From assembly GCA_040905425.1 (NCBI GenBank), contig JBBDRO010000030.1, positions 1 to 47,991 on the forward strand: a stretch of DNA of 47,991 bases, given 5' to 3'. This document shows, piece after piece, positions 1 through 47,991 of this stretch (position 1 is its first letter; the number at the start of each line of letters is the position of its first letter). Source of the stretch: Gemmatimonadota bacterium. GTDB taxonomy: Bacteria > Gemmatimonadota > Gemmatimonadetes > Longimicrobiales > RSA9. The notes beneath the pieces are model-generated. The model did not search any database. It was not told the DNA's origin and saw only the letters and a program-made list of their open reading frames with translations. Both the position numbers and the translations under genes were made by a program.

Positions 1-1479
1 GGAGTACGCAAACTCGCGCTGCACGTCCGCCTCGAGGCCCGCCAGCGCCGCGCGGCGTGCCTCGGTGGCTGCCTTGAGTTCCTGTACGCGTGCGCGCAGC
101 GCAGCCGCGCGGGGACTCTCCAGGAGGCCGCGTACGCTGTCCCGCGTGACCAGGAAGGCCGCGAGCGCGGCCGCCAGCGCCAGCACGATGTTGAGCAGCA
201 GGATGGGTCCGTTCATCACGGCAATGACCTCGGCGTACTGGGCCCGCTCGAAGCGTTGCTCGTAGAGCGTCTCGGCCACCTGCAACTCCTGTTGCGCCTG
301 GCCTACGGCGGTGAGGTCATCCGCCGCGCGCGCGCCCTCGAGCCGCGTGGCGGCCGCTTCCACCTGGGCGCGGGCGTCCGCCAGCCGCTCCGCCGTGGAG
401 GTCTCCAGCCGGTTACGCGCCAGGAACAGGAAGGCAATGACGCCCACCAGCCCCACGAAGCTCAGCAGTGCGGACCAGAAGAACTGGCGCCGGTGGGAGC
501 GCACGGCCGTGGCGGCCGTGGGCGTGTCCCTGGAGGACAGGCTCACGACCCGGCGCAGTGCCTCGCCGAAATGGTGCGCCAGGAAGACCAGGAAGACGAT
601 CACGCCCAGCGCTAGCAGCGACGCGTCGATGCTGTGCAGCGTGCGCGCCGCCATGCGGTAGGCGCCGGCCCACAGGCCGTACTGCTCGGAGCGCGCCACC
701 AGCTCACGCCATGCCTCGTCGGCGCCGGGGTCGCTGGGCAGCAGCTCCGTGAAGACCGGCACGTTGGCCACCCAGTCCACGAGCACCAGCAGCGGGATCA
801 GGATCCAGTACTTCCAGTGCGCGAAGAAGCCGCGCACCTCCACCTGTGACTGGCCCGCCTCGGCGGCCTCCTCGGCCTGGTGCAGCGCCGGGGCCGTCTG
901 CTCGAGCTCGGCCACCGCGCCCTCCAGGCCGCCCAGCTCGTGCTCGTAGGCGCTCAGGTGGCTGCCCGCGTCGCGGGCGCTGCCCTGTACGGCGTCCTGC
1001 ACGTTGGTGCGCACCCGCTCCACCCAGCCGTGGAAGACGGCCCGGCAGCGCGCCGCCAGATGGGCCTCCTCCTCCACCTCCTCGTAAACCACATCCACGC
1101 GCGGCAGGTGCGCGGCGGCCGCGCGCTGCGCCAGCGTGCTGGCCTCGCGCTCCAGCGCCGCCAGGTCGTGCCCGAAGCCGATGTCCGCGTTGCCCAGGAT
1201 GCGGCGCAGGCTCTGCGCGCCGGCGCGCTCGCCGTCCTCCGCCTCGGGCAGGTCGGCCGCTCCGCGCAGGCGGTCACCGAGTCCGCGCAGGCGTCCGCCC
1301 AGGCCGTCCAGGCGCTCCTTCCAGCCACGGCGAGGTGCCGGCCGGGCGGCCTCATCCGGAGTCCCGGGGTCCCCTCCGTCCGGGCGCGGAGGGGCCGTGT
1401 TGTTGGGATGAGTGGGGGACTCCCGATCAGGCGCCGGCCGAGCGCGGTCTGCGGGTCTAGCGGTCTGTCGGTCGGGCAC
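1..1479 (-). CDS. Membrane protein with coiled-coil segments, unknown function (runs off left edge, >493 aa)
   Basis: Not in the ORF track. Open frame read by hand from GTG 1479 (RBS CAGGAGG) to position 1: MPDRQTARP...KYWILIPLLVLVDWVANVPVF...LLALGVIVFLVFLAHHFG...FFWSALLSFVGLVGVIAFLFL...ILLLNIVLALAAALAAFLV...QREFAYS; four hydrophobic segments separated by A/E/R-rich helices. Confidence 0.8.
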   Translation of the reverse strand, partial: MPDRQTARPADRARPAPDRESPTHPNNTAPPRPDGGDPGTPDEAARPAPRRGWKERLDGLGGRLRGLGDRLRGAADLPEAEDGERAGAQSLRRILGNADIGFGHDLAALEREASTLAQRAAAAHLPRVDVVYEEVEEEAHLAARCRAVFHGWVERVRTNVQDAVQGSARDAGSHLSAYEHELGGLEGAVAELEQTAPALHQAEEAAEAGQSQVEVRGFFAHWKYWILIPLLVLVDWVANVPVFTELLPSDPGADEAWRELVARSEQYGLWAGAYRMAARTLHSIDASLLALGVIVFLVFLAHHFGEALRRVVSLSSRDTPTAATAVRSHRRQFFWSALLSFVGLVGVIAFLFLARNRLETSTAERLADARAQVEAAATRLEGARAADDLTAVGQAQQELQVAETLYEQRFERAQYAEVIAVMNGPILLLNIVLALAAALAAFLVTRDSVRGLLESPRAAALRARVQELKAATEARRAALAGLEADVQREFAYS

Positions 1480-1532
1480 GCGGCCTCCTGCGCAGCGGTG
1501 GGGTGAGTTGTCCCCTACGGGCCGGGCTCCGT

Positions 1533-1793
1533 TCAGGTTGCACCGGTCGGCGCTCCACCCTCCACGTTGTCCACCGCGCCCTTGATCCCCTCCGCCCGCG
1601 CGCAGTGGGCACTGCAGTAGTAGACCCCATCGGCTTCCGTGCCGTGGCCGATCACCTTCACGCCGCAGTTGGCGCACTCCGGTGCCAGCGTATGGATGGC
1701 GCACTCGAAGCAGTCAAATACGTGCTTCTTGCCAGCCGCGATGACTTCGAAGGAAGCGTAGTAGTCGTTGCCGCAGAACTCACATCTGGCCAT
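1533..1793 (-). CDS. Small Cys/His-rich metal-binding protein (prokaryotic metallothionein-like)
   Basis: CEFC, DCFEC, CANC and CSAHC motifs in 86 aa; GGAG RBS upstream. Confidence 0.75.
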   Translation of the reverse strand: MARCEFCGNDYYASFEVIAAGKKHVFDCFECAIHTLAPECANCGVKVIGHGTEADGVYYCSAHCARAEGIKGAVDNVEGGAPTGAT

Positions 1794-1835
1794 GACCCGG
1801 TATCTCCGCTGAAGGAAAGACTGTGCCAGAATGCA

Positions 1836-1850
1836 GCAGGGAACGGGCCA
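1836..1850 (-). promoter_or_regulatory. Putative sigma54 -24/-12 promoter
   Basis: Minus strand TGGCCCGTTCCCTGC (GG-N10-GC) about 40 bp upstream of the metallothionein-like gene. Confidence 0.5.
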
Positions 1851-1991
1851 GGCGGGGTGGGCGGGGACGCCGTCAGGGGGGCGGGAGCCGACGGGCCGGT
1901 CAGGCGCGGTCGAGCGGGCGCTCGACCAGGGAGGGGGACGCGGCGGCTTGCTTCGCCTGCGCCGTGCCGCGCGCGACAGTGGCAGGCAGAT

Positions 1992-2897
1992 TTACGAAGT
2001 GTCCTCCAGCACCGGAGCATGCACGTGGGGGCGGCCCTCCCAGCCCGCCTCCACCATGGCCGCCAGATCGAAACCCAGCGGGGAGCGCGCGTCGAGCGCC
2101 TCGGCCGCGGCCACCAGCGCCTCCCGGTCGAGCGGTACGCCGCCCCCGCCGGCCACCAGGATACGTTGATTGCGCCCCGGCACGTGCAGCAGCCGTACCT
2201 GCGCGAAGACCGCCGCGTAGGTTGCCACCATGGCGGGGTAGGCACGATTGGAGCTCCACAGGTTGCTCACCACCACACCACCGGGCCCCAGGCGAGTGCG
2301 CACGGCTTCCAGAAACTGCCGGGTACTCAGGTCATAGGGGATGAAGTCATCCGAGTAGGCGTCCAGCACGATGAGATCCCAGCTCCCGGCCGGCGCGCCT
2401 TCGATGAACGCGCGGCCGTCCATGGTGTGGACGGCCATGCGCTCGTCCGGGCGGAAGCCAAAAAACCGCTGGGCCACCTCCACGACCAGCGGATCGATCT
2501 CCACCACGTCGATGCGCGCCGCGGGCAGGACCGCACGCGTGTAGCTGGGCATGGCGCCGCCGCCCAGTCCCACGAAGAGGATGCGGCCGTCGGGCGGTGT
2601 GAGCGCCAGCCCCACCATGCCCAGCTTCGTGTAGGGGAATTCCAGATGGCGGGGGCGGGCCGGGTAGAGGGCGCTCTGGCGCGCCCGGCCCGCGCCGATG
2701 AAGAGAGAGCGCAGGCCGTCATGGCGCTCCACCACGCGGACCCGTCCGAACGGGCCCTCCCGCTCGAAGATGGTGTCCGGGGTGTAGCGGGCCAGTACCC
2801 AGCCGGCGGCCGCGAGCAGGGCGGCGGCCAGCACCAGTCCGCCCAGGCGGGCGGCGTGCGAGCGGGGCGCGGGGGCGCGCTTTGTGGGGCCGGTCAT
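1992..2897 (-). CDS. Spermidine synthase-like SAM-dependent methyltransferase with N-terminal TM/signal segment
   Basis: ILFVGLGGG, VVEIDP, DGRAFI and WDLIVLDAYS motifs; ATG 2897 chosen as start. Confidence 0.8.
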   Translation of the reverse strand: MTGPTKRAPAPRSHAARLGGLVLAAALLAAAGWVLARYTPDTIFEREGPFGRVRVVERHDGLRSLFIGAGRARQSALYPARPRHLEFPYTKLGMVGLALTPPDGRILFVGLGGGAMPSYTRAVLPAARIDVVEIDPLVVEVAQRFFGFRPDERMAVHTMDGRAFIEGAPAGSWDLIVLDAYSDDFIPYDLSTRQFLEAVRTRLGPGGVVVSNLWSSNRAYPAMVATYAAVFAQVRLLHVPGRNQRILVAGGGGVPLDREALVAAAEALDARSPLGFDLAAMVEAGWEGRPHVHAPVLEDTS

Positions 2898-3046
2898 GGG
2901 GACAGTATGGCCCGCCACCTGCTGCCCGACCAGCGGGACGGCAAGCGCGGAGGGACCGTCTCGGGCTCTGCGGGGTGATCATGCGGAGACCGCGCGTTGC
3001 AGGAAGGCCGCGCACGGCATGGACAACGCACGGCAGGATGGACGGT

Positions 3047-4798
3047 ATGGCAGATAGATCGGCGCTAGACGGCATGGAGCAGGACGGCCCCGGCTTTGCG
3101 GCCCTGGGACTCGATGCGCGGCTTATGGCGGGCCTCAGCGACCTGGGTTACGAGGAGCCCACGCCCATCCAGCGGGAGGCCATCCCCCCGCTCCTCGAGG
3201 GCCGCGACCTGGTCGGGCAGGCGGCCACGGGCACGGGCAAGACGGCGGCCTTCGCGCTGCCCATACTGCACCGCCTGGCGGGGCGGGAGCCGGAGCGCGG
3301 CCTGCCCGCGGCGCTGGTCCTGGTGCCCACCCGGGAGCTGGCCATGCAGGTGGCCGAGGCCATTCACCGCTACGGACGGGCACTGGACGTGAGCGTGCTG
3401 CCCATCTACGGCGGGCAGTCCTTCGTCCAGCAGCTGCGCACGCTGAAGCGCGGGGTGCAGGTGGTGGTGGCCACCCCCGGCCGCGCCCTGGACCACATCA
3501 ATCGTGGCACGCTGGACCTGCGCCACGTGGACGTGGTGGTGCTGGACGAGGCCGACGAAATGCTGGACATGGGCTTCGCGGAGGACCTGGAGGCCATCCT
3601 GGGCGCCACGCCCGAGGGGCGTCAGACGGTGCTCTTCTCGGCCACCATGCCGCAGCGCATCGCGGCCATCGCGCGCCGGCATCTGCGCGATCCCGCGAAG
3701 GTGGAGATCGTGCGCGAGCGGCTGGAGAAGGGCGCGGTCCCGCAGGTGCGCCAGACCGCCTACATCGTGCCGCGCGCCCACAAGCTGGCCGCCCTCGGCC
3801 GCGTGCTGGACATGGAGAACCCGGAGGCCGCCATCATCTTCTGCCGCACGCGCAACGCGGTGGACGAGCTGGTGGAGAAGGTGAGCGCGCACGGCTACCG
3901 CGCGGAGGCCATCCACGGCGGCATGACGCAGGAGCAGCGCGATCGGGTGATGCACAAGCTGCGCGGCGGGGGCACCGACCTGCTCATCGCCACCGACGTG
4001 GCCGCGCGCGGGCTGGACATCCAGCGCCTCACGCACGTCATCAACTATGACCTGCCCAACGCGCCGGAGCCCTACCTGCACCGTGTGGGGCGGGTGGGCC
4101 GCGCGGGCCGCGAGGGCGTGGCCATCACCCTGGCCGAGCCGCGCGAGCACCGGCTGCTCAAGAGCATCGAGCAGCTCACCAAGCGCAAGATCGAGGTGGC
4201 GCGCGTGCCTACCGTGGCGGATCTACGCACGCGCCGGCTGGAGCTGGTGCGGGCGTCGCTGCGGGAGACGCTGCTCGCCGGGGAGCTGGAATCCTACCGG
4301 GTGGTGGTCGAGAGCCTGGCCGACGAGTTCGACCCCATGGACGTGGCCATGGCCGCGGTGAAGCTGGCGCAGGAGGCGGTGGGGCCCGACGAGTCGGGGG
4401 AGGAGATCCCCGACGTGCCGGCGCACCTGGAAGGCCCCCCCCGGCGCCAGGCCGCCCGGGGTGGCAAGGGGGCGCGCGCCGGGAGGCCCGCTGCCGGGGG
4501 CGCCGGCAGTGGCAAGGGCGGTAAGCAGGGCAGGGGAGGCCCGGGCGTGTCCCCCGGCCACACGCGCCTGTGGGTGGGGGCGGGCCGCAACGCCGGTATC
4601 CGCCCGCAGGACCTGGTGGGCGCCATCACGGGCGAGGCCGGCATCCGGGGCGGGGAAGTCGGCGCCATCGAGATCACCGACCGCTTCTCCATCGTGGAGG
4701 TGCGCGAGGACGTGGCCGGCCACGTGGTGGACGCGCTGCGCGGCAGTTCCCTCAAGGGCCGGAAGGTGACCGTGCGTCTGGACCGCGCCGGGTCCTAG
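3047..4798 (+). CDS. deaD: DEAD-box RNA helicase with C-terminal DbpA RNA-binding domain
   Basis: Q motif PTPIQ, ATGTGKT, PTRELA, TPGR, DEAD, SAT, ARGLD, HRVGRVGR; C-terminal GIRPQDLVGAI...VGAIEI; start uncertain (3038/3047/3074). Confidence 0.92.
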   Translation: MADRSALDGMEQDGPGFAALGLDARLMAGLSDLGYEEPTPIQREAIPPLLEGRDLVGQAATGTGKTAAFALPILHRLAGREPERGLPAALVLVPTRELAMQVAEAIHRYGRALDVSVLPIYGGQSFVQQLRTLKRGVQVVVATPGRALDHINRGTLDLRHVDVVVLDEADEMLDMGFAEDLEAILGATPEGRQTVLFSATMPQRIAAIARRHLRDPAKVEIVRERLEKGAVPQVRQTAYIVPRAHKLAALGRVLDMENPEAAIIFCRTRNAVDELVEKVSAHGYRAEAIHGGMTQEQRDRVMHKLRGGGTDLLIATDVAARGLDIQRLTHVINYDLPNAPEPYLHRVGRVGRAGREGVAITLAEPREHRLLKSIEQLTKRKIEVARVPTVADLRTRRLELVRASLRETLLAGELESYRVVVESLADEFDPMDVAMAAVKLAQEAVGPDESGEEIPDVPAHLEGPPRRQAARGGKGARAGRPAAGGAGSGKGGKQGRGGPGVSPGHTRLWVGAGRNAGIRPQDLVGAITGEAGIRGGEVGAIEITDRFSIVEVREDVAGHVVDALRGSSLKGRKVTVRLDRAGS

Positions 4799-4827
4799 CG
4801 GGCGCCTGGCCAGGAAGGTGGGTGAGC

Positions 4828-5070
4828 ATGCTCGACGATGACTGGCTCGACGAGGAGTTCCCGCTTGGTGAGGTGGCTGCCGAGGACACCGCGTGGGTGG
4901 TCTGTCCGTACTGTGCCAGCCGGGTGGAACTGACCCTGGACCCGGGCGGTGCCGCGGTGCAGAACTACGTGGAGGACTGCGAGGTGTGCTGCCGGCCCTG
5001 GTACCTCACCGTGCGCTGGGACGAGGCGGGGCAGGCGCAGGTGGAGGCGCGCGCGGAGGGGGAGGCGTAG
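4828..5070 (+). CDS. CPXCG-motif cysteine-rich protein
   Basis: CPYC...YVEDCEVCCRP signature. Confidence 0.85.
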   Translation: MLDDDWLDEEFPLGEVAAEDTAWVVCPYCASRVELTLDPGGAAVQNYVEDCEVCCRPWYLTVRWDEAGQAQVEARAEGEA

Positions 5071-5213
5071 TCGTCGCTTACAGTAGAGACACGTAGCATC
5101 GTGCGCCGACGCATCGGGTGTCCCCGGCACGGGTCGGTCGGTAGATTGTCCCGGGAAGGGTGGCACCAGGAGAGAGCGCCTATCAAGCATGTCCAATTGG
5201 AGGCCGTGCGCCG

Positions 5214-5558
5214 ATGAAGCATCTCACGCCGGACCAGCAACGGGAACTGGCCGATGAGCTGGATCGCGTGCTCCGCAAGCTGGAGCGCAGCATGCTGGTG
5301 ACGGACGAGGCGCTCCGCCCCGTGGTGCTGGATCAGTCCGCGGTGGGCCGGCTGTCGCGCATCGATTCGCTGCAGAACCAGGGGCTCACGCGCAACCTTC
5401 AGGAGCGCGAGCAGGCCAAGCTGGGGCAAGTGGTAACCGCGATGCGGCGCATGGCGGATGACACCTACGGCGTGTGCGTGGAATGCGCCGGGCCCATCCC
5501 CTTCGAGCGCCTGCAGGTATTCCCCGAGACGCCCACCTGCGCCGCGTGCGCGTCCTGA
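5214..5558 (+). CDS. TraR/DksA family C4 zinc-finger protein
   Basis: LDQSAVGRLSRIDSLQ coiled coil; YGVCVEC...IPFERL..FP....CAAC; GGAGG RBS. Confidence 0.85.
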   Translation: MKHLTPDQQRELADELDRVLRKLERSMLVTDEALRPVVLDQSAVGRLSRIDSLQNQGLTRNLQEREQAKLGQVVTAMRRMADDTYGVCVECAGPIPFERLQVFPETPTCAACAS

Positions 5559-5575
5559 GCACCCGGGAGGCCGGT

Positions 5576-5965
5576 ATGCACACAGTATACGTGGTCGAGG
5601 ACGATCCGCAGGTCCGCCTGATCGTGGCCCGGTTCCTGGAGCACCCCGACCTGAGCGTCACCACGTTCGCGAGCGCGGAGGCGGCGGCCAAGGCGCTGGA
5701 CGAGGCGCCCCCCGACGTGGCGCTGGTGGACGTGTCCCTGCCGCTGGCCTCGGGCGTGGACCTGCAGCAGTTCATCCAGGACATGGCGCCGGCCACGAAG
5801 ATCCTGCTCATGAGCGGGCACGGGCCGGAGTTCCTGGGCCATCAGGGGCTGCAGCCGGGGACGCCGTTCATACAGAAACCCTTCACGCGGGAGGACGTGC
5901 GCCGTGCGGTGCTGGCGCTGGCCGGGCAGGGGAGCGCGGAGGATCTGCCGCGCTTCAGCGGCTAG
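5576..5965 (+). CDS. Single-domain response regulator (receiver)
   Basis: VVEDD, LVDVSLP (phospho-Asp), MSG and FIQKPF motifs; GGAGG RBS. Confidence 0.88.
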   Translation: MHTVYVVEDDPQVRLIVARFLEHPDLSVTTFASAEAAAKALDEAPPDVALVDVSLPLASGVDLQQFIQDMAPATKILLMSGHGPEFLGHQGLQPGTPFIQKPFTREDVRRAVLALAGQGSAEDLPRFSG

Positions 5966-6617
5966 CGCCGCGCTCCTTCGACCCGCCGTTGCCGCGCACG
6001 CCGAGCGCGGCCCGCGCGGCGCGCGCCGCCTGCGCCAGCTCCGCGTCCCGGTCCCGCACGCGCAGGAGCGGATGGCCCGGATCCAGCTCCGCCGCCTCCC
6101 GCACGCAGTCTTCCACGATCCACGCCACCTCGCGCTGTTCGTACAGGTAGCCCGCCACGAGTGAGGCGCGCTGGCCCGGGGTGAGCGTGGCGGGGGAGAG
6201 GTCCTCGGATAGGGGTTCAGCGGGGGGCGCGGCCTCGTTGTCCCCAAGGAGCCGCGCCGTGCTCACGTAGGCGGTGCGGTGCGGCGCGGAGCGGAGCCAG
6301 GCCAGGAGCGCGGCCGCGTCGGTGGGGGCGGATACCCGCTCCACCACGCTCGCACTGCCGCCGCCGCCGGCCAGGTCCGCCAGCGCGGCGCACGCGAACA
6401 GGTGGCGCTGCCGGTCGGGGCCGGCCTCGTCCGACCAGGCGTCCGCCTGGGCCTCCCGCATCATCTCGCGCCACCACTCGGGCGCCACCCCCGGATGGCG
6501 GATAGCGCGGCCCATGCCGCCCGTCCGCTCGACGCGGCGGACCAGGTTGAGCGCGTCCGTGGCCAGGCTGCGCATGCGCGCGCCCGACGTGTTGCTGGTG
6601 TTCTCGTGCTCCGTCAT
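5955..6617 (-). CDS. Hypothetical protein
   Basis: 220-aa ORF with host-like codon usage filling the gap; no motif recognised. Confidence 0.6.
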   Translation of the reverse strand: MTEHENTSNTSGARMRSLATDALNLVRRVERTGGMGRAIRHPGVAPEWWREMMREAQADAWSDEAGPDRQRHLFACAALADLAGGGGSASVVERVSAPTDAAALLAWLRSAPHRTAYVSTARLLGDNEAAPPAEPLSEDLSPATLTPGQRASLVAGYLYEQREVAWIVEDCVREAAELDPGHPLLRVRDRDAELAQAARAARAALGVRGNGGSKERGASR

Positions 6618-6749
6618 ACCTGTGGACCGTTCGTGCGTGCATTGCCGTTGCCCGGCCTTCGGGCCATCGACCGCGACTGTCGTGGGGAGCGGGAAGCATA
6701 GCGCTTTGGGCCGCTACTCTCCAGCCCTGGATCTCTTTAGATTGCCATC

Positions 6750-7871
6750 ATGACCACCAGCACCCTTGCCGGCGGCGTGCCGACGAGCGCCTCCGACCGC
6801 TCCATCGCCGACTGGCGCACGGCCCTTCCCGAGGCACATCGCCGGCCGCTGCGTGCCTGGTTCTGGAGCATCGCCGCCATGACGCTGGGCGTGCTCATCA
6901 TCGGCGGCATCACACGTCTCACGCAGTCCGGGCTGAGCATCGTGGACTGGGATCCGCTCATGGGCGTCATCCCGCCGCTCGGTGACGCGCAGTGGCAGGA
7001 GGCCTTCGAGCGCTATCGCCAGTTCCCCGAATACCAGAAACTGCGCGAGGGGATGAGCCTGGGCCAGTTCAGGTTCATCTTCTTCTGGGAATATCTGCAC
7101 CGCCTCATGGCGCGCGCCATCGGCCTGGTCTTCCTGGTGCCGTTCGTGTTCTTGGCGCTGCGTGGCTGGCTGCGCAAGCCCCTCATGCTGCGCGCGCTCG
7201 GCCTCTTCGCGCTGGGCGCCATGCAGGGCGTGATGGGCTGGATCATGGTGGCCAGCGGGCTCGTGGACCGGCCGAGCGTGAGCCACTACCGCCTGGCCGC
7301 GCACCTCTCCCTGGCCTTCGTGATCTTCGGCTACGCGGTGTGGCTGGCGCGCGAGTTGAAGGTGGTAAGCGACTCGGCAACACTCCCTTCTTCCGCACTC
7401 CGGCTCCTGCGCCGGGGCCTGCTCCTGATGGGGGCGCTGCTCGGGTTGCAGGTCATCTGGGGGGCCTTCGTGGCGGGGCTCGATGCCGGCTTCTTCCACA
7501 ATACCTTTCCGCTGATGGCGGGGCGGTGGGTGCCCGCTGACCTGGCGCCCTACGATCCGGCCGTGGTGAACTTCCTGGTGCACCCCGTGGCCGTGCAGTG
7601 GACCCACCGGGTGCTGGGCACGCTGCTGACGCTCGCGGCGCTCGGCCTGGCCTGGTGGGCGCTCCGGGCCCCGTTGGACGCGCTATCCCGGCGTTACGCC
7701 GTGACGCTGGCCGGCCTCACGCTCGGGCAGTATCTGCTGGGCGTGGTGACGCTGTTGCTGGTGGTGCCGGTGCCTCTCGGCGTGGCCCATCAGGCGCTGG
7801 CCATGGTGCTCTTCGGCGTCTGGGTGATGTGGGTGCATCACGCGCGCGTTGCGTTAACTTCCCCGTCATGA
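6750..7871 (+). CDS. ctaA: Heme A synthase (COX15/CtaA)
   Basis: IGGITRLTQSGLSIVDW, EYLHR, RLAAHL, QWTHR and VAHQ conserved His motifs; about 8 TM helices. Confidence 0.93.
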   Translation: MTTSTLAGGVPTSASDRSIADWRTALPEAHRRPLRAWFWSIAAMTLGVLIIGGITRLTQSGLSIVDWDPLMGVIPPLGDAQWQEAFERYRQFPEYQKLREGMSLGQFRFIFFWEYLHRLMARAIGLVFLVPFVFLALRGWLRKPLMLRALGLFALGAMQGVMGWIMVASGLVDRPSVSHYRLAAHLSLAFVIFGYAVWLARELKVVSDSATLPSSALRLLRRGLLLMGALLGLQVIWGAFVAGLDAGFFHNTFPLMAGRWVPADLAPYDPAVVNFLVHPVAVQWTHRVLGTLLTLAALGLAWWALRAPLDALSRRYAVTLAGLTLGQYLLGVVTLLLVVPVPLGVAHQALAMVLFGVWVMWVHHARVALTSPS

Positions 7872-9817
7872 TTTCCGTATCCAATCTCGAGAAGTCCTTT
7901 GGCGACCGCGTGCTCTTCGCGGACGCCTCCTTCCAGCTGAACGCGGGCAGCCGCTACGGGCTCGTGGGCGCCAACGGGTCGGGCAAGACCACCCTGCTGT
8001 CCATCCTGAGCGGGCATCAGGAGGCCACCAGCGGGTCCGTGTCCATCCCCAAGAAGCTGCGCCTGGGCGTGCTCCGCCAGGACCAGTTCCTCTACGAGGA
8101 CCAGGAGATCCTGGGCGTGGCGCTGATGGGCAACCCGGAGCTCTGGCACGCCATGGTGGAGAAGGAGAAGCTGCTGGCCCGGGCGGATCAGGAGTTCGAC
8201 GCCGAGCGCTTCGGTGAGCTGGAGGACACGGTGCAGCGCCACGACGGCTACGCGGCCGAGGCGCGCGCGGCCATCATCCTGGAGGGGCTGGGGCTGCCCA
8301 CCGAGGTGCACCGGCAGCCGCTCTCCACGCTCTCGGGTGGCTTCAAGCTGCGCGTACTACTGGCGCAGGTGCTGGCCGGCTCGCCGGACGTTCTGCTCCT
8401 GGACGAGCCGACCAACCACCTGGACATCCTCTCCATCCGCTGGCTGGAGAAGTTCCTGGAGGACTTCCGCGGCCCGGCGGTGGTCATCTCCCACGACCAC
8501 CGCTTCCTGGACAACGTCTCCACCCACATCCTGGACGTGGATTACGCCACGGTGACGCTCTACACCGGCAACTACACCACCTTCGTGGAGCAGAAGAAGG
8601 CCGAGCGGGAGCGGCGCGAGAAGGAGATCGAGGGCCGCGAGAAGGAGATTGCGCACCACCAGCAGTTCGTGGACCGCTTCAAGGCCAAGAACACCAAGGC
8701 CCGCCAGGCGCAGAGCAAGGTGCGCATGATCGAGCGCATCGCGGAGGACCTGCACGAGCTGCCGGGCAGCTCGCGTCGCTACCCCAAGTTCCGCTTCAGC
8801 CAGCAGCGCCCGAGCGGCAAGGACGTGCTGGTCGTGCGGGACGTTGCCAAGGCCTACGGCGGCAACGAGGTGCTGCACGGCGTGGACCTGGACGTGCGGC
8901 GCGGGGACCGGCTCGTGATCATGGGGCCCAACGGCATCGGCAAGTCCACGCTGCTGAAGATTGCCATGGGCGTGGTGGAGGCGGACCGCGGCACGCTCAC
9001 CTGGGGGCACGAGACCCGGGCCGGCTACTTCGCGCAGGACCATCACGAGCAGCTCGAGGCCTCCGACCGTACGGCGGAGGAATGGCTATGGGACTTTGCG
9101 CCGGGCAAGGACCGCGGCTTCATCCGGGGCCAGATGGGCATGATGCTCTTCAGCGGGGACGACGGGGCCAAGAAGCTGTCCGCACTCTCGGGGGGCGAGG
9201 CCGCCCGCCTGGTCTTCAGCCGCATCATGCTGGAGCAGCCCAACGTGCTGGTGCTGGACGAGCCCACCAACCACCTCGACCTGGAGTCCATCGAGGCGCT
9301 GGTGGCCGGCCTGCAGAACTACGACGGCACGCTGGTCTTCGTCTCCCATGACCGCTGGTTCGTGAGCCAGCTGGCCACGCGCGTGGTGGAGATCAGCGCC
9401 GCCGGCATCCGGGACTACCAGGGCACCTACGAGGAGTACGTGCACGCCTGCGGGGACGACCACCTGGACGTGGACACGGTGGTGCTCAAGGCCACGCGCG
9501 AGCCGAGGAAGGAGCGCCGCAAGGAGCCCCCGGCCCGGGTCAAGCCCACGGGCAACGGGCGCGCGCGCAGTGGCGGCACCCTGGATCGCGGCAAGCTGGA
9601 GAGCCGGCGCGACGAGCTCACCGCGGAGATCGAGCGGGTCGAGGCGCGCGTGGCGGAGATCGACGCGGCATTCGCCCGCGCCGGGTTCTTCGAGGAGGCG
9701 GACCCCGACGAGATCGCGCGCCTCACCGCCGAGCGCACGGAGCTGCTCGGGCGCGTGGAGCACCTCATGGCCGAGTGGGAGAGCGCGGAGCGGGAGCTGG
9801 AGGCGGTGGGGTCGTGA
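7868..9817 (+). CDS. ABC-F family ATP-binding protein
   Basis: Two ABC domains ([23 protein letters not shown] and [22 protein letters not shown]), no TM segment, C-terminal coiled coil; ATGA overlap with ctaA. Confidence 0.93.
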
Positions 9818-9834
9818 GCGTGGCCGGAGCGCCC

Positions 9835-10869
9835 ATGGAAATCGGCCTCTACACCTTCGCGGAAACACGTCTGGATCCCACCACCGGCCGGCAGCTGGCC
9901 GCCGGTGAGCGCCTGCGCCACCTGCTCGAGGAGATGGAGGTGGCCGATCAGGTGGGGCTGGACGTCTTCGGCGTGGGGGAGCACCACCGCCCCGACTACG
10001 CCGTCTCGGCGCCCGCCGTGGTGCTGGCCGCCGGCGCGGCCCGGACCGAACGCATCCGCCTGACCAGCGCCGTCTCGGTGCTGAGTTCCGATGATCCGGT
10101 GCGCGTCTTCCAGGACTTTGCCACGCTGGACCTGCTGTCGGGCGGACGCGCGGAGATCATGGCCGGCCGCGGCTCCTTCACGGAATCCTTTCCGCTCTTC
10201 GGCCAGGACCTGGCCGACTACGACGAGCTGTTCGCCGAGAAGCTCGAGCTGCTCCTGAAGCTGCGCGAGGCGGAGCGCGTAACCTGGTCCGGCCGCCACC
10301 GCCCCGCCATCCAGGACCGGTTGGTGCTGCCGCGGCCGGAACAGCAGCCGCTGCCCGTCTGGCTGGCGGTGGGCGGGACGCCGCAGTCGGTGGTGCGCGC
10401 GGCCACGCTGGGGCTGCCCATGGCGCTGGCCATCATCGGCGGTGCGCCGGAGCGCTTCAAGCCGGTGGTGGAGCTCTACCGCGAGGCGGCCGCGCGCGCC
10501 GGCCACGACCCCGCCACCCTGCCGGTGAGCATCAACGCCCACGGCTTTCTGGCGGAGGACGCCGAGCGGGCGGCCGACATGGCCTTTCCGCCTTTCGCGG
10601 AGACCATGACGCGCATCGGCCGGGAGCGCGGCTGGCCGCCCACCACGCGCATGCAGTTCGACGCCGAGCGCACCCTGCGCGGCGCGCTCTTCGTGGGCGG
10701 CCCGCAGCAGGTCATCGACAAGATCCTCTACCAGCACGAGCTCTTCGGGCACCAACGCGTGCTCATCCAGCTCACGGTGGGCCCCATGCCGCACGCCGAC
10801 GTGCTGCGCGCCATCGAGCTGCTGGGCACGGAGGTGGCGCCGGTGGTGCGGCGGGAGACGGCCGCCTAG
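9835..10869 (+). CDS. LLM class (luciferase-like) flavin-dependent oxidoreductase
   Basis: [36 protein letters not shown] and [13 protein letters not shown] motifs. Confidence 0.9.
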
Positions 10870-10936
10870 CTCCTGAACGCGCGCGCGGGGCGGAGGCCGT
10901 CTGCGCCGACCCCACTACTTGCCGTGCGGAATGGCC

Positions 10937-11452
10937 TTACGGCGCCTGGCCTCTGGCCCCGCTCAGGTGCACGAGCGTGCCACCGTCCGGGGCCGTGGTG
11001 ATGAGCTCGATGGCGCCGGGCCGGGCGCGCACCGGCCCGGCGAAGGTGAGCGTGTCCCCCTCACCCACCGCGGGCGCGAAGTGGATCTCCACTTGGTGCT
11101 CGCCGGGCGGCAGCGCCCGCTCGCGCAACACGTAGACGGGCCGGTCCCCGCGCGCGCCCTCCGGCAGTACGAGCGCGCTGTCCGGCGCCCCGCCGTTCAC
11201 GCGCAGCACGAGCGTGTACTCGGTGCGGCGGCGCTGGCAGTCCTGCGGCGTGCGCATGTGCACCGGCAGGGCGTCCAGCTCCTGCTGCGTGCGCTGGCGG
11301 CACACCTCGGCTGGCTGCCCCACGTGCCGCCAGGAGAGGCGCAGGAGGCCCTGGTCGGCACCGGACGGGGTGTACGGCGCCCGGGAAAGCCAGCCCAGCG
11401 CCAGCAGCGCCAGCGCGCTCACGACCACGGCGAGCAGGTGGCGGAGCCTCAT
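10937..11452 (-). CDS. Exported/membrane-anchored hypothetical protein coupled to the cytochrome b fusion
   Basis: ATG 11452 overlaps the upstream stop (ATGA); N-terminal hydrophobic anchor; C-x(7)-ELDALPVHMR-x(4)-C motif. Confidence 0.75.
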   Translation of the reverse strand: MRLRHLLAVVVSALALLALGWLSRAPYTPSGADQGLLRLSWRHVGQPAEVCRQRTQQELDALPVHMRTPQDCQRRRTEYTLVLRVNGGAPDSALVLPEGARGDRPVYVLRERALPPGEHQVEIHFAPAVGEGDTLTFAGPVRARPGAIELITTAPDGGTLVHLSGARGQAP

Positions 11453-13017
11453 CCCGTCCTCTCCTTCAGCTCGGTGGTGGGCCCTGGCTTCACCCGGCGG
11501 CACAGCTCCAGCACGTCCACCCGCTCCTCCTCCGGTACGCTGGCCAGCGCCTCGATCTCCGCGCCGAAGGCCAGAGCGGCGTCGTGGAAGACGGCGCGCT
11601 CGCCCAGCGCGGCCTGCACGAGCCGCACGCGCCGCCGGTCCACGCGCGCCTTGAGGTCGGCCGGGCGGCCCTGGAAGAGCCGCTCCTCGGTCCACGTCAG
11701 ACCCTCCCGCGTGCGGCCGTCGTGCTCGGGGCAGCCCACCACCAGCACGCCGCCCGCGCCGCCGCGCAGGAGGAACTCCACGGTGGAGGAGTGCATGGCG
11801 CCCACGCACGGCACCGGCATGAAGCGGGCGCCGGTGCGCTCGGCCTCGTCGCGCGCCCCGCTCCACGCGCAGCCCACCACCACCACGTCCCGCTCGCCCG
11901 GCTCCTCCTCCGCCAGGAACTTGCGCACCTCGGCGATCTGCTCCCGCCCCGACACCGCCATGGCGCTGATGGACATGGGCGGGCAGGAGCCCACGCAGAT
12001 GCCGCAGCTCGTGCACAGCTCCGTCTGCACGCGCGCCACCTGGCCGACGCGCTCGCCCGCGCGCGCCACCATGTGGATGGCGTCGTAGGGGCAGTCATTG
12101 ACGCACTGCTCGCAGCCGGTGCACGTGCGCTCGTCCACGACGGCGGGCGCCGGCAGCTCCTCGGCGCGCGGCCGCGTGAGCCACGGCACGGCCACGAGCA
12201 GGCCGCCCAGCGCCAGGCCGGCCAGCCATACGCTCCAGGCCGGCAGCACCCGGGTAAACGGCAGCCAGAAGGCGAAGAACCAGTCCGTGGGGACGTTCTC
12301 CGGGAGGCGCAGGAGGTCGGCCTCCGGCGCCATGCCGATCGGCCAGAGCACGGCCAGCAGCAGCAGCGCGCCGAGCGTGCCCACCAGCACGGGGCGGGCG
12401 GGTAGCAGAACCGGCCGCGCCACGCGCGCCACGTGCACCCAGAGCAGGGCGCCCATGGCCGTGGGCAGGGCAATATGGGCAAAGAGGTTCAGGAAGAAGA
12501 AGCCATTCGGCAGGGCGCGCTCGCCCACGAAGGCGCGCCCGATGGGCTCGGCAAAGAGGGGCAGGGCGTCCAGCAGCCGGGCGCCCTCCACGGCCAGCAG
12601 CTGCGCGTGGTTGTCCCACACCAGCACGTAGCCGGTCCAGCCGCTCACGAAGATCACGGCCAGCAGCACGAGCCCGCTCACCCACGCCAGCGCGCGCGGT
12701 CCCCAGGTGCGGCGCTGGGCGTACAGCCGGAAGGCGTGCACGGCCGCGGCCACCACCGCGGCGTCGGAGGCAAAGCGGTGCACGCCGCGGATCCAGCGTC
12801 CGGACCAGCTCTGCGCCGTGATGGCGTCCACCGACGCGTAGGGCGCGCCGATGCGGTAGAAGAGCAGCAGGTAGAGGCCCGTGACGATGAGCACGCCGAG
12901 CAGCGCCACGGTGAGCGCCCCGCTGTGGTAGAGCGGGTTGGCGCGTGAGCCGAAGACGCGGTTGGCCGCCGCGTCCAGCCGGGCGAGGGCACGAAAACTG
13001 GCCCTGGGTTCCATCAT
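11449..13017 (-). CDS. Fusion: cytochrome b (bc-type) + 2x[4Fe-4S] ferredoxin + MvhD/FlpD-like domain
   Basis: RGVHRFASD...VHAFR and FAHIALP...WVHV heme-b His pairs; SGWTGYVLVWD; TDWFF at the PEWY position; CTGCEQCVNDCP and CTSCGICVGSCP; GC..., PCVG and GAGGVLVVGCPEHD MvhD-like motifs. Confidence 0.85.
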   Translation of the reverse strand: MMEPRASFRALARLDAAANRVFGSRANPLYHSGALTVALLGVLIVTGLYLLLFYRIGAPYASVDAITAQSWSGRWIRGVHRFASDAAVVAAAVHAFRLYAQRRTWGPRALAWVSGLVLLAVIFVSGWTGYVLVWDNHAQLLAVEGARLLDALPLFAEPIGRAFVGERALPNGFFFLNLFAHIALPTAMGALLWVHVARVARPVLLPARPVLVGTLGALLLLAVLWPIGMAPEADLLRLPENVPTDWFFAFWLPFTRVLPAWSVWLAGLALGGLLVAVPWLTRPRAEELPAPAVVDERTCTGCEQCVNDCPYDAIHMVARAGERVGQVARVQTELCTSCGICVGSCPPMSISAMAVSGREQIAEVRKFLAEEEPGERDVVVVGCAWSGARDEAERTGARFMPVPCVGAMHSSTVEFLLRGGAGGVLVVGCPEHDGRTREGLTWTEERLFQGRPADLKARVDRRRVRLVQAALGERAVFHDAALAFGAEIEALASVPEEERVDVLELCRRVKPGPTTELKERTG

Positions 13018-13043
13018 GCGCCGCCTGTCTCCCAACCGTTCAG

Positions 13044-13138
13044 GTAGGGGAATTCCCTACATAAAATCAGGATTTACCTCCCCAGGAAATCCTTGCTTTC
13101 TATACATCATATTCGCATGATTAATAGCAGAAAGCAAG
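13044..13138. promoter_or_regulatory. AT-rich divergent control region with palindromic operator-like sites
   Basis: GTAGGG-GAATT-CCCTAC (13044-13060); AGGATTT/AAATCCT pair; CTTGCTTTCT(13092-13101)/AGAAAGCAAG(13129-13138) inverted repeat; TTGCTT-N17-CATGAT sigma70-like promoter on the + strand. Confidence 0.6.
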
Positions 13139-13178
13139 CGGGACCGCCGCACCGTCCGAAACGCACCCTGGAGGCAGT

Positions 13179-13355
13179 ATGAGCAGCCAGCCGCACGCCG
13201 GCTCCCCACCCCTCGACGAGGAGATCCCCCTCGGGCAGCGCCTGTATGACAACTGGGCGCTACTGATGGTGGCGGGGATCCTGATCATGGCCGTGGTCTA
13301 CACCGGCTGGGGTCTGTGGGAAGTGATGACGCTGCCGCAGGGCACACTCCCATGA
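13179..13355 (+). CDS. Small single-TM subunit of the heme-copper oxidoreductase (58 aa)
   Basis: Below the ORF-track cutoff: MSSQPHAGSPPLDEEIPLGQRLYDNWALLMVAGILIMAVVYTGWGLWEVMTLPQGTLP; GGAGG RBS; TGA overlaps the ATG of subunit II. Confidence 0.8.
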   Translation: MSSQPHAGSPPLDEEIPLGQRLYDNWALLMVAGILIMAVVYTGWGLWEVMTLPQGTLP

Positions 13356-13966
13356 GCCAGGAGAATGACGTGAACAGGAAACCGTTCCACACCGGGCTGG
13401 TGGCGCCGCAGGGGCGCTGGTGGGTGCCGGCGCACAAGGCGGAGAAGGTCTGGTTCATCATTGCCTTCGCCTGGTGCATGGTGCTCTTTGCCATGATGCC
13501 GCTGTGGCACCTGAAGGGCGGTCAGAACCCCTCCGGCATCCGCAGCAAGGTGGAACCCGCGGCCTTCACGGCGCGCGTGGAGCAGATGGTGGCGGACTAC
13601 CAGGTGGGGGAGATGAACGGCTACCCCGTCGTGGAGCCGCCCGCCGGCAGTGACATCTACCTGCTCGGGCGCATGTGGAGCTGGTACCCCGTCCTGAAAC
13701 TGAAGAAGGGCGTGGAGTACACGCTCCATCTCTCCTCGGTGGACGTGAACCACGGCTTCTCCCTGTACCCCGTAAATGTAAACTTCCAGGTGGTCCCGGG
13801 CTACGACTACGGCCTGCGCATCGTGCCCACCGAGGCGGGTGAGTTCAGCGTGATCTGCAACGAATTCTGTGGCGTGGGCCACCACATGATGCTGGGCAAG
13901 GTGCTCGTCACCGAGGAGGATGGGACCATGCCCGGCGCCGCCGTAGCCACCGGGGAGGTGGAGTGA
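13352..13966 (+). CDS. Heme-copper oxidoreductase subunit II (CuA)
   Basis: One TM helix; DVNHGF and CNEFCGVGHHMM CuA ligands. Confidence 0.92.
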   Translation: MSQENDVNRKPFHTGLVAPQGRWWVPAHKAEKVWFIIAFAWCMVLFAMMPLWHLKGGQNPSGIRSKVEPAAFTARVEQMVADYQVGEMNGYPVVEPPAGSDIYLLGRMWSWYPVLKLKKGVEYTLHLSSVDVNHGFSLYPVNVNFQVVPGYDYGLRIVPTEAGEFSVICNEFCGVGHHMMLGKVLVTEEDGTMPGAAVATGEVE

Positions 13967-15726
13967 TGTCCGTGACCACGACCGATACGGGCGCGCCCGC
14001 GCCCGGCATGATGGACCGCCTCTACCGGACCTGCGGGGTCACGGGACTCCGGCTGCACCGGCAGGCGGAGCTGCTCATCAAGGCCAACGCGGTGGCCGCC
14101 ACCGTGGCGCTGCTCATCGGTGGCATCAGCGCCATCCTGATCCTGCTCACCCGCTGGCAGGCGGTCCACCTGCTGGACCAGGTGTGGTACTACCGTGTGC
14201 TCACGGGCCACGGCATCACCATGCTCATCTTCTACATCATCTTCTTCGAGATGGCGGTGCTCTACTTTGCCGCCGGACCGTTGCTCAACAGCCGCATTGC
14301 CGCACCCAAGCTGGGCTGGTTCAACTTTGCCCTGATGACGCTGGGCGCGGTGATGGTGGAGTGGATGATCTGGACGGGCAAGGCGGACGTGCTGCTGTCC
14401 TCCTACGTGCCCCTCAGGGCCGATCCGCTCTACTACCTGGGCATCATCTTCTTTGCGGTGGGCGCGCTGCTGGTGTGCGCGCAGTTCTTTGCCACGCTGG
14501 TGATCGCCAAGCGGGAGAAGACCTACGAGGGCTCCATGCCCCTGGTCACCTTCGGCGCCACGACCGCGGCCATCATCGCTGTCATCACGCTCCTGCACGG
14601 CGCGGCCACCTACATCCCCACCTTCCTGTGGTCCATCGGCCTCATCAACATGGACCCGCAGGTCTACCGCATGCTGTGGTGGGCGCTCGGCCACTCCTCG
14701 CAGCAGATCAACGTGGCCGCCATGGTGTCCATCTGGTACCTGCTGGGCGCGCTCACGGTGGGCGCGGTAGTGCTGAACGAGAAGATCAGCCGCACGGCCT
14801 TCGTGCTCTACATCCTCTTCATTTCCATGGCCTCCGCCCACCATCTGCTGGTGGACCCGGGCTTCAGCCCGGCATGGAAGGTGGTCAACACCAGCTACTT
14901 CATGTACATGGCGGTGCTGGCCAGCCTGCTGCACGGCTTCACGGTGCCGGCGGGCGTGGAGGTGGGCCAGCGGCTGCGGGGCGCCACGCAGGGCCTCTTC
15001 GGCTGGGTGAAGCGGGCGCCCTGGGGTGACCCGGGCTTCAGCTCCATGGTGCTCTCCCTGGTGGTCTTCGGCTTCGTGGGCGGCATCACGGGCGTGACCA
15101 TCGGCACGGAGCAGATCAACATCGTGGCGCACAACACGCTGCGTGTGCCGGGTCACTTCCACGCCACGGTGGTGAGCGGCACCACCATGGCCTTCATGGG
15201 CGCCACCTACTACCTGATTCCGCTCATCTTCCAGAAGAAGGTGGCCTTCTGGCGGCTGGCGCAGGTGCAGCCGTACCTGTTCGCCGGCGGCATGCTCATG
15301 TTCTCCATCTTCATGTCCCTGGCGGGCGGCTTCGGCGCGCCGCGGCGCCACTGGGACATCACCTTCTCCAACGCCCCCTTCACGGAGTCCTTCCACCCGG
15401 CGGTGGACATGCTGCTCGGCGGCATGGGCGTGGGTGGGCTCCTGGCCGGTGTGGGCGGCGGCATCTACATCCTGGTGACCGTCTGGTCCGTCTTCTTCGG
15501 TGAGCGCTTCACGGAGGCCGACCGGGTGCCCGGCGCCCGCGGTCTGCCGCAGGGCATCACCAGCCCGCCGCGGCCCGCCACGCTGGAGGATGAGGAGAAC
15601 CTGCCCACGGGCAGGTGGGGCAACGCGCCCGGTACCATGGCGCTGGTGCTGATCTTCCTGGCGGTGTTCATCGTCTACTACTTTGCCAACTGGAAGATCC
15701 TCTCCTTCGTGTGGAAGATCGGCTGA
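13966..15726 (+). CDS. Heme-copper oxidoreductase subunit I, eNOR-type (putative nitric oxide reductase)
   Basis: All six His present (LTGHG, GHSSQQ, SAHHLL, GHFH), but helix VI has Gln where O2 reductases have the cross-linked Tyr. Confidence 0.8.
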   Translation: MSVTTTDTGAPAPGMMDRLYRTCGVTGLRLHRQAELLIKANAVAATVALLIGGISAILILLTRWQAVHLLDQVWYYRVLTGHGITMLIFYIIFFEMAVLYFAAGPLLNSRIAAPKLGWFNFALMTLGAVMVEWMIWTGKADVLLSSYVPLRADPLYYLGIIFFAVGALLVCAQFFATLVIAKREKTYEGSMPLVTFGATTAAIIAVITLLHGAATYIPTFLWSIGLINMDPQVYRMLWWALGHSSQQINVAAMVSIWYLLGALTVGAVVLNEKISRTAFVLYILFISMASAHHLLVDPGFSPAWKVVNTSYFMYMAVLASLLHGFTVPAGVEVGQRLRGATQGLFGWVKRAPWGDPGFSSMVLSLVVFGFVGGITGVTIGTEQINIVAHNTLRVPGHFHATVVSGTTMAFMGATYYLIPLIFQKKVAFWRLAQVQPYLFAGGMLMFSIFMSLAGGFGAPRRHWDITFSNAPFTESFHPAVDMLLGGMGVGGLLAGVGGGIYILVTVWSVFFGERFTEADRVPGARGLPQGITSPPRPATLEDEENLPTGRWGNAPGTMALVLIFLAVFIVYYFANWKILSFVWKIG

Positions 15727-16631
15727 TGGAGGGGCCGCGCCCGTCCCTGGCCAGGGAGGAGATGCAGGCGCTCGGGGGGCTGGTGGCCATCCTGGCGGTC
15801 ACCGCCTCCTGGTGGGCGCTGGCGCTGTGGCCGGTGGGCGACGCGCCCGCGTGGCTGGCGCGCACCCGCTACGTCTGCTTCGGCGTGGCCGAGACGGGGC
15901 TGCCGGACGCCGCCGGCTGGGGCGGCCTCGTGGCGGGGCCGGGCGGCATGCTGGCCATCCTGCTGGTGGGCTTCTGGGGCGGCTTCCGGGGGCTGCTGGC
16001 GCGGGCGCGCTGGTCGGTCCCCACGCGGGGGGTGCTGGCCGCCCTGTTGCTGGGCTTCCTCCTGCTGCCGGGTGGCGCGGCCCTGCGGGTGTGGAGCGTA
16101 GCCGCGGCCACGGCGGCCGACAGCGCGGCGGGCGGACTGCCGCCGGAGAGCTATCCGCGCCTGGATCGGGCGGCGCCGCCGCTGGCGCTCACGGCCCACG
16201 ACGGCAGCACCTTCGGCTGGGAGCAAACGGCCGGCACGCCCACGCTGGTCACCTTTGCCTACGGGCACTGCGTGACGGTCTGCCCGGTGGTGGTCCACGA
16301 CGCGCTCGTGGCGCGGGAGCGGCTGGCGGCGGAGGGCGTCCGGGTAGCCGTCGTGGTGATCACGCTGGACCCCTGGCGGGACACGCCCACGCGGCTCCCG
16401 GACCTGGCCCGCAGCTGGGGGCTGCCCGCCGAGGGCGCCTGGCTGCTGGGCGGCTCGGTGGCCGAGGTCGAGGCCGCCCTGGACGCCTGGGAGGTGCCGC
16501 GCAGCCGCGAGCCCACCACCGGGATGATCACCCACCCCGCGCTCACCTACGTGGTGGACGGCTCCGGCCGGGTGATGTTCGCGGCGGCGGGGGGCGCGGA
16601 CGCGCTCACCGTTCTCGTGGGCCGGCTGTGA
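15726..16631 (+). CDS. SCO family copper chaperone with extended N-terminal membrane domain
   Basis: TFAYGHCVTVCP (CxxxC), ITLDPWRDTP, ITH; about three N-terminal TM segments; ATG overlaps the subunit I stop. Confidence 0.88.
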   Translation: MEGPRPSLAREEMQALGGLVAILAVTASWWALALWPVGDAPAWLARTRYVCFGVAETGLPDAAGWGGLVAGPGGMLAILLVGFWGGFRGLLARARWSVPTRGVLAALLLGFLLLPGGAALRVWSVAAATAADSAAGGLPPESYPRLDRAAPPLALTAHDGSTFGWEQTAGTPTLVTFAYGHCVTVCPVVVHDALVARERLAAEGVRVAVVVITLDPWRDTPTRLPDLARSWGLPAEGAWLLGGSVAEVEAALDAWEVPRSREPTTGMITHPALTYVVDGSGRVMFAAAGGADALTVLVGRL

Positions 16632-16640
16632 GCTGAGCGC

Positions 16641-17504
16641 ATGCATGTGGCGCGCGCCTTCCTGGAGCTAACCAAGCCGGGCATCACGGTGTTCATCGGG
16701 GCCAGCACGGCGTCGGGGTTTTTGCTGGCGCTCGGTGGCTGGGGTGAGCCGGGTCGCCTACTGCTGGTGCTGGTGGCCACCATGGCCATGTCCGGAGGCG
16801 CGGCGGCGCACAACCACCTGGCCGAGCGCGGCACCGACGCCCGCATGCGGCGCACCGCGGGGCGGCCGCTCCCGGCGGGCATCATCCGCGTGCGGGACGC
16901 CACGCTGTTCGCGTGGGGGCTGGGCGGCGCGGGCTTCCTGCTCGCGCTGCTGACGCTGCCCTGGCAGACCACGCTCTTCCTGGTGCTCTGCCACGTGAGC
17001 TACGTGAACGTCTACACGCCTCTCAAGCGACGTTCGCCGCTCAGCACCCTGGCCGGCGCCGTACCCGGCGCCCTCCCCGTCCTGGCCGGCGCCGCCGCCA
17101 CCGGCCTGCCGCTCAGCACCGGGAGCGTGGCCCTGGCGGCGGTGCTCTTCACCTGGCAGGTGCCGCACTTCCTCTCGCTGGCGTGGCTGGCGCGGGAGGA
17201 CTACGCGCGGGCCGGGCAGCCCATGCTGGGCGTCCTGGACCCCGGCGGCAGCATGAGTGCGCGGGTGTCCTTGCTCTACGCCGCGGCCATGCCCGCCTTT
17301 GCCCTGGCCGCGGGCTGGGGCTCGGCGGCGGGCGGGGTGTTCACCGCGGGCGCCGTGCTGTGCGGCGGGGCCTACCTGGTGGCGGCCGCCCGCTTCGTGC
17401 GCGTGCCCGGCCGGCCCACGGCCCGCACGCTCTTCCTGGCCTCGCTGCTGGTGCTTCCCCTGCTCCTGGCCACGCTCGCCGCCGACCTGGTTCTGTCCAT
17501 CTGA
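16641..17504 (+). CDS. ctaB: Protoheme IX farnesyltransferase (heme O synthase)
   Basis: LTKPGI, DARMRRTAGRPLPAG, YTPLKR, GAVPGALP and WQVPHF motifs. Confidence 0.92.
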   Translation: MHVARAFLELTKPGITVFIGASTASGFLLALGGWGEPGRLLLVLVATMAMSGGAAAHNHLAERGTDARMRRTAGRPLPAGIIRVRDATLFAWGLGGAGFLLALLTLPWQTTLFLVLCHVSYVNVYTPLKRRSPLSTLAGAVPGALPVLAGAAATGLPLSTGSVALAAVLFTWQVPHFLSLAWLAREDYARAGQPMLGVLDPGGSMSARVSLLYAAAMPAFALAAGWGSAAGGVFTAGAVLCGGAYLVAAARFVRVPGRPTARTLFLASLLVLPLLLATLAADLVLSI

Positions 17505-17543
17505 AGCGCCTCTCCCGCAACAGTTTTTCCCGGATTCGCCGCG

Positions 17544-17559
17544 CGGCCCGGGTGTTGCA
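17544..17559 (+). promoter_or_regulatory. Putative sigma54 promoter
   Basis: CGGCCCGGGTGTTGCA (GG-N10-GC with TTGC) about 50 bp upstream of the L,D-transpeptidase. Confidence 0.55.
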
Positions 17560-17606
17560 CTACAACGGGCGGAATGGATTCCCGAACCCGTGAAGTGGCA
17601 ACACCT

Positions 17607-19301
17607 ATGAATCGACACATGCGTTGGAGTGTGGCCCTGCTGGGGGCGGCGCTGCTCCTGACCCCCGCGGCCTGTGACCGCGAACCGCGCGGCGAGCCGA
17701 GCCCGCGCATCACCGAGGTGCTCTCGGGCGCCGGATCCGCACCGGTCACACTGCAGCTCCCGGGCGGCGACACGCTGGTGCTCTCCCCGGACGTGGTGGC
17801 GTTCTATAAGGCCCGGCAGTACCGGCAGGCCTGGACGGACTACGACGAGATCCTGGACCGCGGCTGGGTGCTCCTGGAGACCATGGAGAGCGCCACGGAG
17901 GACGGCCTGGATCCGGATCTCTACCGCTACGATATCGCGGCCCGCCTGGTCAACCTCGTGGAGGAGGATTCGCTTTCCGAGGCGAACGAACCAGCCGCCA
18001 TGGCCATCGTGGACATGGTGCTCACCGAGGTGTTCGGACGCTACGCGCAGCACCTGACGGGCGGCATCATGGACCCGTCCGCCTCCCAGGTGGAGTGGCG
18101 CATCCCCAAGGACACGGTGGAGGTGCGTGCGCTCTTCGACCGGCTGGTGGCCGACGAGGATCCGGCCGCCGTCATCGAATCGCTGCGACCGGGGGCGCCC
18201 GAGTACCGGCTGCTCATGGAGCAGCTGGCCCGCTACAGGCAGATGGCGGCCGGCGGGGGCTGGCCTCTGGTCCCCGAGACCTTCGACGCGGAGCCGGGCG
18301 ACCGAGCGCCCGAGGTGGCGGCGCTGCGCCAGCGCCTGGCCGCCGAGGGGGACGCGGAGGAGGCGCGCCTGGCGGCGGCCGGCCAGGCGGACGCCCAGCA
18401 CTTCGATGAGGATCTGAAGGCGGCGCTGGAGCACTTCCAGGCGCGCCACAGCATCGAGCCGGACGGCGTCGTGGGGCCCGCCACCCTGGCGCAGCTCAAC
18501 GTCACCGCCGAGGAGCGGGTGCAGCAGATCATCCTCAACCTGGACCAGTGGCGCTGGCTGCCGCAGGAGCTGGGGGAGCGCTACATCCTGGTCAACGTGG
18601 CCGGCTTCGAGATGGAGCTGGTGGAGAATGATTCCGTGCTCCTGGCCATGAACGTGGTGGTGGGGCAGGAGGGCTGGGAGACGGCCATCTTCCGGGACAC
18701 CATGGAGAGCATTGTCTTCAACCCGTACTGGAACGTGCCGGCCGGCATCGAGCGGGAAGAGATCCTGCCCGCCATCCGCCGGGACCCGGGCTACCTGGCG
18801 CGCGAGAATCTGGAAGTGGTGCGCGGCGAGTCCGTGGTGAGTCCGGCCAGCGTGGACTGGTCCGCTGTGGGGGAGGGCTCGCCGTATCGCTTCCGGCAGC
18901 GGCCGGGGCCGGACAACGCGCTGGGGCAGGTCAAGTTCCTCTTCCCCAACGAGTATGACATCTACCTGCACGACACGCCGGCCAAGTCCCGCTTCAGCGC
19001 CAGCCAGCGGGCCTTCAGCCACGGCTGCATCCGGCTCGAGAAGCCGTTCGACCTGGCGCGTGTGCTGCTGGACCGGGTGACCGACCAGTCGGCGGATGAC
19101 CTGGACGACCTGCTGGCGGGCGGCCAGGAGAAGTGGGTGCGGGTCACCCAGCCGCTGCCGGTCTACGTCCTCTACTTTACCGCCTGGGCGGGGCGGGACG
19201 GCACCATGCGTTTCCATCCCGACGTCTACGAGCGGGACCGCCGGCTGGAGGAGCAGGCACAGAAGCGTCTGGGGACCACCAGCGCCGAGACGGCGCCCTG
19301 A
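17607..19301 (+). CDS. L,D-transpeptidase (YcbB/LdtD-like) lipoprotein with PG-binding domain
   Basis: Lipobox-like TPAAC; FQARHSIEPDGVVGPAT; NPYWNVP; IYLHDTP; FSHGCIR catalytic motif. Confidence 0.92.
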   Translation: MNRHMRWSVALLGAALLLTPAACDREPRGEPSPRITEVLSGAGSAPVTLQLPGGDTLVLSPDVVAFYKARQYRQAWTDYDEILDRGWVLLETMESATEDGLDPDLYRYDIAARLVNLVEEDSLSEANEPAAMAIVDMVLTEVFGRYAQHLTGGIMDPSASQVEWRIPKDTVEVRALFDRLVADEDPAAVIESLRPGAPEYRLLMEQLARYRQMAAGGGWPLVPETFDAEPGDRAPEVAALRQRLAAEGDAEEARLAAAGQADAQHFDEDLKAALEHFQARHSIEPDGVVGPATLAQLNVTAEERVQQIILNLDQWRWLPQELGERYILVNVAGFEMELVENDSVLLAMNVVVGQEGWETAIFRDTMESIVFNPYWNVPAGIEREEILPAIRRDPGYLARENLEVVRGESVVSPASVDWSAVGEGSPYRFRQRPGPDNALGQVKFLFPNEYDIYLHDTPAKSRFSASQRAFSHGCIRLEKPFDLARVLLDRVTDQSADDLDDLLAGGQEKWVRVTQPLPVYVLYFTAWAGRDGTMRFHPDVYERDRRLEEQAQKRLGTTSAETAP

Positions 19302-19315
19302 GCGCTTCGCGGCTG

Positions 19316-20731
19316 CTACGCGATGTCCACCGTGATGTCCCGCCAGCGGCCGCGCCGGAAGACCACCACGCTGAGCACGGCGCGGGTCACGTGCCCGACC
19401 ACGATGGCAAACCAGATATCCGTGGCGCGCAGCCCCACCGTGTACTCCACGACGAAGCAGATGCCGAGCGGCACTACGACCTGTGAGATGATGGAGATGT
19501 AGAGCGGGCTCCTGGTGTCGCCCGTGCCCTGCAGCCCGCCCGTGTAGGTGAGGGCCACGGTGATGAAGAAGCCGGACACGGCCAGGAAGCGGAGCAGCTG
19601 GACGCCGAGCGCCACCGTCACGGCGTCCTCGATGCCGAAGAGGCCCAGCAGCGCGTCCGGGATGAAGAGGAAGAGCAGCCCCACCGCCGTGGCGCCCACC
19701 AGCCCCACCCGCGCCGCCGCGTGCACGGCGCCCGCCGCCCGCTCCGGCTGCGTGGCCCCCAGGTTCTGCCCCGCCACGGCCGCCGCCGCGCCCATGAGCC
19801 CCACCGACGTCCACGTGATGAGGGAGAAAAGCTGCGTGTAGGAGACCGCGAAGGCGGCCTGCGCCTCGGCGCTCTCGGGCAGCGAGCCGATGAAGCGCAG
19901 CAGCAGCACGCCGCCTACGTTCATGGCTATGCCCTGCACGCCCGTGGGCAGGCCGAAGCGGAAGAGCGAGCGGATGATGGTCCAGTCGGGCGCCAGACCG
20001 TGGTGGCGCGGAAAGGACACCACCCAGCCGCCGCGCCACAGGCGACCGAGCGCCCAGATCCCCACGCCCCCGGTGGCCAGCACCGTGCCCATGGCCGCCC
20101 CCGCCGTACCGAACGCCGGGATGGGACCCAGCCCGCGGATCAGGATGACGTTCAGCACCAGGTTCAGCACCGTCACCACCAGCCCCAGCCGCAGCGGCGT
20201 GCGCGCGTCCCCCGCCGAGCGCAGCGCGCCGCCCAGCATGAAGAAGAGCAGCATGCCGAAGCTGAAGACGAACATGATGCGCAGGTAGCCCAGCGCCTCC
20301 GCCTGCACGATCGGCGCGGCGTTCACCACGTTCAGGAGGGAGGGCGCCAGGAAGTAGCCGAGCGGCGCCAGGATGCCCAGTGACATGCCGGCGGCCGTGA
20401 GGAAGGCCTGGTAGACGGTGCGGTCCACCTTGTCCTCCTCCCCCGCACCGGCGAAGCGCGCCACCAGCACACTCATGCCCGTGAAGACGGAGGAGATGAA
20501 GACCACCACCACCAGGAAGATCTGCCAGCTCACGCCGATGGCGGCGTTGCCCTGGTAGCCCACGTAGTGGCCCACCATGGCGTGGTCCACCATGCCCTGC
20601 AGCCCGCCGATGACGTTGTGCAGCATGGTGGGCCAGGCCAGCTTCCAGACGGCCGGCAGCAGCGGCCCCTCCACGATGGAGCGGTCGTAGCGGCTGGCCG
20701 GGCGCGCACCCGGTGCCGGCGCCTCAGCCAC
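19316..20731 (-). CDS. MATE family efflux transporter
   Basis: LAWPTML...VDHAMVG, GDARTPL, GAAMGT and GTGDTRSPL motifs; about 12 TM. Confidence 0.9.
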   Translation of the reverse strand: MAEAPAPGARPASRYDRSIVEGPLLPAVWKLAWPTMLHNVIGGLQGMVDHAMVGHYVGYQGNAAIGVSWQIFLVVVVFISSVFTGMSVLVARFAGAGEEDKVDRTVYQAFLTAAGMSLGILAPLGYFLAPSLLNVVNAAPIVQAEALGYLRIMFVFSFGMLLFFMLGGALRSAGDARTPLRLGLVVTVLNLVLNVILIRGLGPIPAFGTAGAAMGTVLATGGVGIWALGRLWRGGWVVSFPRHHGLAPDWTIIRSLFRFGLPTGVQGIAMNVGGVLLLRFIGSLPESAEAQAAFAVSYTQLFSLITWTSVGLMGAAAAVAGQNLGATQPERAAGAVHAAARVGLVGATAVGLLFLFIPDALLGLFGIEDAVTVALGVQLLRFLAVSGFFITVALTYTGGLQGTGDTRSPLYISIISQVVVPLGICFVVEYTVGLRATDIWFAIVVGHVTRAVLSVVVFRRGRWRDITVDIA

Positions 20732-21185
20732 CCGGGCAGGCAACGCGGCCGTACCGGAAGTCGGCGCTCCGCGCCTGCCCGTTCACCGTCCCCTCGATGC
20801 GGGCGTGCAGGGAGTCCCCCGGGGCGGCGCGGTAGAGGATGCGCTGCGGAAAGTCGTGCTCCGGGTTCTCGAAAGCGACCGTCTCGCCCGCCACCTGCCC
20901 GGCGCGGAAGGTGGCCGGCGCCTGCCCCGAGGGCGCGGCGTGGTACAGCAGCGCGCCGTCGCGCGCCTCGATGCGGAGCGATTCATAGGCCACGGTGGCC
21001 TGGCCGCGGACGGTCCGGCTCATGCCCAGCATGGTTGCGCCGCGGGGGGCCATCCACTGCTCCTCCACCGTGCCGCTGGCGGTGCGGCGCTCCCAGCAGC
21101 CGCTCATGAAGGCCAGGTCCCGGACGGCGGGTTCCTGGGCGGGCAGCAGTAGGGCCAGCAGGGCGGGCCACAGCATGGCGGTCAT
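20724..21185 (-). CDS. Secreted protein, DUF6265-like
   Basis: Signal peptide; LAFMSGCW, EEQWMAP and FENPEHDFPQRILY motifs. Confidence 0.75.
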   Translation of the reverse strand: MTAMLWPALLALLLPAQEPAVRDLAFMSGCWERRTASGTVEEQWMAPRGATMLGMSRTVRGQATVAYESLRIEARDGALLYHAAPSGQAPATFRAGQVAGETVAFENPEHDFPQRILYRAAPGDSLHARIEGTVNGQARSADFRYGRVACPGG

Positions 21186-21204
21186 GGCTGTTTCCGGGAA
21201 ATGG

Positions 21205-21244
21205 AAAAGGCGCCGGGGTGCCGAATGTTAGGCACCCCGGCGCC
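21205..21244 (-). terminator. Rho-independent terminator of the ferritin-like gene
   Basis: 14-bp perfect stem GGCGCCGGGGTGCC/GGCACCCCGGCGCC, 8-nt loop, followed by TTTT on the minus strand. Confidence 0.75.
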
Positions 21245-21289
21245 CGCCGGGCAATGGCGCCGTGACCGACGCCCGCTGCCGCGCGGCCG

Positions 21290-21799
21290 CTACGCCTTGC
21301 CCTCCACCTCGAACTCCCGCAGGAAGCCCTCGAAGAGCCGCAGGTGGCCCTCCTCGTCGTGCAGGATCTGGATCACCATGTCCTGCGTGGCCCAGTCCAC
21401 GCCGTCGCAGACTTCGATCAGCTTGTTGTAGTGCTCGATGGCCCCCTTCTCGGCCTCGATGACGCCCTTGATGACGTGCACGATGTCGGTCTGCTCGTCC
21501 GGCGGCTGCAGGTACTTCTGCTCGGCCTTGAACTCCATGGAACCGGGCACCACGCCCCACAGCTCCTTGATGCGGGAGGCAAACTGCTGGGCGTGGCCCA
21601 GCTCCTCACCCACGTCCGCCTCCAGCGCCTCGATGACCTCCTGCGCCCGCAGCCCGTCCGGATTCACCGAGTTGGTGATGTAGTTCATCACCGTCTCCAT
21701 CTCCATCCAGTAGGACTTCTTCAGCAGCTGGATGATCTGGTCGCGCTTGTCGCGGTTCTCTTCCGAAAGAATCCCGCGGTCTAGTGTCGGCCTGGCCAT
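21290..21799 (-). CDS. Ferritin-like di-iron protein (bacterioferritin/rubrerythrin-like)
   Basis: EMETVMNY, EELGH, EKGAIEHY and DEEGH di-iron ligands; AAGGAGG RBS before ATG 21799. Confidence 0.85.
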   Translation of the reverse strand: MARPTLDRGILSEENRDKRDQIIQLLKKSYWMEMETVMNYITNSVNPDGLRAQEVIEALEADVGEELGHAQQFASRIKELWGVVPGSMEFKAEQKYLQPPDEQTDIVHVIKGVIEAEKGAIEHYNKLIEVCDGVDWATQDMVIQILHDEEGHLRLFEGFLREFEVEGKA

Positions 21800-21906
21800 T
21801 CCCATCCTCCTTGTTGGTCCCGTCTCGTCGTGAAGTCCGACGTGACCTCTCATCGCGCACGGTCGTGCGCCCCCACATCGGCCTTTCCTGTGCGCCGCGG
21901 GGACAT

Positions 21907-21921
21907 GCATGGTTGACGCCA
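21907..21921 (-). promoter_or_regulatory. Putative sigma54 promoter
   Basis: Minus strand TGGCGTCAACCATGC (GG-N10-GC) upstream of the ferritin-like gene. Confidence 0.45.
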
Positions 21922-22017
21922 GCGCGGTGCGCAAGGGGGGGGGCGCACGCGGGAGGGGCGGCCCCGATGGAGCCGCCCCTTGTTTCCCGCAGTCCGGGCG
22001 TCTGCCCCGGCTGGACG

Positions 22018-22322
22018 CTACGACCAGCTCAGATCCACCTTCGACAGCGGCAGTTCCCGCACCCTGTGCCCCGTGGCCGCGAAGATGGCGTTGGTCAGCG
22101 CCGGAATGGCCGGCGGCAGCGCCGGCTCCCCCAGGCCTGTGGGGTCATTGTCGGTGACGCGGAAGAACACCTCCACGGGCGCCGCCTGCGTGAGGCGCAG
22201 GAGCGGGTAGTCGTGGAAGTTGCTCTGCGCCACGCGGCCGCGCTCGATGGTGATCTCCTGGCCCAGAGCGTGGGAGATGCCCTCCAGCACCGCGCCCTGC
22301 GCCTGGTGCTCGGCGTTCAGCG
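22018..22322 (-). pseudogene. Orphan duplicate of the 3' 305 bp of iorB
   Basis: Direct repeat of 24695-24999; 22159-22322 identical, 14 mismatches counted in 22018-22158. Confidence 0.92.
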
Positions 22323-22411
22323 TTAGCTAGCACGCGTGCCCGACTCCTTCCAGGTGAGCGCACTCCCCGCGCTTCCGTTGCCGCGGGCGTCTAGTGGCGC
22401 GAGCTTGGAGC

Positions 22412-23584
22412 ATGTCAGATCGAACCCTGTGCGGGCCCATGTCGTGCGTTGTGTCGAAAGGTGCACTTTCTATGGCCGTCACCGCCCTCGTGGCGGCATG
22501 CGGGAGCGGTGATGTCCGCCCTGACGATGCAGCTGATTCTGTGCCCGAGTGGGTTGTTTCCGACTCAGCCTCCACGACGATCGGCAAGGTCGAGGGGTCG
22601 GCGCCGCAGCTCCTCAACCGGGTAGCGGATGCCACCGAACTTCCGGATGGCACGATTGCCGTCCTGAACGGCGATGATCCGCGAGTACGGATTTTTGATC
22701 GCTCGGGCGAGTACCTCCGCGGCTTTGTATCCACGGGTCAGGGCCCGGGCGAACTCACCCGCGGCGATGGACCACTTCTGGTTCGGGATTCGACACTGCT
22801 GATCGCCGACGGCTACAACCGGCCCATGCACCGGTTCGGGCTTTTCGGGGAATACATCGATCAGCAGAAGCTGATCCTGGGTGGGGGACGATACCCCTGG
22901 ACGGCGTGGTACGAGCCAGGTTTCTTGATCTGGCCCCACCACGCCCTGGGCTTCGAGCCGGCCGTCCGTGAGGTCCTTGGCGGACTTGCCCCGGTCGATT
23001 CGCTATCCTTCCGGCAGGTGCGCGTATCGCAGACGGGCCTCATCTGGATCGGTGCGTTGGGGCGGTCAGGCACAACTTCCGCCTGGTCGGTTCTGGACGC
23101 GACCGGGCAAGTTCTGGGGCGCGTGAGATTGCCGGAAGGATTCGATCTCCTCGAAATGTATGATTCACGCGTTCTTGGTACCTGGCGTGACGTAGATGGC
23201 GTGGAGTTCGTCCGGACGTATGAGTTCGCAGGCGAAATTCCGCCGCACGCCGTGCGACTCGAGGCAGTTGCTCATGAATTGGCGCGTGCCCCGATCCGTC
23301 GCACGGCTACGGATTCGGTACTCGGCAGACTGAGGCAGCTTTCCCGGGACGTGATCCGAGCGCAGGAACTGGCATATCCAGGGAACGGTCTCCGGTATGT
23401 GTCGGATGCCGCGGATCTGGCTATCGAAGTGCCGGATGGTTTCGAACTCCTCATACCTTCTGCAGATGAACGCGGCTTTCGTATGATCCTATCCCATGGA
23501 AGCGGCAGCGCAGCTTGTTTCCTGGCCATTGGGGAGCAGCATGCCTATCCCGGCGTGCCCTCCGGTACCAGCATGTGCTACTGA
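22412..23584 (+). CDS. Lipoprotein with beta-propeller-like region and C-terminal pilin-like domain
   Basis: LVAAC lipobox; RVRIFDRSGEYL...GQGPGEL (NHL/6-bladed propeller-like); DVDGVEFVRTY; C-terminal ..AQELAY...C...C; atypical codon usage; start uncertain (22412/22439/22472). Confidence 0.65.
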   Translation: MSDRTLCGPMSCVVSKGALSMAVTALVAACGSGDVRPDDAADSVPEWVVSDSASTTIGKVEGSAPQLLNRVADATELPDGTIAVLNGDDPRVRIFDRSGEYLRGFVSTGQGPGELTRGDGPLLVRDSTLLIADGYNRPMHRFGLFGEYIDQQKLILGGGRYPWTAWYEPGFLIWPHHALGFEPAVREVLGGLAPVDSLSFRQVRVSQTGLIWIGALGRSGTTSAWSVLDATGQVLGRVRLPEGFDLLEMYDSRVLGTWRDVDGVEFVRTYEFAGEIPPHAVRLEAVAHELARAPIRRTATDSVLGRLRQLSRDVIRAQELAYPGNGLRYVSDAADLAIEVPDGFELLIPSADERGFRMILSHGSGSAACFLAIGEQHAYPGVPSGTSMCY

Positions 23585-23586
23585 GT

Positions 23587-24657
23587 ATGGCCACGAGCTT
23601 TCGTTTACTGGTCGCCCTCCTCTTCTTGCCTGGCGCTGCTGCGGGGCAGATCGCGAGCATCATCGAGGACCCCGTGTCGTGTACCAGTTGCCGAATCGCG
23701 GCGCACGTACTGGCGCGGATCTCGATTCCTGCATCGCATCCTGTCGATCTTGCGCGGCTCCTCTACGTAGCCCGCCGCGGCGATGGTGGCTATGTGGTCC
23801 AGGCCACGTCCGACGGCCGATCGATGGTTCTGGCGGGGCCAACGGGAGTGTTTGAGCGCTTCGTGGACACGCCCCACTGGAATGGCCGACTGGTATCGCG
23901 GACTGACGGCGCCATTCAGATCTTGCTCAGAGGAGAGTCCCGGGTTCTGCGCGGCCAGGAAGTGGGACCGAGCAGCGAGGAACCAGGCGTGGCCTGGAGC
24001 GCGGTCGATCTGGGGGGTGCGTGGGTCTATAACGGGTATCTGGCTGAGGACACAGCGGCTGCGTCGCCGCTTTACATGGTGACTTCGGAAGGCAATGCAA
24101 GGCCGCTCGCGGAACCGTTCAGTGTGCCCGCTTGGAACATCAGCGGGCATCAGGTGCATCGGGGGCTTACCCGCTCCAGCGATGGCGGCTTCTGGACGCT
24201 CGAGCCTACCAGCTACCGCATCGTTGAGTGGAACGAGACGGGGCTCCCCGTGAGGGTTTTCGAGGTGGCGAGTGACTGGCCCGACGATGAGCCCACCGCC
24301 TTCGCCGGTTGGGATACGCCGCCCGCCGCGATCCCTTCATATCTATCGGCCGACCGATCGGGCCTGCTCTGGGTCATCGGACAGCTGCCGGATGCTGCCT
24401 GGCGCCCGCTCGATGTGCCCGATGCGAGGGACCCGCTCCCAGACCCGTCCAGCGTCTACGACAGCATGATCGAAGTCATCGATCCCCGCCGCGGAATAGT
24501 AGTCGCGCGCGGTCGTTACGACCTCCGAGTGCTCGGCTTCGTGGGTGAGCGGGACGTATGGGGGGTGCGCCAGGACGAGAGCGGGCGCACGGTTGTACAG
24601 ATCGTCCGGCTACGCATGACGGATCCCACGGATACGGTCCGATCCCCCGAAAGCTAG
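23587..24657 (+). CDS. Secreted beta-propeller-like hypothetical protein
   Basis: Signal peptide, SCTSCRI motif, DRSGLLWV and YDSMIEVIDP..G.VVAR motifs; atypical codon usage. Confidence 0.65.
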   Translation: MATSFRLLVALLFLPGAAAGQIASIIEDPVSCTSCRIAAHVLARISIPASHPVDLARLLYVARRGDGGYVVQATSDGRSMVLAGPTGVFERFVDTPHWNGRLVSRTDGAIQILLRGESRVLRGQEVGPSSEEPGVAWSAVDLGGAWVYNGYLAEDTAAASPLYMVTSEGNARPLAEPFSVPAWNISGHQVHRGLTRSSDGGFWTLEPTSYRIVEWNETGLPVRVFEVASDWPDDEPTAFAGWDTPPAAIPSYLSADRSGLLWVIGQLPDAAWRPLDVPDARDPLPDPSSVYDSMIEVIDPRRGIVVARGRYDLRVLGFVGERDVWGVRQDESGRTVVQIVRLRMTDPTDTVRSPES

Positions 24658-24694
24658 GCCGGACGTAGCACGGCCATCACCCCCGCCGCCCGAT

Positions 24695-26875
24695 CTACCC
24701 CCAACTCAGATCCACCTTCGACAGCGGCAGCTCCCGCACCCGGTGCCCCGTGGCCGCGAAGATGGCGTTGGTCAGCGCGGGGATGGCCGGCGGCAGCGCC
24801 GGCTCGCCCAGCCCCGTGGGGGAATTGTCCGTGATGCGGAAGAACACCTCCACGGGCGCCGCCTGCGTGAGGCGCAGGAGCGGGTAGTCGTGGAAGTTGC
24901 TCTGCGCCACGCGGCCGCGCTCGATGGTGATCTCCTGGCCCAGAGCGTGGGAGATGCCCTCCAGCACCGCGCCCTGCGCCTGGTGCTCGGCGTTCAGCGG
25001 GTTGATGATCTGGCTGCCCACGTCCCCGGCCACCCAGGCGCGGTCCACGCCCACCTCCCCCGCCTGGCTCACCGTGGCCTGCACCACCACCGCGAAGTAG
25101 CCGCGGTGGCTGTAGTGGAAGGCCACGCCCATGCCGGTGCCGCGGGGTAGCGCCGCGCGGTCGGCCCAGCCGCTCCGCTCCGCCACCATGCGCAGCACAC
25201 CGGCCATGCGCTCGGCGTCCAGCCCCTGCTCCTCACCCGTCTTCGCCAGCAGGTCCAGGCGGAACTGTACCGGGTCGGCGTCCGCCGCCACGGCCAGCTC
25301 GTCGATGAACGACTGCATGACGAAGCACAGCGCGTTGCTCCCTGGCGCGCGCATGGCGCCCGTGGGCACGCCGATGGGAATGACGGAGGTCTCCGTCCGG
25401 AAGGCGGGCACGAAGCCACCCGGGAACTCGCGGCCGCTCATGGTGGAGCTGGGTGCCGACCGCTCGCCGTGCGCGTAGGAGACGAAGTGGTCGTGCCAGG
25501 CCGTCAGCTCGCCCGCCTCGTTCAGCCCGCCGCGCAGGAAGTGGAAGCCGCCCGGCCGGTAGTGGTCGTGGCGGATGTCATCCTCGCGCGTCCACACCAG
25601 CTTCACCGGCGCGTCCACCTCACGGGCGATGCGCGCCGCCTCCACCATGTAGTCGTTGGAGAGGCGCCGCCCGAAGCCGCCGCCGCAGCGCAGCAGGTGG
25701 ATGGTGACCTGCTCCGCATCCACGCCCAGGGTGCCGGTCACCAGCCGCATGCCGCTGTCCGGCGTCTGCGTGGGCGCCCAGATCTCCAGCCGGTCCCCCT
25801 GCCAGTGCGCCGTGCAGTTCTGCGGCTCCAGGGGGGCGTGCGACAGGAACGGATACGCGTAGGCGGCCTCCACGGTCTGCGCTGCACGGGCCAGCGCGGC
25901 GGCCGCGTCCCCGTCGGCGCGGATCTCCCGCTGCCCCGGCCCGGCGGCCAGCCGCTCCGCTTCCGCCGCGAAACCGGCGCTGCTGTGGTCGGCCATGGCC
26001 CCCTCGTCCCACACCACCTCCAGCACGTCGCGCCGCGCCTTCTGGGCGGCCCACCAGTTGCCCGCCACGATGGCCACGCCGGACATGAGGCCGCGCAGGT
26101 CGTCCCCGCCCTCCACCACGAAGGCGTGCCGCACGCCGTCGGCGGCGCGCACGGCGTCCAGGTTGGCGCTCACCACCGTGCCGCCGAAGACCGGGCACTT
26201 CTGGAAGACCGCGTAGAGCATCCCGGGCAGGGTGAAGTCGATGCCGAAGATGGGCGCCCCGGTGACGATGTCCCGGTTGGCCACGTTCCTGACCGGCGTG
26301 CCGATGATGGTGAACTCGTCGGCGCTCTTGAGCGGCACACTGTCCAGCTCGGGCGCCGGTACGGCGGCGGCCGCCTCGGTCAGCTCCCCGTACCGGAGCG
26401 AGCGCCCGCTGGCGCGATGCAGCACGCGGCCCGCCTCGGTCTCGACCTGGTCAAGCGGCACGCCCCACTGCTCGGCGGCCGCGGTGCGCAGCATCAGGCG
26501 CGCGGCCGCGCCCACCCGCCGCATGGGCTCCCAGTTCTGCGGCGTGGCATTGCTGCCGCCCGCGAATTGTCCGTCGAAGCGGCTGTCCAGCCCCGCCTGT
26601 TCCACCGTCACCGACGCCCATGGCACGTCCAGCTCGTCGGCGATGAGCATGGGGAGCATGGTCTGCACACCCTGCCCGATCTCCGGGTTCTTGGCGATGA
26701 TCGTGACGAGATCATCGGGCGTGATGCGGATGAAGGCGTTGGGCTCGAAGTCCACGAGGGAGTCGGCCGCGAGGACGTCGCTTGAAAAGGGCAGGCGGGT
26801 GCCGAGCAGCATGCCACCACCGGCCAGGGCGGTGACGCGCAGGAAGCTTCTCCGGGTGACGGTGGCGGGGCTCAT
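24695..26875 (-). CDS. iorB: Xanthine dehydrogenase family molybdopterin-binding subunit (isoquinoline 1-oxidoreductase beta-like)
   Basis: Tat-like TRRSFL; EIGQG, GGGFGRR, MRAPG and GLGEP motifs. Confidence 0.9.
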
Positions 26876-27411
26876 CGGGCCACCTCCTCACCCCGTCCAT
26901 TGGTAAGCGACGACGCCGCGCCAGCGCTCGCGTCTCCTCCTCCACGCGCCGGCTCCGCCGCGCTCCCCGCGGCCCGATGGATGGCGGCGCGGATGCGCAG
27001 GTAGGTGGCGCAGCGGCACAGGTTGCCGTTCATGGCCGCGTCGATGTCCGCGTCCGTGGGACGCGGTGTGCGCTCCAGGAGCGCGGCGGCCGACATGAGC
27101 TGGCCTGCCTGGCAGTAACCGCACTGTGGCACGTCCAGCTCCTCCCAGGCGCGCTGCAGCGCGTGCGACGCGTCGGGTGAGAGGCCCTCGACGGTGCGCA
27201 CCTCGGCGCCCGCCACGGCGGAGGCGGGCAGCACGCACGAGCGGGTGGCGGCGCCGTTCAGCTGCACCGTGCACGCGCCGCACTGCGCCATGCCGCAGCC
27301 GAACTTGGTGCCCTTGAGATCCAGGATGTCCCGCAGCACCCAGAGCAGGGGCATGTCGGGAGCCACGTCGACCGTGTGGCGGGTGCCGTTGACCGTGAGG
27401 GTAAGCATCAT
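26872..27411 (-). CDS. iorA: (2Fe-2S)-binding subunit (isoquinoline 1-oxidoreductase alpha-like)
   Basis: [24 protein letters not shown] and NLCRCATY motifs; overlaps the iorB start. Confidence 0.92.
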
Positions 27412-27451
27412 GGTGTGCCGCTCCGCGGGAGGACGGAAAGGAGGATGGTCT

Positions 27452-27480
27452 ATTGTCGGGCGCGGGAGGCTCGGGGTCAA
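27452..27480 (-). promoter_or_regulatory. Putative sigma70 promoter of iorAB
   Basis: TTGACC-N17-GACAAT on the minus strand. Confidence 0.55.
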
Positions 27481-27628
27481 GGATTCTGGCGGGACAGCGG
27501 CGTGCGGCCGCCGCGATTCACCGTCCGAGCAGGTGGCCGCGTGCTCCCCGGGGGCGGGCGGAATGCGGTGTGCGGGTTCCGGCTACCGAGCATCCTGGCC
27601 ACTGACGCGCGGTTTTCGGGAGGAACCC

Positions 27629-28060
27629 ATGAGAAAGATAATCATCCTTGGCTTTTGCGTCGTCACGGCCGGCGCGGCGCTGGCCTGTGAAACCGGCGAG
27701 CAGCCGGTGCCCCCGATCGGGGATGCCGCCGGCACGCTGCCGGCGCCCGAGGACACCGTGGTCGAGAGCCTGCAAGTGCCGGTTCCGGTAACCCTGGACG
27801 AATGGACGATCCGCCTCGAGCGGGACACCCTGGAGGCCGGGACCGTGACGTTCGCGGTGGCCAACGAGGGGGAGTACGAGCACGCCCTGGAGGTGGAAGG
27901 GCAGGGCAACGAGTGGGAAACGGCCGTCATCGCACCGGGCGGCGTCTCCTCGCTGGCGGCCGATCTGGAACCGGGCACCTACGAAGTCTACTGCCCCGTG
28001 CAGGATGACCACGGAGCGCACCAGGAGCTCGGCATGAGGACCACGCTCGTGGTGCGGTAG
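27629..28060 (+). CDS. Cupredoxin-domain lipoprotein
   Basis: GGAGG RBS; ALAC lipobox; N.GEYEH and YCP....HGAH...GM type-1 copper-like ligands. Confidence 0.8.
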   Translation: MRKIIILGFCVVTAGAALACETGEQPVPPIGDAAGTLPAPEDTVVESLQVPVPVTLDEWTIRLERDTLEAGTVTFAVANEGEYEHALEVEGQGNEWETAVIAPGGVSSLAADLEPGTYEVYCPVQDDHGAHQELGMRTTLVVR

Positions 28061-28107
28061 CGGCACCGACCCGCAGCCCGCGCGCGGCACGCTCAGCGGC
28101 CGGAATG

Positions 28108-28154
28108 CGTCCCGAGGCTGGCACGTCCCGAGGCTGGCACGTCCCGAAGCCGGA
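28108..28154. repeat. 16-bp tandem repeat (CGTCCCGAGGCTGGCA) x~3
   Basis: Two exact copies plus a degenerate third, downstream of the HNH gene. Confidence 0.8.
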
Positions 28155-28188
28155 TTGCGTCTCGCGGCCGCCGCGTCCCGCGCATCCG

Positions 28189-28890
28189 CTACTGTCGCAG
28201 CACGCGCATGATCCAGTAGAGGTCGATGCTGCGCTCCGGATGCCGGGCCGCGGCCGTGTGCGCGTCCATCTCCAGACCGAGCGCCAGGTTCTCCTGCCGG
28301 ATGGCACCCGCCCCGTCCGGCACAGCCGGCAGCGCCGGCGCCGGCTCGATCTCCCAGCCGGAAGGGTGATAGAAGCGGAAGCCGGTCTGCCCGTCTCCCG
28401 CCATGCGGAAGCCGCCCTCGTGCAGCGCGCGGTGATGGCGCCGGCAGAGCAGCACCAGGTTGTCCAGCTTCGTCTCCCCGCCGTCCGCCCAATGAATGAC
28501 GTGATGCGCGTTGCAGAAGCGGTTGCCGCAACCCGGGAAGCGGCACCCCCGGTCCCGCCACGCCACCGCCCGGCGGATGGCCGGCGGCACCACGCGGGTG
28601 CGACGGCCCACGTTCAGCACCCTGCCCTCCGCGTCATGCAGCATGAGGAGGGCCGAGGCGTCGCACGCCAGGCGGCGCGCCGTCTCCGGCGGAATGCGGC
28701 CGCTGCCCGCCAGCACCACGTCACCGGCGCCGGGGGCGGCCAGGAAGCGGGCGGGCTCGGGCGCCGCGCCGGGTTCAGCCGCCGCCCCAGGCTCCGCCGC
28801 CGCTCCAGCATCCGGAGATGCGCCGGATGGGGCGCTCGCGGCCGCCTCGGTGAGGAGGCCGTCCAGGACCACCACGTGGAAGTGGAGCAG
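28189..28890 (-). pseudogene. 5'-truncated DUF222/HNH endonuclease
   Basis: ETARRLACDA, GRRTR, RDRGCRFPGC, HHVIHWADGGETKLDNLVLLCRRHH motifs; N-terminal part of DUF222 and an RBS are missing. Confidence 0.8.
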
Positions 28891-28938
28891 GGCTTCCTTA
28901 CGGTGAACGAGCGGCTGGGTGCCGAAGCCCGGGTCGCC

Positions 28939-29856
28939 TCACCCCTCCCCGTCCATCCTCACCCGGAGCGGCACCAGCAGTAGCGGGCACCGCACCGTGC
29001 TCGCCACGCCCGCGGCGATGCTCCCCAGGAGGGTGCGAGCCACGAAACTGTAGCCGTGGGTGCCCATGACCACCAGGTCGGGCTGGAACTGCTCGGTTGC
29101 CGCCGTGACGCCTTCCACCTCCAGCGGGGCCGAGAAGGTGGAGGCGCGAATGGTTACCGGAGACCCACCGGGAAGACGACGCCTGGCCGCCTCGGTCTCC
29201 TTTTCCAGTAGCGCGTCCACCCCGAATGGGCGGTACATCCTGGTGGCAAATGCCTGGACGTGCACGATGTTCACCTCGGCGGAGCCCGGCGGGTCCCTCC
29301 GCTCCGGGGCCAGGGGGCCGGCGAGCCAGTCCACCACTGTCTCGAGCGCCTTGCGGGCGTGCTTGGAAAAATCGGTGGCCACCATCACCTGCTCGAGGGG
29401 CCGGGTGATGGCCTGGTGGGCAATAAGACATGGCCGCTCCGAGGTCCTGATCATACGGTCTGCGGTGGTGCCGAGCAGGTCGTCCAGCGCCGTACGCGGG
29501 GTGTGCTGGCCCAGCACCACCACATCCGCGGCTATGCTGTCGGCGAAGCGGGCAATCTCCTGGACGGGGATCCCCACTGCCACGTCGATCTCCACGGGGG
29601 GCGCGTCCTCTCCCAGGACGCGGTGGAACTGCTGCTCCAGCTCCTGCCGCGCCGAGTGGATGCGCTCCTCCTGCTCACGCTGATTTCCCGCCCCCTTCCA
29701 GTACGGAGGGACACGACGCGGCACGCAGTGGAAGAGCCGCATCCCGCTTCCCTCACCCGCTGCCAGCACCGCTGCGGTCCGCAGGGCGGCCTCCGAGCCT
29801 TCGGTCAGATCCGAGGTAGCGAGCACCGTACGCAGGGCATGCTTCTTCATGGTCAT
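28939..29856 (-). CDS. Universal stress protein (tandem USP domains)
   Basis: VLATSDLT, DVVVLG, LGTTADRMIR, VATDFS, DLVVMGTHG and LLGSIA motifs. Confidence 0.9.
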   Translation of the reverse strand: MTMKKHALRTVLATSDLTEGSEAALRTAAVLAAGEGSGMRLFHCVPRRVPPYWKGAGNQREQEERIHSARQELEQQFHRVLGEDAPPVEIDVAVGIPVQEIARFADSIAADVVVLGQHTPRTALDDLLGTTADRMIRTSERPCLIAHQAITRPLEQVMVATDFSKHARKALETVVDWLAGPLAPERRDPPGSAEVNIVHVQAFATRMYRPFGVDALLEKETEAARRRLPGGSPVTIRASTFSAPLEVEGVTAATEQFQPDLVVMGTHGYSFVARTLLGSIAAGVASTVRCPLLLVPLRVRMDGEG

Positions 29857-31484
29857 TCTCCGGGATCGGATCGGGGCCTCTCTTCGGGGTGCTGCGCCCT
29901 GGTGTCAGGAGCGGCTCCGGGCCGATTGCCGGTGTCCCCAGGGCCTGCGAACGTGGCCTTGAACCACTGGTTGAACTCGTCGGCAGCTGCCGCGGAGTAG
30001 AGGACGGGGATCCCGCCCCGTTCCTCCACCCAGAGAGCGTCCTCCTCGTCGAACACGCGCACGAGCACTGTGACCTGGGGTGCCGACTCAAGCAGGATTT
30101 GGTTGTCCCGGGGGCGACGGATCGTGGAGCCCACGAGCATCGCCTTCTCCACCCTGGCCACGCGGAGGACCTGGGGGTCGGAGGCCGTACCGTGCACACA
30201 CGCCACGCCCCCCTGGCGCAGGCGGGTGATGATCTCAGGGTCGTCGTCGATCACCACCACCTCCTCCCCGGCTGCCAGTAGCGTCTCCAGCAACGGCAGC
30301 CCTCCGGAACCGCACCCGAGAAGGACAATATGATTGCTCTGGGTGCCCTCTTCCATGTCCTTGCCAGCAAGGGGGTGGAGCCGGAGGAGCGCGTTCAGTC
30401 TGGCCTCACCGGTCAGGTACGGCGTCAGGACCATGGTGGCCACCGTAGCCAGCGCCAGCACGCTGAAGCTGTCCGGGGAGATGTGGCCGAGGAGCAGGGC
30501 GTGGAGCGCCACCACCAGGGACAGTTCGCTGGTCTGGGAGAGGAGGAGTCCCGCCTCCAGAGCCGGCCGCGCCGTGAAGCCGGAGCGTTCCGCCACCGCG
30601 GTGACCACCACTGGCGTGACCACCAGCACCACGAGCACCAGCACCAGGGCATGCACCAGTTCCCGGGGCCCGGGCACGGTGAGCAGCCCGCCCAGGGCCA
30701 GGAAGAAGATGGCGGTGAAGAAGACCACCACGGGCGTGAGCGGGCCACGCAGGAGCCCACTCACCGGAAACGGGGAGAGGGCCACCCCGGCCAGGAACGC
30801 CCCGGCCGCCACGGGCAGGGCAAGGGCGTGGGCCATGCCGACAAAGGCAAAGAGGACAGCCAGGCCGCCGAGCAGAAGAAGCTCCTCGTCCGCATGCAGG
30901 CGGGCGAGCCGCGGGGCCAGGCTCCGCTGCGCCAGGAAAGCCAGCGCCAGCAGCGCAGTCGTCCCTGCCAGGCTGGCCAGCACGGCCGGCCAACCGCCCG
31001 GGAGGCGAATGAGCAGGGGCATGAGGAGAATGATGAGAACGTCCTGCACCAGGAGTACGCCGGTGACCAGGCGGCCGTAAGGCTCAAAGAGCTGCCGCCG
31101 CTGCTGCAGGAGTGGGATGATGACCAGGGTGGAGCTGGCTGTCAGGGCCAGGCCAGTGTAGAGCGCCGTGAGGCCGTCAAATCCCAATGCCAGCGAGGTG
31201 AGCGTCCCGAGGAGTCCCAGGGTGGTGAACTGCAGAAATCCCACGCGCAGGGCAGCCGTCCTCTGTGCCCTCACCCGGCGGGGAGTCAGCTCCACGCCCA
31301 CCACGAAGAGAAGAAACGTGAGCCCCAGGACGAGAGCATCCTGCAGGAGGTCCGGAGGCAGAAGTCCCGCACGGGCCATGACGAAGCCCGCCAGCAACAA
31401 CAGGGGCGTGGCCGGAAGGCCCCACCGCCGGGCTATGCCGTGAGCCACCACGGCGCCTCCGAGGAAGAGGGCTATCTGGCTCAT
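29853..31484 (-). CDS. Cation:proton antiporter (CPA2/Kef-like) with TrkA-N domain
   Basis: LLFVVGVE, TASST, LLVQD and SQTSELS motifs; C-terminal HIVLLGCG; ATGA overlaps. Confidence 0.85.
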   Translation of the reverse strand: MSQIALFLGGAVVAHGIARRWGLPATPLLLLAGFVMARAGLLPPDLLQDALVLGLTFLLFVVGVELTPRRVRAQRTAALRVGFLQFTTLGLLGTLTSLALGFDGLTALYTGLALTASSTLVIIPLLQQRRQLFEPYGRLVTGVLLVQDVLIILLMPLLIRLPGGWPAVLASLAGTTALLALAFLAQRSLAPRLARLHADEELLLLGGLAVLFAFVGMAHALALPVAAGAFLAGVALSPFPVSGLLRGPLTPVVVFFTAIFFLALGGLLTVPGPRELVHALVLVLVVLVVTPVVVTAVAERSGFTARPALEAGLLLSQTSELSLVVALHALLLGHISPDSFSVLALATVATMVLTPYLTGEARLNALLRLHPLAGKDMEEGTQSNHIVLLGCGSGGLPLLETLLAAGEEVVVIDDDPEIITRLRQGGVACVHGTASDPQVLRVARVEKAMLVGSTIRRPRDNQILLESAPQVTVLVRVFDEEDALWVEERGGIPVLYSAAAADEFNQWFKATFAGPGDTGNRPGAAPDTRAQHPEERPRSDPGE

Positions 31485-33112
31485 TCCAGCACGCCCTTTG
31501 CGCGGAAGAGGCGGGCCATGCGCTTGGTTCCGGCGCTCTTCGACACCATTAGGTGGTCGGCGCCGTTGGCGCGGAGTTCCTCCATCAGGGCAAGGTCGAA
31601 GGCGTGGATGCTGGCGGGAACGCCGGCGTTCCGGCAGCGATAGGCCAACAGGTTGTTGGCGTCCTCGATCTGCAGCGCGGAAACCAGGAGCTTGGCACGC
31701 TCCAACCGCGCCTCGGCGAGCACGCTCGGGTCCTCGGCGCTGCCCAGCACCTTGCGGCTGGAGAGGGGGGCCAGTTTGAAGGGGTCCGTGTCGATGGCCA
31801 CGACCTCCTCACCCCGGTCCAGAAGATCGGTCACGATGCGGCGCCCCAGGGCGTTCATGCCAACCACGATGACGTGCCCACCAGGCAGATCTTCCTCCGC
31901 CACGTCTTCCGGCTCCGCCCTTGCGCCGAAGACCCTTAGCAGGCCGCGGCGCTTCACGAAGGCGTAGAGGGGCTGGTTGTAGAGAATCATGTACACGGAC
32001 CCGGCTATGGTCACCAGACCCACCACGCCGATGAGGGAGAGGACCGCGGCGTCGATGAGCCCGGCAGAGAGACCGACGGCGGCGAATACGAAGGAGAATT
32101 CGCTTATCTGGGCAACGGTGACACTGGTGAAGAAGGCCGTCCGCTCCCCGTAGCCCAGGCGGGCGATGACGGCCATGAAGATGATCGGGTTCCCCACGAG
32201 CACGAAGACGGACAGGAGAACGGCGGCCGCCCAGTGCTCGCCCGCCGCGCCGAGCTCCATCTCCACGGCCAGCGACACGAAGAAGACCATGACGAAGAAG
32301 CTCATGAGGGGATGCACCCGCCGGCGCAGCTCCCCACTGTACGGGAGCTGGGCCAGGCTGACTCCCGCCAGAAACGCCCCGATCTCCTTGGACACCCCCG
32401 TCCACTCCGCCGCCATCACGAAGAGGAAGCACCACCCCAGGCTCCAGATGAACATCCCCTCCGTGGACGTGCTCATCCAGGCGAAGAGGGGAGGGAGCAG
32501 GTAACGGGCGGCCAGGAGGGCGGCGCCCAGCAGAAGCGCCATGCCCCCGAACGCGGCCGCCAGGCTGCGGGCCACGGTTGCCGCGGTGAGTTCCTCGGGG
32601 TTACCCAGGCCGCTCAGCAGCGTGAGCGCTACGATGACCACAAGATCCTGCACCAGGAAAATCCCCACGGCAATGCGGCCGTAGAGGGTGTCCAGGTCAC
32701 CCTTCTGGGTGAGGACCTTCACCACCACCACGGTGCTGCTGAAGGTGAGTGCGGTGGCTATGAAGATGGACTCGATGACCCCGAAGCCCAGCAGGTAGGA
32801 GAGGACGAAGCCGCCGCAGGCCGTGAACGCCACCTGCCCGAGCCCCGCCAGGATGGCCACGCGACCCACGTCCCGGATCTTGTCGAGGCTGAGCTCTAGC
32901 CCCACGAGAAAGAGGAGCAGGACTATCCCCGTCTCGGTGATCAGGTGCACGGCGGCGGTGGGCTCGAGAAGGCCCGTGGCGGGCCCCAGGAGGAGGCCCG
33001 CCACGATGAACGCCACGATGGCGGGCGCCCTGGCCACCCGAGCCAGGAGGGCCGCGGCCATGGCGGCGATGACGATCTTGCCGAGGTCGAAGAGGATTGC
33101 CGGATCCAGCAT
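31481..33112 (-). CDS. Cation:proton antiporter (CPA2/Kef-like) with TrkA-N domain
   Basis: LLFLVGLE, TFSSTVV, FLVQD and AQISEFSF motifs; C-terminal HVIVVGMNALG. Confidence 0.88.
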   Translation of the reverse strand: MLDPAILFDLGKIVIAAMAAALLARVARAPAIVAFIVAGLLLGPATGLLEPTAAVHLITETGIVLLLFLVGLELSLDKIRDVGRVAILAGLGQVAFTACGGFVLSYLLGFGVIESIFIATALTFSSTVVVVKVLTQKGDLDTLYGRIAVGIFLVQDLVVIVALTLLSGLGNPEELTAATVARSLAAAFGGMALLLGAALLAARYLLPPLFAWMSTSTEGMFIWSLGWCFLFVMAAEWTGVSKEIGAFLAGVSLAQLPYSGELRRRVHPLMSFFVMVFFVSLAVEMELGAAGEHWAAAVLLSVFVLVGNPIIFMAVIARLGYGERTAFFTSVTVAQISEFSFVFAAVGLSAGLIDAAVLSLIGVVGLVTIAGSVYMILYNQPLYAFVKRRGLLRVFGARAEPEDVAEEDLPGGHVIVVGMNALGRRIVTDLLDRGEEVVAIDTDPFKLAPLSSRKVLGSAEDPSVLAEARLERAKLLVSALQIEDANNLLAYRCRNAGVPASIHAFDLALMEELRANGADHLMVSKSAGTKRMARLFRAKGVLE

Positions 33113-33274
33113 TCGCCATGATACGTCGGCCCTCCGCGTTCGTCGAGCGCCGACGTACCGGCTACGGGCCTCGAGCGGCGGCGGTCTGCCTCCCGGCTAA
33201 GGGCATCGAGCCGCGGCCGTCAACCGCTCCAGCAGGTGGTTGCGAGGCGCAGGCCACCACAGCCGGGACAACCG

Positions 33275-34477
33275 CTACCGCCCGCCCGCCGCGTCCCGTC
33301 CCCCCTCCCGCAGCATCTCCACCGCGGCCCGCTGAACCCGTGCGGCGCCTTCCCCCGAAGCGAGGGTGTTGGCGGTGTTGTATGCCACGATCACGGCGGT
33401 CCGCGTGCGCGGGTTGAAGAACAGGAAGACGCGAAAGCCGGCCTGGCTGCCGGTGTGACCCAGGACGCGGTCCTCCCCCTCTCCCAGGATGAAGAAGGAG
33501 AGGCCCATCCACTGCCCGGCGCCCGCCTGGTAGCCGGCGGTCATCGGCGCCACGGGGCGCCACATCTCCTGGAGCGCGGCGCTCGGCAGGATCGTGTCGT
33601 TCGGGGCGGCGCCCGTCAGGAAGGCCGCGTAGGTGGCCAGGTCACCGAGCGGCGCGTTCCAGCCGCCATTGGGTGTGGTGATGCCGGGGTCGAAGTCGGC
33701 ACCGTTGTCGATCACCACCGGCGCACCGAGGCTGTCCCGCCGCACGTGGTAATTGTGTGAGCGGTCCACGGCCAGGTGGTAGGGCGTGGCGCGGAAGTAG
33801 CTCCGCGTGAGGCCCAGCGGGCCGAAGATGTTCTTGTGGACGTAGCTCTCCCAGCTGTCCCCGCTCAGCTGCTCCACGATGCGCGCCAGGTAGATGAAGG
33901 CGGGGTTGGAGTAGCCGTAGCGCGAGCCCGGCGGAAAATGCAGTCGTTGATAAGGCATCATGGCCACGAGCTGCGCCCACTCGGTGGGTTCGAACGGCTC
34001 CCAGGCGTGCCCCTCGTCGTAGGGCCAGGTGGGGTTCATGAAGCCCGCGGTGTGGGAGAGCAGCATGCGGATGGTGATCCCCTCGAGCGCGCGGTAGGGG
34101 TCGTGCACGCGGCGCAGCTCGGGCACGTAGTCGACGACCGGATCGTCCAGGGTCAGCAGGCCGCGGTCGCGCAGCTGCATGACGGCGATGGCCGTCAGCG
34201 TCTTGGTGATGGAGCCCCAGTGGAAGAGGGTGGCGCTGTCCACCGGCACACCGGCGGCGCGGTCCGCCATGCCGAGTTCGAGGCGGTCCAGCACGCGGCC
34301 GTCCCGCATCACCAGCGCGGCGGCGCCCACCACGGCATCGGCGGCCACATAGGCACGGAAGGTGTCCTTGAACGCATCCCAGCCGTGCGGCGTCTGCGCG
34401 GCCGCGCCGCGCGGGCCCAGGGCGCAGAAGCCCACCAGGAGGGCGGCGGTGGTCGGGCGAAGCGTGAGCGGACGCAT
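33275..34477 (-). CDS. Serine hydrolase, beta-lactamase (class C-like) family
   Basis: SITK (SxxK), LLSHTAG, YGYSN and GHTG motifs; signal peptide from ATG 34477. Confidence 0.9.
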   Translation of the reverse strand: MRPLTLRPTTAALLVGFCALGPRGAAAQTPHGWDAFKDTFRAYVAADAVVGAAALVMRDGRVLDRLELGMADRAAGVPVDSATLFHWGSITKTLTAIAVMQLRDRGLLTLDDPVVDYVPELRRVHDPYRALEGITIRMLLSHTAGFMNPTWPYDEGHAWEPFEPTEWAQLVAMMPYQRLHFPPGSRYGYSNPAFIYLARIVEQLSGDSWESYVHKNIFGPLGLTRSYFRATPYHLAVDRSHNYHVRRDSLGAPVVIDNGADFDPGITTPNGGWNAPLGDLATYAAFLTGAAPNDTILPSAALQEMWRPVAPMTAGYQAGAGQWMGLSFFILGEGEDRVLGHTGSQAGFRVFLFFNPRTRTAVIVAYNTANTLASGEGAARVQRAAVEMLREGGRDAAGGR

Positions 34478-34605
34478 GGGCGGATGATCGTGTGCGGCGC
34501 GAGCGGGGGCAAGCCGCACCGCCGTCCTTCCCCTCCCCCCGCCCGCCGCGTTACTCTGTGTCAGCACGGAAATCCACTCAGCACCCCGCTTCCGGAAGGC
34601 CACCC

Positions 34606-35271
34606 ATGCCCGATGACCGCTACGATGAGGAGCAGGCCGCGGCCATCTTCACCAGGGCGGCGGAGGCGGAGGCCTCGGGTCGGCGGCCGGTCGGCGGATC
34701 CGGTGGGATGACGTTGCAGGAGCTGCAGGAGATCGGCCGCGAGGCCGGTCTCTCGCCGGAGGCCGTGGCGGAAGCCGCCGCGTCATTGCGGCCGGCCGGC
34801 ACGCCGGCGCCCACGCCCACCTTTCTCCGCATCCCCATCGGTGTGGCCCGCACGGTGCCGCTGCAGAGGCCGCTCTCCGATGAGGAATGGGGCGGACTCG
34901 TGGCGGAGTTGCGGGACACCTTCAACGCCGGTGGCACCCTACGCTCCGACGGCACCTTCCGGGAGTGGCGGAACGGCAATCTCCGCGTCCACGCCGGCCC
35001 GGCACCCGGCGGCTACCAGGTGGAGATGCGCACCTCCAAGGGTAGTGCCCGGAGCCTCATGACGGTGGGTGGCATCCTCGGGGGCATCGCAGCCGGAGCC
35101 GCGGCCATCGGGATCGTGACGGCGAGTGGCGTCGGCGATGTCAGTGAGCTGCTCATGGTGGGCGGGGTACTGTTCGGCGTCGGCGTGGTGCAGGTCCCGA
35201 TCTGGGCCCGCCGGCGCAAGCAGCAGTTCGAGAACATTGCCCGCCGTCTAAATGAGGCCGTACGGAGCTAG
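34606..35271 (+). CDS. Hypothetical protein with C-terminal TM pair
   Basis: YDEEQAAAIF..A, GMTLQELQEIGREAGL; two hydrophobic C-terminal helices. Confidence 0.7.
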   Translation: MPDDRYDEEQAAAIFTRAAEAEASGRRPVGGSGGMTLQELQEIGREAGLSPEAVAEAAASLRPAGTPAPTPTFLRIPIGVARTVPLQRPLSDEEWGGLVAELRDTFNAGGTLRSDGTFREWRNGNLRVHAGPAPGGYQVEMRTSKGSARSLMTVGGILGGIAAGAAAIGIVTASGVGDVSELLMVGGVLFGVGVVQVPIWARRRKQQFENIARRLNEAVRS

Positions 35272-35322
35272 ACGGAGGATATTGCCAGCCGGCCGAGCGA
35301 GGCCTCCGGAGCTAGACGGAGG
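35236..35322 (+). repeat. Degenerate tandem duplication of a gene 3' end, with exact 16-mer CGGAGCTAGACGGAGG
   Basis: Exact copies at 35263-35278 and 35307-35322, each preceded by ATTGCC.GCCG...GAGGCC. Confidence 0.7.
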
Positions 35323-35366
35323 CCGTGCTTATCCTGCCACACGAGGTCCTTACCGCCGCCACCTGC

Positions 35367-35395
35367 TTGACATCCGAAGAGCTTCGGAGTAGATA
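35367..35395 (+). promoter_or_regulatory. sigma70 promoter with a palindromic operator in the spacer (candidate BlaI-family site)
   Basis: TTGACA-N17-TAGATA; spacer holds TCCGAAG-AG-CTTCGGA (35373-35388). Confidence 0.7.
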
Positions 35396-35433
35396 GGTAG
35401 CGGATGTTCTGGGCTTTAGCCGGGTGGATGCCG

Positions 35434-35808
35434 ATGCGACCGCTGCCTTCGGACGGCGAGCTGGAAATACTGGCCGTGCTGTGGGGCCGGGGGCCGAGCA
35501 CGGTGCGCCAGGTGCACGGCGCGTTGCCCAGCGGGCGCGACGTGTCCTACAACACGGTGGGCAAGCTGCTCCAGATCATGACGGACAAGGGTCTGGTAGC
35601 AGTGGACTCCAGCACGCGGGCTCACGTCTACGCAGCGGTTGAGGCGGAGGCCGACGTGCAGGGCCGGCTGGCTCGTGATCTGATGCGCCGCGCATTTGGT
35701 GGCTCGGCGGCGCAGCTCGCACTTCGTGCGCTCTCCCGGGAAGCGTGCACGCCGGCGGAACTGGGCGAGCTGCGGGCGCTGCTCGATGCGCTGGAGGCAG
35801 AGGAGTAA
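35434..35808 (+). CDS. BlaI/MecI/CopY family transcriptional repressor
   Basis: ELEILAVLW..GPSTVRQV, YNTVGKLLQIM..KGLV and AFGGS motifs. Confidence 0.9.
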   Translation: MRPLPSDGELEILAVLWGRGPSTVRQVHGALPSGRDVSYNTVGKLLQIMTDKGLVAVDSSTRAHVYAAVEAEADVQGRLARDLMRRAFGGSAAQLALRALSREACTPAELGELRALLDALEAEE

Positions 35809-37064
35809 TGGCTGCGCTGAACGTCTCTTTCGCTCCCATCGGTTGGGCCCTCCTTCACCTGACCTGGCAGTTTTCACTGGTCGCCGCGATGCTGCGCCTC
35901 GGACAGAGGATCGCGGGCGATCCTCCGCCAGCGGTTCGATACTCCCTGATGCTCGGCGCTATGTTCACCGCGCCTGTGCTGCTCGTGGCCACGGCGCTCG
36001 TAACGTCCGCCCTCGCGGCCGCTGGGGACGGCGGCGCCGCAGAGGCGGCCAGCAGCGCCGCAAGCGTGCTGCATGCGACGTCGCCGCCGAATGCGCTCGA
36101 TCTGCTGGCCTCCGGTGCGCCTCTGCTCGGAATCGTGTGGGCAACCTGGATGCTCGTGCTGCTGGTCCGCTGGAGTGGCGGGCTGTGGCTGCTCAATCGC
36201 ACGGTAGGTCCGCGCAGCCGACCGGCCGGCCGCGAGCACGGGCAAATGGTTGCCGTACTCGCCCGGCACATGGGCGTCGACCGGCCTGTCCGGTTGCGCG
36301 TCAGCAAGGACGTCGACAGTCCCTGTGTGGTCGGGCACCGCCGCGCGACGCTGCTGGTGTCGGAGTCGTTCCTGAACAGCGCGCACCCGGATGAACTTCG
36401 TGCCGTCATGGCCCATGAGCTCGCGCATGTCAGACGTGGAGACTTCCTGCACAGAGCCGCTCAGACGCTGATCCGCTCGGCTTTCGGGTTTCATCCGGCC
36501 GTGCGCTGGATGTCGGACGAGCTGGACGTCCGGCGCGAGCAGGCGTGCGACGACATTGCCGCAGCGACCGTGGCGGATCGGCGCCGTTACGCCGCGGCAC
36601 TGGCCCGGCTCGCAATCCTGCGCGGCAGCGCACATGCTCTCGCGCCGGCGGCGGACGGGGCGCCCCTGCTGGATCGCGTCCGGCGGCTGAAGAACCCGCC
36701 GCCAGCTGGTTTCTCACCTTCGAGCCGCCGCCGAATCGCGGCGGCGATGGCGCTTTGCGCACTCGTCCTATCTCTCACCGCCGCGGGTGCACTGCCGACC
36801 ACCGCCCGTGCCCTGGTGGCCGCCGAAGGACGATCGGCCGCGTTCACCTTCAATGCCACCGATCCCGCCGGCGAGTTCACGCTTTCGCTTCGCGCCGGCA
36901 GAGCCGTTCACGCCACCGTGGATGGCCAGGTGCTCATGCCGCCCCGGCTGTCGCAGCAGGGCGCAGCAGTCACCCTCAACCCGCCAGCGCCGTACACCCC
37001 CTTCGTCGTGCAGATCGTCCCCGGCGGCATCCGCTGGGACGCGCGCGCTTCGCGCGGACGCTGA
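35808..37064 (+). CDS. M56 family metallopeptidase (BlaR1-like)
   Basis: GWALLHLTWQ, SPCVVG, HELAHVRRGD, FHPAV and REQACDD motifs; TAATG overlap with the repressor. Confidence 0.9.
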   Translation: MAALNVSFAPIGWALLHLTWQFSLVAAMLRLGQRIAGDPPPAVRYSLMLGAMFTAPVLLVATALVTSALAAAGDGGAAEAASSAASVLHATSPPNALDLLASGAPLLGIVWATWMLVLLVRWSGGLWLLNRTVGPRSRPAGREHGQMVAVLARHMGVDRPVRLRVSKDVDSPCVVGHRRATLLVSESFLNSAHPDELRAVMAHELAHVRRGDFLHRAAQTLIRSAFGFHPAVRWMSDELDVRREQACDDIAAATVADRRRYAAALARLAILRGSAHALAPAADGAPLLDRVRRLKNPPPAGFSPSSRRRIAAAMALCALVLSLTAAGALPTTARALVAAEGRSAAFTFNATDPAGEFTLSLRAGRAVHATVDGQVLMPPRLSQQGAAVTLNPPAPYTPFVVQIVPGGIRWDARASRGR

Positions 37065-37090
37065 TCACCCTCATCCACAAGAGCTGCCCT

Positions 37091-38434
37091 ATGCCCCCAC
37101 ATCCTTTAGTCCGAACGCTTTCGGAATTGAGCCACCGGATCACCTGGCTGGCGGGCCTCCTGGCGGTGATACCCGGGGGACAGCTCACGGCACAGGGCAT
37201 CGATGCCGCGCTGGCGCGCGAGTACTTTGCCGAAGCCGACATGCTGGGACTCGAGAGCACGCGGCTCTGGGGCATCCCGCTGCATGGCCCGATGATCCTC
37301 GTGGAGCAGGGCACGCGCCAGGCGCTGGCTAATGCGCCGGACACGTCCGGCGTGCTGCGGGCCGTGGACGGCGTGTGGACGGGAGTCCTGCCGGACAACG
37401 TCGGGATCGCGAATACGGCAGTGGAGTGGGGCGGGCGTCGCTGGACCATGCTGGTGTGGCCGTTGCCGTACGGCAGGATGTCCCGGTGGCGGCTGCTGAC
37501 TCATGAGATGTTCCACCGCGCCCAGCCGGAGCTCGGCCTGCCCGGGCGTGACGCCACGAACGCGCATCTCGACACCGAGGACGGCCGTCTGCTGCTGCGG
37601 CTCGAGTGGCGCGCGTTGCAGCTCGCGCTCGCCGACAGCGGCGCCGCACGTCGTGCGGCCATTGCCGATGCGATGCTCTTTCGGACACGCCGTCACGAGC
37701 GCTTCCCGGCGGCAGCGGACGAGGAACGGCAGCTCGAGCTGAACGAAGGTCTCGCGGAATACACGGGTATCGCAGTAGCAGTGCCCGTGAACGCCCGGGC
37801 AGGGTGGGCGGCGGCGCAGATCGAGAGCTATGATGCGCGCGCGGCGAACGGCTCGATCGGGCGGAGCTTCGCCTACGCAACGGGGCCGGCGCTGGGCATC
37901 CTGCTCGATGCGGCCGATCCCGACTGGCGGCAGCGCGTGGGGCCCGACACCGACCTGGCATCGTTGCTCGCGCGCGCCCACCGGCTCCCGCCGGAGCCGA
38001 CGGGCGAGTTGAACGACCGCTGGACGAAGTACGACGGGGCGCGGCTGGCAGCCGAGGAACTCGGCCGCGCAGACGAGATCGCCGAGCGCGATGCGCTCAT
38101 GAGGTCCCGGTTCGTGGACGGCCCCACACTGACCCTCCCGTCGACCGGCGCGCTCCGCTACACGTTCAATCCAAACGAGGTCGTGCCCTTCGGCGAGGGT
38201 GGCACGGTCTACCTCACCACGGAGGTGCGCGACGCCTGGGGACTGCTGAAGGTGACGATGGACGGCGCGCTCCTCATCCGTGAAGCCGGACGAATCGCGC
38301 GCGTGATCGTGCCGGCGCCGGCACAACCCGAAGCAAGCCCCCTGCACGGTCCCGGCTGGACGCTCGACCTGGCCGAAGGCTGGGCGGTCGTACCCGGCGC
38401 CAGTGCTGGCGACTTCACGCTGAGCAGGCGGTGA
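37091..38434 (+). CDS. Secreted putative gluzincin-type metallopeptidase
   Basis: Signal-like N-terminus; HEMFH (HExxH) plus downstream NEGLAEY and FAY. Confidence 0.65.
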   Translation: MPPHPLVRTLSELSHRITWLAGLLAVIPGGQLTAQGIDAALAREYFAEADMLGLESTRLWGIPLHGPMILVEQGTRQALANAPDTSGVLRAVDGVWTGVLPDNVGIANTAVEWGGRRWTMLVWPLPYGRMSRWRLLTHEMFHRAQPELGLPGRDATNAHLDTEDGRLLLRLEWRALQLALADSGAARRAAIADAMLFRTRRHERFPAAADEERQLELNEGLAEYTGIAVAVPVNARAGWAAAQIESYDARAANGSIGRSFAYATGPALGILLDAADPDWRQRVGPDTDLASLLARAHRLPPEPTGELNDRWTKYDGARLAAEELGRADEIAERDALMRSRFVDGPTLTLPSTGALRYTFNPNEVVPFGEGGTVYLTTEVRDAWGLLKVTMDGALLIREAGRIARVIVPAPAQPEASPLHGPGWTLDLAEGWAVVPGASAGDFTLSRR

Positions 38435-38725
38435 GCGGACTGCCGTCACGGAAAGGATAGTAAGTTCAACCCACCTCTGCGGCCTTGATCCGAGATAGGG
38501 CGGGCTGCTCGGTGGCGACAAGCGTGCTGTCGGTCAGGGAGAGAGGCCGCGACCGTGGGCCGTGCGCCATGGCGGATCGGGGCACGGCGTGGTGAAGCGC
38601 GGAGCCCGGGGGCTGAAGAGGAGCCAGGCGCCAGGTGGAAGCGTGCCACCGCGTTTGTCCCCACCGCCGTCATTCCTTACCCTCTCCCCCATGCGATTCG
38701 GACGCAACACCCGAACCGGGACGTG

Positions 38726-40588
38726 ATGGCCCTGGCCCCACTGGACTGGGGCATCGTGCTGGCCTACCTGGCGCTGGCGCTGGGCGTGGGGGTCTGGATG
38801 TCCCGGCGCGCGGGGCGCTCCATGGACTCCTACTTCGTAGCGGGGCGGGGACTGCCCTGGTGGTGGCTGGGCACCTCCATGGTGGCCACCACCTTCGCGG
38901 CCGACACGCCGCTGGTGGTGGCGGGCATCGTGGCCGAGCACGGGGTGGCGGGCAACTGGTTCTGGTGGTCGTGGGCCATCGCGCACGTGTCCATGGCGGT
39001 GGTCTTCGCCGCGCTCTGGCGGCGCGCCCGCGTGCTCACCGACGCCGAGCTGGTGGAGCTGCGCTACGGCGGGCGGCCGGCCACCCTGCTGCGCGGCTTC
39101 AAGGCCGTCTTCTTCGCGGTGCTGATCAACGGTATCGTGCTCGGCTGGGTGATCCGCGCCATGGTCAAGATCGCCGCGCCCTTCACGCGCTGGGAGGCGT
39201 GGATCGGCGCCGACGCGCTGGCCGCCTTCGAGGCGGCCTGGCCGGCCGCGCTCACCATCGGCGGCCCGGGGGACACCCTCACCGTGCTGGTCCTCTTCGG
39301 ACTGATTGCCTTCTACTCCAGCCTGGGCGGCATCCGCGGCGTCATCCTCACGGACCTGGTACAGTTTGCCCTGGCCATCGTGGCCAGCGTGGCGTTCGCA
39401 TGGGTGGCCGTGGAGGCGGTGGGCGGCCTGGAGGGGCTGCGCGCGGGGCTGGACGTCCACTACGACGCCGACCAGGTGCTGGCCTTCACGCCCGGGCTGG
39501 ACGCGGCCTGGCTGCCCGTCCAGCTCTTTTTCATCTACATAGCGGTGCAATGGTGGGCGCAGTATTTCAGCGACGGCAGCGGCTATCTGGCGCAGCGGCT
39601 CTTCACCGCGCGCAGCGACCTCCACGCCGAGGGCGGCGCGCTCTGGTTCACGGTGGCCAACTACGCGCTCCGCACCTGGCCGTGGGTGCTCATCGGGCTG
39701 GTGGGGCTGGTGGTCTTCCCGCTGGGCATGGAGGGGGACGGCGCGGGCGCCGCCATGGTGGCGGCCGATCGCGAGATGGCCTACCCGGTGCTCATGGGCC
39801 AGCTGCTGCCGGCCGGGCTGCTCGGCATCCTCTTCGCCTCCCTGCTGGCCGCCTTCATGAGCACCGTGGACACGCACATCAACTGGGGTTCGAGCTACCT
39901 GGTCAACGACCTCTACCATCGCTTCCTGCGCCCGGCCGCCTCGCAGCGCGAACTGGTGGCGGTGAGCCGCACGTGTGTCTTCTTCCTGGCGGCGCTGGCG
40001 GTGGTAGTGGCGGCCCGCATCGAGAGCATCGAGAGCGCGTGGCGCTTCTTCATTGCGCTGGGCGCCGGGCTGGGGCTGCCGGCCATGCTGCGCTGGCTCT
40101 GGTGGCGGGTGAACGCCTGGACGGAGATCGTGGGCATGAGCGTGGCCACGCTGGCCGCCGTGGTGCTCTACCCGCTCTATCCCGACGTGCGTGACGAGTA
40201 CCTGCTGGTGGTCATCGTGGCCGTCTCCATGAGCGCGGCGCTGGCGGCCACCTTCCTCACGGCGCCCGTGCCGCGGCCGCACCTGGCGGCGTTCGTGGAG
40301 CGCGTACGGCCCCCAGGCTGGTGGGGCGGACTGGCGGGCGCGGCACCCCGCCGGGCCATGGCGTGGGTGGGGCTGGCGTGGGCGGCCGGCAACACGGCCG
40401 TCTTCAGCCTCATGTTCGGGGGCGGCCACCTGCTCTTCGGCCGGCCGTTCACCGGCGCCGCTCTCCTCCTGCTCGGCAGCGCGGCCGCCGTGGCCACCCT
40501 GCGCGCCACGGCCCGGGCCCGTACGCTGGCCGCCCCGGACGCGCCGCTGCCGGAGCCGCACGGGCACGGCAATCGCACCGGGTTGTGA
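38726..40588 (+). CDS. Sodium:solute symporter family protein
   Basis: YFVAGRGLPWW, SMVATTFAADTPL, GYLAQR and AAFMST motifs; many TM. Confidence 0.9.
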   Translation: MALAPLDWGIVLAYLALALGVGVWMSRRAGRSMDSYFVAGRGLPWWWLGTSMVATTFAADTPLVVAGIVAEHGVAGNWFWWSWAIAHVSMAVVFAALWRRARVLTDAELVELRYGGRPATLLRGFKAVFFAVLINGIVLGWVIRAMVKIAAPFTRWEAWIGADALAAFEAAWPAALTIGGPGDTLTVLVLFGLIAFYSSLGGIRGVILTDLVQFALAIVASVAFAWVAVEAVGGLEGLRAGLDVHYDADQVLAFTPGLDAAWLPVQLFFIYIAVQWWAQYFSDGSGYLAQRLFTARSDLHAEGGALWFTVANYALRTWPWVLIGLVGLVVFPLGMEGDGAGAAMVAADREMAYPVLMGQLLPAGLLGILFASLLAAFMSTVDTHINWGSSYLVNDLYHRFLRPAASQRELVAVSRTCVFFLAALAVVVAARIESIESAWRFFIALGAGLGLPAMLRWLWWRVNAWTEIVGMSVATLAAVVLYPLYPDVRDEYLLVVIVAVSMSAALAATFLTAPVPRPHLAAFVERVRPPGWWGGLAGAAPRRAMAWVGLAWAAGNTAVFSLMFGGGHLLFGRPFTGAALLLLGSAAAVATLRATARARTLAAPDAPLPEPHGHGNRTGL

Positions 40589-40664
40589 GCCGCGCCGCGG
40601 GGGCCTACCCTCCGGGGCGCCGCGCGGACCGGACGACCAGCGCAGAGACACGGCACGGAGGGGC

Positions 40665-41990
40665 ATGAGCGGGACGGAGCTGGAGGAGCGCATCGACGCC
40701 GTCATCATCGGGGCGGGCGCCAGGGGCAACCGGGTGTTCGCGGAATTGATGCGCACGCGAGCGCTGGGCTGGAAGGTGGCCGCCGTGGTGGAGCCGCACG
40801 AGGACCGGCGCGAGGCGTTCCGCGCCGAGCACGGCCTCCCCGAGAATCGTGCGTACGCCTCGATGGAGGCGTTCCTCGAGGGACCCCGCGCGGGCGACGT
40901 CGCTTTCATATGCACGCCGGACGTGACGCACTACCGGATCTGCGCCGACGTCTCCGCCGCGGGCTACGACGTGCTGCTGGAGAAGCCCATTGCCACGTCG
41001 CTGCCGGACATGCTGGCGCTGCTGGATGTGCAGCAGACGCACGGCAACCGGATCTTCGTGGCGCACGTGCTCCGCTACGCGCCGTTCTTCCGCACCATCA
41101 AGGAGATCGTGGCGTCGCGCCGTTACGGGCTGGTGCGCAACATCCGCCTGACGGAGAACGTGGGGCACTGGCACTTCGCGCACTCCTACGTGCGCGGCAG
41201 CTGGCGGCGCCGGGCAGACGCGGCGCCCATTATCCTCACCAAGAGCTCCCACGACCTGGATCTCATCGCCTGGCTCATGGAGGAGGACCGGCCCGCCTTC
41301 GTGAGCTCCTTCGGCTCGCTGGAGTACTTCACGGGGAAGAACGCGCCGCCCGAGGCCACCGAGCGGTGCGTGACCTGCCCCCTCCAGGACAGCTGCCTCT
41401 ACAGCGCCACGCGCTTCTACGTCCACGAGGCGCCCGGCTGGCCGTTCGACGTGGTGGCCCCGGGGGCGCCGCCCGCCGAGCGGGAGGAGGCGCGCCGCCA
41501 GGCCATCGAAACCGGCCCGTACGGCCGCTGCGTGTGGAAGAGTGACAATGACGTCTGTGACAACCAGACGGTGAGCGTGCACTTCGAGTCGGGCGTGCAC
41601 GCGCGCTTCGGTCTCTACGCGCTGACGGCCGACAACACGCGGCGCATCACCGTGCTCATGGATGGGGCCGAGCTCACCGGGGACCTGCACCAGGGCCGGC
41701 TCACGCTCTTCCCGTTCAGCGGGCGCGTGGACGAGATCATCACCGAGCCGGTGCCGGTGCCGCCGGCCGAGGATCACCACGGCGGCGGTGACCTGGCACT
41801 GCTGCAGACGCTCCACGCCCACCTCACACGCGGCGAGCACAAGGAGATCATGACCTCACTGCATGGCTCCGTGGCCAGCCACGTGCTGGCCTTCCTGGCC
41901 GACGAGTCGCGCAGGAAGGGCGGGGCGCCGCTGCCCGTGCCGGCCATCTTCGAGCGCATCCGCCAACCGCCAGCGCATGCGGACGGCTAG
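40665..41990 (+). CDS. Gfo/Idh/MocA family oxidoreductase
   Basis: IIGAGARG, LLEKPI, HVLRY, HSYVRG.W, KSSHDLD and HGGGD motifs. Confidence 0.9.
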   Translation: MSGTELEERIDAVIIGAGARGNRVFAELMRTRALGWKVAAVVEPHEDRREAFRAEHGLPENRAYASMEAFLEGPRAGDVAFICTPDVTHYRICADVSAAGYDVLLEKPIATSLPDMLALLDVQQTHGNRIFVAHVLRYAPFFRTIKEIVASRRYGLVRNIRLTENVGHWHFAHSYVRGSWRRRADAAPIILTKSSHDLDLIAWLMEEDRPAFVSSFGSLEYFTGKNAPPEATERCVTCPLQDSCLYSATRFYVHEAPGWPFDVVAPGAPPAEREEARRQAIETGPYGRCVWKSDNDVCDNQTVSVHFESGVHARFGLYALTADNTRRITVLMDGAELTGDLHQGRLTLFPFSGRVDEIITEPVPVPPAEDHHGGGDLALLQTLHAHLTRGEHKEIMTSLHGSVASHVLAFLADESRRKGGAPLPVPAIFERIRQPPAHADG

Positions 41991-42028
41991 CCGATCCAGG
42001 CAGGTGCTGGTCCCACGCGCCGGCCGCC

Positions 42029-42454
42029 TCACCCGCTGCGCCGTCGCGCCAGCCAGCCGTCCACGCTCCACCGCCCCGGCCCGTTGGCCGCCAGGAACGC
42101 GAAGATGAGCGCATAGAGCAGCGCCAGCTCACCGCCGTTCCGGATGGGCGCCAGCCCCCGGCCGGCGTGCGCCAGGACGTAGGCGGCCAGCATCTCCAGC
42201 GCCAGGATGACGGCCACCGGCAGCGTCAGCACGCCCAGCACGATGAGCGCGCCCCCGAAGAGCTCCAGCACGCCGGCCAGCCCGGACCGACTCATCAGTT
42301 CCACGGTCTGCCCCGGCCCCCCAATGCCGCCGAACCAGCCCAGCAGCTTCTGCGCGCCGTGTTGCATGAAGAGCAGCCCCGCGCCGATGCGCAGGACGGC
42401 GTGCGTGATGCTGGCCGCGGTGCCCATCATGGGGCGTGTGCTCGTGGTTTCCAT
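42029..42454 (-). CDS. DoxX family membrane protein
   Basis: LRIGAGLLF..HGAQKL, ELFGG, NGGE and GPGRWSVD motifs. Confidence 0.9.
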   Translation of the reverse strand: METTSTRPMMGTAASITHAVLRIGAGLLFMQHGAQKLLGWFGGIGGPGQTVELMSRSGLAGVLELFGGALIVLGVLTLPVAVILALEMLAAYVLAHAGRGLAPIRNGGELALLYALIFAFLAANGPGRWSVDGWLARRRSG

Positions 42455-42600
42455 GTTCGTCTCTCCGTTCGAGGTCTGGGTGCCGACGAGCTACATGCAA
42501 GAATCACAGCACTGAGATAATTCGGCGGTGCCATGGTCTCCGGCCTCGGCCTGCCACATCTTTAGCGATCGTCCCCTTCCCCTGGTCCCACGGATCCACC

Positions 42601-44886
42601 ATGAAGCCATCTTCGACGCTGCGTCTGTTGGTGGCGGCGTCACTGCTGCCGGGTGCGGTGCCGGGCACGTCCCCGTACGCGCGCTCGCACACCGCGCCGC
42701 TCAGCGCCCAGGAGCCCGCGCCCGCCGCCACCATCCACCGCGACGCCTGGGGCGCGCCGCACGTCTTCAGTGACACGGACCGTGGCGCCGTCTTCGGCAT
42801 GGCCTGGGCGCTGGCCGAGGATGACTGGCCGCTCATCGAGCAGAACTACCTGCGTGCGCTGGGTCGCCTGGCGGAGCTCGAGGGCGCCGACGCCGTGGAG
42901 GGGGACTGGATGGCGCGCGCGCTGGAGATCGTGCCGCTCTCGCTGGCCGAGTACGCCGCCGCCACGCCCCGCATGCGCGGCCTGCTGGACGCCTTCGCCG
43001 CGGGCATGAACGGCTGGCTGGCGCGCCGGGTGCCGGACGGGGTGCGCGTGCTCGAGCGCATCGAGCCGTGGTACCCGCTGGCCCTCATCCGCTTCAAATA
43101 CTACCAGAACGAGTTTCTGGGCTACGCGGGGCTCCGGAGCGCCTGGTCGCGCGCCCTCTTCGCGCGCAGCGCGGCGGCCGCGGTGAGTGGTGCCGGGCCC
43201 GGGGAGCCGGCGCCGGACACCGGAACGGAGATAAGCGACGTCGCTTATCTCCGTTCGAACGCGCCCGCCCCCTTCTCCCGCGAGGCCGCGTTCGATGACT
43301 GGGGACGGCGGCCGCGCGGTTCCAACGAGTGGGCGCTCGCGCCCGCGCGTACCGCGTCGGGCGAAGCGTTCCTGCTCATCAATCCGCACCAGAGCTTCGT
43401 GGGCGTGCAGCGCTACGCGGAGATCCATCTGGACAGCCGCGAGGGCCTCCGTTTTTCCGGGCTCACGGTGTTCGGCTTCCTGCTCCCATACATGGGACAC
43501 AACGAGCGCCTTGGGTGGGCCTACACGGACAACTACGCCGACCACAGTGACCTGTGGGCCGAATCGATCTCCGGCCCCGGGGACGCGCTGCGCTATCGGT
43601 ACGGCGCTGAGGAGCGACCGGTGGAGACGTGGGTGGACACCGTGCGCGTGCGCACCGCGGACGGACTGGAGGCGCGCGCCTTCCGCTACTGGAGGACGCA
43701 CCACGGTCCGCTGGTGGGCGTGGACGGGGCGGGCCGCCCGCTGGCCGTGCGCCTGGCGCGCATGCGGGAGGGCGGCTGGTTCGATCAGTGGGACGCCATG
43801 ATCCGCGCGCGCACGCTGGAGGATTGGCGGGCGGCCGTGGCCATGCTGCGCGTGCCCTACATGAACACCATGTACGCCGACGCGGACGGCAACATAGGCT
43901 ACATCTACAACTCGGCCGTGCCGCGCCGGCTGCCGGGCGTGGATCCGTCGGGCATCCTGGACGGCACCGATCCGCGCACGGCGTGGCAGGGCTTCCACGC
44001 GCTGGAGGAGCTGCCGCAGGTGTGGAACCCGCCGTCGGGCTGGCTGCTGAACACCAACTCCACCCCCTTCACGGCCACCGTGGACCTGCCCTTCAGTCGG
44101 GCGGATTTCCCGGCCTACATGGTGGGCTCCGAGACGGACAACGCGCGGGCGGCCAGTTCGCGGCGCCTGCTGGCGGGCCTCGAGGGGGTGCGCTTCGAGG
44201 ACTTCGCGGCGCACGTCTGGGACAGCCGGCTCTCGGCGGCGGAGGCGGGCGTGCCGGAGCTGCTGGCCGAGTGGGCGCGGGTGGAGGCGGGCGGGGCGGG
44301 AGCGGCGGCGCTGCCCGCGGAGGTGTCCAGACAGGCGCTGGCGGACGCGGTGGCGCGGCTGGACGCGTGGGACCGCCGCGCCGACACGGCCTCGGTGGCC
44401 ACCACCTGGTTCGTGCTGGCCTCCGAGCTGCGCGCGCGGGAGGGCGCGCTGCCCTGGCTCACCGCGCTCGGTTCGGCGCTCGCACGTCTGGAGGCGGAGT
44501 GGGGCAGCGCCGAGGTGGCATGGGGCGTGCTCAATCGGCATCAGCGGCCACTGCCCGGCGCCCCTCCCGGGCTGGACCCGGACCGATCGCATCTGGCGGT
44601 GGGCGGCGCCCCGGGCAATCTGGGCTCGATCTTCACCTACAACGCCACGCCGTTCGGCAGCGCGGCGCCCCGCTGGGGCCGCAGCGGCAACTCGTTCGTG
44701 AAGGTGGTGGCGTTCGGCCCCACGGTGCGCGCCGCCTCCATCCTGAACTACGGCCAGAGCGGGGACCCGGACTCCCCGCACTTCTTCGATCAGGCAGAGC
44801 TCTACGCGCGCCGGCAGTTCAAGCCGGCCTGGTTCAGTCGCGCGGAGGTGGTGGCGAACGCGGTGCGGAGTTACGAGGTGAGGTAG
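42601..44886 (+). CDS. Penicillin acylase family Ntn-hydrolase
   Basis: IHRDAWGAPHV, GSNEW (beta-chain N-terminal Ser), LLINPH and GQSGDPDSPHFFDQA motifs. Confidence 0.92.
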   Translation: MKPSSTLRLLVAASLLPGAVPGTSPYARSHTAPLSAQEPAPAATIHRDAWGAPHVFSDTDRGAVFGMAWALAEDDWPLIEQNYLRALGRLAELEGADAVEGDWMARALEIVPLSLAEYAAATPRMRGLLDAFAAGMNGWLARRVPDGVRVLERIEPWYPLALIRFKYYQNEFLGYAGLRSAWSRALFARSAAAAVSGAGPGEPAPDTGTEISDVAYLRSNAPAPFSREAAFDDWGRRPRGSNEWALAPARTASGEAFLLINPHQSFVGVQRYAEIHLDSREGLRFSGLTVFGFLLPYMGHNERLGWAYTDNYADHSDLWAESISGPGDALRYRYGAEERPVETWVDTVRVRTADGLEARAFRYWRTHHGPLVGVDGAGRPLAVRLARMREGGWFDQWDAMIRARTLEDWRAAVAMLRVPYMNTMYADADGNIGYIYNSAVPRRLPGVDPSGILDGTDPRTAWQGFHALEELPQVWNPPSGWLLNTNSTPFTATVDLPFSRADFPAYMVGSETDNARAASSRRLLAGLEGVRFEDFAAHVWDSRLSAAEAGVPELLAEWARVEAGGAGAAALPAEVSRQALADAVARLDAWDRRADTASVATTWFVLASELRAREGALPWLTALGSALARLEAEWGSAEVAWGVLNRHQRPLPGAPPGLDPDRSHLAVGGAPGNLGSIFTYNATPFGSAAPRWGRSGNSFVKVVAFGPTVRAASILNYGQSGDPDSPHFFDQAELYARRQFKPAWFSRAEVVANAVRSYEVR
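43223..43256. repeat. Perfect 34-bp palindrome inside the acylase CDS
   Basis: GAACGGAGATAAGCGACGTCGCTTATCTCCGTTC equals its own reverse complement. Confidence 0.95.
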
Positions 44887-44904
44887 GGGGCGCCCCCCCC
44901 GCGC

Positions 44905-45279
44905 TCAGCCGCGTGGATAGACCTTGAGCGTGTCGAAGCGCCGGAGGCGGACCTGCCCGGCCGGTGCGCCGCGCGGCTTGCTGACGTCCGCCGCGCGGCA
45001 CACGTGCACGCTGATCTTGCCCCGTGCGCCACGCGCCTTGGAGTGCCAGGCCGCCAGCTCCGCGGCGCGCTGCATCACCTCCCGCGGCACCTCGTCCGTA
45101 CCCTCCGGGTGGCGCACGACCACATGACTGCCGGCGAACCCGTGCGCGTGAATCCACAGATCGCGCGGCCGCGCTTCGCGCAGGGACAGGCGGTCATTGT
45201 CGCGCGCGCTCCTGCCCACCAGGATCTCGAAGCCGTCCATGTCGTGGATGTCCCAGCCGTCGCCGCGTCGTGAGGTCAT
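44905..45279 (-). CDS. Stand-alone NFACT RNA-binding domain protein (NFACT-R/DUF814)
   Basis: ILVGRSARDNDRLS, DLWIHA.GFAGSHVVV, AAELAAWHSK and VSKPRGAPAGQV motifs. Confidence 0.88.
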   Translation of the reverse strand: MTSRRGDGWDIHDMDGFEILVGRSARDNDRLSLREARPRDLWIHAHGFAGSHVVVRHPEGTDEVPREVMQRAAELAAWHSKARGARGKISVHVCRAADVSKPRGAPAGQVRLRRFDTLKVYPRG

Positions 45280-45325
45280 GGGCTGCAATCTCCACGGCCG
45301 GCAGGTGCTGGCAAGGGAGGCCCGC

Positions 45326-45340
45326 TGGCGCGGAGTGTGC
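45326..45340 (+). promoter_or_regulatory. Putative sigma54 promoter
   Basis: TGGCGCGGAGTGTGC (GG-N10-GC) upstream of the CBM48-like gene. Confidence 0.5.
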
Positions 45341-45430
45341 GCGTCGGACATGTGGGGCGCGGGAGGCGCCGCACGCCGCCAAGCCGCCCCGGGACGAGCA
45401 CCGCATTCAGAGCTATCATCGAGGAGAGAG

Positions 45431-46186
45431 ATGCCGCGCAAGCAGCCACTGCCCGACAAGGGAATCGTCCGCGTGACGTTCACCCTGCCCGCGGAGGTGG
45501 AGGGGAGGGTCGTTCACCTGGCGGGCGAATTCACCGGCTGGGAGGGCACCCCCATGGAGCGTCAGACGGACGGCAGCTGGCAGACCGTGGTGGACCTGGC
45601 TCCCGGCCGCAGCTACCAGTACCGCTACCAGATCGATGGCATCCGCTGGGAGAACGACTGGGAGGCGGATCACTACGTGGGCAACCCCTTCGGCCAGGAC
45701 AATTCGGTGGTGGAGACGCCGCCGCTGGAGCACACCGGCCGGCCGCACGCCACCTGGTCGGGTGCGTCCGCCAAGCATCCCGCGGCGGCGCCCCCGCCCG
45801 CCGGACCGGGGTCGCCCGGACACGCGGGCGAACGCAGCCTGCGCGAGGTGGATCAGCGGCGCACGGCCGCCAAGCAGTCCACCGCCGGCAAGACGCCCGG
45901 CGCCCAGGCCACCCGGCGCAACGTGACCACCACGGAGGCCGAGCGCAGCCTGGCCGCGAGCGAGGCCGCCACCGGCGCCGGCGCCGCGCCGGACCGCCCG
46001 CACGCCACCCGACCCGGAGCGAAGAAGGCCCCGGCGAAGAAGGCCCCGGCGAAGAAGGCCCCGGCGAAGAAGGCCGCTGCCGCGAAGAAGAAGGCCCCCG
46101 GGAACGTCGCTTCCAAGAAGGCCAAGGGGAGAAATACTCCTCCTGGAGAGGGTGCTCCGCCGGGCCGCGGCACTTCGAAGCCGTAG
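45431..46186 (+). CDS. Isoamylase early-set / CBM48-like glycogen-binding protein with Lys/Ala-rich histone-like tail
   Basis: VHLAGEFTGW, YQYRYQIDGIRWENDWEAD.Y..NPFG..NSVV; C-terminal AKKAP repeats; GAGGAG RBS. Confidence 0.85.
   Translation: MPRKQPLPDKGIVRVTFTLPAEVEGRVVHLAGEFTGWEGTPMERQTDGSWQTVVDLAPGRSYQYRYQIDGIRWENDWEADHYVGNPFGQDNSVVETPPLEHTGRPHATWSGASAKHPAAAPPPAGPGSPGHAGERSLREVDQRRTAAKQSTAGKTPGAQATRRNVTTTEAERSLAASEAATGAGAAPDRPHATRPGAKKAPAKKAPAKKAPAKKAAAAKKKAPGNVASKKAKGRNTPPGEGAPPGRGTSKP
46019..46075 (+). repeat. 15-bp coding tandem repeat GCGAAGAAGGCCCCG x3.8 (AKKAP)
   Basis: Exact tandem copies. Confidence 0.9.
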
Positions 46187-46209
46187 GAGGGTCGTAACCC
46201 GAAAGCCCG

Positions 46210-46224
46210 TGGTGCGAATCATGC
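46210..46224 (+). promoter_or_regulatory. Putative sigma54 promoter
   Basis: TGGTGCGAATCATGC (GG-N10-GC) about 45 bp upstream of the lytic transglycosylase start. Confidence 0.55.
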
Positions 46225-46267
46225 CTTATTAGTGGGCTCGATCGGCATCATCAGCAGGAGGAACGCA

Positions 46268-47317
46268 ATGACCGCAGGCAGGCGGCCGGAATCCGGCAAC
46301 GGTACGGGCGAACGACGGGGCATACCGCGCTGGGTGGGCCAGCGCCGTGGACGCGTCATCGCGGGCGGCGTCATCGGTCTGGCCGGTCTGGGAGCGGCGA
46401 TGGGCATGCCCTCGGATCGGAACGCGGTGGACGATCCCATACGCAACGCGGCGCGCGACGTCGTGCGGGAGGCCTCCGTGGAGCAACACGCCATCACGTG
46501 GGATCTGCCCAACCTGGATCACGACCGCGTGGACTTCTGGCAGGAGCGCTTCGTCCTGGACGAGGACATGAACAAGAAGATGCGCGGCTTCCTCGAGCGC
46601 TCCGGCCGCTACGTGCCGATGCTGCTGGAGAAGCTGGATGAGCGCGGCATGCCACGCGACCTGGTCTACCTGGCCATGATCGAGTCCGGCTTCCAACCGG
46701 AGGCGTATTCGCACGCCGCGGCTTCGGGCCTGTGGCAGTTCATTGCCGAGACGGGCAAGCGCTACGGCCTCGAGATCGATCGTGCGGTGGACGAGCGCAA
46801 CGATCCGGTGAAGGCCACGGACGCGGCGCTGGACTACCTGCAGGAACTCCACGACCGCTTCGGCTCCTGGTACCTGGCGGCCGCCGCCTATAACACGGGG
46901 GAGAACCGCGTGGGGCGCATCATGCGCGAGGAGTTCGGGCGCGAGCGCGCCACGAGTGAAGAGGACTACTACCGCATCTGGTCCCGCCTGCCGCGCGAGA
47001 CGCGCGACTACGTGCCGCTCATGATCGCCGCGGCCCGCATTGCCAAGGAACCCGCCAAGCACGGGTTCAAGGACGTGCGGCTGGAGCCGCCGCTGGAATA
47101 CGACGAGGTGATCCTGCCGCCCGCAACGGACCTGGCCGCGGTGGCCAAGGCGGCGGGCACGACGGTGGAGGCACTGCGCGGGCTGAACCCCCACTTCAAG
47201 CTGAACCGCACGCCCAACAACCGGGACTATCCGGTGCGTCTGCCGCCGGGCTCGCTCGCGCCGCTGGCGCAGGCGTGGGGCCTGACGGTGGGTGACGAGG
47301 TGATGGCGCAGGACTGA
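46268..47317 (+). CDS. Lytic transglycosylase (MltD-like SLT domain plus LysM-like region)
   Basis: LAMIESG, GLWQFI, DERND, AAAYNTGE, LPRETRDYVP and LRGLNP motifs; CAGGAGG RBS. Confidence 0.92.
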   Translation: MTAGRRPESGNGTGERRGIPRWVGQRRGRVIAGGVIGLAGLGAAMGMPSDRNAVDDPIRNAARDVVREASVEQHAITWDLPNLDHDRVDFWQERFVLDEDMNKKMRGFLERSGRYVPMLLEKLDERGMPRDLVYLAMIESGFQPEAYSHAAASGLWQFIAETGKRYGLEIDRAVDERNDPVKATDAALDYLQELHDRFGSWYLAAAAYNTGENRVGRIMREEFGRERATSEEDYYRIWSRLPRETRDYVPLMIAAARIAKEPAKHGFKDVRLEPPLEYDEVILPPATDLAAVAKAAGTTVEALRGLNPHFKLNRTPNNRDYPVRLPPGSLAPLAQAWGLTVGDEVMAQD

Positions 47318-47338
47318 GCGGAGGCGGGTGAGGGCCGG

Positions 47339-47659
47339 CTATGCCCCGGGACCGAGGAGGGTGACAGGCTCGGAAATTCTGAAGCCGATGGCGTCCGCGG
47401 GGACGCCGACCGATCTGGCCTTCACCCGGACGACGGGCTTCACCTTGCCGTGGCTGATGTACACCATGATGCACCCGTAGCGATCGCTCACACCGATGCC
47501 GTGCACGCCGTCGACGCTGGCGATGCTGCCGGCGTGATCCTGAAACCAGTTGTGCAGTTCGGGTACCGTATAATCCCCGGTGCAGAGCTCCAGGGGGTCC
47601 TCGGCACAGCCTGCCAGCGCAGCGGCGGTCAGGCCGAGGGCAAGGGTCGAGCGGATCAC
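47339..47659 (-). CDS. Small hypothetical lipoprotein
   Basis: AAGGAG RBS, GTG start, LAGC lipobox. Confidence 0.7.
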   Translation of the reverse strand: MIRSTLALGLTAAALAGCAEDPLELCTGDYTVPELHNWFQDHAGSIASVDGVHGIGVSDRYGCIMVYISHGKVKPVVRVKARSVGVPADAIGFRISEPVTLLGPGA

Positions 47660-47737
47660 GGCGGCTCCTTGCTGCGGGAGCGGGTGCGTGCGGAGGCCGG
47701 GGGGGCTGCCAGACAATATAGCCATTCGGGCTGGTCG

Positions 47738-47782
47738 CGGTATGGCGTGGTATGGTCTGGCGTGGCGTGGCGTGGCGTGGCG
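47738..47782. repeat. Pentanucleotide microsatellite (TGGCG)5 with degenerate left flank
   Basis: Exact units at 47758-47782. Confidence 0.85.
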
Positions 47783-47804
47783 GGTGCGGCTGACGGCGAG
47801 GTGG

Positions 47805-47991
47805 CCCATCGAGCTATCTGGACGTTCCAGCTGGAACGGGGGGCGGCGGGGGTGCGTGCAGCGGCGCCGGTGCGGCGAGGGCGCCGGTGCGGCGAGGGTG
47901 CCGGTGCGGCGGTGCCGTGTCCCATCCAGCTATTTCGACGTTCCAGCTGGAACGGGGGGCGGCGGGGGTGCGTGCAGCGGCGCCGGTGCGG
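47805..47991. repeat. 116-bp period direct repeat containing palindrome CGTTCCAGCTGGAACG (cut by window edge)
   Basis: Units start at 47805 and 47921; palindromes at 47823-47838 and 47939-47954; internal ~17-bp GGCGCCGGTGCGGCGAG sub-repeats. Confidence 0.85.

Follow-up and report, generated by a model that had tools for sequence, protein, structure and literature searches.

A cytochrome b/iron-sulphur protein pair encoded divergently from an eNOR operon in a Gemmatimonadota bacterium

Two operons around one control region

The window analysed here is a 47,991-nucleotide stretch of DNA from a Gemmatimonadota bacterium. At positions 10937-17504 it carries two divergent sets of genes. On the minus strand, the gene of a fusion protein comprising a cytochrome b, a 2x[4Fe-4S] domain and an MvhD-like domain (11452..13035, 528 aa) is followed by a small gene, hereafter the partner (10940..11452, 171 aa), whose ATG overlaps the TGA of the fusion (ATGA, 11449-11452), i.e. 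the two are translationally coupled. On the plus strand lie genes for a small subunit, a CuA subunit II, an eNOR-type subunit I, SCO and CtaB. ORFs, Pfam and NCBIfam assignments agree with the gene content and layout given in an earlier note on this DNA, as does the size of the region shared by the two operons, put there at about 160 bp: it measures 143 bp from the longest fusion ORF (13036..13178), or 161 bp from an alternative ATG at 13017 (residue 7), where protein P0001 and the Atlas record begin.

The plus-strand operon opens with a single-helix subunit of 58 aa (13179..13355), an ORF preceded by a GGAGG motif. Subunit II (13316..13966) probably starts at ATG 13352, overlapping the TGA of the small subunit; it scores 20.9 bits against COX2 (PF00116), just below the cutoff of 22, and matches TIGR02866 at 1.4e-12, and all 42 sequences compared share its residues H146, C181, E183, C185, H189 and M192. 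Subunit I (13963..15726, 587 aa; PF00115, 3.3e-61) contains the GHSSQQ motif and is most closely related in the PDB to T. thermophilus ba3 subunit I (4e-43), whose cross-link Tyr aligns with Gln here. The SCO1/SenC copper chaperone (15615..16631; PF02630, 7.6e-22) has an uncertain start, at 15615, 15711 or 15723. Haem O synthase CtaB (16641..17504; TIGR01473, 6.2e-63, 213 bits versus a cutoff of 210) ends the operon. A haem A synthase gene, ctaA (6741..7871, plus strand; PF02628, 2.3e-99), lies outside the segment; its presence bears on the haem A type of the eNOR, and many eNOR operons are described as containing CtaA (PMC11214002).

Conservation was followed in 80 related loci, which are the closest relatives only and nearly all from Gemmatimonadota; four hold less than 150 nt of upstream DNA, leaving 76 evaluable for the divergent side. 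Homologues of the small subunit were found in 75 of the 80, SCO in 62, CtaB in 11 and CtaA near the cluster in 8, and GH[S/A]SQQ is present in 66 of the 70 subunit I homologues. In agreement with the earlier note, neither a Rieske protein nor a CxxCH cytochrome c is encoded at 10937-17504. Likewise, the ORFs called in the 48-kb window and the 80 loci by a GC3-based gene caller, which can miss genes, contain no Rieske-like motif (C-x-H...C-x-x-H) and no CxxCH save scattered, non-recurrent cases; no c-type cytochrome or Rieske gene is conserved near the pair in the 80 loci.

The control region is AT-rich within a genome of about 70% GC, contains inverted repeats and gave no sigma-70 consensus match. 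It includes an operator-like palindrome, TCATGCGAATATGA (extended, ATCATGCGAATATGAT), at 13107..13120 on the minus strand, nested between perfect 10-nt inverted arms (13092-13101 and 13129-13138). The palindrome has a single match in the 48-kb window; one or more matches also turn up in 21 of 100 shuffles, so that the window taken alone carries no significance. Of 76 homologous intergenic regions, 47 contain it with at most one mismatch, 34 of them exactly. In 58 of 75 loci the gene of a three-Cys Rrf2 regulator stands between the two operons, the motif C-x6/7-C-x5-C being present in all 60 of 60 Rrf2 matches; the window has lost this gene from its control region. The evidence strongly suggests that a single divergent control region, containing a conserved palindrome, drives both the pair and the eNOR operon.

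Anatomy of the fusion protein and its partner

The domains of the fusion were delineated by Pfam, PDB sequence matches (b6, bc1 cytochrome b, HdrA and MvhD), an AF2 model (pLDDT 84.6, pTM 0.82) and Foldseek. Residues ~1-290 (12166..13035) form a six-helix, di-haem cytochrome b domain (Cytochrome_B PF00033 at residues 32-203, 1.5e-15), with helices at 38-58, 76-106, 113-139, 177-205, 214-230 and 266-286 in the model, which superposes on bc1 cytochrome b over ~290 columns. The haem ligands H86, H100, H187 and H201 are all retained in 136 of 136 family members. Helices A-F are thus shared with bc1/b6f cytochrome b in sequence and in fold, together with all four haem His; b6 matches the fusion-family profile at 3.7e-39, and mitochondrial cytochrome b aligns with residues 19-314. 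The helix E-F region resembles b6f subunit IV, which is the best PDB match of a profile of residues 205-300 (E 1.6e-3). There a T-D251-W-F motif occupies the PEWY position, D251, present in 128 of 136 members, aligning with the PEWY Glu; this alignment suggests a Qo-like site. In contrast to bc1 and b6f, helices G-H are missing, T-D-W-F replaces P-E-W-Y, the cluster and the 80 related loci contain no Rieske or c1/f gene, and the protein has three cytoplasmic Fe-S clusters and a novel anchored periplasmic beta-sandwich.

Among curated families, the cytochrome b domain matches ExtP best (NF040969, NCBIfam, 1.3e-25), but its 90.5 bits fall short of the cutoff of 290, so that the fusion is not a member of that family. 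ExtP, like other b6-like cytochromes found in Geobacter-type quinol oxidoreductase clusters, also works without a Rieske subunit, while NosR and NapH, which support periplasmic reductases of denitrification, link their membrane helices with [4Fe-4S] clusters on the cytoplasmic side. Unlike the fusion, these systems use multihaem c or flavin partners, which are absent from the window's cluster.

After helix F, the modelled chain continues into cytoplasmic Fe-S domains. A ferredoxin-type dicluster domain (residues ~298-353, 11977..12144) with two Fer4 motifs would bind 2x[4Fe-4S] through C305, C308, C311, C315 and C341, C344, C347, C351, each conserved in at least 135 of 136 members. It is followed by an MvhD/FlpD-like domain (residues ~380-500, 11536..11898; FlpD PF02662 at 401-497, 1.9e-9). 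HdrA2 and Mvh-Hdr complexes have the same tandem, a 2x[4Fe-4S] domain followed by an MvhD fold, and residues 567-773 of HdrA2 (NF040770, NCBIfam) align with 293-499 of the fusion at 2e-18. Here, by contrast, the tandem is joined to a membrane cytochrome, and the window has no HdrA flavin domain, HdrBC or hydrogenase genes. MvhD chains match the profile of the region at 1.1e-9, with all four Cys positions of the family aligned with MvhD Cys. Unlike MvhD, the window's domain retains C389, C410 and C435 but has Gly at the fourth position (440), with His at 438. Across the family, 113 of 136 members have Cys at the fourth position. The 72 Gemmatimonadota-type sequences comprise 68 with Cys there and 4 with Gly; at position 438, 4 of them carry His and 64 Arg. 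The combined C440G and R438H change in the window's subclade hints at a higher rather than a lower cluster potential. The cytoplasmic arm consists of two [4Fe-4S] clusters and an MvhD-like [2Fe-2S] domain, three Fe-S clusters in total.

The partner is predicted with high confidence by AF2 (pLDDT 93.9) as an N-terminal membrane helix (residues 2-23) and an 11-strand periplasmic beta-sandwich. R38, C51, M66, C72 and G99 are invariant and W41, R52, E58, H65 and R67 nearly so; the sandwich thereby carries an invariant Cys...His-Met...Cys patch. The protein belongs to no Pfam or NCBIfam family, has no PDB fold match at E<=1e-3, and its sandwich displays no redox-cofactor motif recognisable by Pfam or NCBIfam and no structural relative in the PDB search. 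It is, however, homologous to the C-terminal ~150 aa of family members of 620-790 aa (phmmer E down to 1.5e-31). Of 135 full-length representatives, 109 are at least 620 aa long, and a partner domain is detectable in 89; in most distant relatives, partner and fusion are joined as one protein. In Atlas structure matches, FlpD-, Fer4-FlpD- and cytochrome b-Fer4-containing proteins from several phyla terminate in the partner fold. The partner is the split-off seventh helix and periplasmic beta-sandwich of the fusion family, encoded in this lineage by a separate, coupled gene. The "exported partner" of the earlier note therefore does have a periplasmic domain but is not an independent protein: judged by homology, the fusion and the partner together make up a single conserved membrane redox protein.

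Association with eNOR

The genes of the small subunit and subunit II lie divergent to the fusion in 75 of the 80 loci, that is in 75 of the 76 evaluable ones, a recurrence that makes the arrangement more than chance. The five exceptions are the four loci with less than 150 nt upstream and L063, where the pair's neighbours are DUF2249 and a Crp/Fnr regulator and the 10 kb upstream contain no eNOR. The partner is present in 77 loci, the other three ending at or just past the fusion. The genes that recur across the loci belong to just six families, namely fusion, partner, small subunit, II, I and SCO; no other family occurs in more than 18 loci, and no gene for a cytoplasmic partner is among the six. 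DUF2249/ScdA_N is found in 18 loci, hemerythrin in 5, and two copper-handling genes, CopD and DUF411, lie near 5 and 7 loci, respectively. All seven genes of the module and its neighbours recur in one operon, small-II-I(GHSSQQ)-cyoE-SCO-fusion-partner, on an alphaproteobacterial (Defluviimonas) plasmid at 35-52% identity (42% for the small subunit); this plasmid also carries hemerythrin.

The fusion is thus tied to the HSSQQ-type enzyme, as the earlier note anticipated, instead of occurring mostly apart from it. A functional link between the pair and the adjacent eNOR is very probable and well supported, whereas its mechanism is inferred. The pairing holds in the related loci but is not universal. 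The module is absent from 11 of 12 plasmid replicons with a close subunit I (the Gln motif being inspected in two of those 11), among them those with the eNOR clusters of Thermomicrobium and of Thermus, the latter cluster lying 4 kb from a cytochrome c gene. The module is therefore lineage-specific and not obligatory for eNOR. All in all, the interpretation offered in that note stands in part: the link to eNOR does, the separate exported protein does not.

The module, previously called undescribed, is not wholly so. A 2026 preprint describes an eNOR operon of Ferrigenium with two cytochrome b/[Fe-S] genes, whose products were seen in the proteome, and puts forward a coupling of NO reduction to quinol:NAD+ oxidoreduction (bioRxiv 10.64898/2026.01.22.701106). 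Compared by description only, Ferrigenium straubiae similarly encodes cytochrome b and [Fe-S] proteins with eNOR II and I, haem O synthase and sco1, but one of these proteins also has FAD and NADH domains. The genes are presented in the preprint as unusual Ferrigenium markers and not as a widespread eNOR partner.

Candidate roles of the module

The anatomy predicted by the model, with six helices superposing on bc1 cytochrome b, invariant haem His and Fe-S domains on the cytoplasmic side, is consistent with the trans-membrane electron conduit suggested earlier. I tentatively regard the module as a Rieske-less electron input that would draw on quinol or on cytoplasmic Fe-S donors and, by way of two haems, supply eNOR from its periplasmic side. 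Either menaquinol would deliver electrons at a periplasmic Qo-like pocket, which retains the acidic residue of PEWY, or a cytoplasmic one-electron donor would feed the three Fe-S clusters. Electrons would then traverse the membrane via the two b haems, and the anchored beta-sandwich, filling at the periplasmic face the topological place of a Rieske or cytochrome c1 head, would pass them on to subunit II in the direction of its CuA; the cluster would need neither a cytochrome c nor a cupredoxin. That Thermus and Thermomicrobium eNOR dispense with the module, the former with a cytochrome c gene nearby, is the pattern of interchangeable donors, not of obligatory assembly factors. Several observations argue against electron supply. 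The sandwich has no recognisable redox-cofactor motif to take electrons from the periplasm-side haem; with no Rieske centre, the textbook Qo mechanism lacks a high-potential acceptor; three cytoplasmic Fe-S clusters would have no evident role if quinol is the donor; and 11 of the 12 plasmid replicons lack the module. Moreover, purified R. marinus eNOR is reported to be active with artificial donors (PMC11214002), and on the Defluviimonas plasmid the pair stands among assembly genes. That supply during turnover, rather than maturation, is the main role has odds slightly short of even, though better than those of any rival.

The main rival, which I consider rather unlikely, is a maturation or maintenance factor, which would export reducing equivalents from the cytoplasm so that eNOR cofactors can be prepared or repaired in the periplasm. 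It might reduce Cu(II) to Cu(I) when CuA is assembled with SCO, supply active-site Fe or keep Cys ligands in the reduced state. The beta-sandwich would be a metal-handling domain, and the module would serve eNOR much as CcoG serves cbb3 oxidases and NosR serves N2O reductase. The cytoplasmic Fe-S arm immediately makes sense as an electron entry, C51, H65, M66 and C72 are typical soft-metal ligands, SCO belongs to the conserved core and precedes the pair, after cyoE, on the Defluviimonas plasmid, copper-handling genes lie near some loci, and no PCuAC-like gene is found among the recurrent families. The architecture also parallels CcoG (FixG), described as a cupric reductase for cbb3 oxidase assembly, encoded beside oxidase genes, membrane-bound, with two [4Fe-4S] clusters, a C-terminal periplasmic Ig-like domain and an unknown physiological donor (PMC7558416). 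However, CcoG has no cytochrome b and no MvhD domain, Pfam, NCBIfam and PDB fold searches detected no homology to CcoG/FixG_C, in sequence or fold, or to known copper chaperones, and the resemblance is an analogy only. The PEWY-position acid and the cd-loop region of the quinol pocket are conserved though not obviously needed by a bare wire, the Gemmatimonadota pair forms its own operon apart from SCO and ctaB, and Thermus and Thermomicrobium manage on the same replicon without the module, which is unexpected for a family-specific assembly need.

An energy-coupling complex is improbable. Quinol oxidised at the Qo-like site would send one electron to the very high-potential eNOR and drive the other, by way of the b haems and then the Fe-S arm, onto a cytoplasmic acceptor of low potential, ferredoxin or, via another enzyme, NAD(P)+. 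Bifurcation of this kind has been proposed for anammox Rieske/cytochrome b complexes, and HdrA-type ferredoxin/MvhD domains serve enzymes of flavin-based bifurcation; the fusion combines such an arm with a Qo-like motif and two haems. The FAD/NADH-domain paralogue and quinol:NAD+ proposal of the Ferrigenium preprint point the same way. Against this, neither the window's protein nor the conserved cluster has a flavin or NAD(P) domain, a Rieske-like first acceptor is absent, the ligand change at 438 and 440 hints at a higher potential, the hosts appear to be heterotrophs with no evident need of reverse electron flow, and a search for longer fused forms found none, which weighs little. Hardly more plausible is an independent quinone-linked or stress redox protein that shares with eNOR an NO/iron-responsive Rrf2 regulon and a neighbourhood but neither electrons nor cofactors, as the nearby DUF2249/ScdA_N and hemerythrin genes and the eNOR-free L063 might suggest, because adjacency to eNOR is kept in all but one evaluable locus while all other surroundings vary, and survives changes of gene order and phylum, beyond the usual effect of regulon sharing.

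Returning to electron input as the tentatively preferred role, eNOR is a recently recognised nitric-oxide reductase, and the cytochrome b/Fe-S module adjoins its genes in nearly every relative examined.

Gene content of the cluster and identity of its haem-copper enzyme

The cluster, which lies in DNA of about 70% G+C whose best protein matches point to a Longimicrobiales-type member of the Gemmatimonadota, consists of two divergent operons. On the minus strand, the fusion (11452-13035) is a 528-residue open reading frame in which a cytochrome b domain (PF00033, residues 32-203, E 1.5e-15) is followed by a two-cluster ferredoxin (residues 298-353) and an FlpD/MvhD domain (residues 401-497, 1.9e-9). 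The ATG of its partner (10940-11452, minus strand), a 171-residue open reading frame without Pfam or NCBIfam family, overlaps the fusion stop codon (ATGA) and is preceded by a GGAGAGGA stretch. A gap of 143 bp (161 bp when the start is taken at codon 7 of the fusion, where the stored protein P0001 begins) leads to the plus-strand operon, which encodes, in this order, a 58-residue single-helix protein (the small subunit), a CuA subunit II, a haem-copper subunit I, an SCO protein and a haem O synthase (CtaB), and whose start and stop codons overlap at 13352-13355 (ATGA) and 13963-13966 (GTGA). The ORF calls and the Pfam and NCBIfam searches bear out the gene content and divergent layout described in the earlier note, with which the ORF, domain and motif survey of the window agrees throughout. 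Its statement that the cluster encodes neither a Rieske protein nor a CxxCH cytochrome c extends to the window, in none of whose called ORFs was either motif present.

The rest of the annotated genes of the window have housekeeping or transport functions and no relation to the cluster. The longest ORF of an ABC-F ATPase (7598-9817) overlaps the end of the haem A synthase gene ctaA by about 270 bases, and its real start is probably further downstream. A molybdoenzyme of the xanthine dehydrogenase family with a [2Fe-2S] subunit (24698-27480) is adjoined by an HNH endonuclease/DUF222 gene (28192-28875), of a kind frequent on mobile elements. Two minus-strand ORFs (5958-6617 and 1-1704) have a strong coding signal (GC3 0.86-0.94) and no Pfam family at E<=1e-5; the former has no NCBIfam family either.

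Subunit I (PF00115, 3.3e-61) has as its closest solved relatives subunit I of T. thermophilus ba3, a B-family enzyme (4e-43). Its GHSSQQ motif aligns to the His...Tyr stretch of ba3, with Gln replacing the Tyr that forms the cross-link, and this substitution at the active site is the feature by which section 2.7.1 of PMC8756737 recognizes eNOR. GH[S/A]SQQ is present in 66 of the 70 subunit I homologues of related loci, and GHGAQQ or GHSSQQ in three plasmid-borne loci (L081-L083). The CuA ligands of subunit II (H146, C181-x-E183-x-C185, H189 and M192) show no variation among 42 sequences, its COX2 Pfam match lying slightly under the cutoff (20.9 versus 22 bits). By its subunit I features and its CuA subunit II, the enzyme beside the fusion is classed as an eNOR, with predicted activity and predicted haem A(s); the genes related to haem A(s) are ctaB, within the operon, and ctaA (6741-7871), outside the cluster and 5 kb upstream. 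In the parts of PMC11214002 consulted, NO reduction is demonstrated for the R. marinus eNOR, and Table 1, with 2,709 hits in IMG metagenomes, places eNOR among the commonest environmental NO reductases.

Linkage of the module to eNOR and its control region

Related loci were collected with one genome per species and a 16-sequence alignment, and the closest 80 of at least 497 were analysed. Nearly all come from Gemmatimonadota metagenome-assembled genomes (MAGs), four being labelled Deltaproteobacteria or Myxococcota and one Ca. Schekmanbacteria. When these 80 loci were searched by tblastn with the window proteins, the fusion was found in 80, the partner in 77, the small subunit and subunit II in 75 each, subunit I in 70, SCO in 62, ctaB in 11 and ctaA in 8. 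The three loci without the partner all end at or just past the fusion. Of the five without eNOR genes, four have fewer than 150 bases upstream, and the fifth, L063 (the Ca. Schekmanbacteria MAG), is the sole evaluable locus among the closest 80 that has no adjacent eNOR. There, the fusion and partner (8687-12143 of that locus) follow genes for a Crp/Fnr-family regulator and a DUF2249 protein; the 10 kb before them showed no eNOR, and about 0.4 kb past the partner the contig stops. The earlier note had proposed scoring synteny between the fusion and an HSSQQ-type subunit I; with small subunit and subunit II at 75 of the 80 closest loci, and GH[S/A]SQQ in 66 of 70, this synteny is upheld.

Clustering of 1,320 called proteins gave the same picture: only the fusion, partner, small subunit, subunit II, subunit I and SCO recur, the next most frequent neighbour families being DUF2249/ScdA_N (18 loci) and enoyl-CoA hydratase (13 loci). 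Genes of NO or iron stress occur near the module, namely those for a DUF2249 plus ScdA_N/DUF542 protein at the same 18 loci and hemerythrin at 5; copper-related neighbours are CopD (5 loci) and DUF411 (7 loci).

A tblastn search of 72,556 plasmids with the fusion gave one match, in the alphaproteobacterium Defluviimonas, where a single co-directional operon encodes the small subunit, subunit II, subunit I (GHSSQQ), CyoE, SCO, the fusion (35% identity), the partner (37%) and a hemerythrin. Subunit I, used as the query, found 12 replicons at 46-51% identity: one from Defluviimonas, one from Thermomicrobium roseum and ten from Thermus thermophilus. The T. roseum (L082, NC_011961.1) and T. thermophilus (L083, NZ_AP025614.1) loci carry GHGAQQ with the eNOR Gln, and a small subunit and subunit II upstream; neither fusion nor partner lies within 12 kb of these eNOR genes, a statement about plasmids whose hosts could carry the module on the chromosome. 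The converse linkage, from eNOR to module, does not hold. After the Thermus cluster come genes for an Rrf2 protein, a DUF542 protein and a cupin-like protein; 4 kb from it are genes for a multicopper oxidase and two cytochromes, a cytochrome c and a P460 cytochrome. The T. roseum cluster is followed by a 600-residue 'haem O synthase' that matches the window CtaB (residues 2-285) and, weakly, CtaA (1.4e-4).

Between the two operons, on the eNOR strand, 58 of the 75 loci that have both carry an Rrf2-family gene, which is absent from the entire 48-kb window. All 60 Rrf2 matches contain C-x6/7-C-x5-C, the pattern typical of those Rrf2 regulators that bind an Fe-S cluster, among them NsrR and IscR; an example that was scanned passed the superfamily cutoff only (TIGR00738, 103 bits), the IscR and NsrR models scoring under theirs. 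Upstream of the fusion, 47 of 76 intergenic regions contain TCATGNNNATATGA with one mismatch or none, 34 of them as an exact copy. The only copy in the window, an operator-like palindrome at 13107-13120, sits inside perfect 10-nt inverted arms; taken alone it is not significant, as 21 of 100 shuffles give a match, and the weight of this putative operator rests on its recurrence at the homologous place. ATCATGNNNATATGAT is a candidate target of the Rrf2 protein of the relatives. For the window, the regulator gene may lie elsewhere, or another factor may have taken over.

Other repeats were seen in the same region. The stretch 13039-13104 contains an imperfect inverted repeat (TTCAGGTAGGG/CCCTACATAAA, containing GGGGAATTCCC) and a second one, an 18-nt pair around AGGATTT...AAATCCT. 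A palindrome of the form T[TC]CC[CA]-N4-14-[TG]GG[GA]A with perfect arms is present in 6 of the 18 intergenic regions that lack Rrf2 and in none of the 58 that have it; the window has no match. A scan of 10700-13500 for sigma-70 promoters and terminators found nothing.

Architecture of the fusion and its partner

The AlphaFold2 model of the fusion, built on 42 sequences (pLDDT 84.6, pTM 0.82), has six long helices (residues 38-58, 76-106, 113-139, 177-205, 214-230 and 266-286) followed by two soluble domains. Foldseek superposes the first 290 or so residues on bc1 cytochrome b, and the family profile aligns over residues 19-314 to the mitochondrial protein. The haem-ligand histidines H86, H100, H187 and H201, aligned to those of b6, occur without exception in the family (136 of 136). 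The fusion thus has in common with bc1 and b6f the four conserved histidines of a di-haem cytochrome b, whereas the Rieske [2Fe-2S] subunit and the c-type (or f) cytochrome of those complexes were not found with it: across the window and the 80 loci, none of the called ORFs has a Rieske-like motif and no CxxCH protein recurs. For residues 205-300, the best solved relative of the profile is b6f subunit IV, at an E value of 1.6e-3; this alignment puts T-D-W-F of the fusion opposite P-E-W-Y, the Qo-site motif of bc1 and b6f and a possible counterpart, with the Asp present in 128 of 136 members and the other positions variable. A haem cn as in b6f was considered and rejected, the position of Cys35 being His in the fusion and variable across the family. 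In cytochrome b, helix F ends at the cytoplasmic side, and the Fe-S domains that follow it in the fusion are for this reason placed, by inference, in the cytoplasm.

The eight ferredoxin cysteines are conserved, each in no fewer than 135 of 136 members of the family. HdrA2 has a C-terminal end similar to the Fer4-MvhD tandem (2e-18). The FlpD fold is recognized by PF02662 (38 bits versus a cutoff of 22.3), and the region matches solved MvhD chains at 1.1e-9 with the four family cysteine positions in register; these are Cys in 134, 134, 136 and 113 of the 136 members. Unlike MvhD/FlpD, the window's fusion does not retain all four: in the stretch of residues 435-440 (11716-11731), the fourth is Gly, with a His two residues earlier. 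Among 72 Gemmatimonadota-type sequences, Gly at the fourth Cys position occurs in four (the window and three others) and His for Arg in four, the two having been counted separately. This may be a Cys-to-His ligand swap, and the cluster of the window's protein may be held by three Cys and the His. A second difference from MvhD/FlpD concerns the company they keep: their partners are heterodisulfide reductase and hydrogenase, and neither Hdr nor Mvh genes are among the recurrent neighbours of the fusion.

The earlier note regarded the product of the downstream gene as an exported partner. It is indeed a separate gene in the window, but the view of it as a separate protein does not survive comparison with the wider family. 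At E<=1e-30, the fusion has 417 relatives among 1.84 billion representative proteins. Of those listed, 135 have at least 480 residues, and 109 of the 135 measure 620-792. These long forms carry some 150 additional C-terminal residues, to which the partner, its N-terminal hydrophobic helix included, aligns with E values down to 1.5e-31; a match at E<1e-3 is found in 89 of the 135. By this comparison, the partner is the detached C-terminal end of the same protein as the fusion. The two parts are split in 71 of the 77 loci that have both, most commonly (22 loci) by the same 4-base overlap as in the window; in the other six, walking along the frame met no stop before the partner match, so that these are possible fused forms. 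In a structure search of the Atlas, the partner fold ends FlpD-only, Fer4-FlpD and cytochrome b-Fer4 proteins in Nitrospinota, Nitrospirota, Bacteroidota and Chloroflexota, and stands free in Pseudomonadota. Four modules are cut at differing points in different lineages, and therefore work as one unit. Fused forms longer than 924 residues, for instance with FAD/NAD domains, were looked for and not found, which is weak evidence, and the profile search gave no informative names among the long-form matches.

The partner is modelled (pLDDT 93.9) as a membrane helix followed by an 11-strand beta-sandwich, with no solved structural relative at E<=1e-3. R38, C51, M66, C72 and G99 are invariant, and H65, E58, W41, R52 and R67 nearly so; the Cys...Pro-x-His-Met-Arg...Cys pattern recurs in the consensus of distant long forms. 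No recognizable cofactor was found in the beta-sandwich. As candidates, Rieske, cupredoxin and PCuAC proteins were each discarded: Pfam and NCBIfam gave no match, and the top Foldseek hits are generic Ig-like/CBM folds with TM scores of at most 0.41. Prediction of a complex of the cytochrome b domain, the partner, the CuA domain of subunit II and two haems gave scores of 0.11 and 0.01, where the mark was 0.32, and is uninformative either way.

Possible roles of the module and its significance

The module is a two-haem membrane wire with three Fe-S sites, by inference cytoplasmic, and an anchored periplasmic domain, and it is co-inherited with eNOR, with which it has a common control region. 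On the leading reading, it would pass electrons to eNOR on its periplasmic face. I tentatively rank electron supply during turnover first, at a little short of an even chance, because neither a cytochrome c nor a cupredoxin that could serve CuA is encoded in the cluster, because the acid of the putative quinol pocket is conserved, and because the module, like electron donors, is replaceable in other lineages.

The main rival, which I hold to be less likely, is a role in maturation or maintenance of the enzyme like that of CcoG or NosR. The architectural parallel with CcoG, as far as PMC7558416 was consulted, is striking, and the Cys/His/Met patch of the partner and the company of SCO also point to maturation. 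The likeness to CcoG/FixG is one of architecture only: neither fusion nor partner has a FixG or FixG_C match in Pfam or NCBIfam, and the partner has no fold match in the PDB. A bifurcating, reductant-generating complex would be a good deal less probable than either supply or maturation, and sharing of a regulon with eNOR and nothing more seems improbable to the same degree.

Also improbable is Rieske-independent quinol oxidation, in which electrons would go to CuA and into a low-potential branch. The anchored beta-sandwich, with a Cys/His/Met metal site, would be the high-potential head of a bc-type cytochrome b; the first electron would pass straight to the CuA of the NO reductase, while the second would be driven across the pair of haems and along the three Fe-S clusters until it reached a cytoplasmic carrier of low potential. 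If this were true, NO respiration would both conserve energy and make a strong reductant.

Already known are the domain families, eNOR and the notion that a terminal reductase can have a cytochrome b module of its own. The literature search found one earlier description close to the module, a 2026 preprint on the betaproteobacterium Ferrigenium straubiae. The portion consulted reports an eNOR operon with two cytochrome b/[Fe-S] genes, one of which also has FAD and NADH domains, calls these genes 'rather unusual', notes their proteins in the proteome and suggests a quinol:NAD+ oxidoreductase supercomplex; by that description the genes are similar to those of the module and may belong to the same family. 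The search found no paper joining cytochrome b, MvhD and a haem-copper enzyme. For the ba3-a1 operon, PMC6431628 mentions SCO as the only relevant gene, and the readable supplements of PMC11214002 make no mention of an operon, cytochrome b or ferredoxin. Four elements were not found in print: the cytochrome b-Fer4-MvhD-anchor-beta-sandwich protein as a widespread modular family; its near-invariable adjacency to eNOR in Gemmatimonadota, and in one alphaproteobacterium; the identity of the 'hypothetical' downstream gene as the fusion's own C-terminus; and the predicted Rrf2-type operator common to the pair and eNOR.

The finding is of interest to bioenergetics and to work on the nitrogen cycle, its mechanism being a proposal. 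The module is the obvious candidate for connecting eNOR with either the quinone pool or reductant in the cytoplasm. If it supplies electrons, it would be a natural bc-type cytochrome b without a Rieske protein, which would bear on the evolution of Qo-type sites; if it serves maturation, it would represent a new class of trans-membrane metal reductase for haem-copper enzymes. On either reading, the pair, the Rrf2 regulator and the palindrome improve the annotation of an N2O-producing pathway in Gemmatimonadota and Proteobacteria, where the module's genes currently go by the database names 'hydrogenase iron-sulfur subunit', 'ferredoxin' and 'hypothetical protein'.

Follow-up and report, generated by a model that had tools for sequence, protein, structure and literature searches.

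A predicted eNOR-type nitric oxide reductase in a Longimicrobiales genome, its divergent cytochrome b-Fe-S partner, and a promoter palindrome in common with nirK

Gene organization of the locus

The window analyzed here is a stretch of 47,991 nucleotides (contig JBBDRO010000030.1 of assembly GCA_040905425.1) from a metagenome-assembled genome (MAG) of 4.12 Mb, with 70% GC and 96.7% completeness, whose host seems to be a mesophilic member of the Longimicrobiales. On its forward strand, a small gene, the genes for subunits II and I of a heme-copper enzyme, a SCO gene, and ctaB follow one another in this order, and the first four overlap at their stop and start codons (Table 1). The start of the SCO gene was placed by its 1-nt overlap with the stop codon of subunit I. 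Across an intergenic region of 161 bp, which holds a palindrome, two further genes are transcribed in the opposite direction. The neighbor counts given in Table 1 come from 80 related genome loci, many of which are cut by contig ends.

Table 1. Features of the eNOR locus, with positions in the window
Feature	Positions	Strand	Evidence
ctaA, heme A synthase, loosely linked	6750..7871	+	PF02628; only copy found in genome
171-aa membrane-anchored protein, conserved C51/H65/M66/C72	10937..11452	-	61/80 loci
Di-heme cytochrome b (H80/H94, H181/H195) + 2x[4Fe-4S] + MvhD/FlpD domain, 522 aa	11449..13017	-	
Palindromic predicted operator, core ATCAT-N6-ATGAT (13106-13121), between divergent operons	13103..13124	.	
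58-aa single-helix membrane protein, likely small subunit	13179..13355	+	73/80 loci; conserved P-x-x-Q-R, W-G
Subunit II, CuA cupredoxin: H134, C169, E171, C173, H177, M180; channel-entry E31	13352..13966	+	78/80 loci
eNOR subunit I, 586 aa, heme-copper superfamily, B-family fold	13966..15726	+	PF00115, E 3e-61
Helix VI motif H243-S-S-Q-Q247, Gln for cross-linked Tyr	14692..14706	+	alignment, loci
Predicted K-type proton channel: Y258 (14737), S320 (14923), H323 (14932); span covers His292/His293	14737..14934	+	
SCO1/SenC copper chaperone, membrane N-terminus	15726..16631	+	PF02630; 75/80 loci
ctaB/cyoE, heme O synthase	16641..17504	+	TIGR01473 213 bits, cut-off 210; 10/80 loci

The 58-aa protein at the head of the operon is presumably similar to the IIa subunit of ba3 oxidases. 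In subunit II, the six CuA ligands and E31 are each invariant in all 76 aligned rows, and E31 is the counterpart of E(II)21 of the Rhodothermus marinus eNOR, as the K-channel of eNORs has it. According to the original prediction, the linked ctaB and the nearby ctaA fit an eNOR-type nitric oxide reductase. Both genes are real, but ctaA carries little weight: no second copy was found in the genome, which encodes A- and B-family oxidases as well, and the flanks that were fetched contain ctaA at just 16 of the 80 loci.

The active site of subunit I

The ORF of subunit I has a GC3 of 0.95. It had been read from the sequence alone that helix VI carries the motif HSSQQ and that all six His ligands of the heme-copper core are retained, and both readings are borne out by the translation of the ORF (with a Gly codon at 14689-14691 just before the motif) and by its alignment with the ba3 oxidase of Thermus thermophilus. 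His82, 243, 292, 293, 397, and 399 align with the six ligands of ba3 and are invariant in the 70 aligned near-full-length rows. The three His residues of metal B and the His ligands of the hemes are thus all kept, as in eNORs and unlike in gNOR. Q247 aligns with Y237 of ba3, the cross-linked Tyr of the H-P-x-x-Y motif. Gln occupies this site in each of the 120 best homologs (the window's own protein counted among them) and in all 80 related genome loci, where the motif reads HSSQQ in 73 cases, HSAQQ in four, HASQQ in two, and HSTQQ in one. Because the Gln is conserved to this extent, a sequencing error, a pseudogene, or chance can be rejected as its origin.

The motif also separates the protein from the other classes of the superfamily. 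The H-P-x-V-Y motif of the A- and B-family O2 reductases, with its His-Tyr cross-link, is replaced by HSSQQ, and subunit I scores 65 bits on TIGR02891, for which the cut-off is 671. In cbb3 oxidases, which have cytochrome c subunits, the cross-linking Tyr is located in helix VII, about six residues ahead of the His-His pair. Here, subunit II is of the CuA type, and subunit I has Ile286 where cbb3 has its Tyr, with no replacement Tyr at that place in helix VII. The original prediction had named an alternative cross-linking Tyr, together with placement within the O2-reductase clades, as evidence against an eNOR. Q247 likewise differs from the Asn of bNOR and sNOR and from the Glu of nNOR (Dataset S1, PMC11214002).

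An AF2 model of subunit I (pLDDT 88) has ba3 as its nearest solved structure, and our searches of the PDB yielded ba3-type enzymes as the best matches and no eNOR structure. The protein shares with T. thermophilus ba3 (PDB 1EHK, 3S8F) the fold (TM 0.75), the six His ligands, a CuA subunit II, and a single K-type channel. The two differ in sequence (about 25% identity), in the motif H-S-S-Q-Q in place of H-P-x-V-Y, and in His323, which is found at the place of Thr312 of ba3. Of the predicted channel residues, Y258 is kept in 70 of 70 rows and H323 in 69 of 70.

Assignment to the eNOR family

Gln at the Tyr site serves as the criterion for eNORs in PMC8756737, where the misannotation of such genes is also pointed out. 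For the eNOR of R. marinus, the residues Q245, Y256, S318, H321, and E(II)21 are listed in Dataset S1 of PMC11214002, and Q247, Y258, S320, and H323 of the window protein lie at a constant offset of +2 from these published residue numbers, a comparison of numbering rather than a sequence alignment. The enzyme of R. marinus DSM 4252 (WP_012842681.1, PMC11214002) is therefore alike in its Gln, in the spacing of the Q/Y/S/H set, in its CuA subunit, in a conserved Glu early in subunit II, and in a nearby ctaA. It differs in that it has been purified, whereas the present enzyme is known from its genes.

In a quick IQ-TREE tree, for which 37 of 43 aligned rows were kept (the six dropped were three wrong-frame ORFs and three truncated or frameshifted proteins), all nine Gln rows form a Gln-only clade that requires a single change on the tree. 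Its support of 100 is an SH-aLRT value, the one kind of support computed, with no bootstrap. This clade lies inside the B-family side, beside lineages that keep the Tyr (HxxQY); the tree has no named bNOR, sNOR, gNOR, nNOR, cNOR, or C-family rows, and the R. marinus eNOR itself is absent from it. Among the members of the clade are the homologs from isolate J028 (72% identical) and from Thermomicrobium roseum (50%), whose genomes are scored ENOR=1 in Dataset S8 of Murali et al. 2024 (PMC11214002). The phylogenetic placement thus agrees with the original prediction. A T. thermophilus plasmid protein, encoded near nirS, also falls in the clade and has Lys at the position of His399; a low-spin His/Lys variant has been described for eNORs (PMC11214002).

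The diagnostic Gln, the channel residues, the position in the tree, and the operon content together support the eNOR reading that had been proposed on the basis of the Gln, and we regard it as nearly certain, judging from these sequence features, that the product of 13966-15726 is an ordinary member of the eNOR family. It is a new member, while the family itself and its occurrence in the Longimicrobiales are already published: Dataset S8 of PMC11214002 gives eNOR in 12 Longimicrobiales genomes. The expectation that annotation pipelines would mistake the gene for cox1 also proved right, in that the nearest named relatives among the matches listed (about 85% identical, from Longimicrobiales) are labeled in databases as cbb3-type or cytochrome c oxidase subunit I.

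A promoter palindrome in common with nirK

The predicted operator between the divergent operons reads TTTATCAT-N6-ATGATAAA. Allowing for one mismatch at most, its core is present in 39 of 71 loci, where shuffling gives a mean of 0.07; with spacers of 5 or 7 it is present in none of the 71. We trained a weight matrix only on 38 sites from other genomes. Applied to the window's own genome (4.1 Mb), it yields 10 sites that reach 14 bits or more. The highest-ranking site (36 bits) is located 74 nt upstream of nirK, the second (30.5 bits) is the eNOR promoter, and the eighth (15.8 bits) lies ahead of an Rrf2 gene on contig C18. That the best match in the whole genome stands upstream of nirK supports a role in NO metabolism independently of the active site. 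Among relatives, a motif of at least 14 bits is found upstream of nirK in 17 of 33, compared with 3 of 400 random windows. These 17 comprise seven of 13 eNOR-positive genomes and 10 of 20 eNOR-negative ones, the latter sampled from 34 such genomes. Because the motif accompanies nirK both with and without eNOR, we suggest that eNOR has been drawn into a nirK regulon that extends across the lineage.

The regulator that binds the predicted operator is probably of the Rrf2 family. In 38 of the 71 loci, the region between the divergent operons contains an Rrf2 gene; at the window locus this region has none, but a 58%-identical homolog is encoded on contig C18. An FNR-type site was rejected (2 of 71 loci, against 2.1 after shuffling). 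NsrR was rejected as well: two linked Rrf2 proteins score 36-50 bits on the NsrR model, for which the cut-off is 182, and neither an NsrR orthologue nor the NsrR site was found at this locus. The NsrR regulons described by Rodionov et al. (PMC1274295) are alike in that a palindromic site ties nirK and genes of NO reductases to a regulator of the Rrf2 family, but the consensus given there is gATGyAT-N5-ATrCATc, as opposed to TTTATCAT-N6-ATGATAAA here. Our literature searches returned no paper on eNOR together with Rrf2 and no title on such a regulon.

The divergent cytochrome b-Fe-S partner

The 522-aa protein encoded opposite the eNOR operon carries two CxxCxxCxxxC motifs, and all of its ligands are conserved throughout the 62 rows except the fourth Cys of the MvhD domain, which is Gly in the window protein and in nine of the 62 rows. 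Its model matches the cytochrome b of bc1/b6f complexes, and the six helices in the model would put the Fe-S part of the protein in the cytoplasm. An ordinary cytochrome b of a bc complex is nevertheless unlikely, because PEWY is degenerate and variable in the partner, no Rieske gene is found among the annotated genes adjoining it, and a separate PEWY cytochrome b is encoded on contig C113 of the same genome. Structure look-alikes from other phyla show the domain of the 171-aa protein, which is encoded next to the partner, as part of fusion proteins of the cytochrome b/Fe-S/FlpD kind.

The partner gene is present in 71 of the 80 loci, and the nine loci that lack it have at most 1245 nt upstream. 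Of 151 Longimicrobiales genomes, 39 have eNOR; 38 of these also have the partner, which was found in none of the other 112. In the single eNOR genome without a partner, eNOR lies at a contig edge. In the phylum of an Acidobacteriota locus (301 genomes), eNOR is found in five genomes and the partner in six, and in the sixth of these the eNOR gene is cut by a contig end. We give these co-occurrences as counts without a test statistic, since related genomes are not independent. On a plasmid of Defluviimonas sp. SAOS-178, the complete set is arranged as a single operon. The partner gene was not found within 6 kb of the eNOR loci of T. roseum and T. thermophilus.

A comparable operon has been reported in Ferrigenium straubiae KS (Becker et al., bioRxiv 10.64898/2026.01.22.701106), with genes for eNOR II, eNOR I, heme O synthase, and sco1, a "scaffold" gene of unknown function, and a cytochrome b-[Fe-S] gene. 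It differs from the present locus in an extra cytochrome b-FeS-FAD-NADH protein and in the orientation of the cytochrome b-Fe-S gene, which is divergently transcribed here. Becker et al. call the cytochrome b genes rather unusual, whereas in the two lineages that we sampled a cytochrome b-Fe-S-MvhD gene is standard.

We prefer to see the partner, by analogy, as a transmembrane electron wire that may serve metal loading or reductive activation. NosR and CcoG are analogues for such a wire. Alternatively, the partner might supply electrons directly to eNOR.

Nitrogen genes of the host and distribution in the order

The original prediction had pointed to nirK, nirS, and nosZ as genes worth finding in the host. 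nirK is encoded on contig C42 (349 bits against a cut-off of 296, with the ligand motifs present), while nirS and nosZ were not found in this 96.7%-complete genome. A second, Tat-type NirK-like gene on contig C80 falls below the cut-off. nrfA is present, and the four molybdopterin hits of the genome resemble, by their sequences, FdhF, a Ttr-type enzyme, NuoG, and ActB rather than Nar or Nap. These genes would give a predicted route from nitrite to NO and on to N2O, and with nirK and eNOR present and nosZ not found, the organism is likely a source of N2O. R. marinus, by comparison, denitrifies completely, whereas here nirK was found but nosZ, nirS, Nap, and Nar were not.

Across the order, nirK is found in 14 of the 39 eNOR genomes and in 34 of the 112 others, so that eNOR and nirK show no enrichment for one another. 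nirS was detected in one of the 39 eNOR genomes, and in the same search none of 14 control genomes matched. In 24 of the 39, six of which are single-contig genomes, neither nirK nor nirS was detected. nosZ is found in 34 of the 151 genomes. Since so many carriers have no detected nitrite reductase, they would reduce NO made elsewhere, or the enzyme has another role.

Proposed function and alternative explanations

As far as its sequence can tell, the substrate of the enzyme is probably NO, which it would turn into N2O, and not O2, which oxidases reduce to water. The precedent is the eNOR of R. marinus, which reduced NO and not O2, is the sole eNOR shown to reduce NO, and is slow, with a kcat of 0.68 per s at 25 °C (PMC11214002). 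The original prediction that the present organism can reduce NO is supported by the Gln, the tree, and nirK; the reaction itself is carried over from this one purified member of the family. By the same analogy, a periplasmic donor would reduce CuA, from which electrons would reach a low-spin a-type heme and finally the high-spin heme/metal-B site, where 2 NO + 2e- + 2H+ would yield N2O + H2O. NO reduction is two-electron chemistry, so no Tyr radical would be needed. Metal B is predicted to be Fe. Protons may move from the cytoplasm through E31 of subunit II, S320/H323, and Y258 to Q247, and this uptake from the cytoplasm would make the reaction electrogenic; the conserved K-channel suggests that energy is conserved.

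It is very improbable, in our judgment, that the enzyme is instead an O2 reductase in which some other residue, such as a relocated Tyr as in cbb3, donates the fourth electron. The ba3-like fold, the CuA subunit, SCO, ctaB, and ctaA would all suit such an enzyme, the nearest sister lineages retain the Tyr together with the same S/H channel residues, and all 70 rows have Y282 in helix VII. Y282, however, lies 10 residues before His292, farther than the Tyr of cbb3, whose place is taken by Ile, and three oxidases of the Tyr type (two with HPEVY and one, of the B family, with HAIVY) are already encoded in the genome. In addition, Murali et al. describe neither a migrated Tyr nor any reduction of O2 by the R. 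marinus eNOR. An improbable explanation, though less so, is that eNOR and its cytochrome b-Fe-S partner have another main substrate or another electrogenic role, with NO reduction as a side activity. The low turnover in R. marinus (PMC11214002), the near-obligate association with an uncharacterized partner, and the lack of co-occurrence with nitrite reductases could be explained in this way, and a divergent role has been raised in PMC8756737. Set against this are the predicted operator common to eNOR and nirK, the loci of T. roseum and T. thermophilus, where eNOR stands without a nearby partner, and R. marinus, a complete denitrifier in which eNOR is the only NOR (PMC11214002).

The third alternative accepts the chemistry and differs from our reading in physiology alone: instead of serving denitrification by the cell itself, the enzyme may mainly scavenge or detoxify NO from neighbors, hosts, or side reactions, and thereby shield the aerobic oxidases. 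We consider this a possibility to be kept in mind, although not the likelier course. The 24 carriers with no detected nitrite reductase speak for it, as do the A-family oxidase found in 38 of the 39 eNOR genomes and, in the host, nrfA combined with no Nar or Nap among the four molybdopterin hits; the nirK of the host under the same predicted operator, and the conserved K-channel with the energy conservation that it suggests, speak against it. On our main reading, eNOR in this organism likely consumes the NO produced by NirK, and N2O would be the end product, as nosZ was not found.

A speculative joint reading of the locus

Taking the Longimicrobiales and Acidobacteriota loci together, I would tentatively place eNOR in a larger machine, a proposal that could well turn out otherwise. 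The di-heme cytochrome b, with its cytoplasmic 2x[4Fe-4S] and MvhD-type centers, and the periplasmic Cys2/His/Met protein might move electrons across the membrane, whether for loading or activating the CuA and metal-B sites or for supplying eNOR directly, with no bc complex involved. Both eNOR and nirK might be controlled by an Rrf2 regulator, as yet undescribed, that acts on the palindrome. Because most carriers have no nitrite reductase of their own, they would then represent an overlooked, widespread scavenging sink of NO and a source of N2O.

Implications

A predicted capacity to convert NO to N2O is overlooked in such organisms, since annotation pipelines label genes of this kind as cytochrome c or cbb3 oxidases. 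The organism described here would be an N2O producer, and 39 of the 151 sampled genomes of its order carry eNOR.

Predicted operator sites elsewhere in the genome

The best genome-wide match to the predicted eNOR operator, a palindrome with the core ATCAT-N6-ATGAT, lies 74 nt upstream of nirK on contig C42 of the same genome. This nirK is followed by a formylglycine-generating-enzyme-like ORF and a SCO-like ORF, both identified by reading. The Rrf2 protein encoded on contig C18 is homologous to the Rrf2 regulators that adjoin eNOR in 38 of 71 loci, and a weak operator match upstream of its gene suggests autoregulation. The exact core on contig C46 adjoins an ORF that matches no Pfam family and a gene read as TetR-like.

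Features in the window, elsewhere in its genome and in related sequences
Feature	Position	Strand	Remarks
nirK	G000:C42:3851-4954 (L007, L139)		predicted operator at 3777-3798
Rrf2 regulator, 146 aa	G000:C18:32793-33272 (L135)		C-terminal C-x6-C-x5-C-x2-H
Third exact operator core in genome	G000:C46:29619-29640		
Second NirK-like protein	G000:C80:11097-12329 (L008)	-	ligand motifs, twin-arginine leader
nrfA	G000:C61:7721-9178 (L016)		434 bits
Xanthine-dehydrogenase-family molybdoenzyme, large and [2Fe-2S] subunits	window 24695-27480	-	
Tandem pair of cation/H+ exchanger genes, both encoding TrkA-N domains; universal stress protein	window 28939-33112	-	
Serine beta-lactamase-family hydrolase	window 33275-34603	-	
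Penicillin-amidase-family gene	window 42436-44886	+	
His/Lys-type eNOR, T. thermophilus plasmid	L099 (AP031329.1) 5304-8161		annotated as ba3 oxidase

Other nitrogen-oxide genes

The second NirK-like protein, on contig C80, scored 186 bits, below the cut-off of 296. The first heme motif of nrfA is usually CxxCK; that of the nrfA on contig C61 is CxxCH. Among related genomes, eNOR and its divergent cytochrome b-2x[4Fe-4S]-MvhD partner are both present in six single-contig assemblies (G001, G010, G037, G040, G109, and G121); searches of these six for nirK, nirS, and nosZ found none of the three.

Possible evolutionary intermediates and distribution of eNOR

Four subunit I proteins of sister lineages (P0125, P0128, P0130, and P0147) read H-x-x-Q-Y, keeping the Tyr, and already possess the eNOR-type Ser/His channel residues. 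These lineages, perhaps the B9 subfamily of Murali et al., are possibly O2-reducing intermediates on the path to eNOR. A His/Lys-type eNOR occurs, labelled as ba3 oxidase, on named plasmids of Thermus thermophilus (10 records); in the one record opened, AP031329.1, it lies near nirS and adjoins an Rrf2 gene. T. thermophilus carrying such a plasmid is a tractable host for testing.
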